This document shows positions 1 through 64,000 of a stretch of 64,000 nucleotides of DNA, in pieces. The notes under the pieces are model-generated. The model was not told the origin of the DNA, searched no databases, and was given only the letters and a program-made list of their open reading frames with translations. How positions within the stretch are numbered: the stretch's first letter is position 1; each line of letters starts with the position of its first letter. Made by a program: the position numbers and the translations under genes. Source of the stretch: Sphingomonas sp. (GTDB taxonomy: Bacteria; Pseudomonadota; Alphaproteobacteria; Sphingomonadales; Sphingomonadaceae); assembly GCA_046155125.1 (NCBI GenBank), contig JBJXEC010000004.1:457-64456 (forward strand). Direction: 5' to 3'.

Positions 1-176
1 GGCGCACCATAGACCTGCACCAGCTTCGAGCCGAGCACGAGCAGCAACGCCACGATGATCCGCGCCTTGAGCGCCGGCTCGCCCGCCGGCCACAGATAGG
101 GCAGGAACCGGCGCAGCATTGGCCATAAAGGGGGCTCGGTTCGTGTGATGTCGTCGCGCGCAGTGTCTGGTGGCAT
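1..176 (-). CDS. ABC transporter ATP-binding/permease, Atm1/ABCB7-like exporter (N-terminal end only; gene runs off the window)
   Basis: The reverse-strand frame is open to the window edge. It reads MPPDTARDDITRTEPPLWPMLRRFLPYLWPAGEPALKARIIVALLLVLGSKLVQVYGA. The RFLPYLWP segment followed by a first TM helix resembles bacterial Atm1-type half transporters. Start is ATG at 176 (alternatives 185 or 119). It is absent from the ORF track because it has no stop inside the window. Confidence 0.55.
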   Translation of the reverse strand, partial: MPPDTARDDITRTEPPLWPMLRRFLPYLWPAGEPALKARIIVALLLVLGSKLVQVYGA

Positions 177-367
177 GTGGGCCATGTAGGATGCCTGGCG
201 CCCAAGCGAAAGCGCTGCCGGTGGCACCCGGCCCCGGTTCGGCCATTTATCGTACAGGACAGGAGCCTTGCGATTGAACCACCAGGTCACTTGATTGCTG
301 TTTCGGGATGCAGCAGCGATGACGTTCAGCGTACGCAGGTGCCCAGTCGCGGCCGCCTGGTTTAGCC

Positions 368-595
368 CTAACCCTGTTGTCGTCTGGCTGCAGGCTGATC
401 GCCCGCCGCCGACCCTGCCATCAGCGGCAGCGACCAGCGAATTTGATCCCGAAGCAAGCCTTCCAGGTCCGTCGCACCAACATTATGCGCGGCTGCGCGT
501 TTGCGCAGCAGCCCAAGCAGCACGAGCGCGCGGTCGGCGCGGGCGTGGCGAGCGCGCCCCTGGGCTAGCGCGCGGGACAGGCGGAGGGAGAGCAT
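368..595 (-). CDS. hypothetical small protein (75 aa), no family recognised
   Basis: This is the only minus-strand ORF between crtB and the ABC exporter. Third codon positions are mostly G/C over the first two thirds (hand-read). Start is ATG at 595 (the ORF track uses TTG at 610). No motif was recognised. Confidence 0.25.
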   Translation of the reverse strand: MLSLRLSRALAQGRARHARADRALVLLGLLRKRAAAHNVGATDLEGLLRDQIRWSLPLMAGSAAGDQPAARRQQG

Positions 596-693
596 AGTCA
601 CGTTGGGCAAACTTTGCGTGAATATTGATCGGGCTTTATCGCCTAGCCGCGCTCATGTTGCTGAGACACCCACCAAGCGCGGTTAATGCGGCA

Positions 694-1653
694 CTATCTG
701 TGATGCGGCCGCCGCCACAAGCTTGGCGAGCGCTCGTGCGGTGGGAACAGCAAGTGGCGATTGGCCGCCTGTTGGCGCGCGACGACCATAAGCCGCAGCT
801 TCTGCCAGGTCGACGTAGTGACCCGCGCGTCGAGTGCTACTGCGCCGCGCCGCGCCACCTCCCTGCCAATCTCGCCATAAATAGCAGCCGCTGCAAGCAC
901 CGCCCATGCCGAGCGAAACGCAAGCGCGGGCGTTCCAAGGCGCGCGCTTGCCTCATAGGCGGCAGCGCGCTCGGCAAGCCGGGCGGTCAGCCGGGCGACA
1001 GCCACGCGGTGCTCAGGGGCGAGGAGCGTGGCTTCGGCAATGCCTTCCTCAGCCAGCCACTCGGCCGGCAGGTAACAGCGCCCGGCGCCCGCATCTTCGG
1101 CAACGTCGCGGGCGATATTGGCCAGCTGGAACGCAAGTCCCAGGTCACAGGCCCGGTCAAGCGTTGCTTCGTCCGCTGGCGCTACGCCCATCACCACCGC
1201 CATCATGCAGCCGACGACGCCGGCCACATGATAGCAATAGCGCAACAGGTCGGCCTCGGTTTGCGGGCGCCACCCGGCGGCATCGAGCGCGAACCCGGCG
1301 ATATGGTCGCGCACGAACTGATGCGGGAGGCCGGTTTCGGCAGCGACGATCCGCAACGCGTCAAATGGCGCCTTGTCGACGGTGTCGCCGCGCAGCGCCG
1401 CCTGCGTGTTTGCGGTGAGATCGGCCAGCCGCGCCTGCGGGTCGGCAACCGCTGTCATCCGCGCGCCAAGCTCCTGCCCGTCGGCAATGTCATCGCATGC
1501 ACGGCACCAGGCATATAGCAGCCACGCGCGTTCGCGGGTTTGGCGATCGAACAGGCGGCTGGCAGCCGCAAAGCTTTTTGACCCTTTTGCGATCGACGAC
1601 TGCGCAGCGGCAACAATTGCCGCGCGCTCGGCAGCCATATCAGGGGCGGTCAC
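694..1653 (-). CDS. crtB: phytoene synthase
   Basis: 319-aa ORF with the two Asp-rich isoprenoid synthase motifs (YAWCRACDDIADG and ANIARDVAEDAG). It is the last gene of the crt operon. GTG 1653 overlaps the LOG stop (GTGA); an alternative ATG lies at 1638. Confidence 0.9.
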   Translation of the reverse strand: MTAPDMAAERAAIVAAAQSSIAKGSKSFAAASRLFDRQTRERAWLLYAWCRACDDIADGQELGARMTAVADPQARLADLTANTQAALRGDTVDKAPFDALRIVAAETGLPHQFVRDHIAGFALDAAGWRPQTEADLLRYCYHVAGVVGCMMAVVMGVAPADEATLDRACDLGLAFQLANIARDVAEDAGAGRCYLPAEWLAEEGIAEATLLAPEHRVAVARLTARLAERAAAYEASARLGTPALAFRSAWAVLAAAAIYGEIGREVARRGAVALDARVTTSTWQKLRLMVVARQQAANRHLLFPPHERSPSLWRRPHHR

Positions 1654-2231
1654 AGGTCGGCGCTGCTCATTTTCGTGATCGACTGCGCCGGGACGTGCGC
1701 GGCCATCTTTGCCAGCAGTCCGTCAAGCGTGCCATCGGTAATCAACAACCCCTGGTGCTGCGGCCGGATGAAGCCGACTGCCCCCATCTTGGCGGCAAAG
1801 CCGATTAGCTCGTCATAAAAACCAGCGACGTTCAACAAGCCCACTGGCTTTGCATGATAGCCGATTTGCGCCCAGCTAAGCGCTTCCCACAATTCGTCCA
1901 TGGTGCCGGTGCCGCCGGGCAGCGTGACAAACCCGTCGGACAGGTCGGTGAACGCCTGTTTGCGCTCGTGCATCGTGCGGCAAATGTGCAGCTCGCTCAG
2001 CCCCTTATGGGCAACTTCAGCATCGACGAGCGCCTGCGGGATGATGCCGACAACCTTGCCGCCCGCCGCGAGCGCTGCATCAGCGACCGCGCCCATCAGC
2101 CCCAGCCTGCCACCGCCATAGACGACGCCAATGCCGCGGGCAGCGAGGTCGCGGCCTACGGTGCGCGCCGCCTCGATATAGACCGGGTCGGCGGGCGTCG
2201 CCGAACCGCAATAGATGGCAAGGCGCTTCAC
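1650..2231 (-). CDS. LOG family protein (TIGR00730-type nucleotide 5'-monophosphate nucleosidase / cytokinin riboside 5'-monophosphate phosphoribohydrolase-like)
   Basis: 193 aa with the LOG hallmark PGGxGTxxE present as PGGTGTMDE, plus GVVYGGGRLGLMG. The GTG start overlaps the crtI stop and its own stop overlaps the crtB start. Confidence 0.85.
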   Translation of the reverse strand: MKRLAIYCGSATPADPVYIEAARTVGRDLAARGIGVVYGGGRLGLMGAVADAALAAGGKVVGIIPQALVDAEVAHKGLSELHICRTMHERKQAFTDLSDGFVTLPGGTGTMDELWEALSWAQIGYHAKPVGLLNVAGFYDELIGFAAKMGAVGFIRPQHQGLLITDGTLDGLLAKMAAHVPAQSITKMSSADL

Positions 2232-3706
2232 CGCCGCGCGTCCAGCATCAGCCCGGCGGTTGCCTTTGCGCTGCCGACGACGCCGGGGATGCCAGCTCCC
2301 GGATGCGTCCCCGCGCCCACGAAATAGAGATTGGCGATATGGTCATCACGGTTGTGGACGCGGAAATACGCGCTTTGCAAAAGCGTTGGCGCCAGGCTGA
2401 AGGCGCTGCCGAGATGGGCGTTCAGGTCCTGCGCGAAATCGCTTGGTGCATAATGGAATTTGGTAACGATCCGCGCGTGGATATCCGGGATGAGCCGCTT
2501 GCCAATCTCGTCGAGGATGCGCTTTTCCAGAATTGGACCGATGTCGTTCCAGTCAACCGGAAACTTGGCCTGATGCGGCACCGGGGCCAGCGCATAAAAG
2601 GTTGAGTGCCCCTCAGGCGCCATCGACGGGTCGGTGACGGTTGGGTGGTGCAGATAAAGCGAGAAATCTTCGGGCAGCACGCCGTGATCGTAAATGTCGG
2701 CAAGCAGGCCCTGATAGCGCGGGCCGAACAAAATCATGTGGTGCGGAATGCCGGGCCAGGTGCCTTTCAGCCCGAAATGCACGACGAACAGCGAAGGGCT
2801 GTATGTCTTGCGCTCAAGCCGCGCCCGGGTACGCTGCGCGCTGCGCGACGTCTGGAGCAAATCGCGGTAGCTGTGCATGATGTCGGCATTGCTGGCGACG
2901 GCATCGGCCTTGATCTTGAGCCCGCTTTTGGTGGTGACGCCAGTCGCGAGATCGCCCAGCGTGTCGATGCTGGCCACCGCATCACCCAGGATGACCGTGC
3001 CGCCCAGCCGCTCGAAATGCGCGACCATGCCCGCGATGAGCTTGTTGGTGCCGCCGCGGGCAAACCACACGCCGCCGTCTTTTTCCAGCTTGTGGATAAG
3101 CGTGTAGATGGCGCTGGTTGTCATCGGGTTGCCGCCGACGAGCAGAGTATGGAAGGACAAAGCCTCGCGCAATTTGGGGTGCTTTACAAAGCTGGAGACG
3201 ATTGAATAGACGCTGCGCCACGCCTGATATTTCATAAGGCTGGGCGCGGCCTTGATCATGGAGGCAAAGTCGAGAAAGGCGACATGCCCGAGCTTTTCAT
3301 AGCCTTCCTTGAAGACGCCCGTCGAATAGTCGAGGAACCGGCGATAGCCATCGACATCGGCTGGATCGAGCTTGGCGATTTCGGCCAGCAACGCTGGATC
3401 ATCATTGGAATAGTCGAAATTGGTGCCGTCGGGCCAGTTCAGCCGGTAGAACGGCATCACCGGATCAAGCGTCACGTCCTCGTCCATGCTGTGGCCGGAA
3501 AGCGCCCAGAGCTCGCGCAGGCACGGCGGGTCGGTGATGACCGTCGGCCCGGCATCGAACACAAACCCGTCTTTCTCCCATACATAGGCCCGCCCGCCCG
3601 GCTTGTCGCGCGCCTCGACGATGGTGGTGCCGATGCCCGCCGATTGCAGCCTTATCGCAAGCGCCAGGCCGCCAAAGCCTGAACCGATGACGATCGCGTT
3701 GTTCAT
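2228..3706 (-). CDS. crtI: phytoene desaturase
   Basis: Track ORF 2228..3931 was trimmed to ATG 3706 (MNNAIVIGSGFGGLALAIRL, a GxGxxG FAD fold). The longer N-terminus would lie inside crtY. ATGA overlap with the crtY stop. The 492-aa length is typical of bacterial CrtI. Confidence 0.92.
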   Translation of the reverse strand: MNNAIVIGSGFGGLALAIRLQSAGIGTTIVEARDKPGGRAYVWEKDGFVFDAGPTVITDPPCLRELWALSGHSMDEDVTLDPVMPFYRLNWPDGTNFDYSNDDPALLAEIAKLDPADVDGYRRFLDYSTGVFKEGYEKLGHVAFLDFASMIKAAPSLMKYQAWRSVYSIVSSFVKHPKLREALSFHTLLVGGNPMTTSAIYTLIHKLEKDGGVWFARGGTNKLIAGMVAHFERLGGTVILGDAVASIDTLGDLATGVTTKSGLKIKADAVASNADIMHSYRDLLQTSRSAQRTRARLERKTYSPSLFVVHFGLKGTWPGIPHHMILFGPRYQGLLADIYDHGVLPEDFSLYLHHPTVTDPSMAPEGHSTFYALAPVPHQAKFPVDWNDIGPILEKRILDEIGKRLIPDIHARIVTKFHYAPSDFAQDLNAHLGSAFSLAPTLLQSAYFRVHNRDDHIANLYFVGAGTHPGAGIPGVVGSAKATAGLMLDARR

Positions 3707-4893
3707 CGCCGCCGCCCGATAATGGCATTTACCGCTGCGCTGATCTTGACGGGCGGTTTGCCGCTGAGGATGCGGGCCTTGTCGATCATGCTTGTCTGTC
3801 CTGCGTAAAAACGCCCGATGAGCGCCGGGTTCAGCCGGTAGAAATGCTCCAGGATGCGGTAGCGGTCTTCGGGCTCGCCGGCCCGGTACAACATTTTGTC
3901 GAGCAAGCGATAGAAGCCGCGGGCGCGCCATGTCGAGCGGGAAAAGCCGTGCAGCAAATCGTGGAGTGCTGCACCCGACAGGTCGGTCGCGCGCGACAGC
4001 AAGGCTGCGGTGCGCACCGCGTCAGGCAGGGAATAGCCCGTCGTCGGGTGGAACAGCCCGGCGCGCATGCCAGCCTTGGCGACCTTGTTGCCGCCGCTTT
4101 TCCAATATTCCTCGAAATCCCCGCCAAGCGCCACTGGCAGCGCACCGCTCTCTTCCCGCAGCATGGCGGTGGTTTGCCAGCCATGCGCCTCGGCGTAGCT
4201 ATCGATCCGCGCGACGATCGGGTCGATATTCTGCCCAGAGCCCGCCGTGGGCCGGCCAAGATCGGGCGTGTCGCTGTAATAGGTATCCTCGATGAACAGC
4301 CGCGTGGGGGAAAAGGGCAACACATAGACGAAGCGATAGCCATCTGCTTGTTCAACGGTTGCGTCCATCACGACCGGGCGCGCGAGATCATGTGGGGCGG
4401 CCAGTTCGAACTCGCGGCCGACAAATTTTTGCCACCCAAGGTCGAGCTTGGACAGATCACCTGATCCGCGCGCGTCGATCACGCCCTTGGCCTCGACCCG
4501 GTCGCCGTCGGCCAGCACCACGGCGGTTGCGCTCGCGCCCATCACCTTGCGCCCAAACATCAAGGCGCCTTGGGGCATGGCTGCCCGGACGACCTTGTCC
4601 AGCCGTTCGGATTCGATTGAATAATAGGGAGAATTCAGCGTGCGTTCGCGTGCCGGAAACTTGATGTCATAGGCGTCCCAGCCATGGGTTATCAGCGGCT
4701 CGACGATCCACCGGTCGGCTCGCGCGATGTCGCGGCTGAAGAATGACCACAGATGGTTGCCGCCAACGCTATGGCTCCCCTCAAGCACGCGAATGTCGAG
4801 GTCCGGGCGCTTGCGCCGCAGCGCCAAGGCAATAAGGCCGCCGGCAAGGCCCGCGCCAACAATCGCCAGATCGCACTTTGTTGTCGACGCCAT
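3703..4893 (-). CDS. crtY: lycopene beta-cyclase
   Basis: Track ORF was trimmed to ATG 4893 (MASTTKCDLAIVGAGLAGGLIALAL dinucleotide fold). It is 396 aa and sits first in the crtY-crtI-LOG-crtB operon. Confidence 0.88.
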   Translation of the reverse strand: MASTTKCDLAIVGAGLAGGLIALALRRKRPDLDIRVLEGSHSVGGNHLWSFFSRDIARADRWIVEPLITHGWDAYDIKFPARERTLNSPYYSIESERLDKVVRAAMPQGALMFGRKVMGASATAVVLADGDRVEAKGVIDARGSGDLSKLDLGWQKFVGREFELAAPHDLARPVVMDATVEQADGYRFVYVLPFSPTRLFIEDTYYSDTPDLGRPTAGSGQNIDPIVARIDSYAEAHGWQTTAMLREESGALPVALGGDFEEYWKSGGNKVAKAGMRAGLFHPTTGYSLPDAVRTAALLSRATDLSGAALHDLLHGFSRSTWRARGFYRLLDKMLYRAGEPEDRYRILEHFYRLNPALIGRFYAGQTSMIDKARILSGKPPVKISAAVNAIIGRRR

Positions 4894-5014
4894 GATGCCG
4901 ATTAGCCGATTTGCAGGGACGAATGAAGGGCTGGTTGCACAACAAATTGTTCCGGCCGGTCGGCTTGGTCCGTCAAGGCGGTTCCCCAGACACCTGCGAT
5001 GCGCTAGGCAGCGG

Positions 5015-5851
5015 ATGATGGTGGTGATCGCGTTATTCTGGTCGGCCTGTTGGTCAGCACTGGCGATGTCAGGCATTGTTGGCGTGCGCTATCTGGCGGT
5101 CAGCGGCATGTTTGCGTGGATGACGCGGCGTCTGCACCCGGGGCTCTACACAGGGCTTGACCGGCAAATCGCCCGCGAAATCCGCTGGAGCCTGATGAGC
5201 GCTGCGATTTACGGCGCCCCGGCAGGCGTCATCGCCTGGGGTTGGCAGAACCGGGGCTGGACCTTGATTTACAGCGATGTGGCGGATTATCCGGTCTGGT
5301 ATCTGCCGCTTTCGGTGCTGCTCTATTTGCTGGCGCACGACACCTGGTTCTACTGGACGCATCGCTGGATGCACCAGCCGATGCCATTTCGCGTGGCGCA
5401 TGCCGTTCACCACGCCAGCCGGCCGCCGACGGCCTGGGCAGCGATGGCGTTTCACCCGATCGAGGCGCTCACCGGGGCTGTGATAATTCCGCTACTGGTG
5501 TTCGCTATTCCGATCCATGCCGCTGCACTGTCCTTGGTGTTGGTGGTCATGACGGTTATGGGGGTGACTAATCACATGGGCTGGGAGATTTTCCCTAGGT
5601 TCATGTGGCGCGGACCATTAGGCAGGTGGCTGATTACCGCGAGCCATCATCAGCGGCATCATTCGGACTACAGGTGTAACTATGGGTTGTATTTCCGGTT
5701 CTGGGACCATCTTTGTGGCACTGACCACGGAATCGGCGGCTTTAACGCAGATCATGGCCGCCGGGTCAATACAGCGGTTCGCGCGCCGGCTGGGGGCCGC
5801 GTTCATCGTCGTGGGGATGCTGCCGGGCGCCGCGCCGACCAGCAGACTTGA
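5015..5851 (+). CDS. crtG: fatty-acid hydroxylase / sterol desaturase superfamily membrane protein, probable carotenoid 2,2'-beta-ionone ring hydroxylase
   Basis: It carries histidine boxes HDTWFYWTHRWMH, HAVHH and HHQRHH and several TM helices, and is divergent from crtY. CrtG enzymes belong to this superfamily. Start was set at ATG 5015 because the upstream part of the track ORF overlaps crtY (alternative 5066). Confidence 0.6.
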   Translation: MMVVIALFWSACWSALAMSGIVGVRYLAVSGMFAWMTRRLHPGLYTGLDRQIAREIRWSLMSAAIYGAPAGVIAWGWQNRGWTLIYSDVADYPVWYLPLSVLLYLLAHDTWFYWTHRWMHQPMPFRVAHAVHHASRPPTAWAAMAFHPIEALTGAVIIPLLVFAIPIHAAALSLVLVVMTVMGVTNHMGWEIFPRFMWRGPLGRWLITASHHQRHHSDYRCNYGLYFRFWDHLCGTDHGIGGFNADHGRRVNTAVRAPAGGRVHRRGDAAGRRADQQT

Positions 5852-6206
5852 GGTCAAGATCGATAATGTCCGTTCGGCCAAGGGCGTGCTCCGCTTGTGC
5901 CTGACCGCTGACCCGCAGAATTTTCCGGGCTGCGTCGATGATGCCCAGGCAGTGACGCGGAATGTGCCGGCCGGCCAGCATGAGGTCGAGTTTGCCGGCC
6001 TGCCGCTCGGAAACTATGCTGTTGCCGTCATTCATGACGAGAACACTAATGCCAAGCTCGATACCTTCATGGGCATTCCGCGTGAAGGCTTTGGTTTTTC
6101 CCGCAATCCCAAAATCGGCTTTGGGCCGCCGCGCTTCTCAGCAGCCGAATTTTCGGTTGCATGGTTGCCGGCGGCGCAATCGGTCAAGATGCGCTACCTG
6201 CTTTAA
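5754..6206 (+). CDS. DUF2141 domain-containing secreted protein
   Basis: It has a signal-like N-terminus (MAAGSIQRFARRLGAAFIVVGMLPGAA). The conserved block YAVAVIHDENTNAKLDTFMGIPREGFGFSRNP is typical of DUF2141. It overlaps the crtG-like 3' tail in another frame; the start is uncertain (5682/5754/5817). Confidence 0.65.
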   Translation: MAAGSIQRFARRLGAAFIVVGMLPGAAPTSRLEVKIDNVRSAKGVLRLCLTADPQNFPGCVDDAQAVTRNVPAGQHEVEFAGLPLGNYAVAVIHDENTNAKLDTFMGIPREGFGFSRNPKIGFGPPRFSAAEFSVAWLPAAQSVKMRYLL

Positions 6207-6262
6207 CGCGCTTTCGCTGTGGACCGATTACCGCGGTCGAGCGTTAGCTCTCCGGTACAGCA

Positions 6263-7153
6263 ATGAATGTGGAGGAGGTGCTCTTGCGGCTTCTGACAAT
6301 GACCATCTTGGCAATGGTGTGTGCCGCGACCGCCGGCGCCGGGCGTGCGCGGGCGCAGTCGCAGGCATCGTCGGAAATACCGCTGACCGACCCTGAACCG
6401 GGCGCCAGACGCGACACGGTAACGATTGGCGCCGGCATTGCCTTGTTGCCAAGCTATGAGGGGTCAAACGACTATGTGGTGATCCCCGCAGGTGCGCTGC
6501 GCGGCACGGTCTCGGGGTTCTCCTTCTCCAGCCGCGGCACTGAATTGTCGCTTGACCTGATCCGCGACACGGGATCGCTGGACTTTCAGGCGGGCCCCGT
6601 GGTTGCGGTGAACTTCAACCGTGTCGGGCGCATCGTCGACGATCGGGTTGAGGCGCTTGGCAGCCGCAAGGTGGCGCTAGAGCTCGGCGGCTATGTGGGG
6701 CTTGCCAAAACCGGCGTGGTGACAAGTGCCTATGACACGCTGGCGATCTCTGTGTCCTATCGCCGCGACGTGGCGGGCATTCATGGCAGCTACATTATCG
6801 AGCCGTCGATAAGCTATGGCACACCGCTGAGCCGCAAGAGCTTTGTCGGCATTGGTGCCTCGGCAACACTTGCAGGCGATGGCTATGCGCGCAGCTATTT
6901 CGCGGTCGACCCGGCAGGTTCGCTGCGCAGCCGGCTACCGACATTTGCAGCCCCCAGGGGTGGCTTCAAGGACTTCACCCTATCAGGTCTGGCCAGCTAT
7001 TCGCTGAGCGGTGATTTGCGGCGCGGGCCGGCGCTGTTCGCGCTCGGGTCGTACAGCCGTTTGCAGGGCGATTTTGCGCTCAGTCCTGTAACCAGCATTG
7101 CCGGCAGCAGGGCGCAGCTATTTGGCGCCATTGGTATCGGCTATACTTTTTGA
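6263..7153 (+). CDS. MipA/OmpV family outer membrane protein
   Basis: It has a signal peptide, an alternating beta-strand pattern and a C-terminal GIGYTF ending in Phe. Family call is by resemblance to MltA-interacting MipA proteins. GGAGGAGG at about 6269 suggests the true start may be TTG 6284. Confidence 0.75.
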   Translation: MNVEEVLLRLLTMTILAMVCAATAGAGRARAQSQASSEIPLTDPEPGARRDTVTIGAGIALLPSYEGSNDYVVIPAGALRGTVSGFSFSSRGTELSLDLIRDTGSLDFQAGPVVAVNFNRVGRIVDDRVEALGSRKVALELGGYVGLAKTGVVTSAYDTLAISVSYRRDVAGIHGSYIIEPSISYGTPLSRKSFVGIGASATLAGDGYARSYFAVDPAGSLRSRLPTFAAPRGGFKDFTLSGLASYSLSGDLRRGPALFALGSYSRLQGDFALSPVTSIAGSRAQLFGAIGIGYTF

Positions 7154-7217
7154 GACGCGGGCCCTAGCGTTACGCGACGCCCGCCGATCAACGCGGCGCG
7201 ATTTCTCAGGAGCGGAA

Positions 7218-7619
7218 ATGGTACGCTATCGGATTGAGACAGGCGTCTATTGGGTGGCAACGCTCATCATGTTTGCCATCATGTTGTTGGCGATAATCGG
7301 TTACCAGGCCAATTACGCTCGTTTTTCGACGTTCTTCGTGGCGTTCGGCTACCCGGTCTACATCATTTATCCGCTGGCGTATCTCAAACTGACCGCGCTG
7401 GTGGTGATAGCCACCAACTATTATGGCAATTTGAAAGACATCGCGTACGGCGCCTATTTCGTGAACATGGGCTTTGCGACCGCCGCGCATTTGGGCGCAG
7501 GCGACACTCCCGTGCACTGCTATGTCGGCTTCATCGCGATCATCGTCAGCTATGGGCTGAGCAACCGGGTCCGCGGTGAACCGAAGCGCGATGCGTTTCT
7601 GCTGCCCGCGCGGCGCTGA
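7218..7619 (+). CDS. DoxX-like family membrane protein
   Basis: Track ORF was trimmed to ATG 7218, preceded by AGGAGCGG. It is 133 aa with four hydrophobic helices and a LKDIAYGAYFVNMGFATAAH block typical of DoxX-like proteins. Confidence 0.6.
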   Translation: MVRYRIETGVYWVATLIMFAIMLLAIIGYQANYARFSTFFVAFGYPVYIIYPLAYLKLTALVVIATNYYGNLKDIAYGAYFVNMGFATAAHLGAGDTPVHCYVGFIAIIVSYGLSNRVRGEPKRDAFLLPARR

Positions 7620-7659
7620 ACGCTGGCTGGACGCCGGCGAAAACTAGGCGTATTCCAAG

Positions 7660-7752
7660 CGCCATCCCCGGGGAGCCGACAGGCTGAGAGGGGCGGTGCA
7701 AGCCCGCCCGACCCGCAGAACCTGATCCGGCTAGCACCGGCGGAGGGAGGGT
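7660..7752 (+). promoter_or_regulatory. TPP (THI-box) riboswitch upstream of thiC
   Basis: The sequence contains GGGAGCC..GCTGAGAGG..ACCCGCAGAACCTGATCCGGCTAGCACCGGCGGAGGGAGG. This matches the conserved CUGAGA and ACCUGAUCCGG..CCGGCG.AGGGA cores of the TPP aptamer, located 55 nt upstream of the thiC ATG. Confidence 0.9.
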
Positions 7753-7801
7753 CTGGCTTTCATCCCTGAAACCCAGCCTGGCTCTCCGTATTTTGGAGTG
7801 A

Positions 7802-9691
<1,890 letters not shown>

Positions 9692-9693
9692 CG

Positions 9694-10035
9694 ATGCGCG
9701 AGGGGGTCTTCAAGGCGACGATTGTCGTTGCCGCGTTCACTTTCCTCGCCATTTTCGTGCTGGTGGTCATTCCCCCGCTCATCGACCGCCCCGACGTGAC
9801 CGGCGCCTTCGCGGCCGGCTTCGTCAACCCTTATGCCAGCGGCTATTCTGCCGATACGCTCGCCTGCTGGGTAATTCTGTCAGCCTGGATTCTGTTCGAG
9901 CGCAGCCAGCACGGCATCCGCCATGGCTGGGTCTGCATTATGCTCGGCTTGGTGCCGGGCGTTGCGGTCGGCTTTGCGCTGTACCTGCTGATGCGGGCGC
10001 AGCGGGGGGTGGCGGGTTATGCACCGCTGCGCTGA
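9694..10035 (+). CDS. small integral membrane protein (DUF2834-like), function unknown
   Basis: 113 aa with three hydrophobic helices. The ATG lies 2 nt after the thiC stop, so it is probably co-transcribed under the riboswitch. Confidence 0.6.
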   Translation: MREGVFKATIVVAAFTFLAIFVLVVIPPLIDRPDVTGAFAAGFVNPYASGYSADTLACWVILSAWILFERSQHGIRHGWVCIMLGLVPGVAVGFALYLLMRAQRGVAGYAPLR

Positions 10036-10102
10036 ACGGCGTGCCCGCGCCGGGGTGCGTTGCGGCCGCGCGCCGCTCCGGCAATCAGTGAGACGTTGAG
10101 CA

Positions 10103-10498
10103 ATGGCGCATCTCGCTCACATCGCCGTAATTGTGCGCGATTATGACGAGGCGCTCGCCTTTTATGTTGGCAAGCTGGGATTTGCGCTGATCGAAGATGT
10201 CGCTGTCCCGGACCAGTCCAAGCGGTGGGTTACGATCCGACCGCCGGGCGCAGGTGAGGACGCGACCAGCCTGTTATTGGCGCGCGCCGTTGGGGCTGAA
10301 CAATCGGCGGCGATTGGCAACCAGTCAGGCGGCCGCGTCTTTTTATTGCTGCAAACCGAGGATTTTGCCCGAGACTATGCCGCATTCACGCGGTTGGGCG
10401 TGCACTTTCTGGAGGCGCCCAGGCACGAACCTTACGGCACCGTCGCGGTGTTCGAGGATCTTTACGGCAACCGCTGGGACCTGATCGAGCGCGCCTGA
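10103..10498 (+). CDS. VOC family protein (glyoxalase/bleomycin resistance/dioxygenase fold)
   Basis: 131 aa. The N-terminal HIAVIVRDYDEALAFYVGKLGF and C-terminal FEDLYGNRWDL patterns are typical of VOC proteins. Confidence 0.8.
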   Translation: MAHLAHIAVIVRDYDEALAFYVGKLGFALIEDVAVPDQSKRWVTIRPPGAGEDATSLLLARAVGAEQSAAIGNQSGGRVFLLLQTEDFARDYAAFTRLGVHFLEAPRHEPYGTVAVFEDLYGNRWDLIERA

Positions 10499-10515
10499 CG
10501 CTCGCTTGCTTCCCT

Positions 10516-11424
10516 TCAGCTGCGTGCGTCGCGGCGCCTGAACGCTGCCGGGCTCGTGCCGACGATCTCGCGGAACTTCTTTGAAAACTGCGCATGGGTG
10601 GCAAAGCCGCAATCATGGGCGATGGAAGCGACGGAATCGTTTGAGGCCAGCAGCATCTGCTGCGCGTGCACGATCCGCTGGGTAATGACATAGCCATAAG
10701 GCGGGTGGCCGGTCGACTCGCGAAAAGCGCGAACAAAGTGATAGCGGCTATAGCCTGCAACGCCGGCCAGATCGTCGAGCGAAATCGGTTCGGCCAGATG
10801 CGCGAGAATGTAATCGCGCACGCGCTTTACCGTGCTGGGGGCAAGGGTCAGCCGATCAGCCGACGGCACCTCGCCGTAATTGTTCGTCGCCGCAAGCCGC
10901 ACCAGCAGCGCGTCGAGATAATGGTCCGCCGCCAGCAACCGTGCGGCGTCATCCTGCTCGTCCTGCGCCAGCGCCAGCGCGAGCTGGGCGATGAGTGCGT
11001 CATATTGCCCAATGCGTTCGCCAAACCCGACAGCTTGCGGCGCGCGATCAAAAACCTGGCCGATCAGATTGGAGAAGCGTTCTGGCTTCACATAGATGTG
11101 CACAAAAGCAATCGGGCCTTCCGTCGACCATTCATAAGTCTGGCCGGCTTCCACCGTCGTGCAGGAATTGAGCGGAACGTTGACTGAGCGCAGCTCGTTA
11201 CCACGCCGCCGATGCACGCGCTTTGGCCCCCCCTGATGCAGCACGATGAGGTGATGGTCGAGCGGCGGCTGCACCATATGCGCTTCGCTGCCTGACCAGG
11301 CCTGGACAATCGCGCCCGGCAAATGCCGCAAGCCGCCCGCTCGGGCGCCTTTGGGGGTGGCCCATTCGCGCCATTGCAACGGGTTCACCCGCTCATCCCG
11401 CCGAGTGCCTGCACTATACCGCAT
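10516..11424 (-). CDS. AraC family transcriptional regulator (cupin-like N-domain)
   Basis: It has a C-terminal double HTH (YSRYHFVRAFRESTGHPPYGYV...IAHDCGFATHAQFSKKFREIVGTSPAAFRR). ATG 11424 is preceded by GGAGGA. Confidence 0.85.
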   Translation of the reverse strand: MRYSAGTRRDERVNPLQWREWATPKGARAGGLRHLPGAIVQAWSGSEAHMVQPPLDHHLIVLHQGGPKRVHRRRGNELRSVNVPLNSCTTVEAGQTYEWSTEGPIAFVHIYVKPERFSNLIGQVFDRAPQAVGFGERIGQYDALIAQLALALAQDEQDDAARLLAADHYLDALLVRLAATNNYGEVPSADRLTLAPSTVKRVRDYILAHLAEPISLDDLAGVAGYSRYHFVRAFRESTGHPPYGYVITQRIVHAQQMLLASNDSVASIAHDCGFATHAQFSKKFREIVGTSPAAFRRRDARS

Positions 11425-11570
11425 CCGTAATTCCTCCGCTGCGCCAGATACTGCGCTCCCCAAGCCGACGAAAGACTCCAGTATCGAGATAGTGGCACAG
11501 ATGCGCGCGATTGTCCCATATCAGTGCGAAAGTGCCGGGGTTTGCGGCGTAGTGCCGCGGTCTTGCGGGC

Positions 11571-11954
11571 CTATCGCGCTGGGGTGTGCTGAAGCTCGCT
11601 CAGCGCAATAACGAGCGCTGCATCATCTGATTCCGACACCGGAGCATGAAAAACCTTGCGCATCTTGTCGATCTCGGCCTGCCATTTAGCGCTGTCAAGC
11701 GGCGGCTGACTGGCCAGCATTTCGGCTGAATGGCAGCCGCTGCAATTCTGGGTGAGCAAATCGCCATTTGCGGTGGCCGGCAGGACCGGGCGCTCTTCGG
11801 GCAGGGTTAGCGCGGCGGATTTCAAGGTAAAATCGGCGGCGACGGCGGGCGGTTGCGCGTCATCAATGGCGTTGGGAGCCCGGCCGCTGCAGGCAGAAAG
11901 GGCCGCGAGCAGGCCGAGTGCGGCCGATGCGTAGCGAGTGATCCGGCGGTTCAT
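11571..11954 (-). CDS. monohaem cytochrome c, SorB-like partner of sulfite dehydrogenase
   Basis: Trimmed to ATG 11954 (MNRRITRYASAALGLLAALSAC signal/lipobox-like). It has a single CXXCH (CSGCH). ATGA overlap with the upstream molybdoenzyme stop. Confidence 0.7.
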   Translation of the reverse strand: MNRRITRYASAALGLLAALSACSGRAPNAIDDAQPPAVAADFTLKSAALTLPEERPVLPATANGDLLTQNCSGCHSAEMLASQPPLDSAKWQAEIDKMRKVFHAPVSESDDAALVIALSELQHTPAR

Positions 11955-13141
11955 GCGACCGTCACGCGCCGGGTTTCGATGGTATTGAGCATATAGCCGC
12001 TGGGGTTCCACACCGGTGTGGATGTCTGGGTTTGCCCGGTGGCGTTGGTGCAGCGCAGCCGCAGGGCATGGCTGCCGATCGCGGGCGTCAATCGCGCTGA
12101 CCATGCCCTTAGCGAATATGTTCCATGGTCGCGCCCCAGCGTCGCCGCTTGCCAGCTTTTGCCGTCGAGTGACAGCTCGACGCGGGCGATGGCGCTGGCG
12201 CCGCCCATGGCGATGCCGCGAAGGTCAATCGGCGCGCCACGTTGAACGGCAATGTCCCCGGCATGGCTGGTGAAGAAGCTGCGCGGGACCATGCGGCTGA
12301 TTGGCTCTGTTGGGAAATCCTTGGCGCCGGGGATGACGCTTGCCGTCGGCGTTGTCGGGATACGATAGGCCTTGGCCATCCAGAAATTATCATCCTCGCC
12401 GGTCAGCACCTCGATATGGCCGAGCGCCTTGATCCAGTAGGTCGAGTACCAGCCCGGCACCACCAGCCGCAGCGGAAAGCCGTTGAGCAGCGGCAGCGCC
12501 TTGCCGTTCATGGCAAAGGCGACCAGCACCTCGCCATCGAGCGCATGGTCGATATCGAGCGACTTGGCGAACCAGTCGGCGCCTTCGGGTGGCCGATCGA
12601 GCCCTGCAAACCGGACGCGCCTGGCGCCCGCCGACACACCGGCCACCGCCAGCACGTCTTTCAGGCGGACCCCGGTCCAGCGGGCATTGCCGATCGCGCC
12701 GTTCCCCCATTGCGCGCCGGGTACGCGCGGCGAAAACAGCGCGCGCGAATTGCCGGAACACTGGTTGACAGCGTTCACCTCAACGCGCGGCATCTGAAGA
12801 AGTTCGGCAAGCGACAGCGCGCGCGGCTGGCGCACCGCGCCATCGATCTTGAGCCGGAACCCCGCCGCATCCACTTCCAGCGGGATGTCCGAATAGTGCC
12901 ATCGCACGAAAAAGCGGTCATTGGGGGTGAACACGCTTTTGTCGAAAACGTCGAAGGGCGTCTCCAGCAGGGGCGCGCGCTGGCGCAGCACGAGCATCGT
13001 GTGTTTGTCGGCAAAGTCGGTGGTGATCGGGCGTGACGGGCCACTGCCTCTGATCGACGCCGTGCCGATTTGCGGCAGCAACGCGGCCGCGCCACTCAGT
13101 CCCAGGGCGCCAAGCGCTGCCCGGCGGCCAACCTCAACCAT
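11951..13141 (-). CDS. sulfite oxidase family molybdopterin oxidoreductase, SorA-like sulfite dehydrogenase
   Basis: Trimmed to ATG 13141, which gives a twin-arginine signal (MVEVGRRAALGALG). It has the Mo-ligand cysteine context NQCSGNSR, the LRLVVPGWYSTYWIK block, and a C-terminal extension of the length expected for a dimerisation domain. Confidence 0.8.
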   Translation of the reverse strand: MVEVGRRAALGALGLSGAAALLPQIGTASIRGSGPSRPITTDFADKHTMLVLRQRAPLLETPFDVFDKSVFTPNDRFFVRWHYSDIPLEVDAAGFRLKIDGAVRQPRALSLAELLQMPRVEVNAVNQCSGNSRALFSPRVPGAQWGNGAIGNARWTGVRLKDVLAVAGVSAGARRVRFAGLDRPPEGADWFAKSLDIDHALDGEVLVAFAMNGKALPLLNGFPLRLVVPGWYSTYWIKALGHIEVLTGEDDNFWMAKAYRIPTTPTASVIPGAKDFPTEPISRMVPRSFFTSHAGDIAVQRGAPIDLRGIAMGGASAIARVELSLDGKSWQAATLGRDHGTYSLRAWSARLTPAIGSHALRLRCTNATGQTQTSTPVWNPSGYMLNTIETRRVTVA

Positions 13142-13721
13142 GGATCGCGACCAACGGCGCAAACCGCGCGACTTGCTGCCCGACGAGCGCCAGCTGCTCG
13201 GCAACCAAGGGCTCGCTTGCGCCGCCTGCATCGTCAAACTTTGTAAGCTGGGTGTTGATGGCCGCCGCAAAGGGCGTTGGCCAGCCGCGCAGCGCATGGA
13301 CAATCGAACGCAGCGCCGCAATGGTGCTGCCAGTTGCCTGCCAGCCATAAGCGGTCGCGATCAGGCCGACGGGCATGTCGGCGAGATAGGGCCGGGCGTC
13401 GCCCGACGTTTCCTCAAGCAGATCAAGCGCGTTCTTCACCACGCCCGAAATGCTGCCATGATAGCCGGGCGACGCGATGATGAGCGCAGACGCTTCGCGC
13501 ACGGCGCCCACAAACGCGAGTTCCTCAGCCGTCCTGCTCGTGGCCTTTGGATCATAAAGCGGCAGCCGGGCCATGTCGGCACCGCCGAACATGCGGGTGC
13601 GGAACCCCTGGCGGCCGGCGCTTTCCAGCGCGATGTTGAGCGCGCGCTCAGTTGACGACACACCGCCGATGGTGCCCCCAATGCCGACGACGAGCGGGGC
13701 TTGGGCAACTGAGTCGGCCAT
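13134..13721 (-). CDS. NAD(P)H-dependent FMN reductase (SsuE/MsuE/SmoA-like)
   Basis: 195 aa with the IIASPGYHGSISGVVKNALD block typical of the FMN_red family. Its stop overlaps the sorA-like start by 8 nt. Confidence 0.8.
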   Translation of the reverse strand: MADSVAQAPLVVGIGGTIGGVSSTERALNIALESAGRQGFRTRMFGGADMARLPLYDPKATSRTAEELAFVGAVREASALIIASPGYHGSISGVVKNALDLLEETSGDARPYLADMPVGLIATAYGWQATGSTIAALRSIVHALRGWPTPFAAAINTQLTKFDDAGGASEPLVAEQLALVGQQVARFAPLVAIHG

Positions 13722-13736
13722 CAGCTTATGCCATCC

Positions 13737-14819
13737 TTATGCGAGCAGGCCGTGGTCGATCCGCGGCAGCACGTGGCGCGCCACCAGATCAGCTTCTGCG
13801 GCATGAGGATAGCCCGAGAGGATGAAGGCCTCAATGCCCATCGCGCGATAATCATTGAGCTTGGCGATCACCTGGTCGGGGTCACCCACAATTGCCGCTC
13901 CGCAGCCCGAGCGCGCGCGGCCGATGCCAGTCCACAAATTGGCCTCAGCATAGCCATCGTCGCCGGCATTTTCCCGAAGCGCGGCTTGTGCGGCGACTCC
14001 AGCCGAGGATGAATCGAGCGATTTCGCACGGATGGCGGCCCCTTGCGCGGCATCAAGCTTTGAGAGCAGCCGGTCAGCGGCGCTGCGCGCTTCGTCTTCG
14101 GTTTCGCGCACGATCATGTGGGCGCGGTAGCCAAAGCGCAGTGTGCGGCCGTGGCGCGCGGCGCGGGCGCGCATGTCAGCGATGATGTCAGCCACCGCCT
14201 CGCGCTTGTCGGGCCACATCAAATACACGTCGCAGCCCTTGGCGGCCGCTTCACGCGCATCCTCGCTGAGCCCACCGAAATAGAGTTGGGGTGCCTTGCC
14301 GGAGACGGTGCCGATGCGCGGCGGGTCGAGCTTCAGCGTCCAGAATTCGCCCTCATGGTCGAGCGGCTCGCCGTTCAGCAGCGTTTTCAGGATGTGCATC
14401 GCCTCCGTGGTGCGCGCATAGCGCGGCGCCGATGCAAGCGTTTCGCCCGGGAGGTCAGAGGAGATGATGTTCACCTTTAGCCGCCCGCCCAGCATCTGGT
14501 CGATCGTCGCAATCTGACGGGCAAGCTGCGGCGGCCAGCTTTCCCCCACGCGCACGGCCATCAGCAGGGCGAGGCGGCGCAGCAGCGGGGCGATACCGGC
14601 GGCAAACGCGGTGGTGTCCATGCCCAGCGCATAACCGGAAGGCAGCAAAATATTGTCGAACCCGCCGGTTTCGGCCTGCATCACGATGTCGCGGCAATGC
14701 GCCCAGCTTGATTTTAGCGCGGCGTCCGGCACGCCGAGAAACTCATAGTCATCGTCACACAGCGCAGAGAACCAGCTTATCTCGCAAGGGGGGAGCGGGT
14801 TGGGCGCCGCCGCGGTCAT
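13737..14819 (-). CDS. LLM-class FMNH2-dependent monooxygenase, alkanesulfonate monooxygenase (SsuD) family
   Basis: Trimmed to ATG 14819 (ATGA overlap with the AKR stop). It is colinear with remembered E. coli SsuD blocks: LYFGG, RFGYRAHMIVRETEDEA, NLWTGIG, VGDPDQV and SGYPH. Confidence 0.85.
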   Translation of the reverse strand: MTAAAPNPLPPCEISWFSALCDDDYEFLGVPDAALKSSWAHCRDIVMQAETGGFDNILLPSGYALGMDTTAFAAGIAPLLRRLALLMAVRVGESWPPQLARQIATIDQMLGGRLKVNIISSDLPGETLASAPRYARTTEAMHILKTLLNGEPLDHEGEFWTLKLDPPRIGTVSGKAPQLYFGGLSEDAREAAAKGCDVYLMWPDKREAVADIIADMRARAARHGRTLRFGYRAHMIVRETEDEARSAADRLLSKLDAAQGAAIRAKSLDSSSAGVAAQAALRENAGDDGYAEANLWTGIGRARSGCGAAIVGDPDQVIAKLNDYRAMGIEAFILSGYPHAAEADLVARHVLPRIDHGLLA

Positions 14820-15733
14820 GGCAGCGGTACGCCGCGCGCGGCGACCAGCACTTGATACCAGCGGGTCCGCGTCCAGCGCGCCTTGTAGACTTCGCCAATT
14901 TCGGCGACGCGGCTGAGATTTTGCGTGCCGACAATCGGGATGGCGCGCGCCGGGTGCGCCATGATCCAGCCATAGGCAGCGGCCGCCCGGCTGATCCCGG
15001 CCTCGTCCGCGACCACATCGAGCGCGGCAGCCACGGCGCGCGCGCGGCCATCTTCTGGCGCGCCAATCCGCCCGCCACCCAGCGGAGACCATGCCAGCAC
15101 GGCAATGTCGCGCTCCATCGCAAGGTCAAGCAAGCCATCTTCGACAGGTTCAATCGCAAGCGGCGAGAGTTCGGGCTGGATGCTGGCCAGCGGGATGGTC
15201 AGCAGCGCGCCCAGCGCGCGAGTTTGCGCGATGGAATAGTTGGAGATGCCCACCGCGCGCACCTTGCCCGACGTGACCATATTCTCCAGCGTGCGCGCAA
15301 CGTCGTGCGGGTGCGCGAGCACGTCCGGCCGGTGGATTTGGTAGAGATCAACCTGCTCGACTTGCAACCGCCGCAGCGACGAATCGAGCGCGTCCATCAA
15401 ATAGTCGCTGCTGGAGTCGTAGGGTACCGGCGGCGTGATGCCGCCCTTGGTCGCGAGCACCATGCGCCCGCGCAGCGCCGGCGCTTCGGCAAAGACGCGG
15501 CCCAGCAGGCGTTCGGCATCACCAAACCCGCCGGAGCCGTCAAAGCCATAGATATCAGCCGTGTCGAACAGCGTAACCCCGGCCTCGAACGCGGCTTCGA
15601 CCAGCGCGCGCCCTTCGGACACGGTGGCGTTGCTGAAACGCCACATGCCCCAGGCAATCGGGCTGACCATCAATCCACTCTTGCCGAGCGGGCGGGAATC
15701 GGGTGTAAGTATAATTTCAGACATCGTTGTCAT
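14816..15733 (-). CDS. aldo/keto reductase
   Basis: 305 aa with AKR blocks (GMWRF, LFDTADIYG, LDLYQIHRPD, GISNY). It is the first gene of the minus-strand operon. Confidence 0.88.
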   Translation of the reverse strand: MTTMSEIILTPDSRPLGKSGLMVSPIAWGMWRFSNATVSEGRALVEAAFEAGVTLFDTADIYGFDGSGGFGDAERLLGRVFAEAPALRGRMVLATKGGITPPVPYDSSSDYLMDALDSSLRRLQVEQVDLYQIHRPDVLAHPHDVARTLENMVTSGKVRAVGISNYSIAQTRALGALLTIPLASIQPELSPLAIEPVEDGLLDLAMERDIAVLAWSPLGGGRIGAPEDGRARAVAAALDVVADEAGISRAAAAYGWIMAHPARAIPIVGTQNLSRVAEIGEVYKARWTRTRWYQVLVAARGVPLP

Positions 15734-16860
15734 ACATAGAGGCGAGACGGTTGGGAGAGCAAGTCCGATATGGGCTGATCGGCACCGGAATGATGGGGGT
15801 CGAGCATATCAACAACCTGGCGATCACGCCGGGGGCCGTTGTTACTGCCATCGCCGACCCGGTCCCGGCCTCGGTCGAGTGGGCGTCCGCCGCGCTTGGC
15901 CCGCGCGCGCAAGGAGTTGCGACCTTCGACAGCGCCGCAGCACTGGCGGCGAGCGGCGCGTGCGACGCGGTGATCGTTGCGAGCCCCAATCACACCCATC
16001 GCGCGGTGCTGGCGCCGCTGTTCGACGCTGGCTTGCACATCCTTTGCGAAAAGCCGCTGGCTACCACGCTTGCCGATGCGCGGTGGATCGTCGACCGCGC
16101 GGAAGCGACCGACCGCGTGTTCTGGACAGCGATGGAATATCGCTACATGCCACCGGCGGCCGCCTTCATTGCCGACGTGCATGGCGGGCGCATCGGCCGG
16201 TTGCAAATGCTGTCGATCCGCGAGCACCGCTTTCCCTTCCTGGCCAAAGTCGGCGACTGGAACCGGTTTTCGCGCAACACTGGCGGCACGATGGTCGAGA
16301 AATGCTGCCATTTCTTCGACTTGATGCGCCTGATCGTCCAGTCGGCGCCGGTGCGCGTCTATTGCTCCGGCGCGATGGACGTGAACCATCTGGACGAGCT
16401 TTATGGCGGTGAAATACCTGACATTATCGACAACAGCTTTACCACCGTTGATTTTGCCAATGGCGTGCGCGCGATGCTCGATTTGTCGATGTTCGCAGAC
16501 GGCGCGGAAAATCAGGAAGAAATCACGGCGGTTGGCGACAAGGCCCGGCTCGATGTGCTCATACCCGAAGGCGCGCTGGTCTTCTCGCCGCGGGTTGGCT
16601 TTCGCGGCGAAAAAAAGGTCGAGCGCCGGGTGGTCGAGGTGGACCAGGCAGCGCTTAACGCCGGCAGCCACCACGGCTCGACCTTTTACGAGCACCAGAA
16701 ATTTATCGCGGCAGTGCGCGGCGTTGGACCAGTCGAGGTTACCGCGCGCGACGGATTGATGGCGGTTGCAATGGGCATGGCTGCTGAAATCAGCGCGCGC
16801 GAACACCGCGTGGTCGCCATGGAAGAATTGGGTTTGGGTAAGGAATTATTGTTGGCGTGA
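15727..16860 (+). CDS. Gfo/Idh/MocA family oxidoreductase
   Basis: It has an N-terminal Rossmann fold (YGLIGTGMMGVEHI) and the EKP motif (ILCEKPLATT). The true start may be TTG 15751, because ATG 15727 overlaps the divergent AKR start. Confidence 0.85.
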   Translation: MSYIEARRLGEQVRYGLIGTGMMGVEHINNLAITPGAVVTAIADPVPASVEWASAALGPRAQGVATFDSAAALAASGACDAVIVASPNHTHRAVLAPLFDAGLHILCEKPLATTLADARWIVDRAEATDRVFWTAMEYRYMPPAAAFIADVHGGRIGRLQMLSIREHRFPFLAKVGDWNRFSRNTGGTMVEKCCHFFDLMRLIVQSAPVRVYCSGAMDVNHLDELYGGEIPDIIDNSFTTVDFANGVRAMLDLSMFADGAENQEEITAVGDKARLDVLIPEGALVFSPRVGFRGEKKVERRVVEVDQAALNAGSHHGSTFYEHQKFIAAVRGVGPVEVTARDGLMAVAMGMAAEISAREHRVVAMEELGLGKELLLA

Positions 16861-16924
16861 ACGCGCAAAGGCGCGGCATGCCCCAAGAAACGGCATTATT
16901 TTAAGCAATCCGGGGAGGAATTTA

Positions 16925-19336
16925 ATGAACAAGGCACTATTGTTTGCAGGCGCTGCATGCTTTGCGATCGTGGCGGCCACGCCTGCCGTTGCGCAGACTG
17001 GCCCGGCCACAGCGCAGGACCAGGCGGCCGACGACAACGCACCACAGCCCGGCGACATCGTCGTCACTGCACAGAAACGCTCGGAGCGATTGCAGGATGT
17101 GCCGGTTGCGGTGTCGGTCATCGGTGGCGATGATCTGGCGTCGGTCGGCAAGGTCAGCCTTGAAGGCGCGCAATATCTGGTGCCGACGCTTAACTTCTTG
17201 AAATCGGGCACAACGCTCAACCAGTCACTGTTCCTGCGCGGGGTCGGCACGGCGACCTTCTCGATTGCCGGCGAGCCTTCGGTGTCGACGGTGGTTGATG
17301 GCGTTGTGTACAGTCGCTCGGGCGAGGCGTTCAGCGAACTTGTCGACATTGACCGCATCGAAGTGCTGCGCGGGCCGCAGGGCACGCTGTTCGGGAAAAA
17401 CGCGTCGGCGGGCGTTATCAACATCGTGTCGAAGCGGCCCACCAGCACCTTTGGCGGCTATTCCGAATTCGGTTATTTTAGCGACTCTGAGTATCGCGGG
17501 CGCGTGGCGCTCAACGTGCCGATCGGCGACAAGATTCGCAGCCGGGCGACGGGCTTTTTTGATACCTATGACGGCAATATCCGCAACGTTACCCGCAACC
17601 GGCAGGTAAACGGCTTCCTCCATTATGGCGGCCGGTTGCAGCTTGAGGCGGATGCAGCGCCCAATCTGAGCCTCGCCTTCATCGCTGATTATCATCACAA
17701 TGACGACGATTGCTGCGCCGAAGTGATTGCAACGCCGCCAATTGCAGGTGCAACCGGGCTGCCGACCACCAATTTGTCGTCCGCCGTGCTCCCCATTCCG
17801 CGCGGAGCAGATACGCGCGAAGTGGCGCAGAACCTCGTCACCGCGACCATCGAAACGGGTTATGGATTTTCGCTCCAGGCCGATTTGACGGTTGCCGAGC
17901 ACGTAATCACCTCGATCACCGCGTACCGTGTTTATGAAAATAACGAGATCCGGGATGGCGATTTCCTGCCGGCGGCGTTTGTCGGTTTCAACCAGCTTCA
18001 TGATTTTGGCCCGCAAACGGGCAATACCTTCACGCAGGAAGTGCGGCTGACCTCGCCGGGCAAGCAATTGTTCAACTATGTGCTGGGGGCCTTTTATTCG
18101 CGGGCGGTGTCGGAGCGCATTTTCAGCCGGTTCGTCACGCGCTGTGCGGCGGCGCCCGGGGCTGTGCTGTCGACGACTGCGCCCACGCCGTGCAGCAGTC
18201 CGCTTGCCGCCCCTATAACGCAGCCTTTTGGCACCGCCGATTTTGGCTCGACGTTCGACAATTTTTCGCTGTTCGGCCAGGGCACGCTGAATGCGACCAG
18301 CTTTTTGCGCTTTATCGGCGGCATTCGCTTTACGTCTGATAATCTTGACGTGTTTCATTCGCGCACCGCGAGAAACCTTGATGTGAACGCAGCCGGCGTG
18401 CCGGTTGGCACCGCGGGCATTAACCCTGCTTTTGATCAGGGCGTGTTCGATTCGCCCGGCGTAAACGGCGTGGTGACGGCGACGAACGGCATCCCCTTTA
18501 CCGCGCGCACCAGCGCCACCAATTTCTCCGGCAAGGGCGGCGTTCAGGTAGATGTGTCGCGCAACAACACCGCCTATTTCACCTATTCACGCGGGTATAA
18601 GGGCCCGGCGTTCAACGTGTTTTTCAACCTGTCGAAAAACGGCACCAACGCGATCGCGCCGGAAACGTCGAACGCGTACGAAGTCGGCCTGAAGAATACG
18701 CTTTTCGGTGGCCGTCTGGTGCTGAACATCGCGGCATTCCTGGCGCAATATCAAAATTTCCAGGCCAATAACCCGGATAATATCGCCGGCGTCGTCGTCA
18801 CGCGGTTTACTAATGCAGGCCGGGTGTCGACGCGCGGGGCCGAGCTCGATGCAAGCTTTCGCCCGGTTGCCGGGCTGAATTTTTCGGGCGGCGTTGCGTA
18901 CACCGATGCGCATGTTGACCAGTTCAATGCGCCCGCTGGCGCTACGCCTGCGCAGATCATCCCTTCGGGCACACCGCTTGGCTTTGCGCCAAAGTGGAAG
19001 GGCAATTTGTCCGCTGATTATCGGTGGCGCGGCAACGGCAATTTCGACGTGCTGCTGGGCGCGCAAGGCTCTTACCAAAGTTCGCAGCTTGCCGCTTTTT
19101 CGCCCGATCCGGTCATCCGGCGCCTTGGCACCATTGGCGCCTATGGCCTCATCAACCTGTCGGTCGCGATTGCCGACAAGGCGGATCATTACCGGCTGAC
19201 CTTCCAGGTGCGCAATTTGCTCGACCAGAGTTTTGCCGCCGCGATATCCAATGGCGGACCAGGCGGCGCTTATCGTTATCAAATTCCCCGTGACGCCGAT
19301 CGCTATTTCGGGGTGACTGGACGCGTGAATTTCTAA
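16925..19336 (+). CDS. TonB-dependent receptor
   Basis: Trimmed to ATG 16925 after GGGGAGGAA. It has a signal peptide ending AVAQ, a plug region (DIVVTAQKRSERLQDVPVAVSVI), a long beta-barrel, and a C-terminal VTGRVNF ending in Phe. Confidence 0.9.
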   Translation: MNKALLFAGAACFAIVAATPAVAQTGPATAQDQAADDNAPQPGDIVVTAQKRSERLQDVPVAVSVIGGDDLASVGKVSLEGAQYLVPTLNFLKSGTTLNQSLFLRGVGTATFSIAGEPSVSTVVDGVVYSRSGEAFSELVDIDRIEVLRGPQGTLFGKNASAGVINIVSKRPTSTFGGYSEFGYFSDSEYRGRVALNVPIGDKIRSRATGFFDTYDGNIRNVTRNRQVNGFLHYGGRLQLEADAAPNLSLAFIADYHHNDDDCCAEVIATPPIAGATGLPTTNLSSAVLPIPRGADTREVAQNLVTATIETGYGFSLQADLTVAEHVITSITAYRVYENNEIRDGDFLPAAFVGFNQLHDFGPQTGNTFTQEVRLTSPGKQLFNYVLGAFYSRAVSERIFSRFVTRCAAAPGAVLSTTAPTPCSSPLAAPITQPFGTADFGSTFDNFSLFGQGTLNATSFLRFIGGIRFTSDNLDVFHSRTARNLDVNAAGVPVGTAGINPAFDQGVFDSPGVNGVVTATNGIPFTARTSATNFSGKGGVQVDVSRNNTAYFTYSRGYKGPAFNVFFNLSKNGTNAIAPETSNAYEVGLKNTLFGGRLVLNIAAFLAQYQNFQANNPDNIAGVVVTRFTNAGRVSTRGAELDASFRPVAGLNFSGGVAYTDAHVDQFNAPAGATPAQIIPSGTPLGFAPKWKGNLSADYRWRGNGNFDVLLGAQGSYQSSQLAAFSPDPVIRRLGTIGAYGLINLSVAIADKADHYRLTFQVRNLLDQSFAAAISNGGPGGAYRYQIPRDADRYFGVTGRVNF

Positions 19337-19357
19337 CCGGGAGGCGGTGCAGGATAC

Positions 19358-19395
19358 GCCCGGCCAGGGAGCACTCCTCGGCCGGGCTTTCTTTG
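19358..19395 (+). terminator. rho-independent terminator between convergent TonB receptor and MFS genes
   Basis: The perfect 8-bp GC stem GCCCGGCC (19358-19365) pairs with GGCCGGGC (19380-19387). It is followed by TTTCTTTG. Confidence 0.6.
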
Positions 19396-20640
19396 TCAGT
19401 GCGCCATCGCCAGACCATCCCCGCGATCAGCCTCGTCAACGGGGATGATGCGCGGAATGAGCATTTGGACGAGGCAGAGCGCCAGCAGGTACGAGCCCGA
19501 GCAGATGGCGAGCAACGGCCCATAGCCCCAGCCGTGCGACAGCGAATAGGCCGCAAGCTGGATTAGCACGATCGACCACATATTTCCGCAAAACGCCGCG
19601 ATGCCGATGGCCGAGCCCACCGATCGCGCCGGGAAAATGTCGGTCGCAAGACCAAACAGGTTGGTCGAAAAGCCCTGATGCGCAAACAGGCCAAGCCCCA
19701 GCAACAGCGCCGCACTCCAGGCATCATTTACGAACAGCACGCCGATGACAGGGAAGATCATCAGCGCATAAAGCAGCAGCGTGCTCTTGCGCGCGCGATC
19801 AACGCTCCAGCCCATCGCCATCAGCCGCGTCGGCAGCCAGCCGCCGCTCAACGCGCCAAGCGCTGCCAGCAGATAGACCAGCGCGACCGGCAGCCCGAGC
19901 TTGCCCTGTGGCAGGCCAAACAGCCGGTGAAACAGATCAGGCAACCATGACAGCATGAAAAACCACACCTGATCGCTCAACACCTTGGCGATGGCGAGTG
20001 CGGCAAGCTTGCGGTCGCGCAGCAGCGATGCCCATTTTACGGGGGCAGGCGCGGCGCCGTCTTCGGCCACCGGCCGCACCTTGATGGCAAACCACACGGC
20101 AACCCAAATAAGCCCGAGGCCGCCTGCAACCAGAAAAGCAGTCCGCCATCCAAACGCGACCGCAAGCGCGGGGATGGCAAGCGGCGTTACCACCGCGCCG
20201 ACGTTGGGCGCGGTATTGCCGATGCCGAGCGCGACCGAACGTTCCTTTTGGGTAAAATAGGTGGCGGCGGACTTGACCGCGGCGGGCGTGCCAATGGATT
20301 CGGCAGCGCCAAGCACGATCCGGGCGATGATGAAACCGGCAACGCCTGCGGCAAACGCATGCGCCATGCCGGCCAGGCTCCAGACCGCAACGCCAATCGC
20401 AAAGCCAAGCCTCAGGCCGACCCGGTCGATGAACCAGCCAGTTCCCAAAAACGCCACCGCGGCCGAAAACTGGAAGGCCGACACCATATTGGCATAGTCC
20501 TGATCCGACCAGCGAAACTCCGCCTCCAGCGAAGGCTTCAGCAGCGCCAATATCTGGCGATCAACATAGTTGAGCATGATGGCGAAAAACACCATCGCCA
20601 CGATCACCCAGCGCGCCGCCCCGCCCCGCCCTGCCATCAT
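19396..20640 (-). CDS. MFS transporter, anion:cation symporter (ExuT/hexuronate-like) type
   Basis: 414 aa with about 12 TM helices. The N-terminal LNYVDRQILALLKP motif is typical of ACS-family MFS permeases. Confidence 0.8.
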   Translation of the reverse strand: MMAGRGGAARWVIVAMVFFAIMLNYVDRQILALLKPSLEAEFRWSDQDYANMVSAFQFSAAVAFLGTGWFIDRVGLRLGFAIGVAVWSLAGMAHAFAAGVAGFIIARIVLGAAESIGTPAAVKSAATYFTQKERSVALGIGNTAPNVGAVVTPLAIPALAVAFGWRTAFLVAGGLGLIWVAVWFAIKVRPVAEDGAAPAPVKWASLLRDRKLAALAIAKVLSDQVWFFMLSWLPDLFHRLFGLPQGKLGLPVALVYLLAALGALSGGWLPTRLMAMGWSVDRARKSTLLLYALMIFPVIGVLFVNDAWSAALLLGLGLFAHQGFSTNLFGLATDIFPARSVGSAIGIAAFCGNMWSIVLIQLAAYSLSHGWGYGPLLAICSGSYLLALCLVQMLIPRIIPVDEADRGDGLAMAH

Positions 20641-20745
20641 CCAAGCCCTCCCGCCTTATTGCCTTGCCGATAACGTTGTCATACCCGCAACGCTTGGGCT
20701 AGTCATTTGCGCTTGGCGTGGATGGCGGCGTAATCAAGGGGCGGC

Positions 20746-21804
20746 ATGGCGCACAGGCAAGCACAACCGGCGCAACGCCCCTTGCCGATGGCCGCCGACC
20801 TGTATGGCGATATCGAGCCCAGCCCCAAGGCGCGCTGGCAGGATTATCTGCCGGGGCTGATCGTGGTGGGGGCCGGAACGCTCTCCGCCGGGTTCATCTC
20901 CGACCATTATGGGGCGCCGCTTACCTTAATGGCCTTGTTGATAGGGCTGGCGCTTAATTTTTTGAGTGCGGACGCGCGGCTGGCGCCGGGGCTTGCCTTT
21001 GCCTCGCGCTCGCTGTTGCGCTGGGGGATTGTGCTGGTGGGCGTGCGCGTCACCTTTGGGCAGATTGCAGCGCTTGGGCCGGTCGCGTTGCTGGCGGTGC
21101 TGGTGATCGTCGCACTGGTGATTGGTGCGGGGGTGTTGGCGGCGCGTGGGCTGGGGTTTGACAGCGCGTTTGGGGTGCTGGCGGGCGGGGCCGTGGCGAT
21201 TTGCGGGGCATCGGCCGCGCTCGCGCTTGCCACAACGCTTGGGGAGAAGCGCGCCGGGCAAGGGCAGCTGACGCTGGTGCTCGTCGGGATTTCGGCGATG
21301 AGTGCGCTCGCGCTCGTGTTCTACCCGTTGATTGCGCACGCGTTTTACTTGAGTGACCTGAAGGCGGGGTTCATGCTGGGCGCGTCGATCCATGATGTCG
21401 CGCAGACGCTGGGTGCGGGCTATGCCTATTCACGCGGGGCGGGGGAGATTGCCGCCATCGTGAAGCTTACGCGGGTCGCGCTGCTCGCGCCGGTGCTTGC
21501 GCTCGTTGCCATCGCCTATCCTGTCGAGGGCGCGCGGAAAAATGGGCCAGCGGTGCCGTGGTTCGTGGTTGGCTTTTTTGTCATGGCGGGGGTAAATTCG
21601 CTTGGCGTTGTCCCCGTCGGCGTTGCCGCTGGCGCTGAGCGGGTTGCTGCAGCGATGCTTGCCTGCGCCGTAACGGCCACCGCGATCCGATCGCCCATGC
21701 GGCAGTTGATGGAAGGCGGGCCGCGCCCGCTGCTGGTCATTGTCGCCGCTACCCTTGTCGCGCTCGGGCTCGCGCTTGGCGCGACACTCCTCCTGATCGG
21801 CTGA
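20746..21804 (+). CDS. YeiH/UPF0324 family membrane protein (family annotated as putative sulfate exporter)
   Basis: 352 aa, highly hydrophobic with a repeated-helix architecture. Blocks such as GASIHDVAQ and KLTRVALLAP are typical of the YeiH family. Confidence 0.75.
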   Translation: MAHRQAQPAQRPLPMAADLYGDIEPSPKARWQDYLPGLIVVGAGTLSAGFISDHYGAPLTLMALLIGLALNFLSADARLAPGLAFASRSLLRWGIVLVGVRVTFGQIAALGPVALLAVLVIVALVIGAGVLAARGLGFDSAFGVLAGGAVAICGASAALALATTLGEKRAGQGQLTLVLVGISAMSALALVFYPLIAHAFYLSDLKAGFMLGASIHDVAQTLGAGYAYSRGAGEIAAIVKLTRVALLAPVLALVAIAYPVEGARKNGPAVPWFVVGFFVMAGVNSLGVVPVGVAAGAERVAAAMLACAVTATAIRSPMRQLMEGGPRPLLVIVAATLVALGLALGATLLLIG

Positions 21805-21811
21805 TATGGGT

Positions 21812-22861
21812 TCAGTCCGTCCGCGCGGGCCCGGTTGAATCGCGCACCACCAGCGTGAATGGAATTTCGCGCTGCGCCGGGTTGTCGCTCAACAGCAGGT
21901 CAGCCGCCTGATGCGCCAGTTCGCGAATCGGCTGACGGATCGTGGTCAGCGGCGGCCACACATAACCGGCCAGTGCGGTATCATCGAAGCCTGCAACCGA
22001 CAGCGCACCCGGCACTGCAACCCCGCGCCGGTGCGCCACGCTCAAAACGCCCGCTGCCATGTCATCGCTTGAAGCAAAAATCGCGGTCGGTGGCGATTGC
22101 AGCGCCAGCAGCGCTTCGGCTTCGGCAGCGCCTGATGCAAAGTCGTACTGGCCGTGCCGCACCAGCTCGGGATCAACCGCAATGCCTGCGGCCGCCATCG
22201 CCAGACGAAAGCCTGCCTCGCGCTGTGCGCTGGTTGCATAGCCCGATTGCCCCGTGATGAAGCCGATCCGCCGGTGGCCAAGGTCAACCAGATGTCGCGT
22301 CATGGTGGCAGCGGCGGCGCGGTTGTCGATATAGGTGGCCGGCGCCAGACCGGGATCGCTGCCCGGCGACACGCGGACGAACGCCACCCCGTGCCGTTCG
22401 AGCAGCGCCAGCACCGCGGGATGGTCGCTTGCCGGCGGGGTCAGGATCAGTCCATCGATATGGGTCGCCTCGATGAGGCTTTCGATATCGGCGATCAGCT
22501 TGGTAGAGCTCCGGTCGTAGGGCTGCGCGATCATCCGAACTCCGTCCGCCTCGCAGCGGTCGCGGATGCCGGATTGCATCTCATAAACATAATAGGGGCT
22601 CGGATTGTCGCAAATGAGCGCAATCTGAAAGGATCGCCTTCCGGCAAGCGCCCGCGCTGCGCTGCTCGGACGAAAGTTTAGCCGCGCGACAATGGCGGCG
22701 ACCCGAGCGCGGGTTTCGGCCCCGACATAGCGTTCATTGTTCAGCACCCGCGACACCGTCTTGATCGAGACGCCCGCCTCGCGTGACACGTCTTTTATGG
22801 TCACGCGCGGCGCCCCGGGTTCTCGCATCGCATGGTTGGGCGTGACTGCAGGGTCGTTCAC
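21812..22861 (-). CDS. LacI family transcriptional regulator
   Basis: It has an N-terminal HTH (VTIKDVSREAGVSIKTVSRVLNN) and a periplasmic-binding-protein-like effector domain. Confidence 0.88.
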   Translation of the reverse strand: MNDPAVTPNHAMREPGAPRVTIKDVSREAGVSIKTVSRVLNNERYVGAETRARVAAIVARLNFRPSSAARALAGRRSFQIALICDNPSPYYVYEMQSGIRDRCEADGVRMIAQPYDRSSTKLIADIESLIEATHIDGLILTPPASDHPAVLALLERHGVAFVRVSPGSDPGLAPATYIDNRAAAATMTRHLVDLGHRRIGFITGQSGYATSAQREAGFRLAMAAAGIAVDPELVRHGQYDFASGAAEAEALLALQSPPTAIFASSDDMAAGVLSVAHRRGVAVPGALSVAGFDDTALAGYVWPPLTTIRQPIRELAHQAADLLLSDNPAQREIPFTLVVRDSTGPARTD

Positions 22862-23000
22862 ACAAGCGTTTTGCCCCAGCCCTTGCGCTGAGTCGATGCG
22901 TTGTTTAGCGCTGGCCTTGCGGTCACCGTCTTACTAATATAATACAGTGAGAGCGGCTTGGTGCTTGCCGCAACGTAACAAAAGGCGGCAGATAGCGACG

Positions 23001-25217
23001 ATGCGTTACAGCCCGTTTGATTCTGGCCCGCCCGGCCGTGAGCGTCGCCCCTGGCGGGGCGATAACGCGCCGCTGGAACTGACGGGTGGCATGCCGCCAC
23101 CCGATTCGGCATTTGGCGGACCCAGTGCCCTCGATGACGATTTGGATGAACGGCCGTGGGACGATCAGCCTTGGGTTGAAGGTCAAGCAGAGGCGCCACC
23201 GCGTCGCCGGTTTCGCTGGTTTCGCTGGGCGGTTCGCGGGGTGGCGGCCCTGTTCTTGTTGTTCATGCTGCTTGTCGGTTGGCTGGCGTTGACCGCGCCG
23301 CTGTCCAAATCACTGGAGCCGCCGACGCCGCCCCAGATCACGTTGCTGGCGGCTGACGGCACGCCCATTGCGCGGCGCGGCGCGATTATCGGCAAACCAG
23401 TCGATGCGGCGTCGCTTCCACCCCATGTGCCGCAGGCGTTTCTGGCGATTGAGGACCGGCGCTTCTTTAGCCATTGGGGGGTTGATCCCTGGGGCATTGC
23501 GCGTGCGATGGCGCACAATATTGCTGCCGGGCGGATGCGCGAGGGCGGCAGCACGATCACGCAACAGCTCGCCAAAAACGCTTTTCTTGATTCGGACCGT
23601 ACCGCCGGGCGCAAGCTGCGCGAGGCGATGATCGCGTTCTGGCTTGAGGCGTGGCTGACGAAGAACGACATCCTGTCGCGCTATCTGTCGAACGTGTATT
23701 TCGGCGACAATGTCTATGGGCTGAGCGCCGCCGCAAAGCATTATTTCAGCACGACGCCGGCCCGGCTCACCGTCTCCCAGGCGGCAATGCTGGCGGGGTT
23801 GGTGAAGGCGCCGTCGCGGCTTGCCCCCACCGGCAATTTGAAGGGCGCGCGCGACCGGCAAAAGCTGGTGGTCGGCGCAATGGCCGAGGCCGGCTTCTTG
23901 TCCACGGCCCAAGCGGCGGATGCCGGGCCGGCAAGGCTCAAGACGGACAGTGCCTCGACGCTTCCCGACGGCACCTATTTTGCTGATTGGGTGCTGCCTG
24001 CCGCGCGCGACCAGGCCGGCGCCATCAATGCCGCGTCGCGGGTTTCCACCACGCTCGACGCGCGCCTCCAGCGTGCAGCGGAGCGCGCGGTCAGGCAAGC
24101 TGGCCTCAAAAAGGCGCAAGTCGCGATTGTCGCGATGCGACCCGACGGGCGGGTGGTCGCCATGGTCGGCGGCAAATCCTATGCCGACAGCCCGTTCAAC
24201 CGGGCGACCCAAGCGCGACGCCAGCCGGGCTCCGCCTTCAAGCTGTTTGTGTATCTTGCCGCGCTTCGCAGCGGCCTGACCCCGGACTCGATGGTGGAGG
24301 ATGCGCCAGTCACCATTGGCCAATGGAGCCCCAGGAACAGCGACGGGCGCTATCGCGGGCAAATCACCCTGCGCGAGGCGTTTGCGCGCTCAAGCAACGT
24401 GGCGGCTGCGCGGCTGACACAGCAGGTCGGCGTCGCTGCCGTCATCAGGGCGGCCCGCGACCTTGGCATATCGACACCGCTGCCAAGTGAGGCGACGATT
24501 GCGCTTGGTACCGCGAATGTGTCGCTGCTGGAACTCACGGGCGCCTATGCAGCGGTTGCGGCCAACGCCTACCCGGTGCAGGCGCGCGGGCTTGAGGCGG
24601 CTGAAGACCGTGGCTGGTTTTCCGTGCTGACCGGCCGGTCCTCGTCGCTTGGCAGCAGGGTGCACGATGACATGCTCGATTTACTCGCAAGCTCCATCGA
24701 TTCGGGCACTGGCCGCCAGGCAGCGCTGTCGATCCGCAGCTATGGCAAGACCGGCACCAGCCAGGACAATCGCGACGCCTTGTTCATGGGCTTCGCCAAT
24801 GATCTGGTGGTGGGCGTCTGGGTTGGCAATGACGATAACTCGCCCAATCCAGGGTTGTCGGGCGGCGGCATTCCGGCGCGGATCTGGCGCAATTTCATGC
24901 AGAACGCGCTGGGGGTGGCGCCCGCGGTACGCGCGACCCCGGCATCCGATTCTGGCGCCGATGCCGAAGCCGATCCCGACGCGCTGACCGGCCCCGATAG
25001 CGGCCCGATTGACACGCCGATCAAGGGCATTGAGGGGTCGTTTAGCGGCTTTGGTCTCAATCTTGAGCTGGGTCGTGACGGGACGATCAATGTCAACCGG
25101 GCGCCGCCTCCGCCGCCCGGCGCACCGCGCGGTGAGGACAAGCCGCGGCTGTTGCTCCGCCCGGTCGGCCCCTTGCCGGACGAAGGCGCCCCCAAAACGC
25201 CCAAACCTGCGCAATAA
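23001..25217 (+). CDS. class A penicillin-binding protein (transglycosylase/transpeptidase, PBP1A family)
   Basis: It has the GT51 motif EDRRFFSHWGVD and the transpeptidase motifs SAFK (SxxK), SPRN (SxN) and KTGT. The start is uncertain (22947 or ATG 23001). Confidence 0.88.
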   Translation: MRYSPFDSGPPGRERRPWRGDNAPLELTGGMPPPDSAFGGPSALDDDLDERPWDDQPWVEGQAEAPPRRRFRWFRWAVRGVAALFLLFMLLVGWLALTAPLSKSLEPPTPPQITLLAADGTPIARRGAIIGKPVDAASLPPHVPQAFLAIEDRRFFSHWGVDPWGIARAMAHNIAAGRMREGGSTITQQLAKNAFLDSDRTAGRKLREAMIAFWLEAWLTKNDILSRYLSNVYFGDNVYGLSAAAKHYFSTTPARLTVSQAAMLAGLVKAPSRLAPTGNLKGARDRQKLVVGAMAEAGFLSTAQAADAGPARLKTDSASTLPDGTYFADWVLPAARDQAGAINAASRVSTTLDARLQRAAERAVRQAGLKKAQVAIVAMRPDGRVVAMVGGKSYADSPFNRATQARRQPGSAFKLFVYLAALRSGLTPDSMVEDAPVTIGQWSPRNSDGRYRGQITLREAFARSSNVAAARLTQQVGVAAVIRAARDLGISTPLPSEATIALGTANVSLLELTGAYAAVAANAYPVQARGLEAAEDRGWFSVLTGRSSSLGSRVHDDMLDLLASSIDSGTGRQAALSIRSYGKTGTSQDNRDALFMGFANDLVVGVWVGNDDNSPNPGLSGGGIPARIWRNFMQNALGVAPAVRATPASDSGADAEADPDALTGPDSGPIDTPIKGIEGSFSGFGLNLELGRDGTINVNRAPPPPPGAPRGEDKPRLLLRPVGPLPDEGAPKTPKPAQ

Positions 25218-25265
25218 TCGACCGCGGCAGTTGACGCACGCCGGACGGGCTCGCTACGCCCGGCT

Positions 25266-26267
25266 GTGCGCTTTTTCTCTGACAATGCCGCTCCTGCCTG
25301 CCCGCAAGTTCTGCGCGCGCTTGGCGAGGCGAACGTGCTCGACACCGCCTATGATGGTGATGCCTGGAGCAAGCAGCTTCGCGCGCGCGCCTCGGCCCTG
25401 TTCGAAACCGATGTCGAGGCCTTGTGGGTGCCCTCTGGCACAGCCGCCAATTGCCTGGCGCTGGCCGCGCTGTGCCCGCCGCACGGCGCCATCATCTGCC
25501 ACCATGACGCGCATATCCAGAATGATGAGTGCGGCGCGCCGGAATTTTATACCCACGGCGCCAAGCTGTTGCTCGCTGACGGCTTGGGGGCAAAACTGAC
25601 GCCGGCGTCGCTGCGCGCCGTGCTCGAGGCGACGCGCAACGATGTACACCAAGTCCAGCCGCATGCAGTCTCCATCACGAACGCGACCGAATATGGGCTA
25701 GTCTATACGCCAGCAGAAGTAGGCGCGATTGCCGAGCTTGCCCGGTCGCGCGGGTTGCGGCTGCACATGGACGGCGCGCGCTTTGCCAACGCGGTTGCAC
25801 ATCTTGGGTGTTCGCCCGCTGACCTAACATGGCGCGCGGGCATTGATGCGCTCAGTTTCGGTTTTATCAAAAACGGCGGGATGACGGCGGAGCTGCTGGT
25901 ATTCTTCAAGCCCGATCTGGCCGCCGCCACGCTGTATCGTCGCAAGCGCGCTGGGTTGCTGCTGTCTAAAGGGCGCTATCTTGCCGCCCAGATCCTGGCG
26001 ATGCTCAATGATGACGTGTGGCTGGTCAACGCGCGCAGTGCCAATGCGGGTGCTGCGATGCTGGGGGCAAGCGCGGGCGCGCGGCTGATCCACCCGGTCG
26101 AGGCCAACGAAGTGTTTCTCCGGCTTACGCCTGCTGAGGCCGCCAGCCTGCGGGCGCGCGGCTTTGACTTTTACGACTGGGGGCCGGGCGAGGCGCGGCT
26201 GGTCGTTTCGTGGCACCAGCGTGAGGCCGATATCCAGCCGCTGGCCGACGCGATCGCAACGTTGTGA
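25266..26267 (+). CDS. ltaE: low-specificity L-threonine aldolase
   Basis: 333 aa with a beta-eliminating lyase/threonine aldolase pattern (FFSDN, VPSGTAANCLAL, HMDGARFANA). The start is GTG. Confidence 0.8.
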   Translation: MRFFSDNAAPACPQVLRALGEANVLDTAYDGDAWSKQLRARASALFETDVEALWVPSGTAANCLALAALCPPHGAIICHHDAHIQNDECGAPEFYTHGAKLLLADGLGAKLTPASLRAVLEATRNDVHQVQPHAVSITNATEYGLVYTPAEVGAIAELARSRGLRLHMDGARFANAVAHLGCSPADLTWRAGIDALSFGFIKNGGMTAELLVFFKPDLAAATLYRRKRAGLLLSKGRYLAAQILAMLNDDVWLVNARSANAGAAMLGASAGARLIHPVEANEVFLRLTPAEAASLRARGFDFYDWGPGEARLVVSWHQREADIQPLADAIATL

Positions 26268-26328
26268 CGGGCGGCGCGCTGGTCTCGGAGCGCGGGCCAG
26301 GCTGCCTCAGCCCCAAGCGTTGCGCATC

Positions 26329-27261
26329 ATGAGCGCCAGTTTGGCGCCTGAGGTTGGCGCGCAGCCGCCAAGCCGGACATGGATATTTGTTGCCTTTGTG
26401 CTGGTGACGCTCATCTGGGGGTCGACTTGGATCGTCATCCGCGATCAGCTCGGCCCGGTGTCGCCGAGCTGGTCCGTTACCTACCGGTTTCTGATTGCCG
26501 GGGTGACGATGCTGGCGGTCGCGGCGGTGCGGCGCGAGCGGCTGGTGCTTGACCGCACTGGCTGGGTGTTTGTCGGGGCCATGGGGCTGTTCCAGTTCTG
26601 TCTCAATTTCAATTTCGTTTACGAAGCTGAGACGTTCATCACATCAGGTCTGGTCGCGGCGGTGTTTGCCTTGCTGCTGATCCCGAACGCGGTGCTTGGG
26701 CGGCTTTTTCTCGGCCAGTCGCTCAGCCGTGCCGCCATTATTGGCTCCGTCATCGCGATGGTTGGCGTAGCGATGCTGCTGGCAGCGCAAATTCGCGCCG
26801 ACCCCAACAGCGCGGTGAACACCCTTGTCGGTGTCGGTACGACATTGCTTGGCGTCGTGTCGGCATCATGCGCCAACATCTTGCAGGGGACGCAAACGGC
26901 CAAGCGTTATCCGATGATCCCAACGCTTGGGGTCGCCATGCTGGTCGGCGCTGTGCTGGACGCGGCGCTTGCGTGGTCGGTTGCAGGGCCGCCAGTGGTG
27001 GAATGGCGCCTGGGGTATCTGGCCGGCACGCTATATCTCGGCGTGATCGCCTCGGCGCTGGCTTTTACCCTTTATTTCAGTATCATCCGCGTGATTGGCG
27101 CCGCCCGTGCGGCGTATACCAGTATCCTGGTGCCGATTATCGCGATGGTTATTTCCACGCTGGTTGAGGGGTATCAATGGCGGCCAATCGGCGCCGCAGG
27201 GGCGGTCGTCGCGCTGGTCGGGCTCGTGGTTGCCGTCAGCGCGCGCAAGCCTGCCCGGTAA
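26329..27261 (+). CDS. EamA/DMT family transporter
   Basis: Trimmed to ATG 26329. It has ten hydrophobic helices in two EamA-like repeats (LIWGSTW...). Confidence 0.8.
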   Translation: MSASLAPEVGAQPPSRTWIFVAFVLVTLIWGSTWIVIRDQLGPVSPSWSVTYRFLIAGVTMLAVAAVRRERLVLDRTGWVFVGAMGLFQFCLNFNFVYEAETFITSGLVAAVFALLLIPNAVLGRLFLGQSLSRAAIIGSVIAMVGVAMLLAAQIRADPNSAVNTLVGVGTTLLGVVSASCANILQGTQTAKRYPMIPTLGVAMLVGAVLDAALAWSVAGPPVVEWRLGYLAGTLYLGVIASALAFTLYFSIIRVIGAARAAYTSILVPIIAMVISTLVEGYQWRPIGAAGAVVALVGLVVAVSARKPAR

Positions 27262-28052
27262 TCTGGATAAGTCGGCGCCCAGCCCAGCACGCGCTTCGCC
27301 TTGCTGTTCGCGACGCGGCGGTTTTCGGCGTAAAATCCGCGAGCCATGGCGGACAGGCCGGCCTCGTCCATGGTCATTAGCGGCGGTGGCGGCAGGCCCA
27401 GCAGGCCGCAAGCAAAGTCGATGACTTCGTTCTGGCTGCACGGCAGGTCGTCAGCCAGATTGAATGCGCCCGGCGGCGCCCCAAACCCCGCAATAACCCC
27501 CGCCACAATATCGTCGACATGAATGCGGCTGAAAACCTGATTGGCCAGCTCAATCCGGTGCGCGCGACCCTGGGCAACGCGGTCCAGCGCTGAACGCCCC
27601 GGGCCATAGATGCCCGGCAGCCGGAATACGCGCGCCCCCCGCGCCAACCATTCGGCATCCGCCTGCGCCCTGGCGCTGCGCCGGCACGCGCCAGTCAGCG
27701 CCGATTCGTCGACCCAGGCGCCACCAGTGTCGCCATAAACACCGGTTGATGACAAATAGCCTGTCCATCCGCCATATTGCCGCAGTACCTCTCCATACGC
27801 GGTGAGCACCGGGTCTGTGCCATCGACGGGCGGCGTTGAGACGAGCATGTGCGTCGCCCCGTCGAGCGCTGCCAACACCGCGGCTTTGTCATAAAAGGCA
27901 AGCGTGCCCGCCGCGCCGGATCGGCTAGTGCCAGTGACTCGCCAGCCCCGCCGCGCCAGCCGTTCGGCCAGTCTGGACGCCGTATAGCCTAGACCGAACA
28001 CGAATAGGCTGCCCGGGTCCCCGGCAGCGATTGGCACTGATCGTGGCAGCAT
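27174..28052 (-). CDS. SDR family NAD(P)-dependent oxidoreductase (epimerase/dehydratase-like)
   Basis: It has a Rossmann N-terminus (LFVFGLGYTASRLAERL). The start is uncertain (28052 or 28085). Its 3' end overlaps the convergent EamA gene by 88 nt. Confidence 0.65.
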   Translation of the reverse strand: MLPRSVPIAAGDPGSLFVFGLGYTASRLAERLARRGWRVTGTSRSGAAGTLAFYDKAAVLAALDGATHMLVSTPPVDGTDPVLTAYGEVLRQYGGWTGYLSSTGVYGDTGGAWVDESALTGACRRSARAQADAEWLARGARVFRLPGIYGPGRSALDRVAQGRAHRIELANQVFSRIHVDDIVAGVIAGFGAPPGAFNLADDLPCSQNEVIDFACGLLGLPPPPLMTMDEAGLSAMARGFYAENRRVANSKAKRVLGWAPTYPDYRAGLRALTATTSPTSATTAPAAPIGRH

Positions 28053-28174
28053 GCCGCTCCTGCTTCCTGAAGCTGTCGGAAACACTTAGCGTATCGGGCG
28101 TTTTGCCGTAATACCATGCCAAGATTTCATCCCGCCGCGGCCTTGTTGTCGCGCCAGAATATCGAGCTGTTTGA

Positions 28175-30775
28175 ATGCTAGACATCACTGCCGCCCCAGC
28201 CCAGCCCGCCGTTACGCGCCGCGATGCCTATCGCCCGCCCGACTGGATGGTGCCGGACATCACGCTTGATTTCGATCTGGATGCAGCGCGCACACGCGTG
28301 TGCGCAGCGCTGTCGGTCGTGCGCCATGGGGACGCTTCGGGCCCGTTGCGGCTTGATGGCGACGGCCTTACGCCGCTCAGTGTCAAGGTTGACGGGGTGG
28401 TCGTGAATGACTGGCAGCTTGACGGCGGCGACCTGATCGTGCCGTTGAGCGGAGGCGCGCATCTGGTTGAAACCGAAGTGGAGATTGCGCCCGATCGCAA
28501 CACGCAGTTAATGGGGCTGTATGCTTCCGGCGGTTTGCTGTGCACACAGTGCGAGGCCGAGGGGTTTCGGCGGATCACCTTTTTCCCCGATCGCCCCGAC
28601 GTGCTGTCGCGCTATACCGTGCGGATAACGGCAGACGCCGTGCGGTACCCGGTGCTCCTGGCCAATGGTGACCCGGTGGCGAGCGGCGCGCTGGCAGGCG
28701 GCCGCCACTGGGCGGAATGGCGCGATCCCTTTCCCAAGCCCTGCTATCTGTTCGCGCTGGTTGCCGGAGACCTGCAGGCCAATCGCGGCACCTTCAAAAC
28801 GATGAGCGGACGCGACGTTGCGCTCGCCATCTGGGTGCGCGCGGCGGATTTGCCCAAGACCGATCATGCGCTAGCCTCGCTCAAAACCGCCATGGCCTGG
28901 GACGAGCAGGTTTATGGCCGCGAATATGATCTTGATGTGTTCAACATCGTTGCGGTCGACGATTTCAATTTTGGCGCGATGGAGAATAAGGGCCTAAATA
29001 TCTTCAACTCGCGCTATGTTCTCGCCAATCCGGATACTGCGACCGATTATGATTTCGACGCGGTGTCTGCGGTCGTTGCGCATGAATATTTTCACAACTG
29101 GTCGGGCAACCGGGTGACCTGCCGTGACTGGTTCCAGCTGTCGCTCAAGGAAGGCTTCACCGTTTTTCGCGACCAGAGTTTTTCTGCCGATCAAGGCTCG
29201 GCGGCGGTCAAGCGGATCGAGGATGTGCGCGGGCTGCGCGCGGCGCAATTTCCCGAAGATGCCGGGCCGCTTGCCCATCCGGTGCGCCCGGAAAGCTATA
29301 TCGAGATATCCAACTTCTATACCGCGACCATTTATAACAAGGGCGCCGAAGTGATCCGCATGATGGCGACGATGCTGGGCGCCGAGCGCTTCCGGCGCGG
29401 CACCGACCTGTATTTTGACCGGTTCGACGGGACGGCGGCCACCTGCGAGGATTTCGTTGCGTGCTTGGAAGAAGGTGGCGGCGCCGATTTCGGGCAATTT
29501 CGCCTGTGGTACAGCCAGGCGGGGACGCCGCGTGTGACGGCCACGATCAGCCATGATTCCGGTGGCGCAACCGCAACGTTGCGGCTCTCGCAGTCCCTCG
29601 TGCCAACCCCGGAACAGCGCGACAAAGCGCCGATGCTGGTGCCGCTGAAGGTCAAGCTGTTTGGCGCGACAAGCGGCGCTGCGATGACCGCAGAGCAGCT
29701 AGTCTTGCTGAGCGAGTCGTCCCAGACCATCACTTTTGACAGTGTGGGCGAGCCGCCGCTTCTGTCCATCAACCGCAGCTTTTCGGCCCCTGTTATCATC
29801 GAGGCAAACCGCACCGCGTCGGATCTGGCGATGCTGTCCGCGCATGACGATGACCCCTTTGCCCGCTATGAGGCGATGCAGCAACTGATGCTCGATACCC
29901 TGCTGGAAGCGGTGGGGAATGGCCAGGCCGATCACCGGCCCGTCATCAACGCGGTTGCCGAGACGCTTGGCAACGAGGCGCTGGACCCCGCCTTTGTGGC
30001 AGAAGCCGTGCTGCTCCCGTCGGAGAGCTTCATTGGCGATCAGTTGCCGGTCGTCGACCCCGAGGCTATTCATGCCGCTCGCGAAGCGCTTCGGCGTGAT
30101 CTTGGAAGGTCGCTGGACGCACAGTGGCGGCGAGCCTATGCCGCGGCGCGTGCCGCCGGGCCGTTCGAATATTCGCCTGTTGCCAAGGGATTGCGCCGGC
30201 TGAAAACCGTGTCGCTGGGCTATATCGCCGCAAGTGGCGCCGGCGATGCCGCAGCGCTCGCCTTTGCCCAGTTCGAACAGGCCGACAATATGACTGACCG
30301 GCAAGGCGCAATGACGACCCTCGTCAACAGCAATTCCGACAAACGGGTGGCCGCGCTCGACATTTTCTACAACCGCTATTCCGATAATCCGCTGGTGCTC
30401 GACAAATGGTTTTCGACGCAAGCACTGTCGAGCCGGTCGGACACGCTCGCGCAAGTGATCGAGCTGTCGCGGCACCGCGATTTCACGCTCGCCAACCCCA
30501 ATCGCGCCCGCGCGCTGGTGGGGGCGTTCAGCGTTAACCAGCGCGCGTTCCATCTCGGTGATGGCGATGGGTACCGGTTCGTGGCGGATCAATTAATCGC
30601 GCTGGACAAGCTCAACCCGCAAACCGCTGCCAAGTTGGTGCCGCCGCTTGGGCGCTGGAAGCGATTCGGGCCAGACCACGCCGCGTTGATGAAGCTGGAG
30701 CTCGAGCGCATTCTGGCAACGCCCGGCCTTTCGCGCGACATGTTTGAGCAGGCGTCGAAAAGCCTGGAGGACTAA
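28175..30775 (+). CDS. pepN: aminopeptidase N
   Basis: 866 aa with the GAMEN exopeptidase motif and the HEYFHNWSGN zinc site (HEXXH). Confidence 0.95.
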   Translation: MLDITAAPAQPAVTRRDAYRPPDWMVPDITLDFDLDAARTRVCAALSVVRHGDASGPLRLDGDGLTPLSVKVDGVVVNDWQLDGGDLIVPLSGGAHLVETEVEIAPDRNTQLMGLYASGGLLCTQCEAEGFRRITFFPDRPDVLSRYTVRITADAVRYPVLLANGDPVASGALAGGRHWAEWRDPFPKPCYLFALVAGDLQANRGTFKTMSGRDVALAIWVRAADLPKTDHALASLKTAMAWDEQVYGREYDLDVFNIVAVDDFNFGAMENKGLNIFNSRYVLANPDTATDYDFDAVSAVVAHEYFHNWSGNRVTCRDWFQLSLKEGFTVFRDQSFSADQGSAAVKRIEDVRGLRAAQFPEDAGPLAHPVRPESYIEISNFYTATIYNKGAEVIRMMATMLGAERFRRGTDLYFDRFDGTAATCEDFVACLEEGGGADFGQFRLWYSQAGTPRVTATISHDSGGATATLRLSQSLVPTPEQRDKAPMLVPLKVKLFGATSGAAMTAEQLVLLSESSQTITFDSVGEPPLLSINRSFSAPVIIEANRTASDLAMLSAHDDDPFARYEAMQQLMLDTLLEAVGNGQADHRPVINAVAETLGNEALDPAFVAEAVLLPSESFIGDQLPVVDPEAIHAAREALRRDLGRSLDAQWRRAYAAARAAGPFEYSPVAKGLRRLKTVSLGYIAASGAGDAAALAFAQFEQADNMTDRQGAMTTLVNSNSDKRVAALDIFYNRYSDNPLVLDKWFSTQALSSRSDTLAQVIELSRHRDFTLANPNRARALVGAFSVNQRAFHLGDGDGYRFVADQLIALDKLNPQTAAKLVPPLGRWKRFGPDHAALMKLELERILATPGLSRDMFEQASKSLED

Positions 30776-30882
30776 TGGCGGCGCTGGCTGTTGGTTTCGA
30801 GTTCCGGGGTGGTGCCGCGAGCGCAAGCGAGCCTGGTTGATCGGTGCTCGCAAGACCCGGTTGGCAGGTTTAGAAGCGGCTG

Positions 30883-32136
30883 ATGGCGTTCCCTATTGAC
30901 CATGTCCGCGGATCCTTTCCGGCGTTGTCGGTGGCACATGGCGGCAACCCGCGCGTGTACCTTGACGCGCCCGGCGGTACCCAGGCATGCGCGCAGAGCA
31001 TTGCGGCAATGGCTGCGCATCTGTCTGGCGGGACGGCCAATTCGGGGGGCGTTTTTGAAACATCGGTTGCGACTGACGCGCTGAGCGCGGCCGCGCACGC
31101 GGCAATTGCCGATCTGCTGGGCGGCGCGCCTGACGAAATCGCGTTCGGGCCCAACATGACGAGCCTGACACTTGCCGTGTCGCGCTCCCTCGCGCGCAGT
31201 TGGGCAGCCGGCGACGAGATCATCCTGACCCGGCTTGACCATGATGCCAATGTGGCGCCCTGGCTGATGGCGGCCGAGGACAAGGGTGTTACCGTGCGCT
31301 GGATCGGCTTTGATGCCGATACGGGTCGGCTGGACATGGCGGCGATACCGGGCCTGTTGAACCGCCGAACGCGGCTGGTGGCGGTCGGGGCTGCGAGCAA
31401 TGCGCTTGGCACCATCAATGATATACCGGCGATCAGCAGCATGGTGCGGGCCGGGTCCGACGCGCTATTTTACGTCGATGGTGTTCAGTCGGTGCCGCAC
31501 CTGCCAACCGACGTGCGCGCGCTTGGCTGTGATTTTCTGGTCTGTTCGCCGTACAAGTTTTTTGGCCCTCATATTGGCGCGCTGTGGGGAAAACGCGCGG
31601 TGTTGGAGCACCTCACTGCCTACAAGGTGCGCCCGGCAGCGACGGCACCGGGTGCAGTCCGGTTTGAGACGGGCACGCCATCGTTCGAGGCGCAGGCGGG
31701 TGTCGCCGGGATGATCGCCTATCTGGAAGGCCTTGACGTTGCGGCCGGAGGCGACCCGGCAGGTACCCGGCGCGACCGGCTGGTGTCGGCGATGGAGCAG
31801 TGCGCGGCGTATGAGGCCGGGCTGGGGGAGCGATTGCTTGCCGGGTTGCTGGCGCTCAACAGCGTCCGGCTTTACGGCCCCGCTTCCATGGATGGCCGGG
31901 TGCCGACATTTGCGTTCACCGTTGCTAGCATGAGTCCGCAGGCTGTGGTCGAACGCCTGGCGGCGCAAGGCATTTTTGCCTGGTCAGGGCATTTTTATGC
32001 GGTGGAGACCGTCGCCGCGCTTGGACTGGAGAGTGCAGGCGGCCTGATCCGGGTGGGGCTGTGTCATTATAACACCGCCTGCGAGGTTGACAGGGTGCTG
32101 CGTGCGCTTGGCGCGATGCTGGACGATGGCGGCTAG
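30883..32136 (+). CDS. cysteine desulfurase-like protein (class V aminotransferase fold)
   Basis: 417 aa with a PLP-fold pattern (FLVCSPYKFFGPH with the lysine). Its length and order are as in SufS/CsdA-like proteins. Confidence 0.75.
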   Translation: MAFPIDHVRGSFPALSVAHGGNPRVYLDAPGGTQACAQSIAAMAAHLSGGTANSGGVFETSVATDALSAAAHAAIADLLGGAPDEIAFGPNMTSLTLAVSRSLARSWAAGDEIILTRLDHDANVAPWLMAAEDKGVTVRWIGFDADTGRLDMAAIPGLLNRRTRLVAVGAASNALGTINDIPAISSMVRAGSDALFYVDGVQSVPHLPTDVRALGCDFLVCSPYKFFGPHIGALWGKRAVLEHLTAYKVRPAATAPGAVRFETGTPSFEAQAGVAGMIAYLEGLDVAAGGDPAGTRRDRLVSAMEQCAAYEAGLGERLLAGLLALNSVRLYGPASMDGRVPTFAFTVASMSPQAVVERLAAQGIFAWSGHFYAVETVAALGLESAGGLIRVGLCHYNTACEVDRVLRALGAMLDDGG

Positions 32137-32208
32137 CGCGCCCGCTGCTCTCGCCTCCCCATGCGCGCGCCTATCCTGATTACTTGCTCCCGGGGGGGGC
32201 AACGTCCT

Positions 32209-32979
32209 ATGACCGTCACAATGGGGGCATTCGAAACCACGCCGACGCGCGTTCACCTGAGCCGGGAATCGGGTGCGCTGGGACGTCGCACGCAGCAAAT
32301 TGTGACGGCAATGGGGGAAGCCATCGTTTCCGGCCACTATCCAAGCGACGTGATCCTGCCTGTTGAAGCGGTACTGGCGGATCAGTTCGGCGCGAGCCGC
32401 CCGATCCTGCGTGAGGCCGTAAAGGTGTTGAGCGCGAAGGGGTTGGTGACCAGCCGCCCGCGCCGCGGCACTTCTGTCACGCCGCCATCGCAGTGGAACC
32501 TGTTCGATCCTGACGTGCTGGAGTGGATATTGAACGGGGCGTTTTCGCTGCCCTTGCTGGTCGAATTCACCCATGTTCGGCTCGGGTTGGAGCCTGAGGC
32601 CGCCCGGCTTGCCGCGACGCGGGGAGATGGACCCGATATCGCCGCCATCGAGCGCGGCTATGCGCGGATGGAGGCGGCGCGCGACGGTGCGGATGATGCG
32701 CTGGAGGCCGACATCGCTTTCCACCTGGCCATTCTCGATGCCAGCGGCAATCGCTTCCTGGCGCGGCTCAAGCCGTTTGTGGCGGCCGCGTTGCATTTCT
32801 CGATCCGCTATACTGACAATATAGCGCGCGACGAGGACGCAAAGCTTGTGATCCATCGAAACGTGTATGAGGCCATTGCCCGTGGCGACCCGGTGGCGGC
32901 CGCTGGTGCTGCCAGAACGCTGCTTGAGGATGCCCGGGCGCTGATGGACGCAGGCCACCCGATACCCGCCGCAGATTGA
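32209..32979 (+). CDS. FadR/GntR family transcriptional regulator
   Basis: It has a winged HTH (LADQFGASRPILREAVKVLSAKGLV) and an FCD-type C-terminal domain. Trimmed to ATG 32209. Confidence 0.85.
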   Translation: MTVTMGAFETTPTRVHLSRESGALGRRTQQIVTAMGEAIVSGHYPSDVILPVEAVLADQFGASRPILREAVKVLSAKGLVTSRPRRGTSVTPPSQWNLFDPDVLEWILNGAFSLPLLVEFTHVRLGLEPEAARLAATRGDGPDIAAIERGYARMEAARDGADDALEADIAFHLAILDASGNRFLARLKPFVAAALHFSIRYTDNIARDEDAKLVIHRNVYEAIARGDPVAAAGAARTLLEDARALMDAGHPIPAAD

Positions 32980-32983
32980 CCAG

Positions 32984-34930
32984 TCAGCGTGTCGCGGCGC
33001 CGCGGTTGGCGATAAGATCGTCGACGACGGCAGGGTCCGCCAATGTGCTCGTGTCCCCCAGCGATGACAGGTCCCCTTCCGCAATTTTGCGCAGGATGCG
33101 CCGCATGATCTTGCCCGAGCGCGTTTTGGGAAGCGCTGGCGTGAACTGGATTACATCGGGCGTCGCAATCGGCCCGATTTCGGTGCGCACCCACTTGACG
33201 AGCGTGTCGCGCAACGCATCGCTTGGCACGCTTTCGCTGTTGAGCGTCACATAGGCGTAAATGCCCTGACCCTTGATATCATGCGCAAAGCCAACGACGG
33301 CGGCTTCGGCCACATCCTTGTGGAGCACTAGCGCTGATTCGACTTCGGCCGTTCCCAACCGGTGGCCCGATACGTTGATGACATCATCGACCCGGCCAGT
33401 GATCCAGTAATAGCCGTCCGCGTCCCGCCGGCCCCCGTCGCCTGTGAAATAATAACCGGGATAGGCGCTGAAATAGGTCTGGAAAAAGCGCGCATGGTCG
33501 CCCCAAACGGTGCGCATTTGCCCCGGCCAGCTCCGCGCGATGACGAGATTGCCTTCAGCTGCGCCCTCCAGCACCTTGCCCTCGGCATTAACCAGCAGCG
33601 GCTCGACACCAAAAAAGGGCAGGGTCGCGCTGCCGGGTTTCAGCGCGGTTGCGCCGGGCAGCGGGGTTATCATGTGGCCGCCGGTTTCGGTCTGCCACCA
33701 GGTGTCGACGATCGGGCAGCGCCCCTCGCCGACGACATCATGATACCAGCGCCACGCCTCGGGGTTGATGGGCTCGCCCACCGTGCCGAGCAGGCGCAGG
33801 CTCTTGCGGCTGGTGCCGGTTACCCAGGCATCGCCTTCGCGCATCAACGCGCGAAGGGCCGTGGGTGCTGTGTAAAGCTGGTTCACGCCGTGGCGGTCGA
33901 CCACGTCCCAAATTCGGGCAGGGGTCGGCCAGTTGGGGACGCCTTCGAACATCAGTGTTGTCGCGCCGTTTGCGAGTGGACCGTACACGACATAACTGTG
34001 CCCGGTGACCCAGCCAATATCGGCCGCGCACCAATATACATCGCCCTCACGACAATCGAACACCAGATCATGCGTCAGGCTCGCCCACAGCAAATAGCCG
34101 CCCGATGTGTGGAGAACCCCCTTGGGCTTGCCCGTCGATCCGCTGGTATACAGAATGAACAACGGGTCTTCCGCGTTCATCGGTTCGGCTGGGCAATCGG
34201 CGGCGGCGGCGGCCGTCAGGTCGTGGAGCCAATGATCGCGGCCAGCCTGCATGGTGACATCGCCGCCAGTCGCACGCACCACGATCACGGTCTCTAAGCA
34301 CGGCGCAAGGGTAATAGCAGCATCGACATTGGCTTTGAGCGGCACTTGCTTGCCGCCGCGGCGCCCCTCGTCAGCGGTGATGACAACGCGGCTGTCGCAA
34401 TCAGTGATGCGGCCAGCAAGCGCGTCGGGCGAGAAGCCGCCAAACACCACTGAATGGATTGCCCCCAGCCGGGCGCAGGCGAGCATCGCCATCGCAGCCT
34501 CCGGAATCATCGGCATGTACAGGGTTACGCGGTCACCCTTCCTGACGCCGACCGCCTTCAGCGCGTTGGCGATGCGGCAGACGGATGCGTGGAGTTCGGT
34601 ATAGCTGATGTGGCGGGGCAGCGCTGCCGGGTCATCGGGCTCCCACACAATCGCGGTCTGCGCGCCGCGGGATGCAAGGTGCCGGTCCAGGCAATTGGCG
34701 GCGACGTTCAACGACCCGTCAGCAAACCAGCGCACGCCGAAATCGGCCTCGTCAAAGCAGCTTTCGTCGGCCACCGTTGGCGCCTTCGCCCAGTCGAGCC
34801 GCGCGGCTGCTTCGAACCAGAAGCCGTTTGGATCGCGTAGCGAACGCGCATAGTCAGTCGCATAGCGATCGGCGTTGACCCGCGCTTGCGCGGCCCATTG
34901 CGGGGGGATGGGATAGACATTGTCAGCCAT
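32984..34930 (-). CDS. acs: acetyl-CoA synthetase
   Basis: 648 aa with the AMP-binding motif [11 protein letters not shown], conserved Acs N-terminus and C-terminus, and SGKIMRR. Confidence 0.97.
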
Positions 34931-36990
34931 CAGCGTGGTCCTTGGCTAAAGCGCAGCCCCAACCATAGCCTGCGCGGCGTCCCCAAATCCAGCGAGCCGC
35001 CGACATTGCGGGTGACAACGCGTTCATCGAACAGATTTTCCGCGCGCGCGACAAGACGCAGCTGGCGATTAAGCGAGACGCCTGCCAGCCCATCGACCGT
35101 CAAGGCAGGCGGCAAACTGTCAAGTTGCAGGTCATCCTCAAATTGCTGGCCAGTGTAGCGGACCGTCACTTGTGTCGTCACGCCGCGCGGCGCGGCATAG
35201 CCCAGAGTGGCGCTCACTGAGTGTCGGGGGGTTTGCGCCGGGCGCAGGCCGTTAAGCCCTGCACCCGCGCCCGCATCGTCAACCCGCGCGTCGGTATAGG
35301 CATAGGATGCGTCGAGCGACACCGCACCATGCTTGGCATGGCCCGAAAGCTCAATCCCGAGCGCGTTGATAGCCCCCAGATTGCGCCGCTCGCGAAGATT
35401 GGCGCCAATCGTCACATTGGCGATGGCGCCGGCCAGGCGGTTGTAAAAGGCCGTAGCGCTCAGCGAGAATTGCGAACCCGCCATGAGCTCCAGCCCGATT
35501 TCAGCGCCGCGCAGCCGTTCTGGCGCGAGCGCTGCGTTCGCGCGAGTTGTGATCGGAAAAACGACAAACGAGCGGTACAGCTCATTGAGCGTCGGCAGGC
35601 GAAAGCCGGAATAGGCGGCGCCCCGGATCGCGACGCCGGGCAGCGCCCGCGCCAAAAACCCCAGCCGCCCGGTCGCCTCGGTGCCGCGCCGCTCGGCAGA
35701 GCGCGCACGGGCGGTGGGGGCGCCGGTTGCCGATGCCTCGTTGAAGAAACCGTTCGCAATCACCCAGCGATCCAGCCGCACGCCGCCCGTCACGACCAGG
35801 CTCCGGAATTGCCAATCATCCTCGACAAAGCCGCCAATCGTCGCCATGTCGCCGCCCGCGGATCGTCTTGCCGTGGCCGCGCCGGTTTGAGCACTGAGTG
35901 CCTCCTCGTCAGCTCGCCCATCGGTTCGGCGGATATCGACGCCAAGCCTTAGCGTATGCCGGCCACCCAAAGGGGGCCGCAGCTCGACCTTGCCGCCAAG
36001 CCCGGTTGCCGGGGTGCGCCGCTGGTTGAGAGTGGGGCGAAAGCTCGTGGCGCTGACGACGACATTGCTGAAGTTGCGCGCCTGGACATAGCCAATCGCC
36101 TCCACCTGCCAGGTGCCGTGATGGATCAGCCGCAGGCTGGCGTCTGCACCCTCCGTCGCGCTGTCGGCGCCCGCGAACCGCAAGGTGCGGCGATCGTCGA
36201 ACAGGGTCGCTCGAAAATGAAGCTCGGTCGCCGCGTTGACGGGCGCCACCCCGCGCAGCCCGACCGACCAGCCGCGGTATCGCGCCCGGGCGGTCGCTGT
36301 CGTCCGCTGGCCGGCCGGCGTTGTGAAGAAGCCGTCGCCCCGCTCGACCCTGCCCGACAGCGTCGCGAACCCGGCGCCGAGCGCGGGCGATACCGCAGCG
36401 CTTGCTTCCACGGCATTGTCGCTGCCGTAAAAGACTGTTGCGGAAACTGGCCGCAAATCAGCCCGGGTCGCGCTTGCCAGCTCGACGACGCCAGCCACTG
36501 CCCCTGCGCCAAACGCGCCGGTCCCCGCGCCCCGCGTGATCCGCGCGCCCGCAAATGTGCTTGCGTCCAGCGCGTTGAACGGGATGTGGCCGAAAAACGG
36601 GTCCGCAATCGGCACACCATCAAGCAACACCAGCGCTCTGCTCGCCGCGTTGCCGCCAAGCGCGCGCAGCGTCACCCCCTGGGCCGACGGATTGGCGGAC
36701 CGGCTATCCGAGCGGCGGAATTGCTGCACACCGGCCACGTCCCGCAGCGCGTTCTCGATACGGCCGGAGGCATCGCTGGCGAGCTGGTCGCGGCTGAGGG
36801 TGATAGTGCCATAAGCCGGGGCGCCAGGTGGCAACGGCAGGCCGCGCCCGGTAACGACGATGTCCGCAGGCGGCGGTGCCGGCGGCCGCGTTTGCGCGCG
36901 CGTCGCGCCGGGCGTCATCACAAGCATGGCCAAAGCGGCTGTGCGCCCGCAAGCGGCGGGACAGGGCAAGCGGAAGTGGCGCCGGTTCAT
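34930..36990 (-). CDS. TonB-dependent receptor
   Basis: 686 aa with a signal peptide, a plug ([26 protein letters not shown]) and a beta-barrel. Its stop shares one nucleotide with the acs ATG (TGATG). Confidence 0.85.
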
Positions 36991-37122
36991 CGCTCAGGTC
37001 ATTGACGACGACGCGCTCCGCATCAACCAAATTGCGCGCCGCGCCGGGCGCGCCTTGACAAGGATTCGGCAGTCACTCATGGCTGCGCTGACCTATCCAG
37101 GCTGGCGACATTGCGGGGCGAC

Positions 37123-37896
37123 ATGTCGGTTCAAGCAGTAATATTGGCAGGGGGCCTCGGTAGCAGGCTCGGCGAAGAAACAACTATCCGGCCAAAGCCG
37201 ATGGTTGAGATAGGCGGCATGCCGATTATTTGGCATATCATGAAAATCTATTCATTCTATGGCGTGAATGAATTCATCGTTTGCCTTGGCTATAAAGGCT
37301 ATATGATAAAGGAATATTTCGCCAATTACTTTCTGCATACGTCCGATGTAACCATCGACTTGAAAGAACAGTCGCTCGACGTTCATCAGAATTGGGGCGA
37401 GCCGTGGCGGATTACCCTGGTTGATACAGGGGCCGACACCATGACTGGCGGTCGGCTGAAGCGGGTGCAGCGCTATCTGCGGCCCGACCAGCCGTTTTGC
37501 CTGACCTATGGCGACGGCCTTTCGGACATAAACATTCGCAAGTTACTTGAATTTCACGCAATTCACGGCCGCAGGGCAACCATCACGGCAGTTGCGCCAC
37601 CTGGACGTTTTGGGGCGCTCGAGATGGAGGGCAACATCGTCCGAGCGTTTCGCGAGAAGCCGGCGGGTGATGGCGGCCTCATCAATGGCGGCTTTTTCGT
37701 TCTGCACCCGAGCGTTATTGACCTCATTGAGGGCCCACACACCGTCTGGGAGCAGGGCCCGCTCGAAAAGCTTGCCCATGCAAGCGACTTGGCGGCGTTC
37801 CGCCATGATGGCTTCTGGCAGCCGATGGATACGCTGCGCGATAAGCTGCACCTCGAGCAATTGTGGCAGGACGGCGCGCCCTGGAAGCGCTGGTGA
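37123..37896 (+). CDS. rfbF: glucose-1-phosphate cytidylyltransferase
   Basis: Strongly conserved RfbF/DdhA sequence (VILAGGLGSRLGEETTIRPKPMVEIGGMPIIWHIMKIY). ATG 37123 (the track begins at TTG 37111). Confidence 0.93.
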   Translation: MSVQAVILAGGLGSRLGEETTIRPKPMVEIGGMPIIWHIMKIYSFYGVNEFIVCLGYKGYMIKEYFANYFLHTSDVTIDLKEQSLDVHQNWGEPWRITLVDTGADTMTGGRLKRVQRYLRPDQPFCLTYGDGLSDINIRKLLEFHAIHGRRATITAVAPPGRFGALEMEGNIVRAFREKPAGDGGLINGGFFVLHPSVIDLIEGPHTVWEQGPLEKLAHASDLAAFRHDGFWQPMDTLRDKLHLEQLWQDGAPWKRW

Positions 37897-38975
37897 TGGC
37901 GAGCCCCTGGCCTGGTCGGCGCGTGTTCCTGACGGGGCATACCGGGTTCAAGGGCAGCTGGCTGGCGCTGTGGCTCGCTGATCTGGGCGCGGAAGTGACG
38001 GGCTATGCGCTGGCGCCGCCGACCTCGCCTAGTCTTTATGAGCAGGCTGGCGTCGCGGGGGTCCTGGCACGCGACGTGCGTGGCAATGTCTGTGATTTGG
38101 CGGCCCTTGAGGCAGCGATCGCTGATGCCCGGCCGGATATTGTGTTTCACCTCGCCGCACAGCCGCTGGTGCGCGCCTCTTATGACGACCCGGTGGAAAC
38201 CTATGCCACCAACGTGATGGGCACAGTCCATCTGCTCGAGGCATGCAGGCGCGTGCCCGGCATTAGCGGCGTTGTGTGTGTCACGTCGGACAAATGTTAT
38301 GAAAACCGTGAATGGATCTGGCCGTACCGCGAGAATGATCCGATGGGCGGGCATGATCCGTACAGCAGCTCGAAAGGCGCTGCTGAGCTGGTGATTTCGG
38401 CCTATCGTCGTTCATTCTTTTCTGGCGATGACGCGCCGGGCGTTGCCTCAGTGCGTGCCGGCAATGTGATTGGTGGGGGTGATTGGGCAGCGGACCGGCT
38501 GGTGCCCGATATCGTCCGGGCGCTTGCCGGCGGCAACCGGCCACGCATTCGCGCGCCCGATTCCGTGCGCCCGTGGCAGCATGTGCTGGAGGCGCTGAGC
38601 GGCTATCTGATGATCGCCGAGCGGCTGCTCGAAGGCGACAAAAATGCCGCAATCGCCTGGAATTTTGGCCCGGCAGAGGGCGATACCCGGCCGGTTCGCT
38701 GGATTGTTGACGCGATGTTAACCATCTGGGGTGCTGAAGGGTGGGATCAGCCAGAAGGGGTGCAGCCACACGAAGCGGCGATGCTCCTGCTGGATAGCGC
38801 GCGTGCCCGGTCGCAGCTTGGCTGGCGTCCGGCGCTCGGCTTGGGGGATGCGTTGGCGATGGTGGTTGAATGGCACAAATCGGTGGCAGGCGGCGGCGAT
38901 GCCCGCGACCTTTGCGCCCGGCAATTGAGCGCGTATCGCGCGCGGCGCGCAGCGATTGAGGGAACACGCACATGA
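37896..38975 (+). CDS. rfbG: CDP-glucose 4,6-dehydratase
   Basis: It has the Rossmann motif [14 protein letters not shown] and the catalytic YSSSK (YxxxK). The start shares one nucleotide with the rfbF stop (TGATG). Confidence 0.92.
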
Positions 38976-40357
38976 GCACGGCACCCAAGTTCGACGCGCT
39001 CGATTTCAACGGCGCGATTGCTTCAGGCGATGAAGCGTCGGCCCGCGCGACCATCCTCGATATGGTTGCGGACTATGCCCGCGCCTTCCATTCGCCAAAG
39101 CCGTTTGTACCCGGTCAAAGCGCGGTGCCGGTGTCTGGCAAGGTTTATGGCGCGCCGGAAATGCAGTCGCTGGTGGATTCGGCGCTCGATTTCTGGCTCA
39201 CCACCGGCCGCTTCAACGACGCTTTCGAGGCGCGGCTGGCCGAGCGGCTGGGCGTGCGGCACGCGCTCTCCGTCAATTCGGGGTCATCGGCAAACCTGCT
39301 CGCGCTGTCGTCGCTGACGTCGCATTATCTGCGCGGCGATGCCCTGAAAGCGGGCGATGAGGTGATTACGGTTGCAACCGGCTTTCCAACGACGGTCAAC
39401 CCCTCGCTGCAATATGGCCTGGTGCCGGTGTTCGTCGATGTCGACATTCCAACGTACAACATAATGCCGGAGATGATCGAGGCGGCAGTGTCGCCCAAGA
39501 CCCGCGCCATCATGATCGCCCACACGCTTGGCAACCCGTTTGACCTTGCCGAAGTGATGCGCGTTGCCGAAAAGTATAATCTTTGGGTCGTTGAGGATTG
39601 TTGCGATGCGCTGGGCGCGACCTATGCTGGCCAGGGCGTTGGCACCTTTGGCCATATCGGCACGCTGAGCTTTTACCCCGCGCATCATATTACCATGGGC
39701 GAGGGCGGTGCGGTGTTTACCGACAAGCCGCGGCTGAAGCGCGTTATCGAATCGATGCGCGACTGGGGCCGGGATTGCTGGTGCGCGCCGGGCAAAGACA
39801 ATACGTGCGGCAAGCGCTTTGCCCGCAAGCTCGGCGACCTGCCGATGGGTTATGACCATAAATATACCTATAGTCATGCCGGGTATAACCTGAAGATCAC
39901 TGATATGCAGGCCGCGGTTGGCCTGTCGCAAATGGACCGGCTGGATGATTTCATCGCCGCGCGCCGGGCGAATTTTGCCTTGCTGACGGAATTGCTTCGC
40001 CCGCTTGAAGAGGTGTTCATTCTGCCGGAAGCGACGGCCAACAGCGACCCTTCATGGTTTGGCTATCCGATTACGGTGCGGCAGGGGGCGCGGTTCACCC
40101 GCGATGCTCTCGTCCAGCATCTCGATGCGCATCGGATTGGCACGCGGCTGTTGTTTGGCGGCAATTTAATCCGCCAGCCTTACATGCGGGGCCGCGAGTA
40201 CCGCGTGGTGGGCGATTTGGCCAATGCCAACATCGTCACCGACAATACATTCTGGATCGGCCTTTTCCCGGGCCTCACTCAAGATCATATTGGTTATGCG
40301 ACCGCGCAAATTAAGGACTTTGTTAACCATCAAGGGCATATCACTGGCATCACCTAA
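38972..40357 (+). CDS. rfbH: CDP-6-deoxy-D-xylo-4-hexulose-3-dehydrase (E1; RfbH/DdhC), DegT/DnrJ/EryC1 family
   Basis: 461 aa. The active-site position carries His instead of Lys ([12 protein letters not shown]). A four-Cys spacing C-X57-C-X1-C-X7-C runs from EDCC to [16 protein letters not shown] overlap with rfbG. Confidence 0.88.
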
Positions 40358-40386
40358 TCGGCGGGAAGACACGGGGGATCGCCACG

Positions 40387-41193
40387 GTGAATAGCTACGA
40401 AAAGCGGATGTGCGACATTTTGCGCGAAGGCGCCGACATTGGCGGCTTTCTGGCCGTTAAGGCGGAGTTCGAAGCAGAGGGGACGCGCACCGACGAGCTG
40501 CTCCGCTTGCTGGAAATTGCCCGGCGTGCCGGCGTCAACGTTGGTGTGAAGATTGGCGGGTGCGAAGCGATCCGCGATCTCATCGAATGCCGGCAATTTG
40601 GCGTGGATTACGTCATCGCACCCATGGTTGAGACGCCCTATGCGCTCTCCAAATTTGTGGCTGCGCGTGACAAGGTCTTCACACAGGAGGAGCGCGCCGA
40701 TATCGGCTTTCTGTTCAATGTCGAGACGATCACGACCTTCAACAACTTGGTGGCGATGGGCGAAATCGCTGGCCGCGACAAAGTTGGCATGGTGTTCGGC
40801 CGCGTTGACTTTGCCGGATCGCTGGCGCTGGACCGTCGGGCGGTGAACACGCCCGAGACGACCGATGCCGTGGTGCGCGTCGCAGAAGTGGCAGCCGAGC
40901 ATGATGTCGATCTGGTCGTAGGCGGTGGCGTCAGCCCCGAAGCGGTCGACTCGCTGGTGCGGGTGCGCAAAACGAAGCTGACGCGCTTTGAAACCCGCAA
41001 GATCATTTTTGATGCCGCTTGCCTGGAAGACGGCCGGGTGATGGCGGGGCTTGCCCTCGCGATCGAGTTCGAGCTGCTGTGGCTCAAGAACAAGCGCGAC
41101 TATTATCAGACGATCGGCAGCGAAGACGATGCCCGGATCATGATGATGGAAGCCCGTCAGCGTATCAAGGCTCCGTTGCGCGGTATCGCCTGA
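40387..41193 (+). CDS. HpcH/HpaI aldolase / citrate-lyase-beta-like TIM-barrel protein (family call tentative)
   Basis: 268 aa. It has a KIGG...DYVIAPMVETPYA block reminiscent of PEP/pyruvate-binding TIM barrels. The start is GTG 40387 or ATG 40408. Confidence 0.55.
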   Translation: MNSYEKRMCDILREGADIGGFLAVKAEFEAEGTRTDELLRLLEIARRAGVNVGVKIGGCEAIRDLIECRQFGVDYVIAPMVETPYALSKFVAARDKVFTQEERADIGFLFNVETITTFNNLVAMGEIAGRDKVGMVFGRVDFAGSLALDRRAVNTPETTDAVVRVAEVAAEHDVDLVVGGGVSPEAVDSLVRVRKTKLTRFETRKIIFDAACLEDGRVMAGLALAIEFELLWLKNKRDYYQTIGSEDDARIMMMEARQRIKAPLRGIA

Positions 41194-41235
41194 CCTGATT
41201 TTTCCCCAAAGCGACGGGAGGGGCGATTGGCCCGA

Positions 41236-43092
41236 ATGCGCGTTGCCGATGTGATCGCCCAAACGCTGGTTGCCGGCGGCGTGACCGATATGTTCATGCT
41301 GACCGGCGGCGGCGCCATGCACCTGAACGATGCGTTCGGGCGGGTGGAGGGTCTGAAGCGGCACTTCAACCACCATGAACAGGCCAGTGCGATTGCGGCG
41401 GAGAGCTATGCCCGGCTGTCGGGGCGGATGGCGGCGGTAAACGTCACGACCGGACCCGGCGGCGTCAACGCACTGAACGGCGTGTACGGCGCCTATGTCG
41501 ACTCCATTCCAATGATTATCGTGTCTGGCCAGGTTAAGCGGGAGACTTTCGCGCCCAATTTCGCGCTCGCATTGCGGCAGCTTGGCGACCAGGAAGTCGA
41601 TATTGTGGGCATGGTGCGCGGCATCACCAAATATGCGGTGGTGCTCGACCGGCCTGAGGATGTGCTCAGGATCGTTGGCAAGGCGCTGTGGCTTGCGCGG
41701 CGCGGGCGCGCCGGGCCGGTGTGGATTGACGTGCCGATTGACGTGCAGGGCGCGGTTGTCGAGGTTGAAGCGCTCGACGCATTCGATCCGTCGAGCCTTA
41801 GCCGTGATGGCGAGGCGGCCAATACTGCGGCCGAGGAAGCGGCGCTTGTCGGCGCGGCGCTGGGCGCTGAAGTTGCAGCAATGCTTGGCGAGTTCTGCGC
41901 AGCTGAGCGGCCACTGGTGCTGGTCGGGTCCGGTATCAGGCTGTCGGACACGCACGCGCAGTTCCTGGATTTCATCGAGCGGGTTGGCGCGCCCGTTGTG
42001 ACCGGCTGGAACGCACATGATGCCCTACCTAACGCGCACCCGCTTTATGCCGGACGCCCCGGCACCGTCGGTGATCGCGCCGGGAATTTCGCGGTGCAGT
42101 CCGCCGATTATCTGCTGGTGCTCGGCTCGCGGCTTAACATCCGCCAGATCAGCTATAACTGGAGGTCGTTTGCGTCGGGCGCGCGGATCGCGATGGTGGA
42201 CATTGACCGCGCCGAGCTCGCAAAGCCGACGCTTGCGCTGCACCGGCCGATCCATGCCGATCTTCGCGATTTCTTCGCCGCCGCCGCAGCGATTCCGCTG
42301 GCGGTTGGGCAGGAAAGCGCCCGCGCCGCCTTTGTCGCGCGCTGCCGCGACCGAAGCGAGCAGTTCCCGGTCGTGCTCGATGACTATTGGGCAACGCCCG
42401 CGCCGGTAAATCCCTATTGCTTCACGCAGGCGCTGTTCGATGCGCTGGAGGTGGGCGATGTGGTGGTGTGTGGCGACGGCACGGCTTGCGTAACCACTTT
42501 CCAGGCGGCCAATCTGAAGCCCGGCCAGCGACTTTACACCAATTCGGGCTGTGCCTCGATGGGGTATGATCTGCCTGCCGCCATTGGTGCGGTTCATGCA
42601 GGCGTTGCGCGGCGGATCATTTGTCTTGCCGGCGATGGCAGCATCATGATGAACCTGCAGGAATTGCAGACGATTGCTGGCGAGCGGCTGCCGATCAAGA
42701 TTTTTGTGCTCAACAATGATGGCTATCACTCGATCCGTCAGACGCAGCAGAATTATTTCGCCGATAACATTGTGGGTTGCGGGCCCGATAGCGGGCTGAG
42801 CTTTCCCGATTTCGTCAAAGTCGCCGCCGCCTTCGGCCTGGCGACAAGCCGTGTCGATACCCATGCCGCGCTCGCCGGCGCGATTGGCGCAGCGATCGCC
42901 GGCGACGGCCCGTCGCTATGCGAAGTCATTATCGACAAGGAGCAAGGCTTTGCGCCCAAGCTCGCCTCGCGGCGGCTCGATGATGGCACGATGGTGTCGC
43001 CCGCGCTGCACGACATGGCCCCGTTCCTGCCGCGCGATGTGCTTGCGGCGGCGCTCGACCGGGAACCCGACAAAAACGCCGAGGCAGCATGA
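41236..43092 (+). CDS. thiamine-diphosphate-dependent enzyme, acetolactate-synthase-like three-domain type (YerE-like candidate)
   Basis: 618 aa. The N-terminal Pyr domain reads MLTGGGAMHLNDAF...HHEQASAIAAESYAR. The ThDP-binding motif is GDGSIMMNLQELQTIAGERLPIKIFVLNNDGY (GDG-X-NN). Confidence 0.85.
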   Translation: MRVADVIAQTLVAGGVTDMFMLTGGGAMHLNDAFGRVEGLKRHFNHHEQASAIAAESYARLSGRMAAVNVTTGPGGVNALNGVYGAYVDSIPMIIVSGQVKRETFAPNFALALRQLGDQEVDIVGMVRGITKYAVVLDRPEDVLRIVGKALWLARRGRAGPVWIDVPIDVQGAVVEVEALDAFDPSSLSRDGEAANTAAEEAALVGAALGAEVAAMLGEFCAAERPLVLVGSGIRLSDTHAQFLDFIERVGAPVVTGWNAHDALPNAHPLYAGRPGTVGDRAGNFAVQSADYLLVLGSRLNIRQISYNWRSFASGARIAMVDIDRAELAKPTLALHRPIHADLRDFFAAAAAIPLAVGQESARAAFVARCRDRSEQFPVVLDDYWATPAPVNPYCFTQALFDALEVGDVVVCGDGTACVTTFQAANLKPGQRLYTNSGCASMGYDLPAAIGAVHAGVARRIICLAGDGSIMMNLQELQTIAGERLPIKIFVLNNDGYHSIRQTQQNYFADNIVGCGPDSGLSFPDFVKVAAAFGLATSRVDTHAALAGAIGAAIAGDGPSLCEVIIDKEQGFAPKLASRRLDDGTMVSPALHDMAPFLPRDVLAAALDREPDKNAEAA

Positions 43093-43751
43093 CGCTCGCG
43101 GCGATTTTCGACCTCGATGGTACGCTGGTTGACAGTGCGGCAATCTGTGCCGCGATCCTGAATGCGATGCTCACCGAGCGTGGCGCGCCTGCGGTGCTTG
43201 CCCGGGCCGAGGTTGTGCCGCAGCTGAGCGCGGGCGGGCCGCAAATGGTGGCGGCCTTGCTGGGCGTGTATTGCGGCGATCCGGCACGCGATATCGCGGC
43301 GTTTCGCGCGCGCTATGCGGCAATGCAAACCCCGGCTGACAGCCTGTATCCTGAGGTTCGCTCCGGGCTCAATGTGTTGCACCGGCGCGGGGTGCGGCTG
43401 GGGATTTGTTCCAACAAACCGCAGAATTTGTGCGAAAAGGTGCTGGGTGATCTCGAATTGGCGTCGCTGTTTGTAACAATCGTTGGCGGGCGACCTGCGT
43501 TGCCGCCCAAGCCCGCGCCAGATTTGCTGTTCCAGGCCATGCGGCAAATGGGTGCCGCGCCAGCATCGACGCGGTTTGTCGGTGATAGCGCGCTTGATGG
43601 TGCGTGCGCGCGTGCGGCCGGAGTTACGTTTCTGGGCGTTGCCTATGGGTATGACGCGCTCGACACGCCCGAGTGCCATGCGCGCTTTGGCGATGTAGTC
43701 GATGCGCTGCTGCAAGGCGCCGGCGCGCCGGCCGGAGCGGTTGCCGCATGA
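43089..43751 (+). CDS. HAD family hydrolase (phosphoglycolate-phosphatase-like)
   Basis: It has HAD motif I (IFDLDGTLVDS), then SNK, then a C-terminal GDS..D. ATGA overlaps on both sides. Confidence 0.85.
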   Translation: MTLAAIFDLDGTLVDSAAICAAILNAMLTERGAPAVLARAEVVPQLSAGGPQMVAALLGVYCGDPARDIAAFRARYAAMQTPADSLYPEVRSGLNVLHRRGVRLGICSNKPQNLCEKVLGDLELASLFVTIVGGRPALPPKPAPDLLFQAMRQMGAAPASTRFVGDSALDGACARAAGVTFLGVAYGYDALDTPECHARFGDVVDALLQGAGAPAGAVAA

Positions 43752-44722
43752 CTGTACCGACCCTTCCCGCACACGTCGCCCAAGCGCTGGCGCGGGCGGG
43801 CAAGCGCGTTATCCTTACTGGTGCGAGCGGCTGGCTCGGGCTGGCGACGCTGGAGCTGCTTGAAGGCGTGTTTGGCGCTGCCTTGGCGAGCCGCGTGGTG
43901 TGTTTCGGCGGATCGGCACGCACGCTTGGGCTGCGGTCTGGCACCCGGATCAATCAGTACCCGCTCGACTCAATCGCAGCGCTTGAGCCGATGCCCTCAA
44001 TGGTGCTGCACTTCGCCGCCTTGACGCGCGACCGCGCCGAGGTGATGGCAGAAGCCGACTATCGCGCCTCTGCTCTCGGCATCCGTACCACCGTGCTGGC
44101 AGCGCTTGGCCGGTGCGGCGCGGACGCGGTGTTCCTGGCCTCGTCCGGCGCGGCGGCCCGCGTGGAGGACGCAGCGGCGCCGGCAGCACTTCGTTGCTAT
44201 GGCGACGTCAAGCGCGACGACGAACAGGCGCTTGCCGACTGGGCCGAGGCGACCGGCAATAGCGCGGTGATCGCGCGGATCTTCAATGTGTCGGGCCCCT
44301 ATATCAACAAGACCGGGCATTATGCGCTGTCCACCTTCATTTCGGCAGCACTGGCCGGGCAGCCAATCCGGATAAACGCCGGCCACCGCGTCGAGCGCGG
44401 TTATGTCGCGATCCGCGAATTGATGGCGGTGGTGCTGGCCGAGCTTATCGACAGTACCAGCATGTGCCGCTTCGACGCTGGCGGTGATCCTGTCGAGCTT
44501 GGCACGCTTGCCCAATTGGTCAGCGACGTGCTGGGTCCCGTGCCCATTGTCCGCGCGGCAGCGGCTGACGCGCCGGTTGATCGATATGTCGGCAATGCCA
44601 CTGTGTACCAGACATTGCTCGCCAAGCACCGGATTGCGCCGGTGCCGCTCGCGACTCAAATCGTCGAAACCGCCGACTGGCTCGCCATTGGCGGCACGTC
44701 GGCCGACCGGTGCGCTGCGTGA
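43748..44722 (+). CDS. NAD-dependent epimerase/dehydratase family (extended SDR) protein
   Basis: Trimmed to ATG 43748. It has the Rossmann motif VILTGASGWLGLATLELL and the catalytic YGDVK (YxxxK). Confidence 0.75.
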   Translation: MTVPTLPAHVAQALARAGKRVILTGASGWLGLATLELLEGVFGAALASRVVCFGGSARTLGLRSGTRINQYPLDSIAALEPMPSMVLHFAALTRDRAEVMAEADYRASALGIRTTVLAALGRCGADAVFLASSGAAARVEDAAAPAALRCYGDVKRDDEQALADWAEATGNSAVIARIFNVSGPYINKTGHYALSTFISAALAGQPIRINAGHRVERGYVAIRELMAVVLAELIDSTSMCRFDAGGDPVELGTLAQLVSDVLGPVPIVRAAAADAPVDRYVGNATVYQTLLAKHRIAPVPLATQIVETADWLAIGGTSADRCAA

Positions 44723-44739
44723 CGGTGCCCGGCAGTATC

Positions 44740-45351
44740 ATGGCGTCGCTCATCGCCATCCCCGGCATCCGCGATTGGCGGCTGCGCTGGGCGCTTGTGG
44801 GCATGGCGCTGTTCGTCTGCGGCCTGCTAACATTGTACCCGACCCAATACCGCGCGTCGGCGCTGCTCGCGCCCGCATCGCTTGCCGATATCGGGCTTGG
44901 CGGCACGCTTGGCCAGCCGCTCGCCGTCACCAGCATTTTCGGGGTAAAGGCGCCGGCTGAAGTCGGGCTGGCGATCGCGCGGAGTGCGCCGGTCCGTGCC
45001 CGGGCCGCACGGTTGCTGTGCATTGCGCCCGCCCGCCAGGAGGCAAATGTCATCGTGCGCAGCGCGCGGGGGGGGCTGGTGCTGGTGGAAGCGCGCGATG
45101 CCAGCGCCAACAACGCGCTCGCGCTGGTGGCGTCGCACGTCGCGGCGATGCGGGTGGAACTTGCCGCGCTGTCGCTGCGGGAACGGAGCCGTGCGCGGGC
45201 GTCGTGGCTGCTCATTGACCCGCCCCATGTCGATGTCGGCCGGCCGATCAACTCGCGGCCGCTTGCCGTTGGCGCGCTGATCCTGCTGCTCGCGACCGTC
45301 ATGGAAGTGTATCGCAGGCGGCCGCCGCTGGGTGTCAGGACGGCGCGATGA
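44740..45351 (+). CDS. small bitopic membrane protein, Wzz/PCP-like (tentative)
   Basis: An N-terminal TM is followed by YPTQYRASALL (Wzz-like P-x-Y-x-A). A soluble middle part and a C-terminal TM with a proline-rich tail follow. At about 200 aa it is much shorter than canonical PCPs. The stop overlaps the GT2 start. Confidence 0.4.
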   Translation: MASLIAIPGIRDWRLRWALVGMALFVCGLLTLYPTQYRASALLAPASLADIGLGGTLGQPLAVTSIFGVKAPAEVGLAIARSAPVRARAARLLCIAPARQEANVIVRSARGGLVLVEARDASANNALALVASHVAAMRVELAALSLRERSRARASWLLIDPPHVDVGRPINSRPLAVGALILLLATVMEVYRRRPPLGVRTAR

Positions 45352-46280
45352 CCATCAGCGACGGGCCGGAAATCTCGGTCGTCATTCCGTGCCGCAACGA
45401 AGCGGCAAATGTTGTTGCGATGGCCGCCGCCGTCACAGCAGCGCTGGATGCGGTTAGTGCGACATTCGAGCTCATCTTCATCGACAATGCGTCAACCGAC
45501 ACCACCGCCGCGCTGGTGCGCAATCTGTGCGCCGCTGACCCGCGGATAAAGCTCATCATCAATGCCCGCAATTTCGGCCAGATGCGCTCGCCCACCTATG
45601 GCATTTTCCAGGCGCGTGGCCGGGCGGTGATCGGCATGTGCTGCGACTTTCAGGATCCGCCGGATTTGCTTGGACGCTTTGTCGAGCGGTGGCGCAGCGG
45701 CACTGACATCGTGCTCGGGGTCCGTGAGAGCGAGCGCTCCGGCTGGCGGCTTAAAACAGCGCGCAACCTTGCTTATGGTTTTGCCCTGCGGTTCGGTGAT
45801 TACCCGGTCGTGCGCGATGCGACGGGCTTTGGTTTATATGATGCAAAAGTGGTGCGCGCGATCGCTGCACTCAATGAGCCCGAGCCGTTCTTTCGCGGTA
45901 TGCTCGCCGAAACCGGGTTCAGCATTGCGACCATTCATTACGCACGGCCCGCGCGCGCGGGCGGCAAGTCGAACAATGGCTTCTTCGCGCTGCTCGATTT
46001 TGCGCTGTCCAGCCTGGCCAGCACTTCCAAGAAGCTGATCCGGGTGCCCTTCTATCTTGGGGTAATGGGCATCGCTGCGTCGCTCATGATGCTGCCCGTC
46101 TTGGCGCTCGCGGCACTGGGTGGTGGTGCCTGGCTTGGCTGGCTTGCGGCGAGCGCTGTCGAGCTGCAACTGGGGCTGTTGTTTCTGTTCCTCGGGATCA
46201 TCGGCGATCAGGTTCGGCTGGTATCGGAGCGAACGCGCGGCACGCCGTTGGTCATCGAACGCGAACGGGTTAATTTCTGA
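45348..46280 (+). CDS. family 2 glycosyltransferase, GtrB/ArnC-like polyprenyl-phosphate glycosyltransferase
   Basis: It has VVIPCRNEA, FIDNASTD and CCDFQDPP motifs plus two C-terminal TM helices, as in GtrB-type enzymes. Confidence 0.85.
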   Translation: MTISDGPEISVVIPCRNEAANVVAMAAAVTAALDAVSATFELIFIDNASTDTTAALVRNLCAADPRIKLIINARNFGQMRSPTYGIFQARGRAVIGMCCDFQDPPDLLGRFVERWRSGTDIVLGVRESERSGWRLKTARNLAYGFALRFGDYPVVRDATGFGLYDAKVVRAIAALNEPEPFFRGMLAETGFSIATIHYARPARAGGKSNNGFFALLDFALSSLASTSKKLIRVPFYLGVMGIAASLMMLPVLALAALGGGAWLGWLAASAVELQLGLLFLFLGIIGDQVRLVSERTRGTPLVIERERVNF

Positions 46281-46678
46281 TGGCGCGGCACCAGTTTATC
46301 GCAGCGCCGCCTGTGGCGACATCGCTTGCGCAATTGTTGCGCTATTATCAGGTGGGCTTGGTCAATACTGGCTTTGGCTTTGCCTGTTATGCGGGGCTGG
46401 TGGCGCTTGGTCTCAACATCTTTGCGGCACAACTCGTCGCTTACGTGGCTGGCGCAAGCTTTAACTACATCACCTATCGACGCTTCGTTTTTGTCGGCGC
46501 AGCGCCTGCGGGCCGGCGGTTTGCGGCATCCTATCTTGTGCATTATCTGCTGAGCGCTGCCATCCTGGCCGGGCTGGTTCGCCTTATCCCATCGCCCTAT
46601 CTCGCTGGCCTGGTCACGGTGCTGGTCGCGTCGCTGGTCAATTATGTCGCGCTCAAGCGCCTGGTGTTTGCCCGGTGA
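46280..46678 (+). CDS. GtrA family membrane protein (putative lipid-linked sugar translocase)
   Basis: 132 aa with four TM helices. It has a GtrA-like pattern (YYQVGLVNTGFGFACY, FNYITYRRFVF, VNYVALKRLVF). Confidence 0.8.
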   Translation: MARHQFIAAPPVATSLAQLLRYYQVGLVNTGFGFACYAGLVALGLNIFAAQLVAYVAGASFNYITYRRFVFVGAAPAGRRFAASYLVHYLLSAAILAGLVRLIPSPYLAGLVTVLVASLVNYVALKRLVFAR

Positions 46679-47967
46679 TGCCGCCGCGATCGCCCGCCAC
46701 GCGCAATTTGTGGCTTGAGCGCTGGCTTGGCCGAATGATTCTGGCGGCGCTGGCCTGGGTGCTGTTGACGGGCGTCTATGCACATCATTTGCCGCCACCG
46801 ATGTACTATTTTTCCGGCGACCGGATGATGGACTGGTTCAACACCGCATTTTGGGCGCGGGATGCCGGCATGTATGACAATTGGGGGAGCATTTATCCGC
46901 CATTGTCGTTCCTGCTGCTCCGGCTACTGGGCGATACCGGCTGCTATCCGGCATTCGACGGCGTGGCCGCGCGAGCGTGCGATACGGCAGGGATGTTGGC
47001 GATTCACGCACTATACGTGCTGGACGTGGTCCTTATCGCCCGGGCTTTCCTGAAGATCGACCGTGCAACCGCTGTGCCGCGCGCTATCGCGCTATCGGCA
47101 GGCTTGCCGCTCGTTTACGCGCTCGACCGGGGCAATCTGATGCTCGCCTGCGTGCCGTGTGTGGTGCTCGGCGTTGGCCCGCTATGCCGGGCCAGCTGGG
47201 CGCGAGCCGCGTGGGTCGGTGCTGCACTGAACTTCAAAGTATATTTGCTGGGCGCGGTGGTCGCGCAGATCGCTGGCGGCAAATGGCGGCGGGTGGAGCG
47301 CGCGCTGATCGCGGCAGTTGGCGTGTATCTTGTGAGCTTTGCGCTGCTCGGCCTGGGCACGCCTGGCGAGATCGCGCAGGATCTGATCGCGTTTGGCAGC
47401 GGTGATGCCCCGCGACTGATCGATCTTTGGTATCCCTCAAGCTTTGTGCCGCTGCGCTCACTGCTCATCGCGGACAATCCGCAGCTGCTGGCGCTGCTCG
47501 GACCAGACGTTGGCGGCGCGCTGATCGTTGGGCTTCCCTGGGCGGTTCATGCCGTGCAACTGTGCATCGTGGCAGCGCTGGCGGCTGCCTGGATCCGGCC
47601 GGGCGCGGTGCCGACCTATCGGCTGGCCGGGCTGGGCGCAGCGCTTGCGCTAATCAGCGTCGAGGCAGGCGGCTATGCGCAGTGGTTTGTGCTGTTTTTC
47701 GTGATGATCGAGCGCTGGGAAGCGGGCTTTGGCGCGAAATGGGCGATTTTGACGTGTTACGCCCTGTGCATGCCCCTTGACATCGTGTTGGCAGCGGCCC
47801 CGCAAGGCGCTGGCTTCCCGCCGCTCACTCTCGGTCATTTTCTGCGCCCTGCGATGCTGGCGTCGATTCCGCTGGCGCTGTCGCTGGAAACGTTGGCCCG
47901 GGCTTGGCGTACCCTGCGCGCGGGCCGTGCTGTGGCAAATTCGACTATGGACCCGCTCGCTGTCTGA
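46675..47967 (+). CDS. polytopic membrane protein, GT-C fold glycosyltransferase candidate (DUF2029/GT87-like)
   Basis: 430 aa with more than 10 TM helices. The first loop carries acidic residues (SGDRMMDWF) and an IYPPLSF motif. It sits in the position of GtrC in Gtr clusters. Confidence 0.55.
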   Translation: MMPPRSPATRNLWLERWLGRMILAALAWVLLTGVYAHHLPPPMYYFSGDRMMDWFNTAFWARDAGMYDNWGSIYPPLSFLLLRLLGDTGCYPAFDGVAARACDTAGMLAIHALYVLDVVLIARAFLKIDRATAVPRAIALSAGLPLVYALDRGNLMLACVPCVVLGVGPLCRASWARAAWVGAALNFKVYLLGAVVAQIAGGKWRRVERALIAAVGVYLVSFALLGLGTPGEIAQDLIAFGSGDAPRLIDLWYPSSFVPLRSLLIADNPQLLALLGPDVGGALIVGLPWAVHAVQLCIVAALAAAWIRPGAVPTYRLAGLGAALALISVEAGGYAQWFVLFFVMIERWEAGFGAKWAILTCYALCMPLDIVLAAAPQGAGFPPLTLGHFLRPAMLASIPLALSLETLARAWRTLRAGRAVANSTMDPLAV

Positions 47968-47977
47968 GCCGCTGGTA

Positions 47978-48421
47978 TCAGGCCAGCACGAGCAGGAGCG
48001 GCAATGCGCTGCCAGCCGCCAGGAGCACCAGCGACAGCGTGCGCATCCGTGCATTGTTGAGCGCCACGACCAGGCCAATCAGCGTGGACAGCATCAGCCC
48101 AATTGACATCAATCCGACAAACGCCTTGAGCGCCAGGGGATAGGCCCGCGCGGGAGGCGCGCCCGCCTTTTTAGCGAGCCCTTCGTCCGGCGGCGTGGCG
48201 CGCTGCGGCGTGGCGAGCTTCGGGCGCGGCATCGCTTGCTTCTTGTGCAGGCTTGCGATCACGCTGATCCACCGGGGCGGCGGGGACGCGCCTGCGCGCC
48301 GTTCATGAAAATCGAACGTCTGAAGAGCGCCACTGAACGCAAAAAACAGAATGGCTGGCGCAAACAGCACGCCCAGATAATGATGATAGACGCGCAGTCG
48401 GCGCATCATGCTGGCTTTCAT
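47978..48421 (-). CDS. PepSY-associated TM helix-like small membrane protein
   Basis: Trimmed to ATG 48421. It has RVYHHYLGVLFAPAILFFAFSGALQTF, typical of PepSY_TM regions, and a second C-terminal TM. It lies downstream of motB on the same strand. Confidence 0.45.
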   Translation of the reverse strand: MKASMMRRLRVYHHYLGVLFAPAILFFAFSGALQTFDFHERRAGASPPPRWISVIASLHKKQAMPRPKLATPQRATPPDEGLAKKAGAPPARAYPLALKAFVGLMSIGLMLSTLIGLVVALNNARMRTLSLVLLAAGSALPLLLVLA

Positions 48422-48487
48422 CGGTTTCGTCCTCCGCGGATGCCTCAGCGCTGTTTGGTAACCGGGCGGCGGCCACGGCGCCACGGA

Positions 48488-49387
48488 TTATTCGCCGAAC
48501 GCGCCCTTGCGATACAGCATGGTGATCGCGACGCGGCGGTTGCGCGGATCGGCGGCATTATCGGAAATAAATGGCTCGCGGTCGGCGACGCCTTCGATCC
48601 GCTCGAACCTTGCATCTTCCAGACCACCCGCTGCCAGCCGTCGGCGCGTGGCTTCGGCCCGGCTGCTAGAGAGCAGCCAGTTGTTCATCCCAGCAGGGTT
48701 CTGGAACGCGAGACTGTCCGTATGCCCGCGGATCATGATGGTGTTGCCAAGCGGCTTGATCGACTGGGCAATAAGGCCAATCAACTTGTCCGCTTCGGGT
48801 TCGAAACTCGTCGTGCCCAGCGCAAACATCGAATAATCGGCATTGTCGACCAAGTCGATCCGCAACCCTTCACGCGTTGGTACGAAGCGGACATGCGTCG
48901 CCAGTTTCGACAGCTTGGCGTTTTGCGCGACTTCCTGCTTTATCTGGCGCTGGATTTTCTCGAAATTGCTGCGATCCTCGGCAGCGAGTTGGTTCTTGAG
49001 CGAACCCTTCTCGCCGGTCCCCACGTTGGCGCCTCCAGTTGCGCCGACGGGGACAGTGAGCGCTCGCGTACCGGTTTGTGCCGCCTTGTGCGGGTAGTTA
49101 TCCAGATCGGTAATCGACTCGCCGCCAAACGGCCCATTGGAGCCCGCGCTTGCGGCGCGCGTCGTGATGAGGCTGGGGGCGAAATAGTCGGCGAGCGCCT
49201 TGCGCTGTTTCTCGTTGGTCGCGCCAAGCAGCCACATCAGGAGGAAAAACGCCATCATGGCCGTTACGAAATCGGCATAAGCGACCTTCCAGGCGCCGCC
49301 ATGGTGGCCGCCATGCCCTTCGATATAAATCTTCTTGACGATGATTTTCGGCGGCTGATTGTTGCCGTGCGGCGCGCGACCCGCCAC
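48488..49387 (-). CDS. motB: flagellar motor stator protein MotB
   Basis: It has WKVAYADFVTAMMAFFLLMWLL with the conserved Asp, and a C-terminal OmpA-like domain (IRGHTD...NWLLSSSRA...NRRV). The GTG start follows directly after the motA TAA. Confidence 0.9.
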   Translation of the reverse strand: MAGRAPHGNNQPPKIIVKKIYIEGHGGHHGGAWKVAYADFVTAMMAFFLLMWLLGATNEKQRKALADYFAPSLITTRAASAGSNGPFGGESITDLDNYPHKAAQTGTRALTVPVGATGGANVGTGEKGSLKNQLAAEDRSNFEKIQRQIKQEVAQNAKLSKLATHVRFVPTREGLRIDLVDNADYSMFALGTTSFEPEADKLIGLIAQSIKPLGNTIMIRGHTDSLAFQNPAGMNNWLLSSSRAEATRRRLAAGGLEDARFERIEGVADREPFISDNAADPRNRRVAITMLYRKGAFGE

Positions 49388-50251
49388 TTACCTGCCCCGC
49401 AACCCGTCGAACACCTCGGCAAAGCCGGGCTGATTGTTGTGGGCAATCCCCGAGCGTGCTGCTTCGATGACGAGCGGCTGCGGGTGCCCGTGGAGCGAGG
49501 CGATGATGATTTGCTTGACGGTGTGGTAGATCGCGGCATCGGCATCGATGATTTGCTGGAGCCGCGTGGCGAGCGGCGCGACGATGCCATAGGCCAGCAA
49601 CACGCCCATGAACGTGCCGACCAGTGCCGAACCGATCAGCGCCCCCAGAATCGCTGGTGGCTTGTCGATCGACCCCATCGTCTTCACGACGCCAAGAACG
49701 GCTGCAACAATGCCAAGTGCAGGCAGCGCGTCGGCCAGCGTCTGGAAGGTTGTTTGCGGACCCTGCACTTCATGATGATGCGTCTTGATGGTGTTGTCCA
49801 TCACCTCTTCTACCGCGTGCACATCGAGCGTGCCCGACGAGACGACGACCAGCCGCAGCGTGTCGGCGATCAGTGAAATCAGTGCGTGATCGGCAAGCAG
49901 CCGGGGATATTCGGTGAAGATGGCGCTCGATTTCGGATCTTCGACATGCGGCTCAAGCGCGATCGGCCCTTCGGTGCGCAGCATCTTCATCAGTTTGGAC
50001 ACCAGGAAGATGGTGTCGAGATAATCCTGCTTCTTGTATTTGGGGCCTTTCAGCACCTTCATCAGGCCGCCGCCCATCGCCTTTAATTCCTTGCCGGAAT
50101 TGCCGATGATGAGCGAGCCGGCAGCCGCGCCGCCGATGATGAGCATTTCGTGCGGGATGGCCTCCATCACGGGCTCCAGGGCCCCGCCGGTAAGCGCAAA
50201 ACCGCCGAAAACCATGACGATCAGGACAACAAGGCCGATCACTGGAAACAT
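49388..50251 (-). CDS. motA: flagellar motor stator protein MotA
   Basis: 287 aa with four TM helices and the conserved ALPALGIVAAVLGVV...GALIGSALVGTFMGVLLAYG channel region. Confidence 0.92.
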   Translation of the reverse strand: MFPVIGLVVLIVMVFGGFALTGGALEPVMEAIPHEMLIIGGAAAGSLIIGNSGKELKAMGGGLMKVLKGPKYKKQDYLDTIFLVSKLMKMLRTEGPIALEPHVEDPKSSAIFTEYPRLLADHALISLIADTLRLVVVSSGTLDVHAVEEVMDNTIKTHHHEVQGPQTTFQTLADALPALGIVAAVLGVVKTMGSIDKPPAILGALIGSALVGTFMGVLLAYGIVAPLATRLQQIIDADAAIYHTVKQIIIASLHGHPQPLVIEAARSGIAHNNQPGFAEVFDGLRGR

Positions 50252-50358
50252 GCTGGTGGTCTTCCCCCATCGAAATCAGTCGGCCGTCCTTAAGGATAAC
50301 GACCAGTTGACGAACTTATTCAGCTGATATTGCCGCCAACCCGTTACCAATTCGCCAA

Positions 50359-51270
50359 TCAGCGAATATAATCGAACAGCGACAGCTGGCTCAGCCGAGT
50401 GAAGCTCGCTTGCGTGGCCTGCAAAATGGTCGATGCCTTTTGCAAATTGGCGATGGCCGCTGTCAGGTCGGTATCTTCAAGGCCAGATCGGTCCGCCTCG
50501 CGGGCAATGCCCGTGTCCTGAAGGCGGTTGGTTTCCAGGTCGAGCCGCGCGCCGCGCGCGCCGACGGAGCCGCGCAGGCCGTTGATCTGATCAAGCCCCG
50601 ACTTCAACCCGTCGATGGTCGCGCCCGCTGCGGCATTTACATTGGTGTTGGTGTCAAACGCGTCGGCAAGGTTGCTGATCGCGGCGAACAGGGTGGTTGC
50701 CCCGCCCGCCCCGGTTATTCCGCCAAACACACGCTCGGCGGTTTCGGTTGGCTGGATGTGTCCGGCATCGCCAATCGGGATTGAGGCTGGCGTTCCAGTA
50801 CCGGTGAAGCTCACGGCACCAGCGGCGTCGACGGTGACGGCCGTATCGCCGGTTGCGGCGCCAAACAGCGGACCACCGCGAGCGTCCTTGCTGTTGGCGA
50901 TGGTGACGAGATCGTCGACGATGCTGCGCAGTTGGCTTGCGACCACTTTGCGGTCCGCGGCGGACAATGTTCCGTTATTGGCCTGGATCGCCAGTTCCTG
51001 CGCGCGCTGAATTTGCGTCGCGACATCGCCGAGCGCGGAGTCAGTCTGCGACAACAGCGTTTGGGCAAGCGATATGTTGGCGGTCGTGTTCGTGTCGTTG
51101 GCGGTCGCGACCGCAAGGCGTTGCAGGCGCTGATAGGCAACCGGATTGTCCGACGGCCCGGCAAATTTTTGACCGGTCGATATCTGTGTTTGCAGGGTTT
51201 GTGTTTGTGTGGCGAGCGTGTTGATGCGGCCCGCGGTGCGATCATAGAACAGGCTGTTGCTGATGGTCAT
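50359..51270 (-). CDS. flgL: flagellar hook-associated protein 3
   Basis: It has flagellin-like N- and C-termini (MTISNSLFYDR..., ...LSQLSLFDYIR) and sits after flgK. Confidence 0.88.
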   Translation of the reverse strand: MTISNSLFYDRTAGRINTLATQTQTLQTQISTGQKFAGPSDNPVAYQRLQRLAVATANDTNTTANISLAQTLLSQTDSALGDVATQIQRAQELAIQANNGTLSAADRKVVASQLRSIVDDLVTIANSKDARGGPLFGAATGDTAVTVDAAGAVSFTGTGTPASIPIGDAGHIQPTETAERVFGGITGAGGATTLFAAISNLADAFDTNTNVNAAAGATIDGLKSGLDQINGLRGSVGARGARLDLETNRLQDTGIAREADRSGLEDTDLTAAIANLQKASTILQATQASFTRLSQLSLFDYIR

Positions 51271-51279
51271 GCGGTGGCC

Positions 51280-52620
51280 CTATCGGATGTCGAGAATGGT
51301 CTGCAGCGTTTCGCGCGCGACCTGAATGACGCGGCTGGACGCTTGATACGCTTGCTGGAAGCGCAGCAGGTCGACTGCTTCATTGTCGAGGTTGACGCCC
51401 GATATCGCGTCGCGGGCCGTGATGGCGCCGTCGCGAATCGCGGTTTGCGCGGTCGAAATCGTCTTTCGGGAGGCCAGCGCGGCTGCGTTGTCGGCCGTGA
51501 TCGCGGTTACCTGGCCTTCAAAGTCGGCGGACGTGCGCACCGCTGCCAGTGCCTGTAGGTTGCTGTTGTCACGCGGACCACCGCCGATGCCTGCCGCCGC
51601 AATACCGCGCGGGTCGGCGAGCGACAGGGTGAACTCGGTCGGTACGGTGGCCGAGGAGAACAGCGGCGCGCCGGGCGTACCATCAAGCGCGCGCCCCTGG
51701 CCCTGCACGGTGTTCACGGCATCGACAAAATCGGTTGCGATCTGATCGAGCGACTGAAGCGCGTTCGCGACGCGCTGTGCGCTTTCGACAATCCCTGCAA
51801 GCGCGCCTCCAGCGGGAGAGAAGCTGGAGGCTGTCTGGTTGCGGTACACGCCAAATGAAACCGCGCCTGTCGTCCCGCGAACGTAGGTGACCTGGCTGAC
51901 ATTTTGCCCGTCCACCAGAAGCGGCCCGTTGCTGCCGCCAAGTTTCACGGTCGCGCGCCCCGCCAAATCGGTGGTAACGCCAATGTCGCTGAGCGCGCTC
52001 AATTGTTCGAGCAGCTGGTCGCGCTGGTCAAGCAGCTGCGCTTGAGAGGCGCTGCCAGGCGATGTGCCGCCCAGCCCGTAATTCACCTTGGCAAGCGCGG
52101 TGCCGAGCGTTTGCAGCTTTGCGACCGCATCATCGGCGATGGCGTCGATGTTGACGTTGACCTGGTCGAGCGCCCGGCCAGTGCCGGCAAACGCGTTTGC
52201 CACGCCGGTTGCGTGCTCAAGAAAGGCCGCGCGCGGCGCCGAGGCTGTGGGATCGGCGGCGATCGTGTTGGCGGCGTTGAAGAAACTGGTGAGCTGGCTC
52301 GACAACTGGTTGCCGGTCAACGCTGTTTCGATCTGGCCGAGCACGGCAACACTGGTGTCGGTGCGGGCAAGATCGGCGCCCGCCGCGCGGACATCGGCCG
52401 TGCGCAAATCGTCGGACTGGCGGTTGATCGACTTGACGACAACGCCATTGCCATCGAGCGCGCGTGCGCTGCGCCCGCTGACTGAGGTGACCTCTGACAA
52501 GTTGGTCGTGCGGCGCGTATAGCCAGCGGACGAGGCGTTTGCGATATTGTCCGACGTGGTGGTCAGCGCGGTCTGGAACGCGCGCACACCGCTTGCGCCG
52601 ATAGAGAGAATATCGCTCAT
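51280..52620 (-). CDS. flgK: flagellar hook-associated protein 1
   Basis: It has the N-terminal MSDILSIGASGVRAFQTALTTTSDNIANA and the C-terminal NLDNEAVDLLRFQQAYQASSRVIQ. Confidence 0.9.
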   Translation of the reverse strand: MSDILSIGASGVRAFQTALTTTSDNIANASSAGYTRRTTNLSEVTSVSGRSARALDGNGVVVKSINRQSDDLRTADVRAAGADLARTDTSVAVLGQIETALTGNQLSSQLTSFFNAANTIAADPTASAPRAAFLEHATGVANAFAGTGRALDQVNVNIDAIADDAVAKLQTLGTALAKVNYGLGGTSPGSASQAQLLDQRDQLLEQLSALSDIGVTTDLAGRATVKLGGSNGPLLVDGQNVSQVTYVRGTTGAVSFGVYRNQTASSFSPAGGALAGIVESAQRVANALQSLDQIATDFVDAVNTVQGQGRALDGTPGAPLFSSATVPTEFTLSLADPRGIAAAGIGGGPRDNSNLQALAAVRTSADFEGQVTAITADNAAALASRKTISTAQTAIRDGAITARDAISGVNLDNEAVDLLRFQQAYQASSRVIQVARETLQTILDIR

Positions 52621-52979
52621 GGCGCGGCCTCCGGCTCAGCGCCGCCTGGTACGGACGCCCCACCAAGCTCGGGCTGCGTTTTGGACAGGAAATCGACCAT
52701 CGCCTTGCCGATGCCCAGCGGATGGTGCTCGGCCATGATCTGTGCCGTTTTCTGGTCCTGCATCTCGCGGAACGTGTCGGTCGCCTGACTGGAGAAAATG
52801 TCGTCGGCCAAATGCACGCTGCGCATCGACTTCAGCATCATATGCGTAAACACTGCCTCAAACTTGGTGCCGGCCGCCTCCAGATTGGCACGCGTCGACA
52901 GCCGGCTCGTGTCTTTAGACACATTGGCCGCATCGAGCGTACCAGCAGGAAGGCCAGTGGTTGGGCCGCCCGGTGTCAT
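52617..52979 (-). CDS. flgJ: rod-binding protein (single-domain FlgJ, no muramidase domain)
   Basis: 120 aa. It has the rod-binding block FEAVFTHMMLKSMR...DTFREMQDQKTAQIMA. ATGA overlaps with flgI and flgK. Confidence 0.8.
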   Translation of the reverse strand: MTPGGPTTGLPAGTLDAANVSKDTSRLSTRANLEAAGTKFEAVFTHMMLKSMRSVHLADDIFSSQATDTFREMQDQKTAQIMAEHHPLGIGKAMVDFLSKTQPELGGASVPGGAEPEAAP

Positions 52980-54070
52980 AGGATGATCAGGTCCGCTTTC
53001 AGCGCGCCAGCCTCTTTCAGCGCTTCAAGGATCGCGACGAGATCAGCAGGCGATGCGCCAATCGCGTTCATGGCCTTCACCACATCGGCAAGTTTGGGGC
53101 CGGGCTCAAGCAGGAAGATGGGCTTGATTTCCTCGGTAATGCCAACGCCGCTCTTTTGCTCAAGCGCGGTTTGCCCCTGGCTTAGCGGCTGGGGCTGGCT
53201 TACTTTTTGCGACTCGTCGACGCGCACGGTGAGCTTGCCTTGTGTCACGGCCGCCGTGCCCAGCCGAACGGCCGAGTTGATGACGACGGTGCCCGTGCGC
53301 GCGTTAACCACGACGCGCGCCGAAGGTTCGGCCGATGTTACAGTCAAATTCTCGATCTGGCTCATCAGCGTAGCGCGGCCATCCGCGCCCTCGGGCGCTG
53401 ACACCGCGATCGAGACGCCGTCAACTGCCTGAGCGCGCCCTGGCCCCAGCCGGGCGTTGATCGCAGCGGCAATATTTTGTGCGGTGGTAAAATCAGCGCG
53501 GGCAAGGTTGAAGGTCAACAGCGGCGTGTTCGCAAAGCCGGTATCGACCGCGCGTTCCACCGTCGCGCCTTCCGGGATGCGTCCGGCAGACGGCACGTTG
53601 ACGACGATCTTGGAGCCGTCGGCGCCTTCCGCGCCAAGCCCGCCCACCGCGAGCGACCCTTGCGCCATTGCATACACCTCGCCGTCGGCGCCGATCAGTG
53701 GCGTCAGAATGAGGCTGCCGCCGCGCAGCGACTTGGCCTTGCCCAGCGTCGACACGGTAACGTCAATGCGCTGACCGGGCTTTGCAAAGGGCGGCAGCTC
53801 CGCCGTGATGAGCACGGCTGCCGAGTTCTTCAAGCTGGGGTTAATGCCAGCTGGCAATTGCAGCCCAAAACGCGAGGTGATGCTGCGCAGGGACTGAATG
53901 GTGTATTCAAGGTTGTCGTCACCCGTGCCCGGCAACCCCACCACGACGCCATAGCCTGTCAATTGGTTGGTCCGGATGCCCTGAAAGGTGCCAAGATCCT
54001 TCACCCGGTCTGCAAGCGCAGGGCTCGCGACCAGGCAGGTCATCAATAGCGCAAGGAAATAGCGAAGCAT
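52976..54070 (-). CDS. flgI: flagellar P-ring protein
   Basis: Conserved FlgI sequence (RVKDLGTFQGIRTNQLTGYGVVVGLPGTGD). ATG 54070 gives a signal peptide; the track start is TTG 54085. Confidence 0.93.
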   Translation of the reverse strand: MLRYFLALLMTCLVASPALADRVKDLGTFQGIRTNQLTGYGVVVGLPGTGDDNLEYTIQSLRSITSRFGLQLPAGINPSLKNSAAVLITAELPPFAKPGQRIDVTVSTLGKAKSLRGGSLILTPLIGADGEVYAMAQGSLAVGGLGAEGADGSKIVVNVPSAGRIPEGATVERAVDTGFANTPLLTFNLARADFTTAQNIAAAINARLGPGRAQAVDGVSIAVSAPEGADGRATLMSQIENLTVTSAEPSARVVVNARTGTVVINSAVRLGTAAVTQGKLTVRVDESQKVSQPQPLSQGQTALEQKSGVGITEEIKPIFLLEPGPKLADVVKAMNAIGASPADLVAILEALKEAGALKADLIIL

Positions 54071-54081
54071 CTTGTGTCCGA

Positions 54082-54765
54082 TCAAAACGGGCTGATTACG
54101 GAGAAGAACCGGCTGAACCAGCCTTGGCGACTGGCGCGCGCCACATCACCCTTGCCGGTATAGGCAATCTGGGCGTCGGCAACGCGGGTGGAGGGCACGC
54201 GATTGTCTGCGTCGACATCGGCCATGCGGACAATGCCTTTGATCTGTACAAACTCGTCGCCGCGGTTGAGCGTCACACGCTTGCCGCCCTGTACCAGCAT
54301 GGTGCCATTGGGGTAAACCTGTGCCACTGTGACGCTGACTTCGCCCGACAGGCTGTTCGACTGATCGGCCGACCCTGACCCGGTAAACCCGCGCACGCCG
54401 CTTGCAGTGGCCGCGTTGGGGTTGAACGAAAGCGGGCCGGACGAAGGCGGCGTGATGCCGAGATTGCCCTTGCTATCAAGTTTTGAATTAGCCGATTTGG
54501 TTGCAAGGGTGCGCTCGGTCAATATGATGGTGAGCGGGTCGCCAACGCGACGCGCGCGCCAGCCTTCGTACAGCGGCGCATAGCCGTTCGATGCCTGATA
54601 GATGGAGCCATTGGCCACTGGCGGCGGCGGCGGTGGTGGCGGCAGCGTTACGGTATAGTCGGTTGGCGGCTTTTTCTTGCCGAAAAGGCCGGCATGTGCT
54701 GCGGGCGGCGCCCAAGCGAGGACACCGGCCGCTGCTAGTGCAACCACCGACGCAACGCGCCTCAT
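54082..54765 (-). CDS. flgH: flagellar L-ring protein
   Basis: Conserved FlgH blocks (GSIYQ, RARRVGDPLTIIL, LSGEVSVTVAQVYPNGTMLVQGGK, ADVDADNRVPSTRVADAQI). The preferred start is ATG 54765 (the track uses 54795). Confidence 0.9.
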   Translation of the reverse strand: MRRVASVVALAAAGVLAWAPPAAHAGLFGKKKPPTDYTVTLPPPPPPPPVANGSIYQASNGYAPLYEGWRARRVGDPLTIILTERTLATKSANSKLDSKGNLGITPPSSGPLSFNPNAATASGVRGFTGSGSADQSNSLSGEVSVTVAQVYPNGTMLVQGGKRVTLNRGDEFVQIKGIVRMADVDADNRVPSTRVADAQIAYTGKGDVARASRQGWFSRFFSVISPF

Positions 54766-54775
54766 GACCGGCCGA

Positions 54776-55564
54776 TCAGATGTTCTGGTTGGCATATTGC
54801 AGCATTTCGTCGGTTGCCTTGATCATTTTCGAATTAACCTCATAGGCTCGCTGGGTCTCGATCATGTTGACCAGTTCTTCGACCACGTTGACGTTGGAGC
54901 CTTCAAGCATGCCCTGGCGCACATTGCCGCGCCCGTCCTGGCCCGGAATGCCCAGATTGGCGGCGCCGCTGGCGGCGGTTTCCGTCAGATAATTGTCGCC
55001 AGTCGATTGCAGGCCAGCGCTGTTGGGGAACGCCGCCACCTGAATCTGGCCAAGCTGGCTTGGCTCGGTTTGCCCAGCAATCGTTGCTGAAACCGTGCCG
55101 TCCGTGCCGACGGTGATCGAGGTCGCGCCTTCGGGAATGGTCACGCCAGGCTGCACTTGATAGCCCTCCGACGTCACCAAAAGCCCTTGGGCAGAGCGCG
55201 AAAAATTGCCGGCGCGGGTATAGGCAAGCTGGCCACTCGGCAGCGTCACCTGAAAATAACCATCGCCATCAAGGGCGAGATCAAGCGAGTTGCCGGTGGT
55301 CGACAGGGTCCCTTGCGTGTCGATCCGCTCGGTGCCCTGAATGCGCACGCCAGTGCCCAGGTTCAGCCCGGTTGCGTAGTTCGACTGCGACGTGCTTGGA
55401 GCGCCGGGCGCGGTAACCGTTTGATAGGCAAGCGTTTCAAACGACGCCCGGTCGCGCTTGTACCCCGTAGTGTTCACGTTTGCGAGGTTGTTTGAGATAA
55501 CCCGCATGCGCATGTCCTGCGCGTCTAGCCCGGTGCGTGCGATATGTAATGCAGCACTACTCAT
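54776..55564 (-). CDS. flgG: flagellar distal rod protein
   Basis: 262 aa with highly conserved FlgG termini (ALHIARTGLDAQ...NNLANVNTTGYK; VNVVEELVNMIETQRAYE). Confidence 0.95.
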   Translation of the reverse strand: MSSAALHIARTGLDAQDMRMRVISNNLANVNTTGYKRDRASFETLAYQTVTAPGAPSTSQSNYATGLNLGTGVRIQGTERIDTQGTLSTTGNSLDLALDGDGYFQVTLPSGQLAYTRAGNFSRSAQGLLVTSEGYQVQPGVTIPEGATSITVGTDGTVSATIAGQTEPSQLGQIQVAAFPNSAGLQSTGDNYLTETAASGAANLGIPGQDGRGNVRQGMLEGSNVNVVEELVNMIETQRAYEVNSKMIKATDEMLQYANQNI

Positions 55565-55576
55565 CTCTCAGCCCCC

Positions 55577-56323
55577 TCAAGCCGGCAGACGCAGCAGCGT
55601 CGCGGCATTTTCATCGAGTTCCTTGGCCGATTTGATCAAATTGGCCTGGACCTCGTAGCTGCGCTGGTTCGAAATCAAATCGACCAGCGCTTCGGATAGA
55701 TTGACGTTCGAGCCTTCCAGCGCGCCCACTTCCAGCTTGGCCGCAAGATCGGCCGGCAGCGCACCGCCGTCCCGGACGTGGTAGAGATTGTCGAGGCCCT
55801 TCACCGCGTCCGATCCTTGCGGATTGGCAAGTTTCAGCTTGTCGAGCACCTGTGACGGTGCACCGGGCTGCGCGTTAAGTGGCAAGAACGATATTGTACC
55901 GTCCGGCCCGATCGTTACCTTTTGCGCGGGCGGCACGGTGATCGGGCCCCCCGACCCGATCACCGGGAAACCGTCGCCGGTTTCCAGCACGCCAGTCGAC
56001 GCGACCTGTAAGTCGCCCCGCCGGGTATACCCTTCGGTTCCGTCTTTTGCCTGTACCGTGATGAACGAATTGCCGGTGACCGCAATATCGAGCGCGCGAC
56101 CCGTCTGGAAGATTGCGCCCGCGCGCCGGTCAGAATCCGCTACTTGCTCGGACGCAGGCTGGCGCGAGGCGAGCCCGGGGCCGTTGACGACCAGCTGATC
56201 GAACGACACGCGGTCGGCCCGAAAGCCAATTGTCGACGCGTTGGCGATGTTGTTCGCAATCGCTGCTTGCGCCGCCAGATGCCCTTTCAGGCCCGACGCT
56301 GCCGTGTAGATCAACTTGTCCAT
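55577..56323 (-). CDS. flgF: flagellar proximal rod protein
   Basis: It has rod-protein N- and C-terminal motifs (MDKLIYTAASG...NNIANASTIGFR; LISNQRSYE) and sits between flgE and flgG. Confidence 0.9.
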   Translation of the reverse strand: MDKLIYTAASGLKGHLAAQAAIANNIANASTIGFRADRVSFDQLVVNGPGLASRQPASEQVADSDRRAGAIFQTGRALDIAVTGNSFITVQAKDGTEGYTRRGDLQVASTGVLETGDGFPVIGSGGPITVPPAQKVTIGPDGTISFLPLNAQPGAPSQVLDKLKLANPQGSDAVKGLDNLYHVRDGGALPADLAAKLEVGALEGSNVNLSEALVDLISNQRSYEVQANLIKSAKELDENAATLLRLPA

Positions 56324-56348
56324 TCAACGATTCCTGCGGCCTAGATGG

Positions 56349-57611
56349 TTACTGAATGTTGAAGATGGTCTGCGAAATCTGGCTTGCGGTATCCAAAGCC
56401 CGGGCGTTCGCCTGAAAATTGCGCTGCGCCGCGATGAGGCTGACCAGTTCTTCGGTAATGTCGACATTCGACCGCTCGATGGCGCCCGGCAACAATCCGC
56501 CGAGACCATCTGCATTGGCGCTACCCAGCAATGGGGTGCCGGACAGCCCGGTCGCTTGCCAGTTGCTGTTGCCAATCTGACGCAGACCGGCGGGATTGGC
56601 AAAATTTGCCAGCACCACTTGGCCCAGCGTCTGGGTGTCGCCGTTGGAGAAGCTTGCGCGCACCAGCCCTTCCGGATCGATGGTCACGCCCTGCAACTGG
56701 CCAACGGCATTGCCGTCCTGGCTGGTCGCCAGCACGTTGAAGGCACCTGCGTTCTGCGTCGTTGCCGTGCCGAAATCGAGCGCGAATTGCTGTTGAACCG
56801 CGCTGCCGAGCGGGGTGAACGCGTCGAAGCTGGTCGGGCCGGCCGGCGTGGTGAGCGCGCCGGTGCCGTCAAACGTTGCCGCGACGGCCGCGTTGCCTCC
56901 GGCCGTCAGCGCAGTGTCGCCAACAAAATTGAACACCGACCAGTTGCTGCTCGCGCCTGCCGCGCCCACCGTATCACGGCGGAAATAGCTCGTCAGCGTT
57001 TGCGGATTGCCTTCTGAATCATAAATGGTCGTTTGGGTCGACGCGTTGTAGCTGGCGGGGTCAAACCGGTCGAAGGTGGCATTTGCCGGCAGCGCGGCGC
57101 CGGCTGGCAGGTTAACCGATTTGGTAACAACGCTGGTTGCCGTCGGCGTGCCGCTGGTCGCGGGCAGGCGCAGGCTAACCGCGCCCGACAGGGCCGTGCG
57201 AACGATTGCGCCGCTGCCATCGGCTGGATAGCCCTGGAGCTGCCCGCCTTGCCCATCGACGATGAACCGGTCCGCATCGACCAGAAACGCACCATTGCGG
57301 GTGAAGTTGACGCCGGCTGCCCCCGGATTGGGCTTGACCGCGAAAAAGCCGTCGCCCGAAATCGCGACGTCGAGCGCCGAGCCCGACTGGACAATGTTGC
57401 CCTGGCTAAATTGCTGCCGATTGCCCTTTACCGTCACGCCCGAGCCGATTTGCGACCTGGGGCTCTGCTGCGCGCTTGACGAAATCACATCGGCGAATTC
57501 GCTGCGGCTCTTCTTGAAACCATTGGTCGAGACGTTCGCCAAATTGTGCGAAATCACCGAAAGGTCGGTCTGGGCTGCCTGAAGGCCGCTGAGGGATGTG
57601 TAAAAGCTCAT
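56349..57611 (-). CDS. flgE: flagellar hook protein
   Basis: Trimmed to ATG 57611, preceded by AAGGAG. It has MSFYTSLSGLQAAQTDLSVISHNLANVSTNGFK and a C-terminal VDITEELVSLIAAQRNFQAN. Confidence 0.92.
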   Translation of the reverse strand: MSFYTSLSGLQAAQTDLSVISHNLANVSTNGFKKSRSEFADVISSSAQQSPRSQIGSGVTVKGNRQQFSQGNIVQSGSALDVAISGDGFFAVKPNPGAAGVNFTRNGAFLVDADRFIVDGQGGQLQGYPADGSGAIVRTALSGAVSLRLPATSGTPTATSVVTKSVNLPAGAALPANATFDRFDPASYNASTQTTIYDSEGNPQTLTSYFRRDTVGAAGASSNWSVFNFVGDTALTAGGNAAVAATFDGTGALTTPAGPTSFDAFTPLGSAVQQQFALDFGTATTQNAGAFNVLATSQDGNAVGQLQGVTIDPEGLVRASFSNGDTQTLGQVVLANFANPAGLRQIGNSNWQATGLSGTPLLGSANADGLGGLLPGAIERSNVDITEELVSLIAAQRNFQANARALDTASQISQTIFNIQ

Positions 57612-57650
57612 TACTTTATCTCCTTTGGGGGGTTGTTCTGATGTCTTCAA

Positions 57651-58334
57651 TTAACCGATCTGGCGAACTTGACTTATCGGGATTTGCCCGATGCCTGGCA
57701 GGGTCAGCGCTGGTGCGCCGCCGCTTGGCGCTGACACCGAGGTGACCGGCGACCAGACGAGCGTGGTGCTCGGCACGCTGCCGCCGGCTTTGCTTGCCGA
57801 CGCGACGACGCGGAATGGGCCCGGCCCGGCGGGTGTGCCGGTGTCCGTTACGCCGTCCCAGTCAAAGCTCACTGTGCCCTTGTTTTGGGGGCCGAGCGTC
57901 AGCGAGCGAAGAATCTGGCCATTTGGCCCCTGGATGGAGACGTTCACATTGCTCGCGTCGTCCGTCAGTTCAACCGCGCCGGCCAGGCCGCCGCTCGCCC
58001 GCGGGAAGGCGGTGTCGCCCGGCACCAGCACGGTCTTGCCGACATAGCTGAGCGCATCGCTGGTCGTGGTGCCGGAAAGCTTGTCTTGAATGGCTTTCAG
58101 CGTGGTGTTGATTTCGCTGATGCCTGCAACGCTTGAGAATTGCGCGAGCTGGGTCAATTGCTGGGTTGCGTCGACCGGGCTGGTCGGATCCTGGTTGCGC
58201 AATTGCGCGGTCAGCAGCTTCAAAAAGTCGTTCTGGGTCAGCGTATCGGCCTGTGCTGCGCTGCGCACCACGGTGCGCGCGGTGGTGCGGTTGATGCCGA
58301 GATTTGCGAGCGTAGTGTCGAAAGAACTTGCCAT
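57651..58334 (-). CDS. flgD: flagellar hook capping/assembly protein
   Basis: It has the FlgD N-domain (FLKLLTAQLRNQDPTSP) and a FlgD Ig-like C-terminal part. Confidence 0.88.
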   Translation of the reverse strand: MASSFDTTLANLGINRTTARTVVRSAAQADTLTQNDFLKLLTAQLRNQDPTSPVDATQQLTQLAQFSSVAGISEINTTLKAIQDKLSGTTTSDALSYVGKTVLVPGDTAFPRASGGLAGAVELTDDASNVNVSIQGPNGQILRSLTLGPQNKGTVSFDWDGVTDTGTPAGPGPFRVVASASKAGGSVPSTTLVWSPVTSVSAPSGGAPALTLPGIGQIPISQVRQIG

Positions 58335-58337
58335 CTG

Positions 58338-58754
58338 TTATTGTCCCAGTTTGAGCGTATCGAGGATGAGGGATTTAGCTGTCTGCATGACTTCGACATT
58401 GTTCTGGAAGCTACGGGCGGTTTCCATCATGTCGACCAGCTCGCGGGTCTCATCGACAGCGGCTTCGTAGACATTGCCATCTTTGTCAGCGAGGGCGTTG
58501 GTAGGGTCATAAGTCTTGGTCGGAGCGCCCCCGGCTGTCACAATGCTTTCAACACTTACCGACGATAACCCTGTTGCATTGTCGAACTCGGTACGAAACA
58601 CTGGTTTTTTGGTGCGATAGGCGGTTTCGGCGCTGCCAGAGACGACGCCGGCATTGGCAAGGTTGCTCGCGGTCGTGTTCATGCGCACGAGCTGCGCGCT
58701 CATGGCGCGCCCGGCGACCTGGAAAATGTTGAGCGGTCGATCAACCATGTTCAT
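58338..58754 (-). CDS. flgC: flagellar basal-body rod protein
   Basis: 138 aa with AGRAMSAQLVRMNTTASNLANA and a C-terminal ELVDMMETARSFQNN. Confidence 0.93.
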   Translation of the reverse strand: MNMVDRPLNIFQVAGRAMSAQLVRMNTTASNLANAGVVSGSAETAYRTKKPVFRTEFDNATGLSSVSVESIVTAGGAPTKTYDPTNALADKDGNVYEAAVDETRELVDMMETARSFQNNVEVMQTAKSLILDTLKLGQ

Positions 58755-59104
58755 TCGCCCCTAAGCGCGCGGTTGATCTGGTTGATCCGGCCGTTGAGGA
58801 ACGACAGCGTCGTCTGATAGGCGACCGCGTTTTCGGCAAAGGCGGTTTGTTCGGTGGCAAGTTCGACCGTGTTGCCGTCGAGCGATGGTTGAAGCGGCAC
58901 CCGGAACAGCGTGGCGCGGCTGAACGCGTCGTTCGTCAGGCCTTGTGGCGCGTTGGCGGCGTTCAGCGCCGCGCGAAAATCGATGTCCTTGGCCTTGAAG
59001 CCAGGGGTGGAGGCGTTGGCGATGTTCGACGCCAACAGCCCGAGGCGCCGCTGACGCACTTCAAGCGCCGCGCCATGCACCCCGAAAAGACTATTGTCTG
59101 CCAC
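58751..59104 (-). CDS. flgB: flagellar basal-body rod protein
   Basis: 117 aa with RRLGLLASNIANASTPGFK. The start is GTG 59104. It is the first gene of the flgB-L operon. Confidence 0.9.
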   Translation of the reverse strand: MADNSLFGVHGAALEVRQRRLGLLASNIANASTPGFKAKDIDFRAALNAANAPQGLTNDAFSRATLFRVPLQPSLDGNTVELATEQTAFAENAVAYQTTLSFLNGRINQINRALRGE

Positions 59105-59140
59105 TTTGGCCGTCTCCGCATCTGTGATACGGCCGTGACA

Positions 59141-59156
59141 AGCAATGGCCGTGCCA
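59141..59156 (-). promoter_or_regulatory. candidate sigma-54 (-24/-12) promoter of the flgB operon
   Basis: The minus strand reads TGGCACGGCCATTGCT, matching TGGCAC-N5-TTGC. It lies about 37 nt upstream of the flgB GTG. Confidence 0.5.
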
Positions 59157-59328
59157 GTTTTGCCACAGGGTCAACCGAACAGGCGGTGAGGGCGTTGCGG
59201 CAAGCCACGCGGCAAACGCTTGCCGGTATGCGGCAAGCGGCCGCCGGGGCTGTTTGGTTTTCTGCAGTACGTTCAGCCAACGATCGGCGCACCGGCAAAA
59301 CTGGCCCGGCTCTTGCTGCGTGCGCGCC

Positions 59329-60000
59329 ATGATGACAGCAACCAACGCCGCGCTTGCCATTGGACCGTTTCTTGATCCTTTCGCGATCGCCATCGTTGCG
59401 GGCGGCACGGTGCTGGCGTGTGCGCTGCGCACCGAGGCACGCGACTTTCTTCGGGCGTGCATTGCTCCGGTGCAACTGGCCCGTCGCAGTTTTTGTGCCG
59501 ACCCGCTGATCGCGCAGATTGCAGCGCTTGGCCGCATCGCGCACCGGCACGGCGTGCTCGCGCTTGACAAGTCAGTGATCGCGGACCCCGACATCGCCGC
59601 CGCAATCGCCGCGATTGTGGATGGCCAGCCAGCGCCAGTGGTCGAGGCGCTCGTGGAGCACCGGCGCCGCGCGCGGGTCGAGCGACATCTGGCCGCTGTC
59701 GATATGTGGGCGGGCATGGCGGAGGTAGCACCAGCCATGGGCATGGTCGGCACGCTCGTCGGCCTCGTAAAGATGTTTGTGTCGATGACCGACCCGTCCG
59801 CGATCGGGGCCGCCATGGCCGTCGCGCTGCTCGCGACGCTCTACGGCGCGCTGCTGGCGAACTTTGTTGCGCTGCCAATTGCGACGCGGTTGCGCCGGCG
59901 AGCGCGGCTCGAGGCATTTGAGCGCGGGCGGCTGGTGGCGCCGCTGGTGGCGCTGGCGACGCGTGAGGCGCCCCGTCGCCGCGAGGCGGTGGCGGCATGA
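59329..60000 (+). CDS. MotA/TolQ/ExbB proton-channel family protein (second, atypical stator A subunit)
   Basis: 224 aa. Its channel region reads APAMGMVGTLVGLVKMF...GAAMAVALLATLYGALLANFVALPIA. It has only one N-terminal TM (FLDPFAIAIVAGGTVLACAL), which corresponds to TM2 of MotA/PomA. Confidence 0.7.
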   Translation: MMTATNAALAIGPFLDPFAIAIVAGGTVLACALRTEARDFLRACIAPVQLARRSFCADPLIAQIAALGRIAHRHGVLALDKSVIADPDIAAAIAAIVDGQPAPVVEALVEHRRRARVERHLAAVDMWAGMAEVAPAMGMVGTLVGLVKMFVSMTDPSAIGAAMAVALLATLYGALLANFVALPIATRLRRRARLEAFERGRLVAPLVALATREAPRRREAVAA

Positions 60001-60539
60001 TCGACGATTTATTTCCTGAAGCGGCGCCCGGGCGCCCGATCTGGCTGATCACGCTGGCTGATCTTGCCCTGCTGCTTGTCGGGTTTTTTGTGCTCGTTCA
60101 GGCGACTCAGAATCTTGACCGCAAGGCGCTTGCCAAGGGGCTGCGGGATGGCTTTGGCGCCGCGGCGATGGAAGGTCGTGCTCCGGCGGTGGCGGCCATG
60201 CCCGTTGGCGCAAGCTCGGTTGCGGGCTTTGCGGCTGGCGCAAGTAGCTTGCCCGCGCGCCCTGACGCGCTGGTGGCGTGGGCACGCGATGCCCTGCGCG
60301 ACAAGCGGGTGACGCTGACAATCACTGGCTCGGTCGACGGGTCCAGCGGCGATGTCGATCCCGTAACCGGCAGCGCAACGCTGCTCGCGATAGATCGCGC
60401 GCGCGCCGTTGCAGCGGCGCTGGCAACGGCGCGCGGGGTGCCCGGCAACCGGATGGCGATTACCAGCGGCACCGATCCGGTGCGCCGTGGTCACCGTGAC
60501 GTGACTGTTACCCTAGCTTTCAGCGGCGCGCGGCAATGA
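59997..60539 (+). CDS. MotB-like protein (second stator B subunit, short OmpA-like C-terminus)
   Basis: ATGA overlap with the upstream gene. Its single TM (WLITLADLALLLVGFFVLV) carries the conserved Asp. The C-terminal LAIDRARAVAAAL..GVPGNRM block is OmpA-like. Confidence 0.6.
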   Translation: MIDDLFPEAAPGRPIWLITLADLALLLVGFFVLVQATQNLDRKALAKGLRDGFGAAAMEGRAPAVAAMPVGASSVAGFAAGASSLPARPDALVAWARDALRDKRVTLTITGSVDGSSGDVDPVTGSATLLAIDRARAVAAALATARGVPGNRMAITSGTDPVRRGHRDVTVTLAFSGARQ

Positions 60540-60598
60540 ATTGCCGCCCCCAAACCCGCAGTGGCCGCCTGAGCTGCCACAGTTCAAAGGAGAATACC

Positions 60599-61156
60599 AT
60601 GCTGCGCCCCCTGATAGTTTCGGCCCTGAGCCTGGCGATAATGGTGCCGCCATCGGCGGCCGCGCAGTCCGGTTATGCCGCAAGGTTTCAGGACACAACA
60701 GCGCTTGACCGGGCGGTGCTGGCGTTTGCCGGCCGCCCGATTGGGGTTGAGGGCGGCGCCCGCACCAACGTCGACGACCGGCTGAAACTTGCTGCTTGCC
60801 CGACGCTTGCCCTGTCGTGGCGCACCGAGGCGCACGACGCCGTAATGGTGACGTGTACTGGCCCGGAATGGCGCATTTATGTGCCAATGATAATGCCTGC
60901 GGCACTCGCTGCGCCGACACCGCCCCTGATCGCCGCCGCACCGCCCGCGCCAAAGCCCGTAATCGTCATCAAACGCGGCGATCCTGTGACGATCGAGGCA
61001 TCAGCGCCCGGCTTTTCGGTGACGCGTGACGGCGTCGCGATGACGGACGCGCCGGTTGGCGGCCGGTTCCTGGTCGACGTCAATGGCGCGAAGAAGCCAG
61101 TGCAGGCCGTGGCCGTCAGCTCAGGTATTGCGACATTACCCGGCTGGGGGGAATAA
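60599..61156 (+). CDS. flgA: flagellar basal-body P-ring formation chaperone
   Basis: ATG 60599 follows AAAGGAG. It has a signal peptide (MLRPLIVSALSLAIMVPPSAAA) and a C-terminal SAF-like block (IKRGDPVTI...GGRFLV). Confidence 0.8.
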   Translation: MLRPLIVSALSLAIMVPPSAAAQSGYAARFQDTTALDRAVLAFAGRPIGVEGGARTNVDDRLKLAACPTLALSWRTEAHDAVMVTCTGPEWRIYVPMIMPAALAAPTPPLIAAAPPAPKPVIVIKRGDPVTIEASAPGFSVTRDGVAMTDAPVGGRFLVDVNGAKKPVQAVAVSSGIATLPGWGE

Positions 61157-61163
61157 TTTTTTC

Positions 61164-61190
61164 TAAAGCTTTTCGCCGCGCCGCCGTTTC
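61164..61190 (+). promoter_or_regulatory. candidate sigma-28 (FliA) promoter of flgM-flgN
   Basis: TAAAGCTT-N11-GCCGTTTC compared with the enterobacterial consensus TAAAGTTT-N11-GCCGATAA. It lies 34 nt upstream of the flgM ATG. Confidence 0.5.
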
Positions 61191-61223
61191 TAGCATTGTA
61201 GGCTAGAATTCGAAGGTGGAGAC

Positions 61224-61523
61224 ATGGTGGATCCCGTCGGTGCAAAGCCCATAGTGCCAGCAGTGCGGCCGCTTGCGGTCGCCGACACGCAGGCGACTGT
61301 GGCGACACCACGTGCAGCCCCCGTCGCGCAGACGGAGAGCAACCCTGCGTCTTCCCTCGGCGCAGTGGTGCAAAGCCTTGCCGCCGCCCCTCCGGTAGAT
61401 CTGGAGCGCGTGTCGCGCATTCGCCGGGCGATCGAGACCAATCAATATCCCATCATCGCCGAGACGATTGCCGACCGGCTGATCGCGCTCCGGCTGAATT
61501 GGAGACCGCATGAACAGGCGTGA
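61224..61523 (+). CDS. flgM: anti-sigma-28 factor
   Basis: 99 aa with a disordered N-terminus. The C-terminal FlgM block is VDLERVSRIRRAIETNQYPIIAETIADRLI. Confidence 0.85.
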   Translation: MVDPVGAKPIVPAVRPLAVADTQATVATPRAAPVAQTESNPASSLGAVVQSLAAAPPVDLERVSRIRRAIETNQYPIIAETIADRLIALRLNWRPHEQA

Positions 61524-61827
61524 AGCGCTCATCCTCGTAATCGATGCACTCCATGCAGAAATTGCCGCGCTGAAGTCCAATGATGTCGCCGGGCTGGAGC
61601 GCGCAACCGCCGCCAAGCTGATACATATCGAAGCGCTGGCGGGCCTGGGCGGCGGCGCGGCGCCCGGCGAACTCCGCGCGCTGGCTGAAGAAGCGCAGAC
61701 GCTGAACGAAACCGCGCGCATTTATGTGAACCTGATGGCCGCCAATGTTCGTCGCCGCTTGCAGCAGCTGACGGGCGACGGCGCTGCGGCCTATCGCCCC
61801 GGCCGCGCCATCGCGGCTTATTGCTGA
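61510..61827 (+). CDS. flgN: FlgN family flagellar export chaperone
   Basis: 105 aa, helical, with a LHAEIAALKSNDVAGLERATAAKL pattern. It sits after flgM and overlaps it by 14 nt. Confidence 0.65.
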   Translation: MNRREALILVIDALHAEIAALKSNDVAGLERATAAKLIHIEALAGLGGGAAPGELRALAEEAQTLNETARIYVNLMAANVRRRLQQLTGDGAAAYRPGRAIAAYC

Positions 61828-61874
61828 CCTTGCACATGCCGCTCTGAGGGCGGCTCCCGCGAATATGGTTAATT

Positions 61875-61890
61875 TGGCATGATCTTTGCT
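61875..61890 (+). promoter_or_regulatory. candidate sigma-54 (-24/-12) promoter of the SLT-flhA unit
   Basis: TGGCATGATCTTTGCT matches TGGCAC-N5-TTGC. It lies about 38 nt upstream of ATG 61928. Confidence 0.5.
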
Positions 61891-61927
61891 GATCGTGCTC
61901 CTGAACAGGGAGCGCCAGCCAGGACCA

Positions 61928-62845
61928 ATGACCGTAACTCCAATCGCACCCACGGCAAACACCGTTGAATCGGCCATTGCTTTTGCCAGCCGGAAAACCG
62001 GCATCGACTTTGATTATTTGCTCGGGCAGGCGCAAGTTGAAAGCGGCCTGAACGCATCTGCCAAGGCCGGCACGTCCAGCGCTTCTGGCCTGTACCAGTT
62101 CATCGACCAAAGCTGGCTTTCCGTCGTCAAAAAGCATGGTGCCGAGCACGGCCTTGGCTGGGCGGCAGCGGCGATTGAACCCGGCGTCGGCGGCCGCTTG
62201 TCGGTCAGCGACCCGGCGACCCGCCAGTCGATCCTTGCGCTGCGTAACAATCCGTCCGTTGCCTCGCTGATGGCCGCCGAGCATGCCGCCGACAACAAGT
62301 CGTCGCTTGAGGGCGCGCTTGGCCGCGCGGCGACGGGTACTGACCTGTACATGGCGCATTTCCTGGGGCTGGGTGGCGCGCAGAATTTTCTGCAGACGCT
62401 GTCGACGAACCCGGACAAGGTCGGGGCCGCGCTGTTTCCAGCGGCAGCGCGCGCCAATCGCAACGTGTTCTATGCGTCGAATGGCCAGCCGCGCACGGTT
62501 TCCGAGATTTACCAGCGTTTTTCGGCCAAGCTCGATTCCGGCGCAGCCGCAGGCGGGGCGACCGGCATTGCGTCTGACGCGTTGCGCGGCAATTCCGGGC
62601 GGCAAGACCTTGCCGGGACCGAGATCATTCCCGGCAATGGCGAGGGGCTTGGCGCTGCCACGCGCTGGGCCAGGGCAGCGCTCAACGGGCTTGGCGCAGA
62701 GCAAGGCACGCTCGATCAGTTGAACGGCGGGCTGGCGTCGCTCAACCGCTTTGGTGCGGCTGGCGCGCGGGCCGAGCAATTGTTGCGGCCAACGCCAGAC
62801 ACGGCGCGGATCGCCTACCTCATGCTCGCAAGCCTGGGCGGTTAA
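61928..62845 (+). CDS. lytic transglycosylase (SLT) domain protein, flagellum-associated candidate
   Basis: It has an SLT catalytic region (LLGQAQVESGLNASAKAGTSSASGLYQFIDQSW, with the Glu-Ser and GLYQ motifs). Trimmed to ATG 61928. It lies immediately upstream of flhA. Confidence 0.72.
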   Translation: MTVTPIAPTANTVESAIAFASRKTGIDFDYLLGQAQVESGLNASAKAGTSSASGLYQFIDQSWLSVVKKHGAEHGLGWAAAAIEPGVGGRLSVSDPATRQSILALRNNPSVASLMAAEHAADNKSSLEGALGRAATGTDLYMAHFLGLGGAQNFLQTLSTNPDKVGAALFPAAARANRNVFYASNGQPRTVSEIYQRFSAKLDSGAAAGGATGIASDALRGNSGRQDLAGTEIIPGNGEGLGAATRWARAALNGLGAEQGTLDQLNGGLASLNRFGAAGARAEQLLRPTPDTARIAYLMLASLGG

Positions 62846-62848
62846 TCG

Positions 62849-64000
62849 ATGGCCGCTTTGCCTGTGCCAAAGTTGACCGCGGCCGCGCTTGCCCGGGGTG
62901 GTGCGCTGCCTGTCGCGATCCTGCTGCTTGTGCTGTTGATGGTGGTGCCGATCCCGGCGGCCATGCTCGACATTTTCTTCATCATGAACATCACCATCAG
63001 CCTGGCCGTGCTGATGGTGGCGCTAAACGCGCAAAAACCGCTCGATTTCTCGGCGTTTCCAAGCGTGCTTCTGTTCGCGACGTTGTTCCGGCTGTCACTG
63101 AACGTCGCGTCGACGCGCGTCGTGTTGGTGCACGGGCATGAGGGCGAGGGTGCTGCAGGCCATGTCATTGAGGCGTTCGGCACCTTCCTGATCGGCGGCG
63201 ACTATGTCGTTGGCCTGTTCGTGTTCGCCATCCTCGTCATCATCAACATGATCGTGGTGACCAAGGGCGCCGGCCGTGTGTCCGAAGTCTCGGCGCGGTT
63301 CACGCTCGATGCGTTGCCGGGCAAGCAAATCGCCATCGACGCCGATTTGAACGCAGGCCTCATCACGGCCGAAGAAGCCAAGGCGCGCCGTATTGAGGTG
63401 TCGACGGAAGCCGATTTCTACGGCTCGATGGACGGTTCGTCCAAATTCGTGAAGGGCGATGCCGTTGCCGGCCTGCTGATCCTTGCCGCCAACATCGTCG
63501 GCGGCCTCATTCTCGGGCCTGTGAGCCACGGCCTTAGCCTGGCCGATGCGGCGCACACTTATGTGCTGCTGGCGATTGGTGACGCGCTTGTCGCGCAGGT
63601 GCCATCGCTGATGCTGTCAATTGCAGCGGCGACCATCGTGACGCGCGTAACCTCGGCCCATGATCTTGCCGGGCAGATCGGCAGCCAGTTCGGCTCGGCC
63701 AAGACCTGGACGCCGGTTGCCGCCATCCTCGCGCTGCTCGGCGTCATGCCCGGCATGCCGCATTTCATCATTCTGCCCGCCGCAGCCCTTGCCGGCTATA
63801 TGGCGTGGCGCATGCGCCAGTTCGCGCTGCGCCCCGTGATCGAGGACAAGCCCGCCGAGGCGCCTGCTGATCCTTCACAGATCAATTGGGAAGATGTCGC
63901 CGACACCATTCAGGTCAATCTCGACATTGGCTATGGCCTTGTCCCGCTGGTCGATGAAAAGCGCGGTGCGCCGCTGATGGGCCGCATTACCGGCGTTCGT
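62849..64000 (+). CDS. flhA: flagellar type III export apparatus protein FlhA (N-terminal 384 codons; continues past the window)
   Basis: Hand translation from ATG 62849 gives MAALPVPKL...FPSVLLFATLFRLSLNVASTRVVL...VVTKGAGRVSEVSARFTLDALPGKQIAIDADLNAG, which are canonical FlhA blocks. It is absent from the ORF track because there is no stop in the window. Confidence 0.95.
   Translation, partial: MAALPVPKLTAAALARGGALPVAILLLVLLMVVPIPAAMLDIFFIMNITISLAVLMVALNAQKPLDFSAFPSVLLFATLFRLSLNVASTRVVLVHGHEGEGAAGHVIEAFGTFLIGGDYVVGLFVFAILVIINMIVVTKGAGRVSEVSARFTLDALPGKQIAIDADLNAGLITAEEAKARRIEVSTEADFYGSMDGSSKFVKGDAVAGLLILAANIVGGLILGPVSHGLSLADAAHTYVLLAIGDALVAQVPSLMLSIAAATIVTRVTSAHDLAGQIGSQFGSAKTWTPVAAILALLGVMPGMPHFIILPAAALAGYMAWRMRQFALRPVIEDKPAEAPADPSQINWEDVADTIQVNLDIGYGLVPLVDEKRGAPLMGRITGVR

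Follow-up and report, generated by a model that had tools for sequence, protein, structure and literature searches.

A Sphingomonas operon most likely makes a rare caryophyllose-type 3,6-dideoxy sugar with a long sugar-like branch

The gene content of a single operon in a Sphingomonas metagenome-assembled genome suggests that it most likely makes a rare caryophyllose-type 3,6-dideoxy sugar carrying a long, sugar-like branch; a phosphatase gene within it points to a phosphorylated precursor for the side chain. The operon spans 37111-47967 of the window, by which we mean the whole 64-kb stretch of DNA analysed. Spelled out in full, we think it somewhat better than an even bet that the product is a 3,6-dideoxyhexose, activated with CDP and bearing at C4 a long polyhydroxyalkyl chain derived from a phosphorylated precursor, and that it is sent to the envelope. 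The logic of aldolase, ThDP enzyme and reductase was published in 2022 (PMC9306805), and that part is therefore known biology. The phosphatase and its implications go beyond the literature searched, which yielded no mention of acyl-branched sugars from Sphingomonadales; the rest of the scheme is already published.

The operon and the acceptor sugar

The operon holds 11 genes, all on the + strand, in the order rfbF, rfbG, rfbH, aldolase-like TIM barrel, YerE-like ThDP carboligase, HAD phosphatase, extended SDR, shortened Wzz-like gene, GtrB-like GT2, GtrA and GT87-like GT-C transferase. Successive genes are separated by -34, -4, 29, 42, -4, -4, 17, -4, -1 and -1 nt. The block of four genes at 40387-44722, which would serve as the side-chain module, is thus the middle of the operon and not self-contained. 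Its four ORFs were confirmed on the + strand, each with a strong family match, and only two of them (ThDP and SDR) needed a small correction of the start codon. A separately acquired, unrelated cassette was ruled out, as the same gene order is repeated across the Sphingomonadales loci fetched and the pairing of aldolase and ThDP genes recurs across many phyla.

The first three gene products all exceed their NCBIfam equivalog cut-offs. They are the glucose-1-phosphate cytidylyltransferase RfbF/DdhA (37111..37896; TIGR02623, 433.6 bits with the cut-off at 300; Pfam NTP_transferase), the CDP-glucose 4,6-dehydratase RfbG/DdhB (37863..38975; TIGR02622, 474.2 bits against 278) and the CDP-6-deoxy-4-hexulose 3-dehydrase RfbH/DdhC, or E1 (38972..40357; NF011936 RfbH, 724.9 bits against 423; DegT_DnrJ_EryC1, E 8e-99). 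Strong homology thus indicates that the three would convert glucose-1-phosphate to CDP-4-keto-3,6-dideoxyglucose, which would provide the acceptor ketone. A gene for the E3 reductase partner (AscD-like) was not found within the 64-kb window. The true start of rfbF, the first gene of the operon, may lie a few codons further downstream, and the start of rfbG is uncertain because its ORF overlaps rfbF by 34 nt.

An aldolase-like protein paired with a YerE-like carboligase

The module opens with an aldolase-like TIM barrel of the MMAR_2331 type (268 aa; 40387..41193), which is 100% identical to an NCBI protein from a Sphingomonas sp. metagenome-assembled genome. Its match to Pfam HpcH_HpaI is weak and borderline (26 bits against a cut-off of 25). 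The AlphaFold model (pLDDT 94.1) is a TIM barrel. Among PDB folds, Foldseek placed HpcH/HpaI pyruvate aldolases of class II highest, along with malyl-CoA lyase and the barrel of pyruvate kinase, although the HpcH/HpaI matches are remote (TM about 0.56-0.60, 12-16% identity). No sequence relative was found in the PDB, even by profile search. The borderline Pfam score and the remote fold match point to a putative aldolase, a distant member of the HpcH/HpaI and pyruvate-kinase-like superfamily.

The next gene encodes a ThDP enzyme (41236..43092). Its ORF opens at TTG 41227, and the likely start is ATG 41236, giving 618 aa. The three domains and GDG...NN motif noted in the sequence-only reading were borne out: TPP_enzyme_N, _M and _C match at E 3e-30, 7e-29 and 1e-34, and the protein carries an intact GDG-x24-NN (residues 466-494) and HHEQ (residues 51-54). 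Its best solved relative is JanthE (8rph), at 393 bits in an alignment that spans the whole protein and its C-terminal tail, while E. coli IlvB and PpYerE reach 239 and 224 bits, so that PpYerE is no better than IlvB. In a neighbour-joining tree, whose sequences did not include true YerE, ErwE or MMAR_2332, the protein falls inside a clade of aldolase-linked enzymes that includes JanthE, with PpYerE as sister and IlvB as outgroup. Together these comparisons support its assignment as a YerE/JanthE-like carboligase rather than an ordinary acetolactate synthase or sulfoacetaldehyde acetyltransferase (Xsc).

It is scarcely credible that the ThDP protein is instead an acetolactate synthase, an Xsc or a phosphonopyruvate decarboxylase of a primary-metabolism or phosphonate cassette, the TIM barrel in the last case being a PEP mutase. 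The domain architecture is indeed ALS-like, with NCBIfam ALS models matching at E around 1e-90, and the TIM barrel lies within the PEP/pyruvate superfamily. However, all ALS and Xsc models stay far under their cut-offs (at best 308 bits against 738 for ALS, and 195 against 620 for Xsc), no ilvN-like small subunit is adjacent, and PEP mutase is absent among the 50 best fold matches listed for the TIM barrel. Phosphonopyruvate decarboxylases, moreover, are shorter than this 618-aa three-domain protein. Furthermore, the genes sit between those for a CDP-dideoxyhexose and those for glycosyltransferases, an arrangement conserved in related genomes.

The last gene of the block encodes an extended SDR (324 aa; 43748..44722; Pfam Epimerase, E 5.5e-15), a putative YerF-like reductase. 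The ORF spans 43673-44722, and translation almost certainly begins at ATG 43748, sharing an ATGA with the stop codon of the HAD gene; an identical contig from a metagenome has the gene called at 324 aa as well. The YxxxK motif noted in the SDR two genes after the ThDP enzyme is present as YGDVK at residue 151, together with GASGWLG at residue 25. Orthologues at 43-52% identity occupy the same position in most of the Sphingomonadales loci and in the one Caulobacterales locus with this gene order, while PDB matches are weak and limited to UDP-glucuronate decarboxylase and GalE. The proposal that the ThDP enzyme and the SDR are analogues of YerE and YerF gains support from the JanthE score, the tree, the rfbF, rfbG and rfbH genes directly upstream and the SDR downstream.

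In the 2022 scheme of Steitz, a long 2-keto-3-deoxy acid formed by an aldolase is joined to a keto sugar by a YerE-like enzyme, and a reductase acts last; the scheme covers erwiniose, caryophyllose and gastriose and was demonstrated in vitro with ErwE, MMAR_2332 and MyGE (PMC9306805). By homology and this scheme, the aldolase-like protein would join pyruvate to an aldehyde to give a 2-keto-3-deoxy acid, the ThDP enzyme would decarboxylate it and attach the resulting acyl anion at the C4 ketone of the CDP-sugar, and the SDR would reduce the new ketone at C1' of the side chain as YerF does (PMC9306805). Caryophyllose addition in Mycobacterium marinum needs each of MMAR_2331, MMAR_2332 and MMAR_2333, which are an aldolase-family protein, a ThDP carboligase and a glycosyltransferase, respectively (PMC9306805; PMC5706390).

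The caryophyllose module of the M. marinum LOS locus has the same aldolase family with an adjoining YerE-like ThDP enzyme, and conserved positions are common to both. In Mycobacterium ahvazicum (L079) the cluster keeps the M. marinum order of GT2, ThDP and aldolase genes, with an aldolase 54% identical to that of the window. The mycobacterial ThDP type is only ~36% identical to the window's, which belongs to another subclade, the JanthE type. The M. marinum module and a putative O-antigen cluster of Rhodopseudomonas palustris CGA009 also have the genes for a CDP-3,6-dideoxy-4-ketohexose and a reductase, as does the window (PMC9306805). JanthE itself (Janthinobacterium sp. HH01; 8rph, 8rpi, 8rpj) is a characterised enzyme of the YerE-like kind, able to accept ketones and tolerant of long donors; its ThDP motif is an unusual CDG in place of the canonical GDG of the window protein.

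Yersiniose A of Yersinia pseudotuberculosis O:VI (YerE/YerF) shares the ddhA/ddhB/ddhC acceptor route, and ThDP-dependent branching at C4, after which an SDR reduces the ketone, is the same logic as predicted for the window. Its donor is pyruvate; for the window we predict that the cluster itself supplies a long polyhydroxylated 2-keto acid as donor, and an aldolase and a phosphatase are present in addition. Could the operon use pyruvate to make just yersiniose A, or some other sugar with a short branch, the aldolase-like protein and the HAD being unrelated passengers? YerE uses pyruvate, JanthE accepts it among other donors, and the HAD resembles phosphoglycolate phosphatases. We nevertheless consider this very improbable. 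A ThDP homologue lies adjacent or close to the aldolase gene in most of the 81 loci compared, across many phyla (about 72 by tblastn of the stretch fetched around the aldolase). The HAD gene overlaps each neighbour by 4 nt, falls below the cut-off for Gph and alternates cleanly with a dehydroquinate-synthase-like (DHQS-like) module. Likewise, ErwE rejects pyruvate (PMC9306805), and the need for MMAR_2331 speaks against a passenger aldolase.

Erwiniose of Pectobacterium atrosepticum (ErwE, ErwF, ErwI, ErwJ) offers another parallel, in which an aldolase feeds a gamma-hydroxy-2-keto acid to a pyruvate-rejecting YerE-like enzyme and a reductase follows. There ErwI is a BphI-type aldolase with an acetaldehyde dehydrogenase, from a family unrelated to the window's, and the branch has four carbons with no phosphate chemistry.

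A phosphatase that alternates with a DHQS-like module

Between the ThDP and SDR genes lies a HAD-IA phosphatase (220 aa; 43089..43751; Pfam HAD_2, E 4e-28), in which the motifs DLDGT, SNK and GDSALD are present. It scores 139.5 against the phosphoglycolate phosphatase model TIGR01449, under the cut-off of 180, and its closest PDB relatives are phosphoglycolate phosphatases and AlnB. The extra aldolase-like and HAD genes had been read as hints of a different, possibly phosphorylated keto-acid donor, and the evidence favours that view; the role of the aldolase had already been published in 2022 (PMC9306805), while the phosphatase part is new against the literature searched.

We compared 81 loci, 80 related ones and the window. 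A phosphatase adjoins the aldolase gene in 34, of which 32 have a HAD, within about 3 kb of the aldolase and never with a DHQS-like gene, and 2 have a member of the unrelated inositol-monophosphatase family. In 38 loci, the Mycobacterium locus and 37 others, a DHQS-like gene is present where the window has the HAD, and a short SDR accompanies it in nearly every case. No locus of the 81 has both a phosphatase and a DHQS-like gene. Neither module is seen in 9, about half of them on truncated contigs; in four (L015, L058, L066, L075) the contig is long. This exclusivity is highly significant (Fisher exact p = 8e-15, not corrected for phylogeny); it is partly a lineage effect, since most HAD-type loci are from Sphingomonadales. 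Phosphatase-type and DHQS-type states are intermixed on the ThDP tree, and the HAD gene is placed in at least four different ways with respect to the aldolase gene. The strictness of the alternation speaks for two interchangeable modules that do not work together.

The DHQS-like protein scores highest with true DHQS (124.6 bits), ahead of sedoheptulose-7-phosphate cyclase (88.9) and DOI synthase (85.9), which fits a DAHP-like substrate. An FGGY sugar kinase adjoins the DHQS-like gene in two actinobacterial loci. From comparative genomics, the phosphate would be on the aldehyde partner or the aldol product. The aldehyde is probably erythrose-4-phosphate, judging from the DHQS-like neighbour elsewhere and the known structure of caryophyllose, and would lead to a DAHP-like 2-keto-3-deoxyheptonate 7-phosphate; glyceraldehyde-3-phosphate or ribose-5-phosphate would also fit. 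The HAD is predicted to remove the terminal phosphate by hydrolysis, either from the aldol product or from its aldose-phosphate precursor, leaving a terminal hydroxyl. In the sister clusters, the DHQS-like protein and short SDR would replace the phosphatase, and elimination and reduction would give the terminal methyl of caryophyllose.

The HAD may act first, stripping the phosphate from erythrose-4-phosphate or another aldose phosphate, and the aldolase would then join the free aldose to pyruvate. This is the same pathway with the same final sugar, and we regard this order as possible though unlikely. Its counterpart in the sister clusters, in which the DHQS-like protein and short SDR would also act before the aldolase and turn an aldose phosphate into a 4-deoxytetrose, seems to us similarly doubtful. 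The HpcH/HpaI-type aldolases known to us use non-phosphorylated aldehydes, which favours the HAD acting first, and the exclusivity of the modules is explained equally well by that order. However, all DHQS-family enzymes that we know to be characterised act on ring-forming six- or seven-carbon sugar phosphates (DAHP, sedoheptulose-7-phosphate, glucose-6-phosphate) and not on a tetrose phosphate, and the DHQS-like protein is nearest to the true, DAHP-using DHQS.

The KDO and sialic acid routes (KdsA/KdsC; NeuNAc-9-P synthase/phosphatase) also provide precedent for condensation before dephosphorylation: a phosphorylated aldose and a three-carbon unit give a 2-keto-3-deoxy acid phosphate, from which a HAD removes the phosphate, the role proposed for the HAD of the window. 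They differ in that the synthases are PEP-dependent and come from other TIM-barrel families, KdsC is of the HAD-IIIA type, and the products are CMP-activated and not ThDP donors. On the other side, the published drawing places a separate aldehyde, compound 28, beside pyruvate as the substrates of the aldolase (PMC9306805). We took compound 28 to be a 4-deoxytetrose, from the caryophyllose side chain.

With a HAD in place of the DHQS-like protein and short SDR, the predicted side chain would end in CH2OH and not CH3. The product of the window would thus be caryophyllose-like with the terminal hydroxyl kept, a 1,3,4,5,6-pentahydroxyhexyl branch and one oxygen more than caryophyllose. Caryophyllose itself, with its methyl end, would call for deoxygenation encoded elsewhere in the genome and a minor or proofreading HAD, which we think improbable. 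In its favour, the visible genome is 64 kb only, and the active-site positions of the aldolase are indistinguishable from those in DHQS-type clusters; the alignment of 81 homologues shows 71 positions with conservation of 95% or more in both groups, and no residue is specific to either. Furthermore, the Sphingomonas cluster L003 has a ThDP enzyme 71% identical to the window's, yet it has lost the HAD and has the DHQS-like and SDR genes. Against this, neither a DHQS-like nor a short-SDR homologue occurs in window positions 27001-53000 (26 kb) or in the fetched stretches of the 33 other phosphatase-bearing loci, and the alternation set out above argues likewise.

Putative genes for delivery to the envelope

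The 3' part of the operon suggests that the sugar is probably loaded on undecaprenyl phosphate and attached in the periplasm. A GT2 polyprenyl-phosphate glycosyltransferase of the GtrB/ArnC/PgfS type (45348..46280; Pfam Glycos_transf_2, E 7e-22) would pass the finished sugar from CDP to undecaprenyl phosphate; in NCBIfam it comes nearest to PgfS (121 bits) and ArnC (72 bits) without reaching the cut-off of either, and it is kept across relatives of the cluster at 53-63% identity. A small GtrA-family membrane protein, a putative flippase partner (46280..46678; Pfam GtrA_DPMS_TM, E 3.7e-15), would help to flip the lipid-linked sugar over the membrane. Judging from its gene family, a GT87-like GT-C membrane glycosyltransferase (429 aa; 46678..47967) would then transfer the sugar to a periplasmic acceptor.

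The GT-C protein itself scores 19 bits with Pfam GT87, below the cut-off of 25. When the window protein was aligned with 33 homologues, 12 of the 34 sequences matched GT87 at E up to 0.01 (best 1e-7), and one homologue carries the name GT87 protein. The AlphaFold model (pLDDT 88.6) has as its top Foldseek match the GT87 mannosyltransferase PimE (9dm5; probability 1.0, TM 0.52/0.57), followed by PIG-U, ALG6 and ArnT.

GtrA/GtrB/GtrC and ArnC/ArnT systems likewise encode a GT2 polyprenyl-phosphate transferase, a GtrA-family protein and a GT-C together; the window differs in its predicted donor, a branched C12 sugar linked to CDP, and in a GT-C that is GT87/PimE-like. The R. palustris cluster has a SAM methyltransferase, whereas the window has none and would use the GtrB/GtrA/GT-C route. 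To our knowledge, sphingomonads are generally held to lack classical LPS.

Upstream of the GT2 gene lies a gene for a shortened Wzz/PCP-like membrane protein (203 aa; 44740..45351), which gave no Pfam match. By blastp, its N-terminal ~155 aa and C-terminal ~45 aa align to family f12, and by this alignment it is an internally deleted relative of the 365-390 aa protein of the sister clusters. The gene is called at 203 aa in locus L001 too.

Gene content of the operon

All four plus-strand ORFs claimed by the sequence-only reading are present exactly where it placed them. These are an aldolase-like ORF of 268 aa (40387-41193) with a borderline Pfam HpcH_HpaI match, a ThDP enzyme ORF (41227-43092) in which TPP_enzyme_N, _M and _C were all found, a HAD phosphatase ORF (43089-43751) carrying the motifs DLDGT, SNK and GDSALD, and an SDR ORF (43673-44722) that matches Pfam Epimerase, an extended-SDR family, and carries GASGWLG and YGDVK. 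The motifs it had noticed, GDG-x24-NN in the ThDP protein and YxxxK (here YGDVK) in the SDR two genes later, were likewise recovered. The ThDP gene most likely starts at the ATG at 41236 and the SDR gene at the ATG at 43748, overlapping the HAD stop; the SDR is annotated as 324 aa on an identical metagenome contig. The exact HAD protein sequence is on record only on two short metagenome contigs, and the aldolase and GT-C proteins match proteins of an NCBI Sphingomonas sp. MAG at 100% identity. An exact-sequence look-up of the ThDP protein, in TTG-start and ATG-start versions, returned no record; the version annotated in the deposited MAG probably begins at another start codon.

Upstream of the four-gene block lie rfbF (glucose-1-phosphate cytidylyltransferase), rfbG (CDP-glucose 4,6-dehydratase) and rfbH (E1 3-dehydrase), each scoring above its NCBIfam equivalog cut-off. 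Judged by these assignments, the three enzymes would produce CDP-4-keto-3,6-dideoxyglucose, the acceptor of YerE. Four further genes follow the SDR, encoding a 203-aa membrane protein, a GT2, a GtrA-family protein and a 429-aa membrane protein. Because the genes are so tightly spaced (-34, -4, 29, 42, -4, -4, 17, -4, -1 and -1 nt), we regard 37111-47967 as a single operon. A promoter and terminator scan gave counts at or below those of shuffled sequence, with the possible exception of a terminator-like hairpin at 48148-48166, past the last gene.

The E1 enzyme needs an E3 reductase, and tblastn found no E3/AscD-like gene in the 64-kb window, so E3 must be encoded elsewhere. Three Sphingomonas loci carry an AscD/E3-like gene (Fer2 + FAD_binding_6 + NAD_binding_1) inside the cluster. 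In our numbering of the fetched loci, these genes lie on the minus strand of L017 (8627-9616), L021 (8337-9323) and L022 (8599-9588).

The genes on either side of the operon are on the minus strand and unrelated to it: a TonB-dependent receptor and an acyl-CoA synthetase-like gene upstream, and motB, motA, flgL and flgK (confirmed by Pfam) downstream. The flagellar block, at 48488-58754 on the minus strand, follows the operon directly, and a run of more minus-strand ORFs comes after these four genes. These neighbors raised the possibility of flagellin glycosylation, which we rejected since the transfer genes are of Gtr/GT-C type. The gene maps reveal no functional link with the flagellar genes, because the gene families seen on the flanks of related clusters are not met again beside the cluster of the window. 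A plus-strand ORF of 546 aa (48236-49876), antisense to motB and motA, has an Arg-rich, low-complexity translation; it is almost certainly not a real gene but one of the spurious antisense frames common in high-GC DNA.

The predicted carboligase and the aldolase-like protein

Steitz et al. 2022 set out a unifying scheme for acyl-branched sugars, proposed and partly demonstrated, in which the functionalised 2-keto acid yielded by an aldolase is joined to CDP-4-keto-3,6-dideoxyglucose by a YerE-like ThDP enzyme, and a YerF-like reductase acts last (PMC9306805). As described there, the scheme covers erwiniose (ErwI/J, ErwE, ErwF), caryophyllose (MMAR_2331, MMAR_2332) and gastriose (MygI, MyGE, MygF), and includes a putative cluster of R. 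palustris CGA009. The same text reports that ErwE rejects pyruvate and that caryophyllose addition fails in MMAR_2331, 2332 and 2333 mutants (PMC9306805). In the window, the aldolase, ThDP enzyme, reductase and deoxy-keto-sugar genes of such a cluster are contiguous at 37111-44722. The interpretation offered from sequence is supported by the CDP-sugar genes, the YerE-like ThDP enzyme, the SDR and the putative donor-making aldolase. Its suggestion of a different keto-acid donor was correct but not new, as it is part of the published scheme (PMC9306805). What is new here is the phosphatase and its implication, the occurrence in a sphingomonad, and transfer by a Gtr-type route. The literature that we searched contained no link between dehydroquinate synthase (DHQS) and caryophyllose, no link between acyl-branched sugars and sphingomonads, and no function for MMAR_2329 or MMAR_2330.

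The ThDP protein has the three ThDP domains, the GDG-x(24-27)-NN motif and the catalytic Glu expected of a YerE-like carboligase, with GDG-x24-NN at residues 466-494 and HHEQ at residues 51-54 (numbered from the ATG at 41236). Its gene context is also that of yerE, with rfbF, rfbG and rfbH immediately upstream and the SDR downstream, an order kept in related Sphingomonadales loci. The best solved relative is JanthE (PDB 8rph), which aligns over the full length, including the C-terminal tail, with 393 bits, against 239 bits for E. coli IlvB and only 224 for PpYerE. Characterised as a YerE-like enzyme, JanthE takes ketones as acceptors and long 2-keto acids as donors; its ThDP motif is an unusual CDG, whereas the window protein has the canonical GDG. 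Ordinary acetolactate synthase (ALS) and Xsc were rejected as identities, since the NCBIfam scores fall far under the cut-offs: the best ALS model gives 308 bits against a cut-off of 738, TIGR00118 gives 300 against 538, and the Xsc model NF005713 gives 195 against 620. The ORF map has no ilvN-like ORF adjoining the ThDP gene. A pairing of PEP mutase with phosphonopyruvate decarboxylase was rejected as well, given the three-domain, ALS-like ThDP protein and the CDP-sugar gene context; PEP mutase is absent from the 50 best fold matches listed for the TIM barrel.

We placed 64 aldolase-linked ThDP enzymes in a neighbor-joining tree with JanthE, PpYerE and IlvB. The aldolase-linked enzymes form one clade, with PpYerE as sister and IlvB as outgroup, and divide into a subclade of Mycobacterium-type enzymes and another that holds JanthE and the window protein. 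The ThDP protein thus did not cluster with ALS, and Xsc is set apart by score, so the outcome that would have refuted a YerE analogue was not seen. The tree, built without YerE, ErwE and MMAR_2332, is weaker evidence than the full phylogeny envisaged in that reading. From its sequence we predict a YerE/JanthE-like carboligase that adds an acyl anion to a ketone.

The putative aldolase scores 26 bits against Pfam HpcH_HpaI (PF03328; cut-off 25) and matches no NCBIfam model. PDB searches found no sequence relative, either with the single sequence or with a 70-sequence profile, and we therefore compared folds. The AlphaFold model (pLDDT 94.1) is a TIM barrel whose top matches are HpcH/HpaI class II pyruvate aldolases, malyl-CoA lyase, SbnG and the pyruvate kinase barrel; the matches are weak (TM about 0.56-0.60, identity 12-16%), HpaI/HpcH being nearest. 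Over residues 1-260 the protein is 54% identical to a homologue in Mycobacterium ahvazicum (locus L079), where the order is GT2-ThDP-aldolase. This places it in the MMAR_2331-type family by way of the M. ahvazicum homologue rather than the MMAR_2331 sequence itself, and on this basis the published work accounts for the aldolase. The family is strongly conserved and far commoner than the few published cases imply, ranging from cyanobacteria to actinobacteria. A word-indexed search returned more than 6,700 matches at E up to 1e-5; of 1.84 billion representatives searched, 381 clusters (50% identity) matched at E up to 1e-30, and species-representative genomes hold at least 541 matching stretches. 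Carriers include Sphingomonadales, Methylophilaceae, Cyanobium, Prochlorococcus, Actinomycetota including Mycobacterium, Acidobacteriota and others.

Phosphatase and dehydroquinate synthase-like genes beside the aldolase

The HAD protein scores 139.5 bits against the Gph model TIGR01449 (cut-off 180); by sequence it is a HAD-IA enzyme not assignable as Gph. We examined its distribution in 80 fetched loci centred on aldolase homologues, mapping homologues of every window gene by tblastn and clustering all ORFs into families. In Sphingomonadales the order is rfbF-rfbG-rfbH-aldolase-ThDP-HAD-SDR-[Wza-like exporter + Wzz-like]-GT2-GtrA-GT87-like. Genera that share this order are Novosphingobium, Sphingobium, Sphingomonas, Porphyrobacter, Erythrobacter and Sandarakinorhabdus, with ThDP enzymes 67-74% identical to that of the window. 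In other lineages, the aldolase is flanked by a 374-aa DHQS-family gene (Pfam DHQ_synthase + DHQS_C) and a 237-aa classical short-chain dehydrogenase.

Among the 81 loci including the window, 34 have a phosphatase near the aldolase (32 HAD, the window among them, and two of the inositol-monophosphatase family), 38 have the DHQS-like gene (36 of these with the short SDR), and none has both. The remaining nine have neither module, five of them being truncated contigs. This exclusivity gives a Fisher's exact p of 8e-15 over the 81 loci, a value that treats the loci as more independent than they are, most of those with a HAD being Sphingomonadales. The alternation is still more than a single lineage split. 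The HAD gene occupies at least four positions (following the ThDP gene, between it and the aldolase, immediately following the aldolase, or on the other strand), and phosphatase-type and DHQS-type states are interspersed on the ThDP tree. In a Sphingomonas MAG locus (L003), the ThDP enzyme is 71% identical to that of the window, yet the locus carries the DHQS-like and SDR pair and no HAD.

The aldolase itself does not follow this division. Seventy-one positions are at least 95% conserved in phosphatase-type and DHQS-type loci alike, and no residue separates the two groups at an 80% threshold, which we read as the same aldol chemistry in both cluster types. For the same reason the aldolase sequence is unable to identify the substrate.

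Enzymes of the DHQS family work by oxidation of a hydroxyl, elimination of a terminal phosphate and a final re-reduction; a phosphatase removes that phosphate by hydrolysis. The DHQS-like protein scores 124.6 bits against true DHQS, 88.9 against the sedoheptulose-7-phosphate cyclase ValA and 85.9 against DOI synthase. If the phosphatase and the DHQS-like module are alternatives, the intermediate on which they act should be phosphorylated. Likewise, an FGGY-family carbohydrate kinase beside the DHQS-like gene in two actinobacterial loci (M. ahvazicum, L079 12619-13935, and L060) points to phosphorylated intermediates. We propose that the aldolase would condense pyruvate with erythrose-4-phosphate (E4P) to a DAHP-like 2-keto-3-deoxyheptonate 7-phosphate. 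In clusters with the DHQS-like gene, the phosphate would be eliminated without cyclising and the 6-ketone reduced by the short SDR, giving 3,7-dideoxy-heptulosonate with a terminal methyl. The side chain of caryophyllose is a 1,3,4,5-tetrahydroxyhexyl group with a terminal methyl, which leads back to this very donor. In the window, the HAD enzyme would hydrolyse the phosphate, which would leave a 7-hydroxyl on the donor and give a 1,3,4,5,6-pentahydroxyhexyl branch. In the KDO and sialic acid pathways, condensation precedes dephosphorylation; these precedents and the substrate range of DHQS lead us to favor aldolase action before the phosphatase. The chain length could come from E4P, GAP or R5P.

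We regard this mechanism in its general form as rather probable; the specific prediction of E4P and a terminal hydroxyl is tentative. The DHQS-like and short SDR pair may be the missing step to the terminal methyl of caryophyllose, suggesting a non-cyclising role for a dehydroquinate synthase homologue. In its widest version our proposal is speculative: the entire caryophyllose class of 12-carbon branched sugars would derive from a phosphorylated DAHP-like acid, the product of a widespread but structurally unsolved family of aldolases. The phosphate would be either eliminated by a repurposed dehydroquinate synthase homologue with a short SDR (CH3) or hydrolysed by a HAD or inositol-monophosphatase-family enzyme (OH). 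The window sugar would then be an undescribed 3,6-dideoxy-4-C-(1,3,4,5,6-pentahydroxyhexyl)hexose, attached in the periplasm via undecaprenyl-phosphate.

Acyl-branched dideoxy sugars on cell surfaces affect host interactions, as exemplified by caryophyllose in the lipooligosaccharides of M. marinum. Chemical detection of such sugars is very difficult, which makes sequence-based prediction useful, and the alternation of phosphatase and DHQS-like genes offers a rule that predicts whether the side chain ends in CH2OH or CH3. It may also explain the source of the unusual C4 aldehyde of caryophyllose, a point that the literature found does not address. Together, the aldolase, the phosphatase and a ThDP carboligase tolerant of long donors would make a ready-made cascade for chiral tertiary alcohols.

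The DHQS-like gene lies within about 6 kb of the aldolase, and mostly within 3.7 kb, in the 38 loci, namely L003, L025, L027, L029, L031-L032, L034-L037, L039, L042-L050, L052, L054, L056, L059-L061, L063, L068-L071, L073, L076-L079 and L081-L082; M. ahvazicum (L079) is the basis for the mycobacterial DHQS-like neighbor. The inositol-monophosphatase-family gene, whose product has an unrelated phosphatase fold, takes the same genomic slot as the HAD gene, directly downstream of the aldolase, in two Sphingomonadales loci, L053 (a Novosphingobium MAG; 10817-11659 region) and L080 (Croceibacterium xixiisoli). A third cluster type, with the order ThDP-HAD-aldolase or aldolase-HAD, was seen in L026, L040, L055 and L057. 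As many as three radical SAM genes, one of them with a SPASM domain, lie downstream of the aldolase in this type (one family was checked by Pfam), together with at most two methyltransferase-like families and additional SDRs of epimerase type. Such a gene set suggests that Rhodocyclales, Gammaproteobacteria and Methylocystaceae make a branched sugar that is heavily modified and possibly C-methylated.

Predicted transfer to the cell envelope

Periplasmic glycosylation via a polyprenyl-phosphate carrier classically relies on three components: a GT2, a GtrA-family protein and a GT-C transferase. All three are encoded together in the operon, as in Gtr/Arn-type systems. The closest NCBIfam models to the GT2 are PgfS and ArnC, and the GtrA-family protein matches Pfam GtrA_DPMS_TM (E about 4e-15). 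The 429-aa membrane protein has a weak GT87 match; its AlphaFold model (pLDDT 88.6) finds the GT-C mannosyltransferase PimE as best structural match, and we consider it a candidate GT87-like GT-C. Sphingomonadales are generally held to lack classical LPS. The operon suggests that sphingomonads carry an envelope decoration not recognised so far.

The 203-aa protein (44740-45351) is an internally deleted Wzz/PCP-like protein. It aligns to the first ~155 and last ~45 residues of relatives of 365-390 aa in sister clusters, with ~150 middle residues missing. A Wza-like exporter is inserted in 20 related loci, 17 of which also have a full-length Wzz-like gene. The window has the shortened Wzz-like gene only and lacks the exporter.

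A second GT-C-type gene (PMT_2 / dolichyl-phosphate-mannose transferase-like), absent from the window, lies near the cluster in several Sphingomonadales loci, some of its ORFs being cut by the end of the fetched stretch. It is upstream of rfbF in L005 and L024, on the opposite strand upstream of the aldolase in L041 and L051, and downstream of the GT87-like or GtrA gene in L016, L017, L018 and L020-L022.
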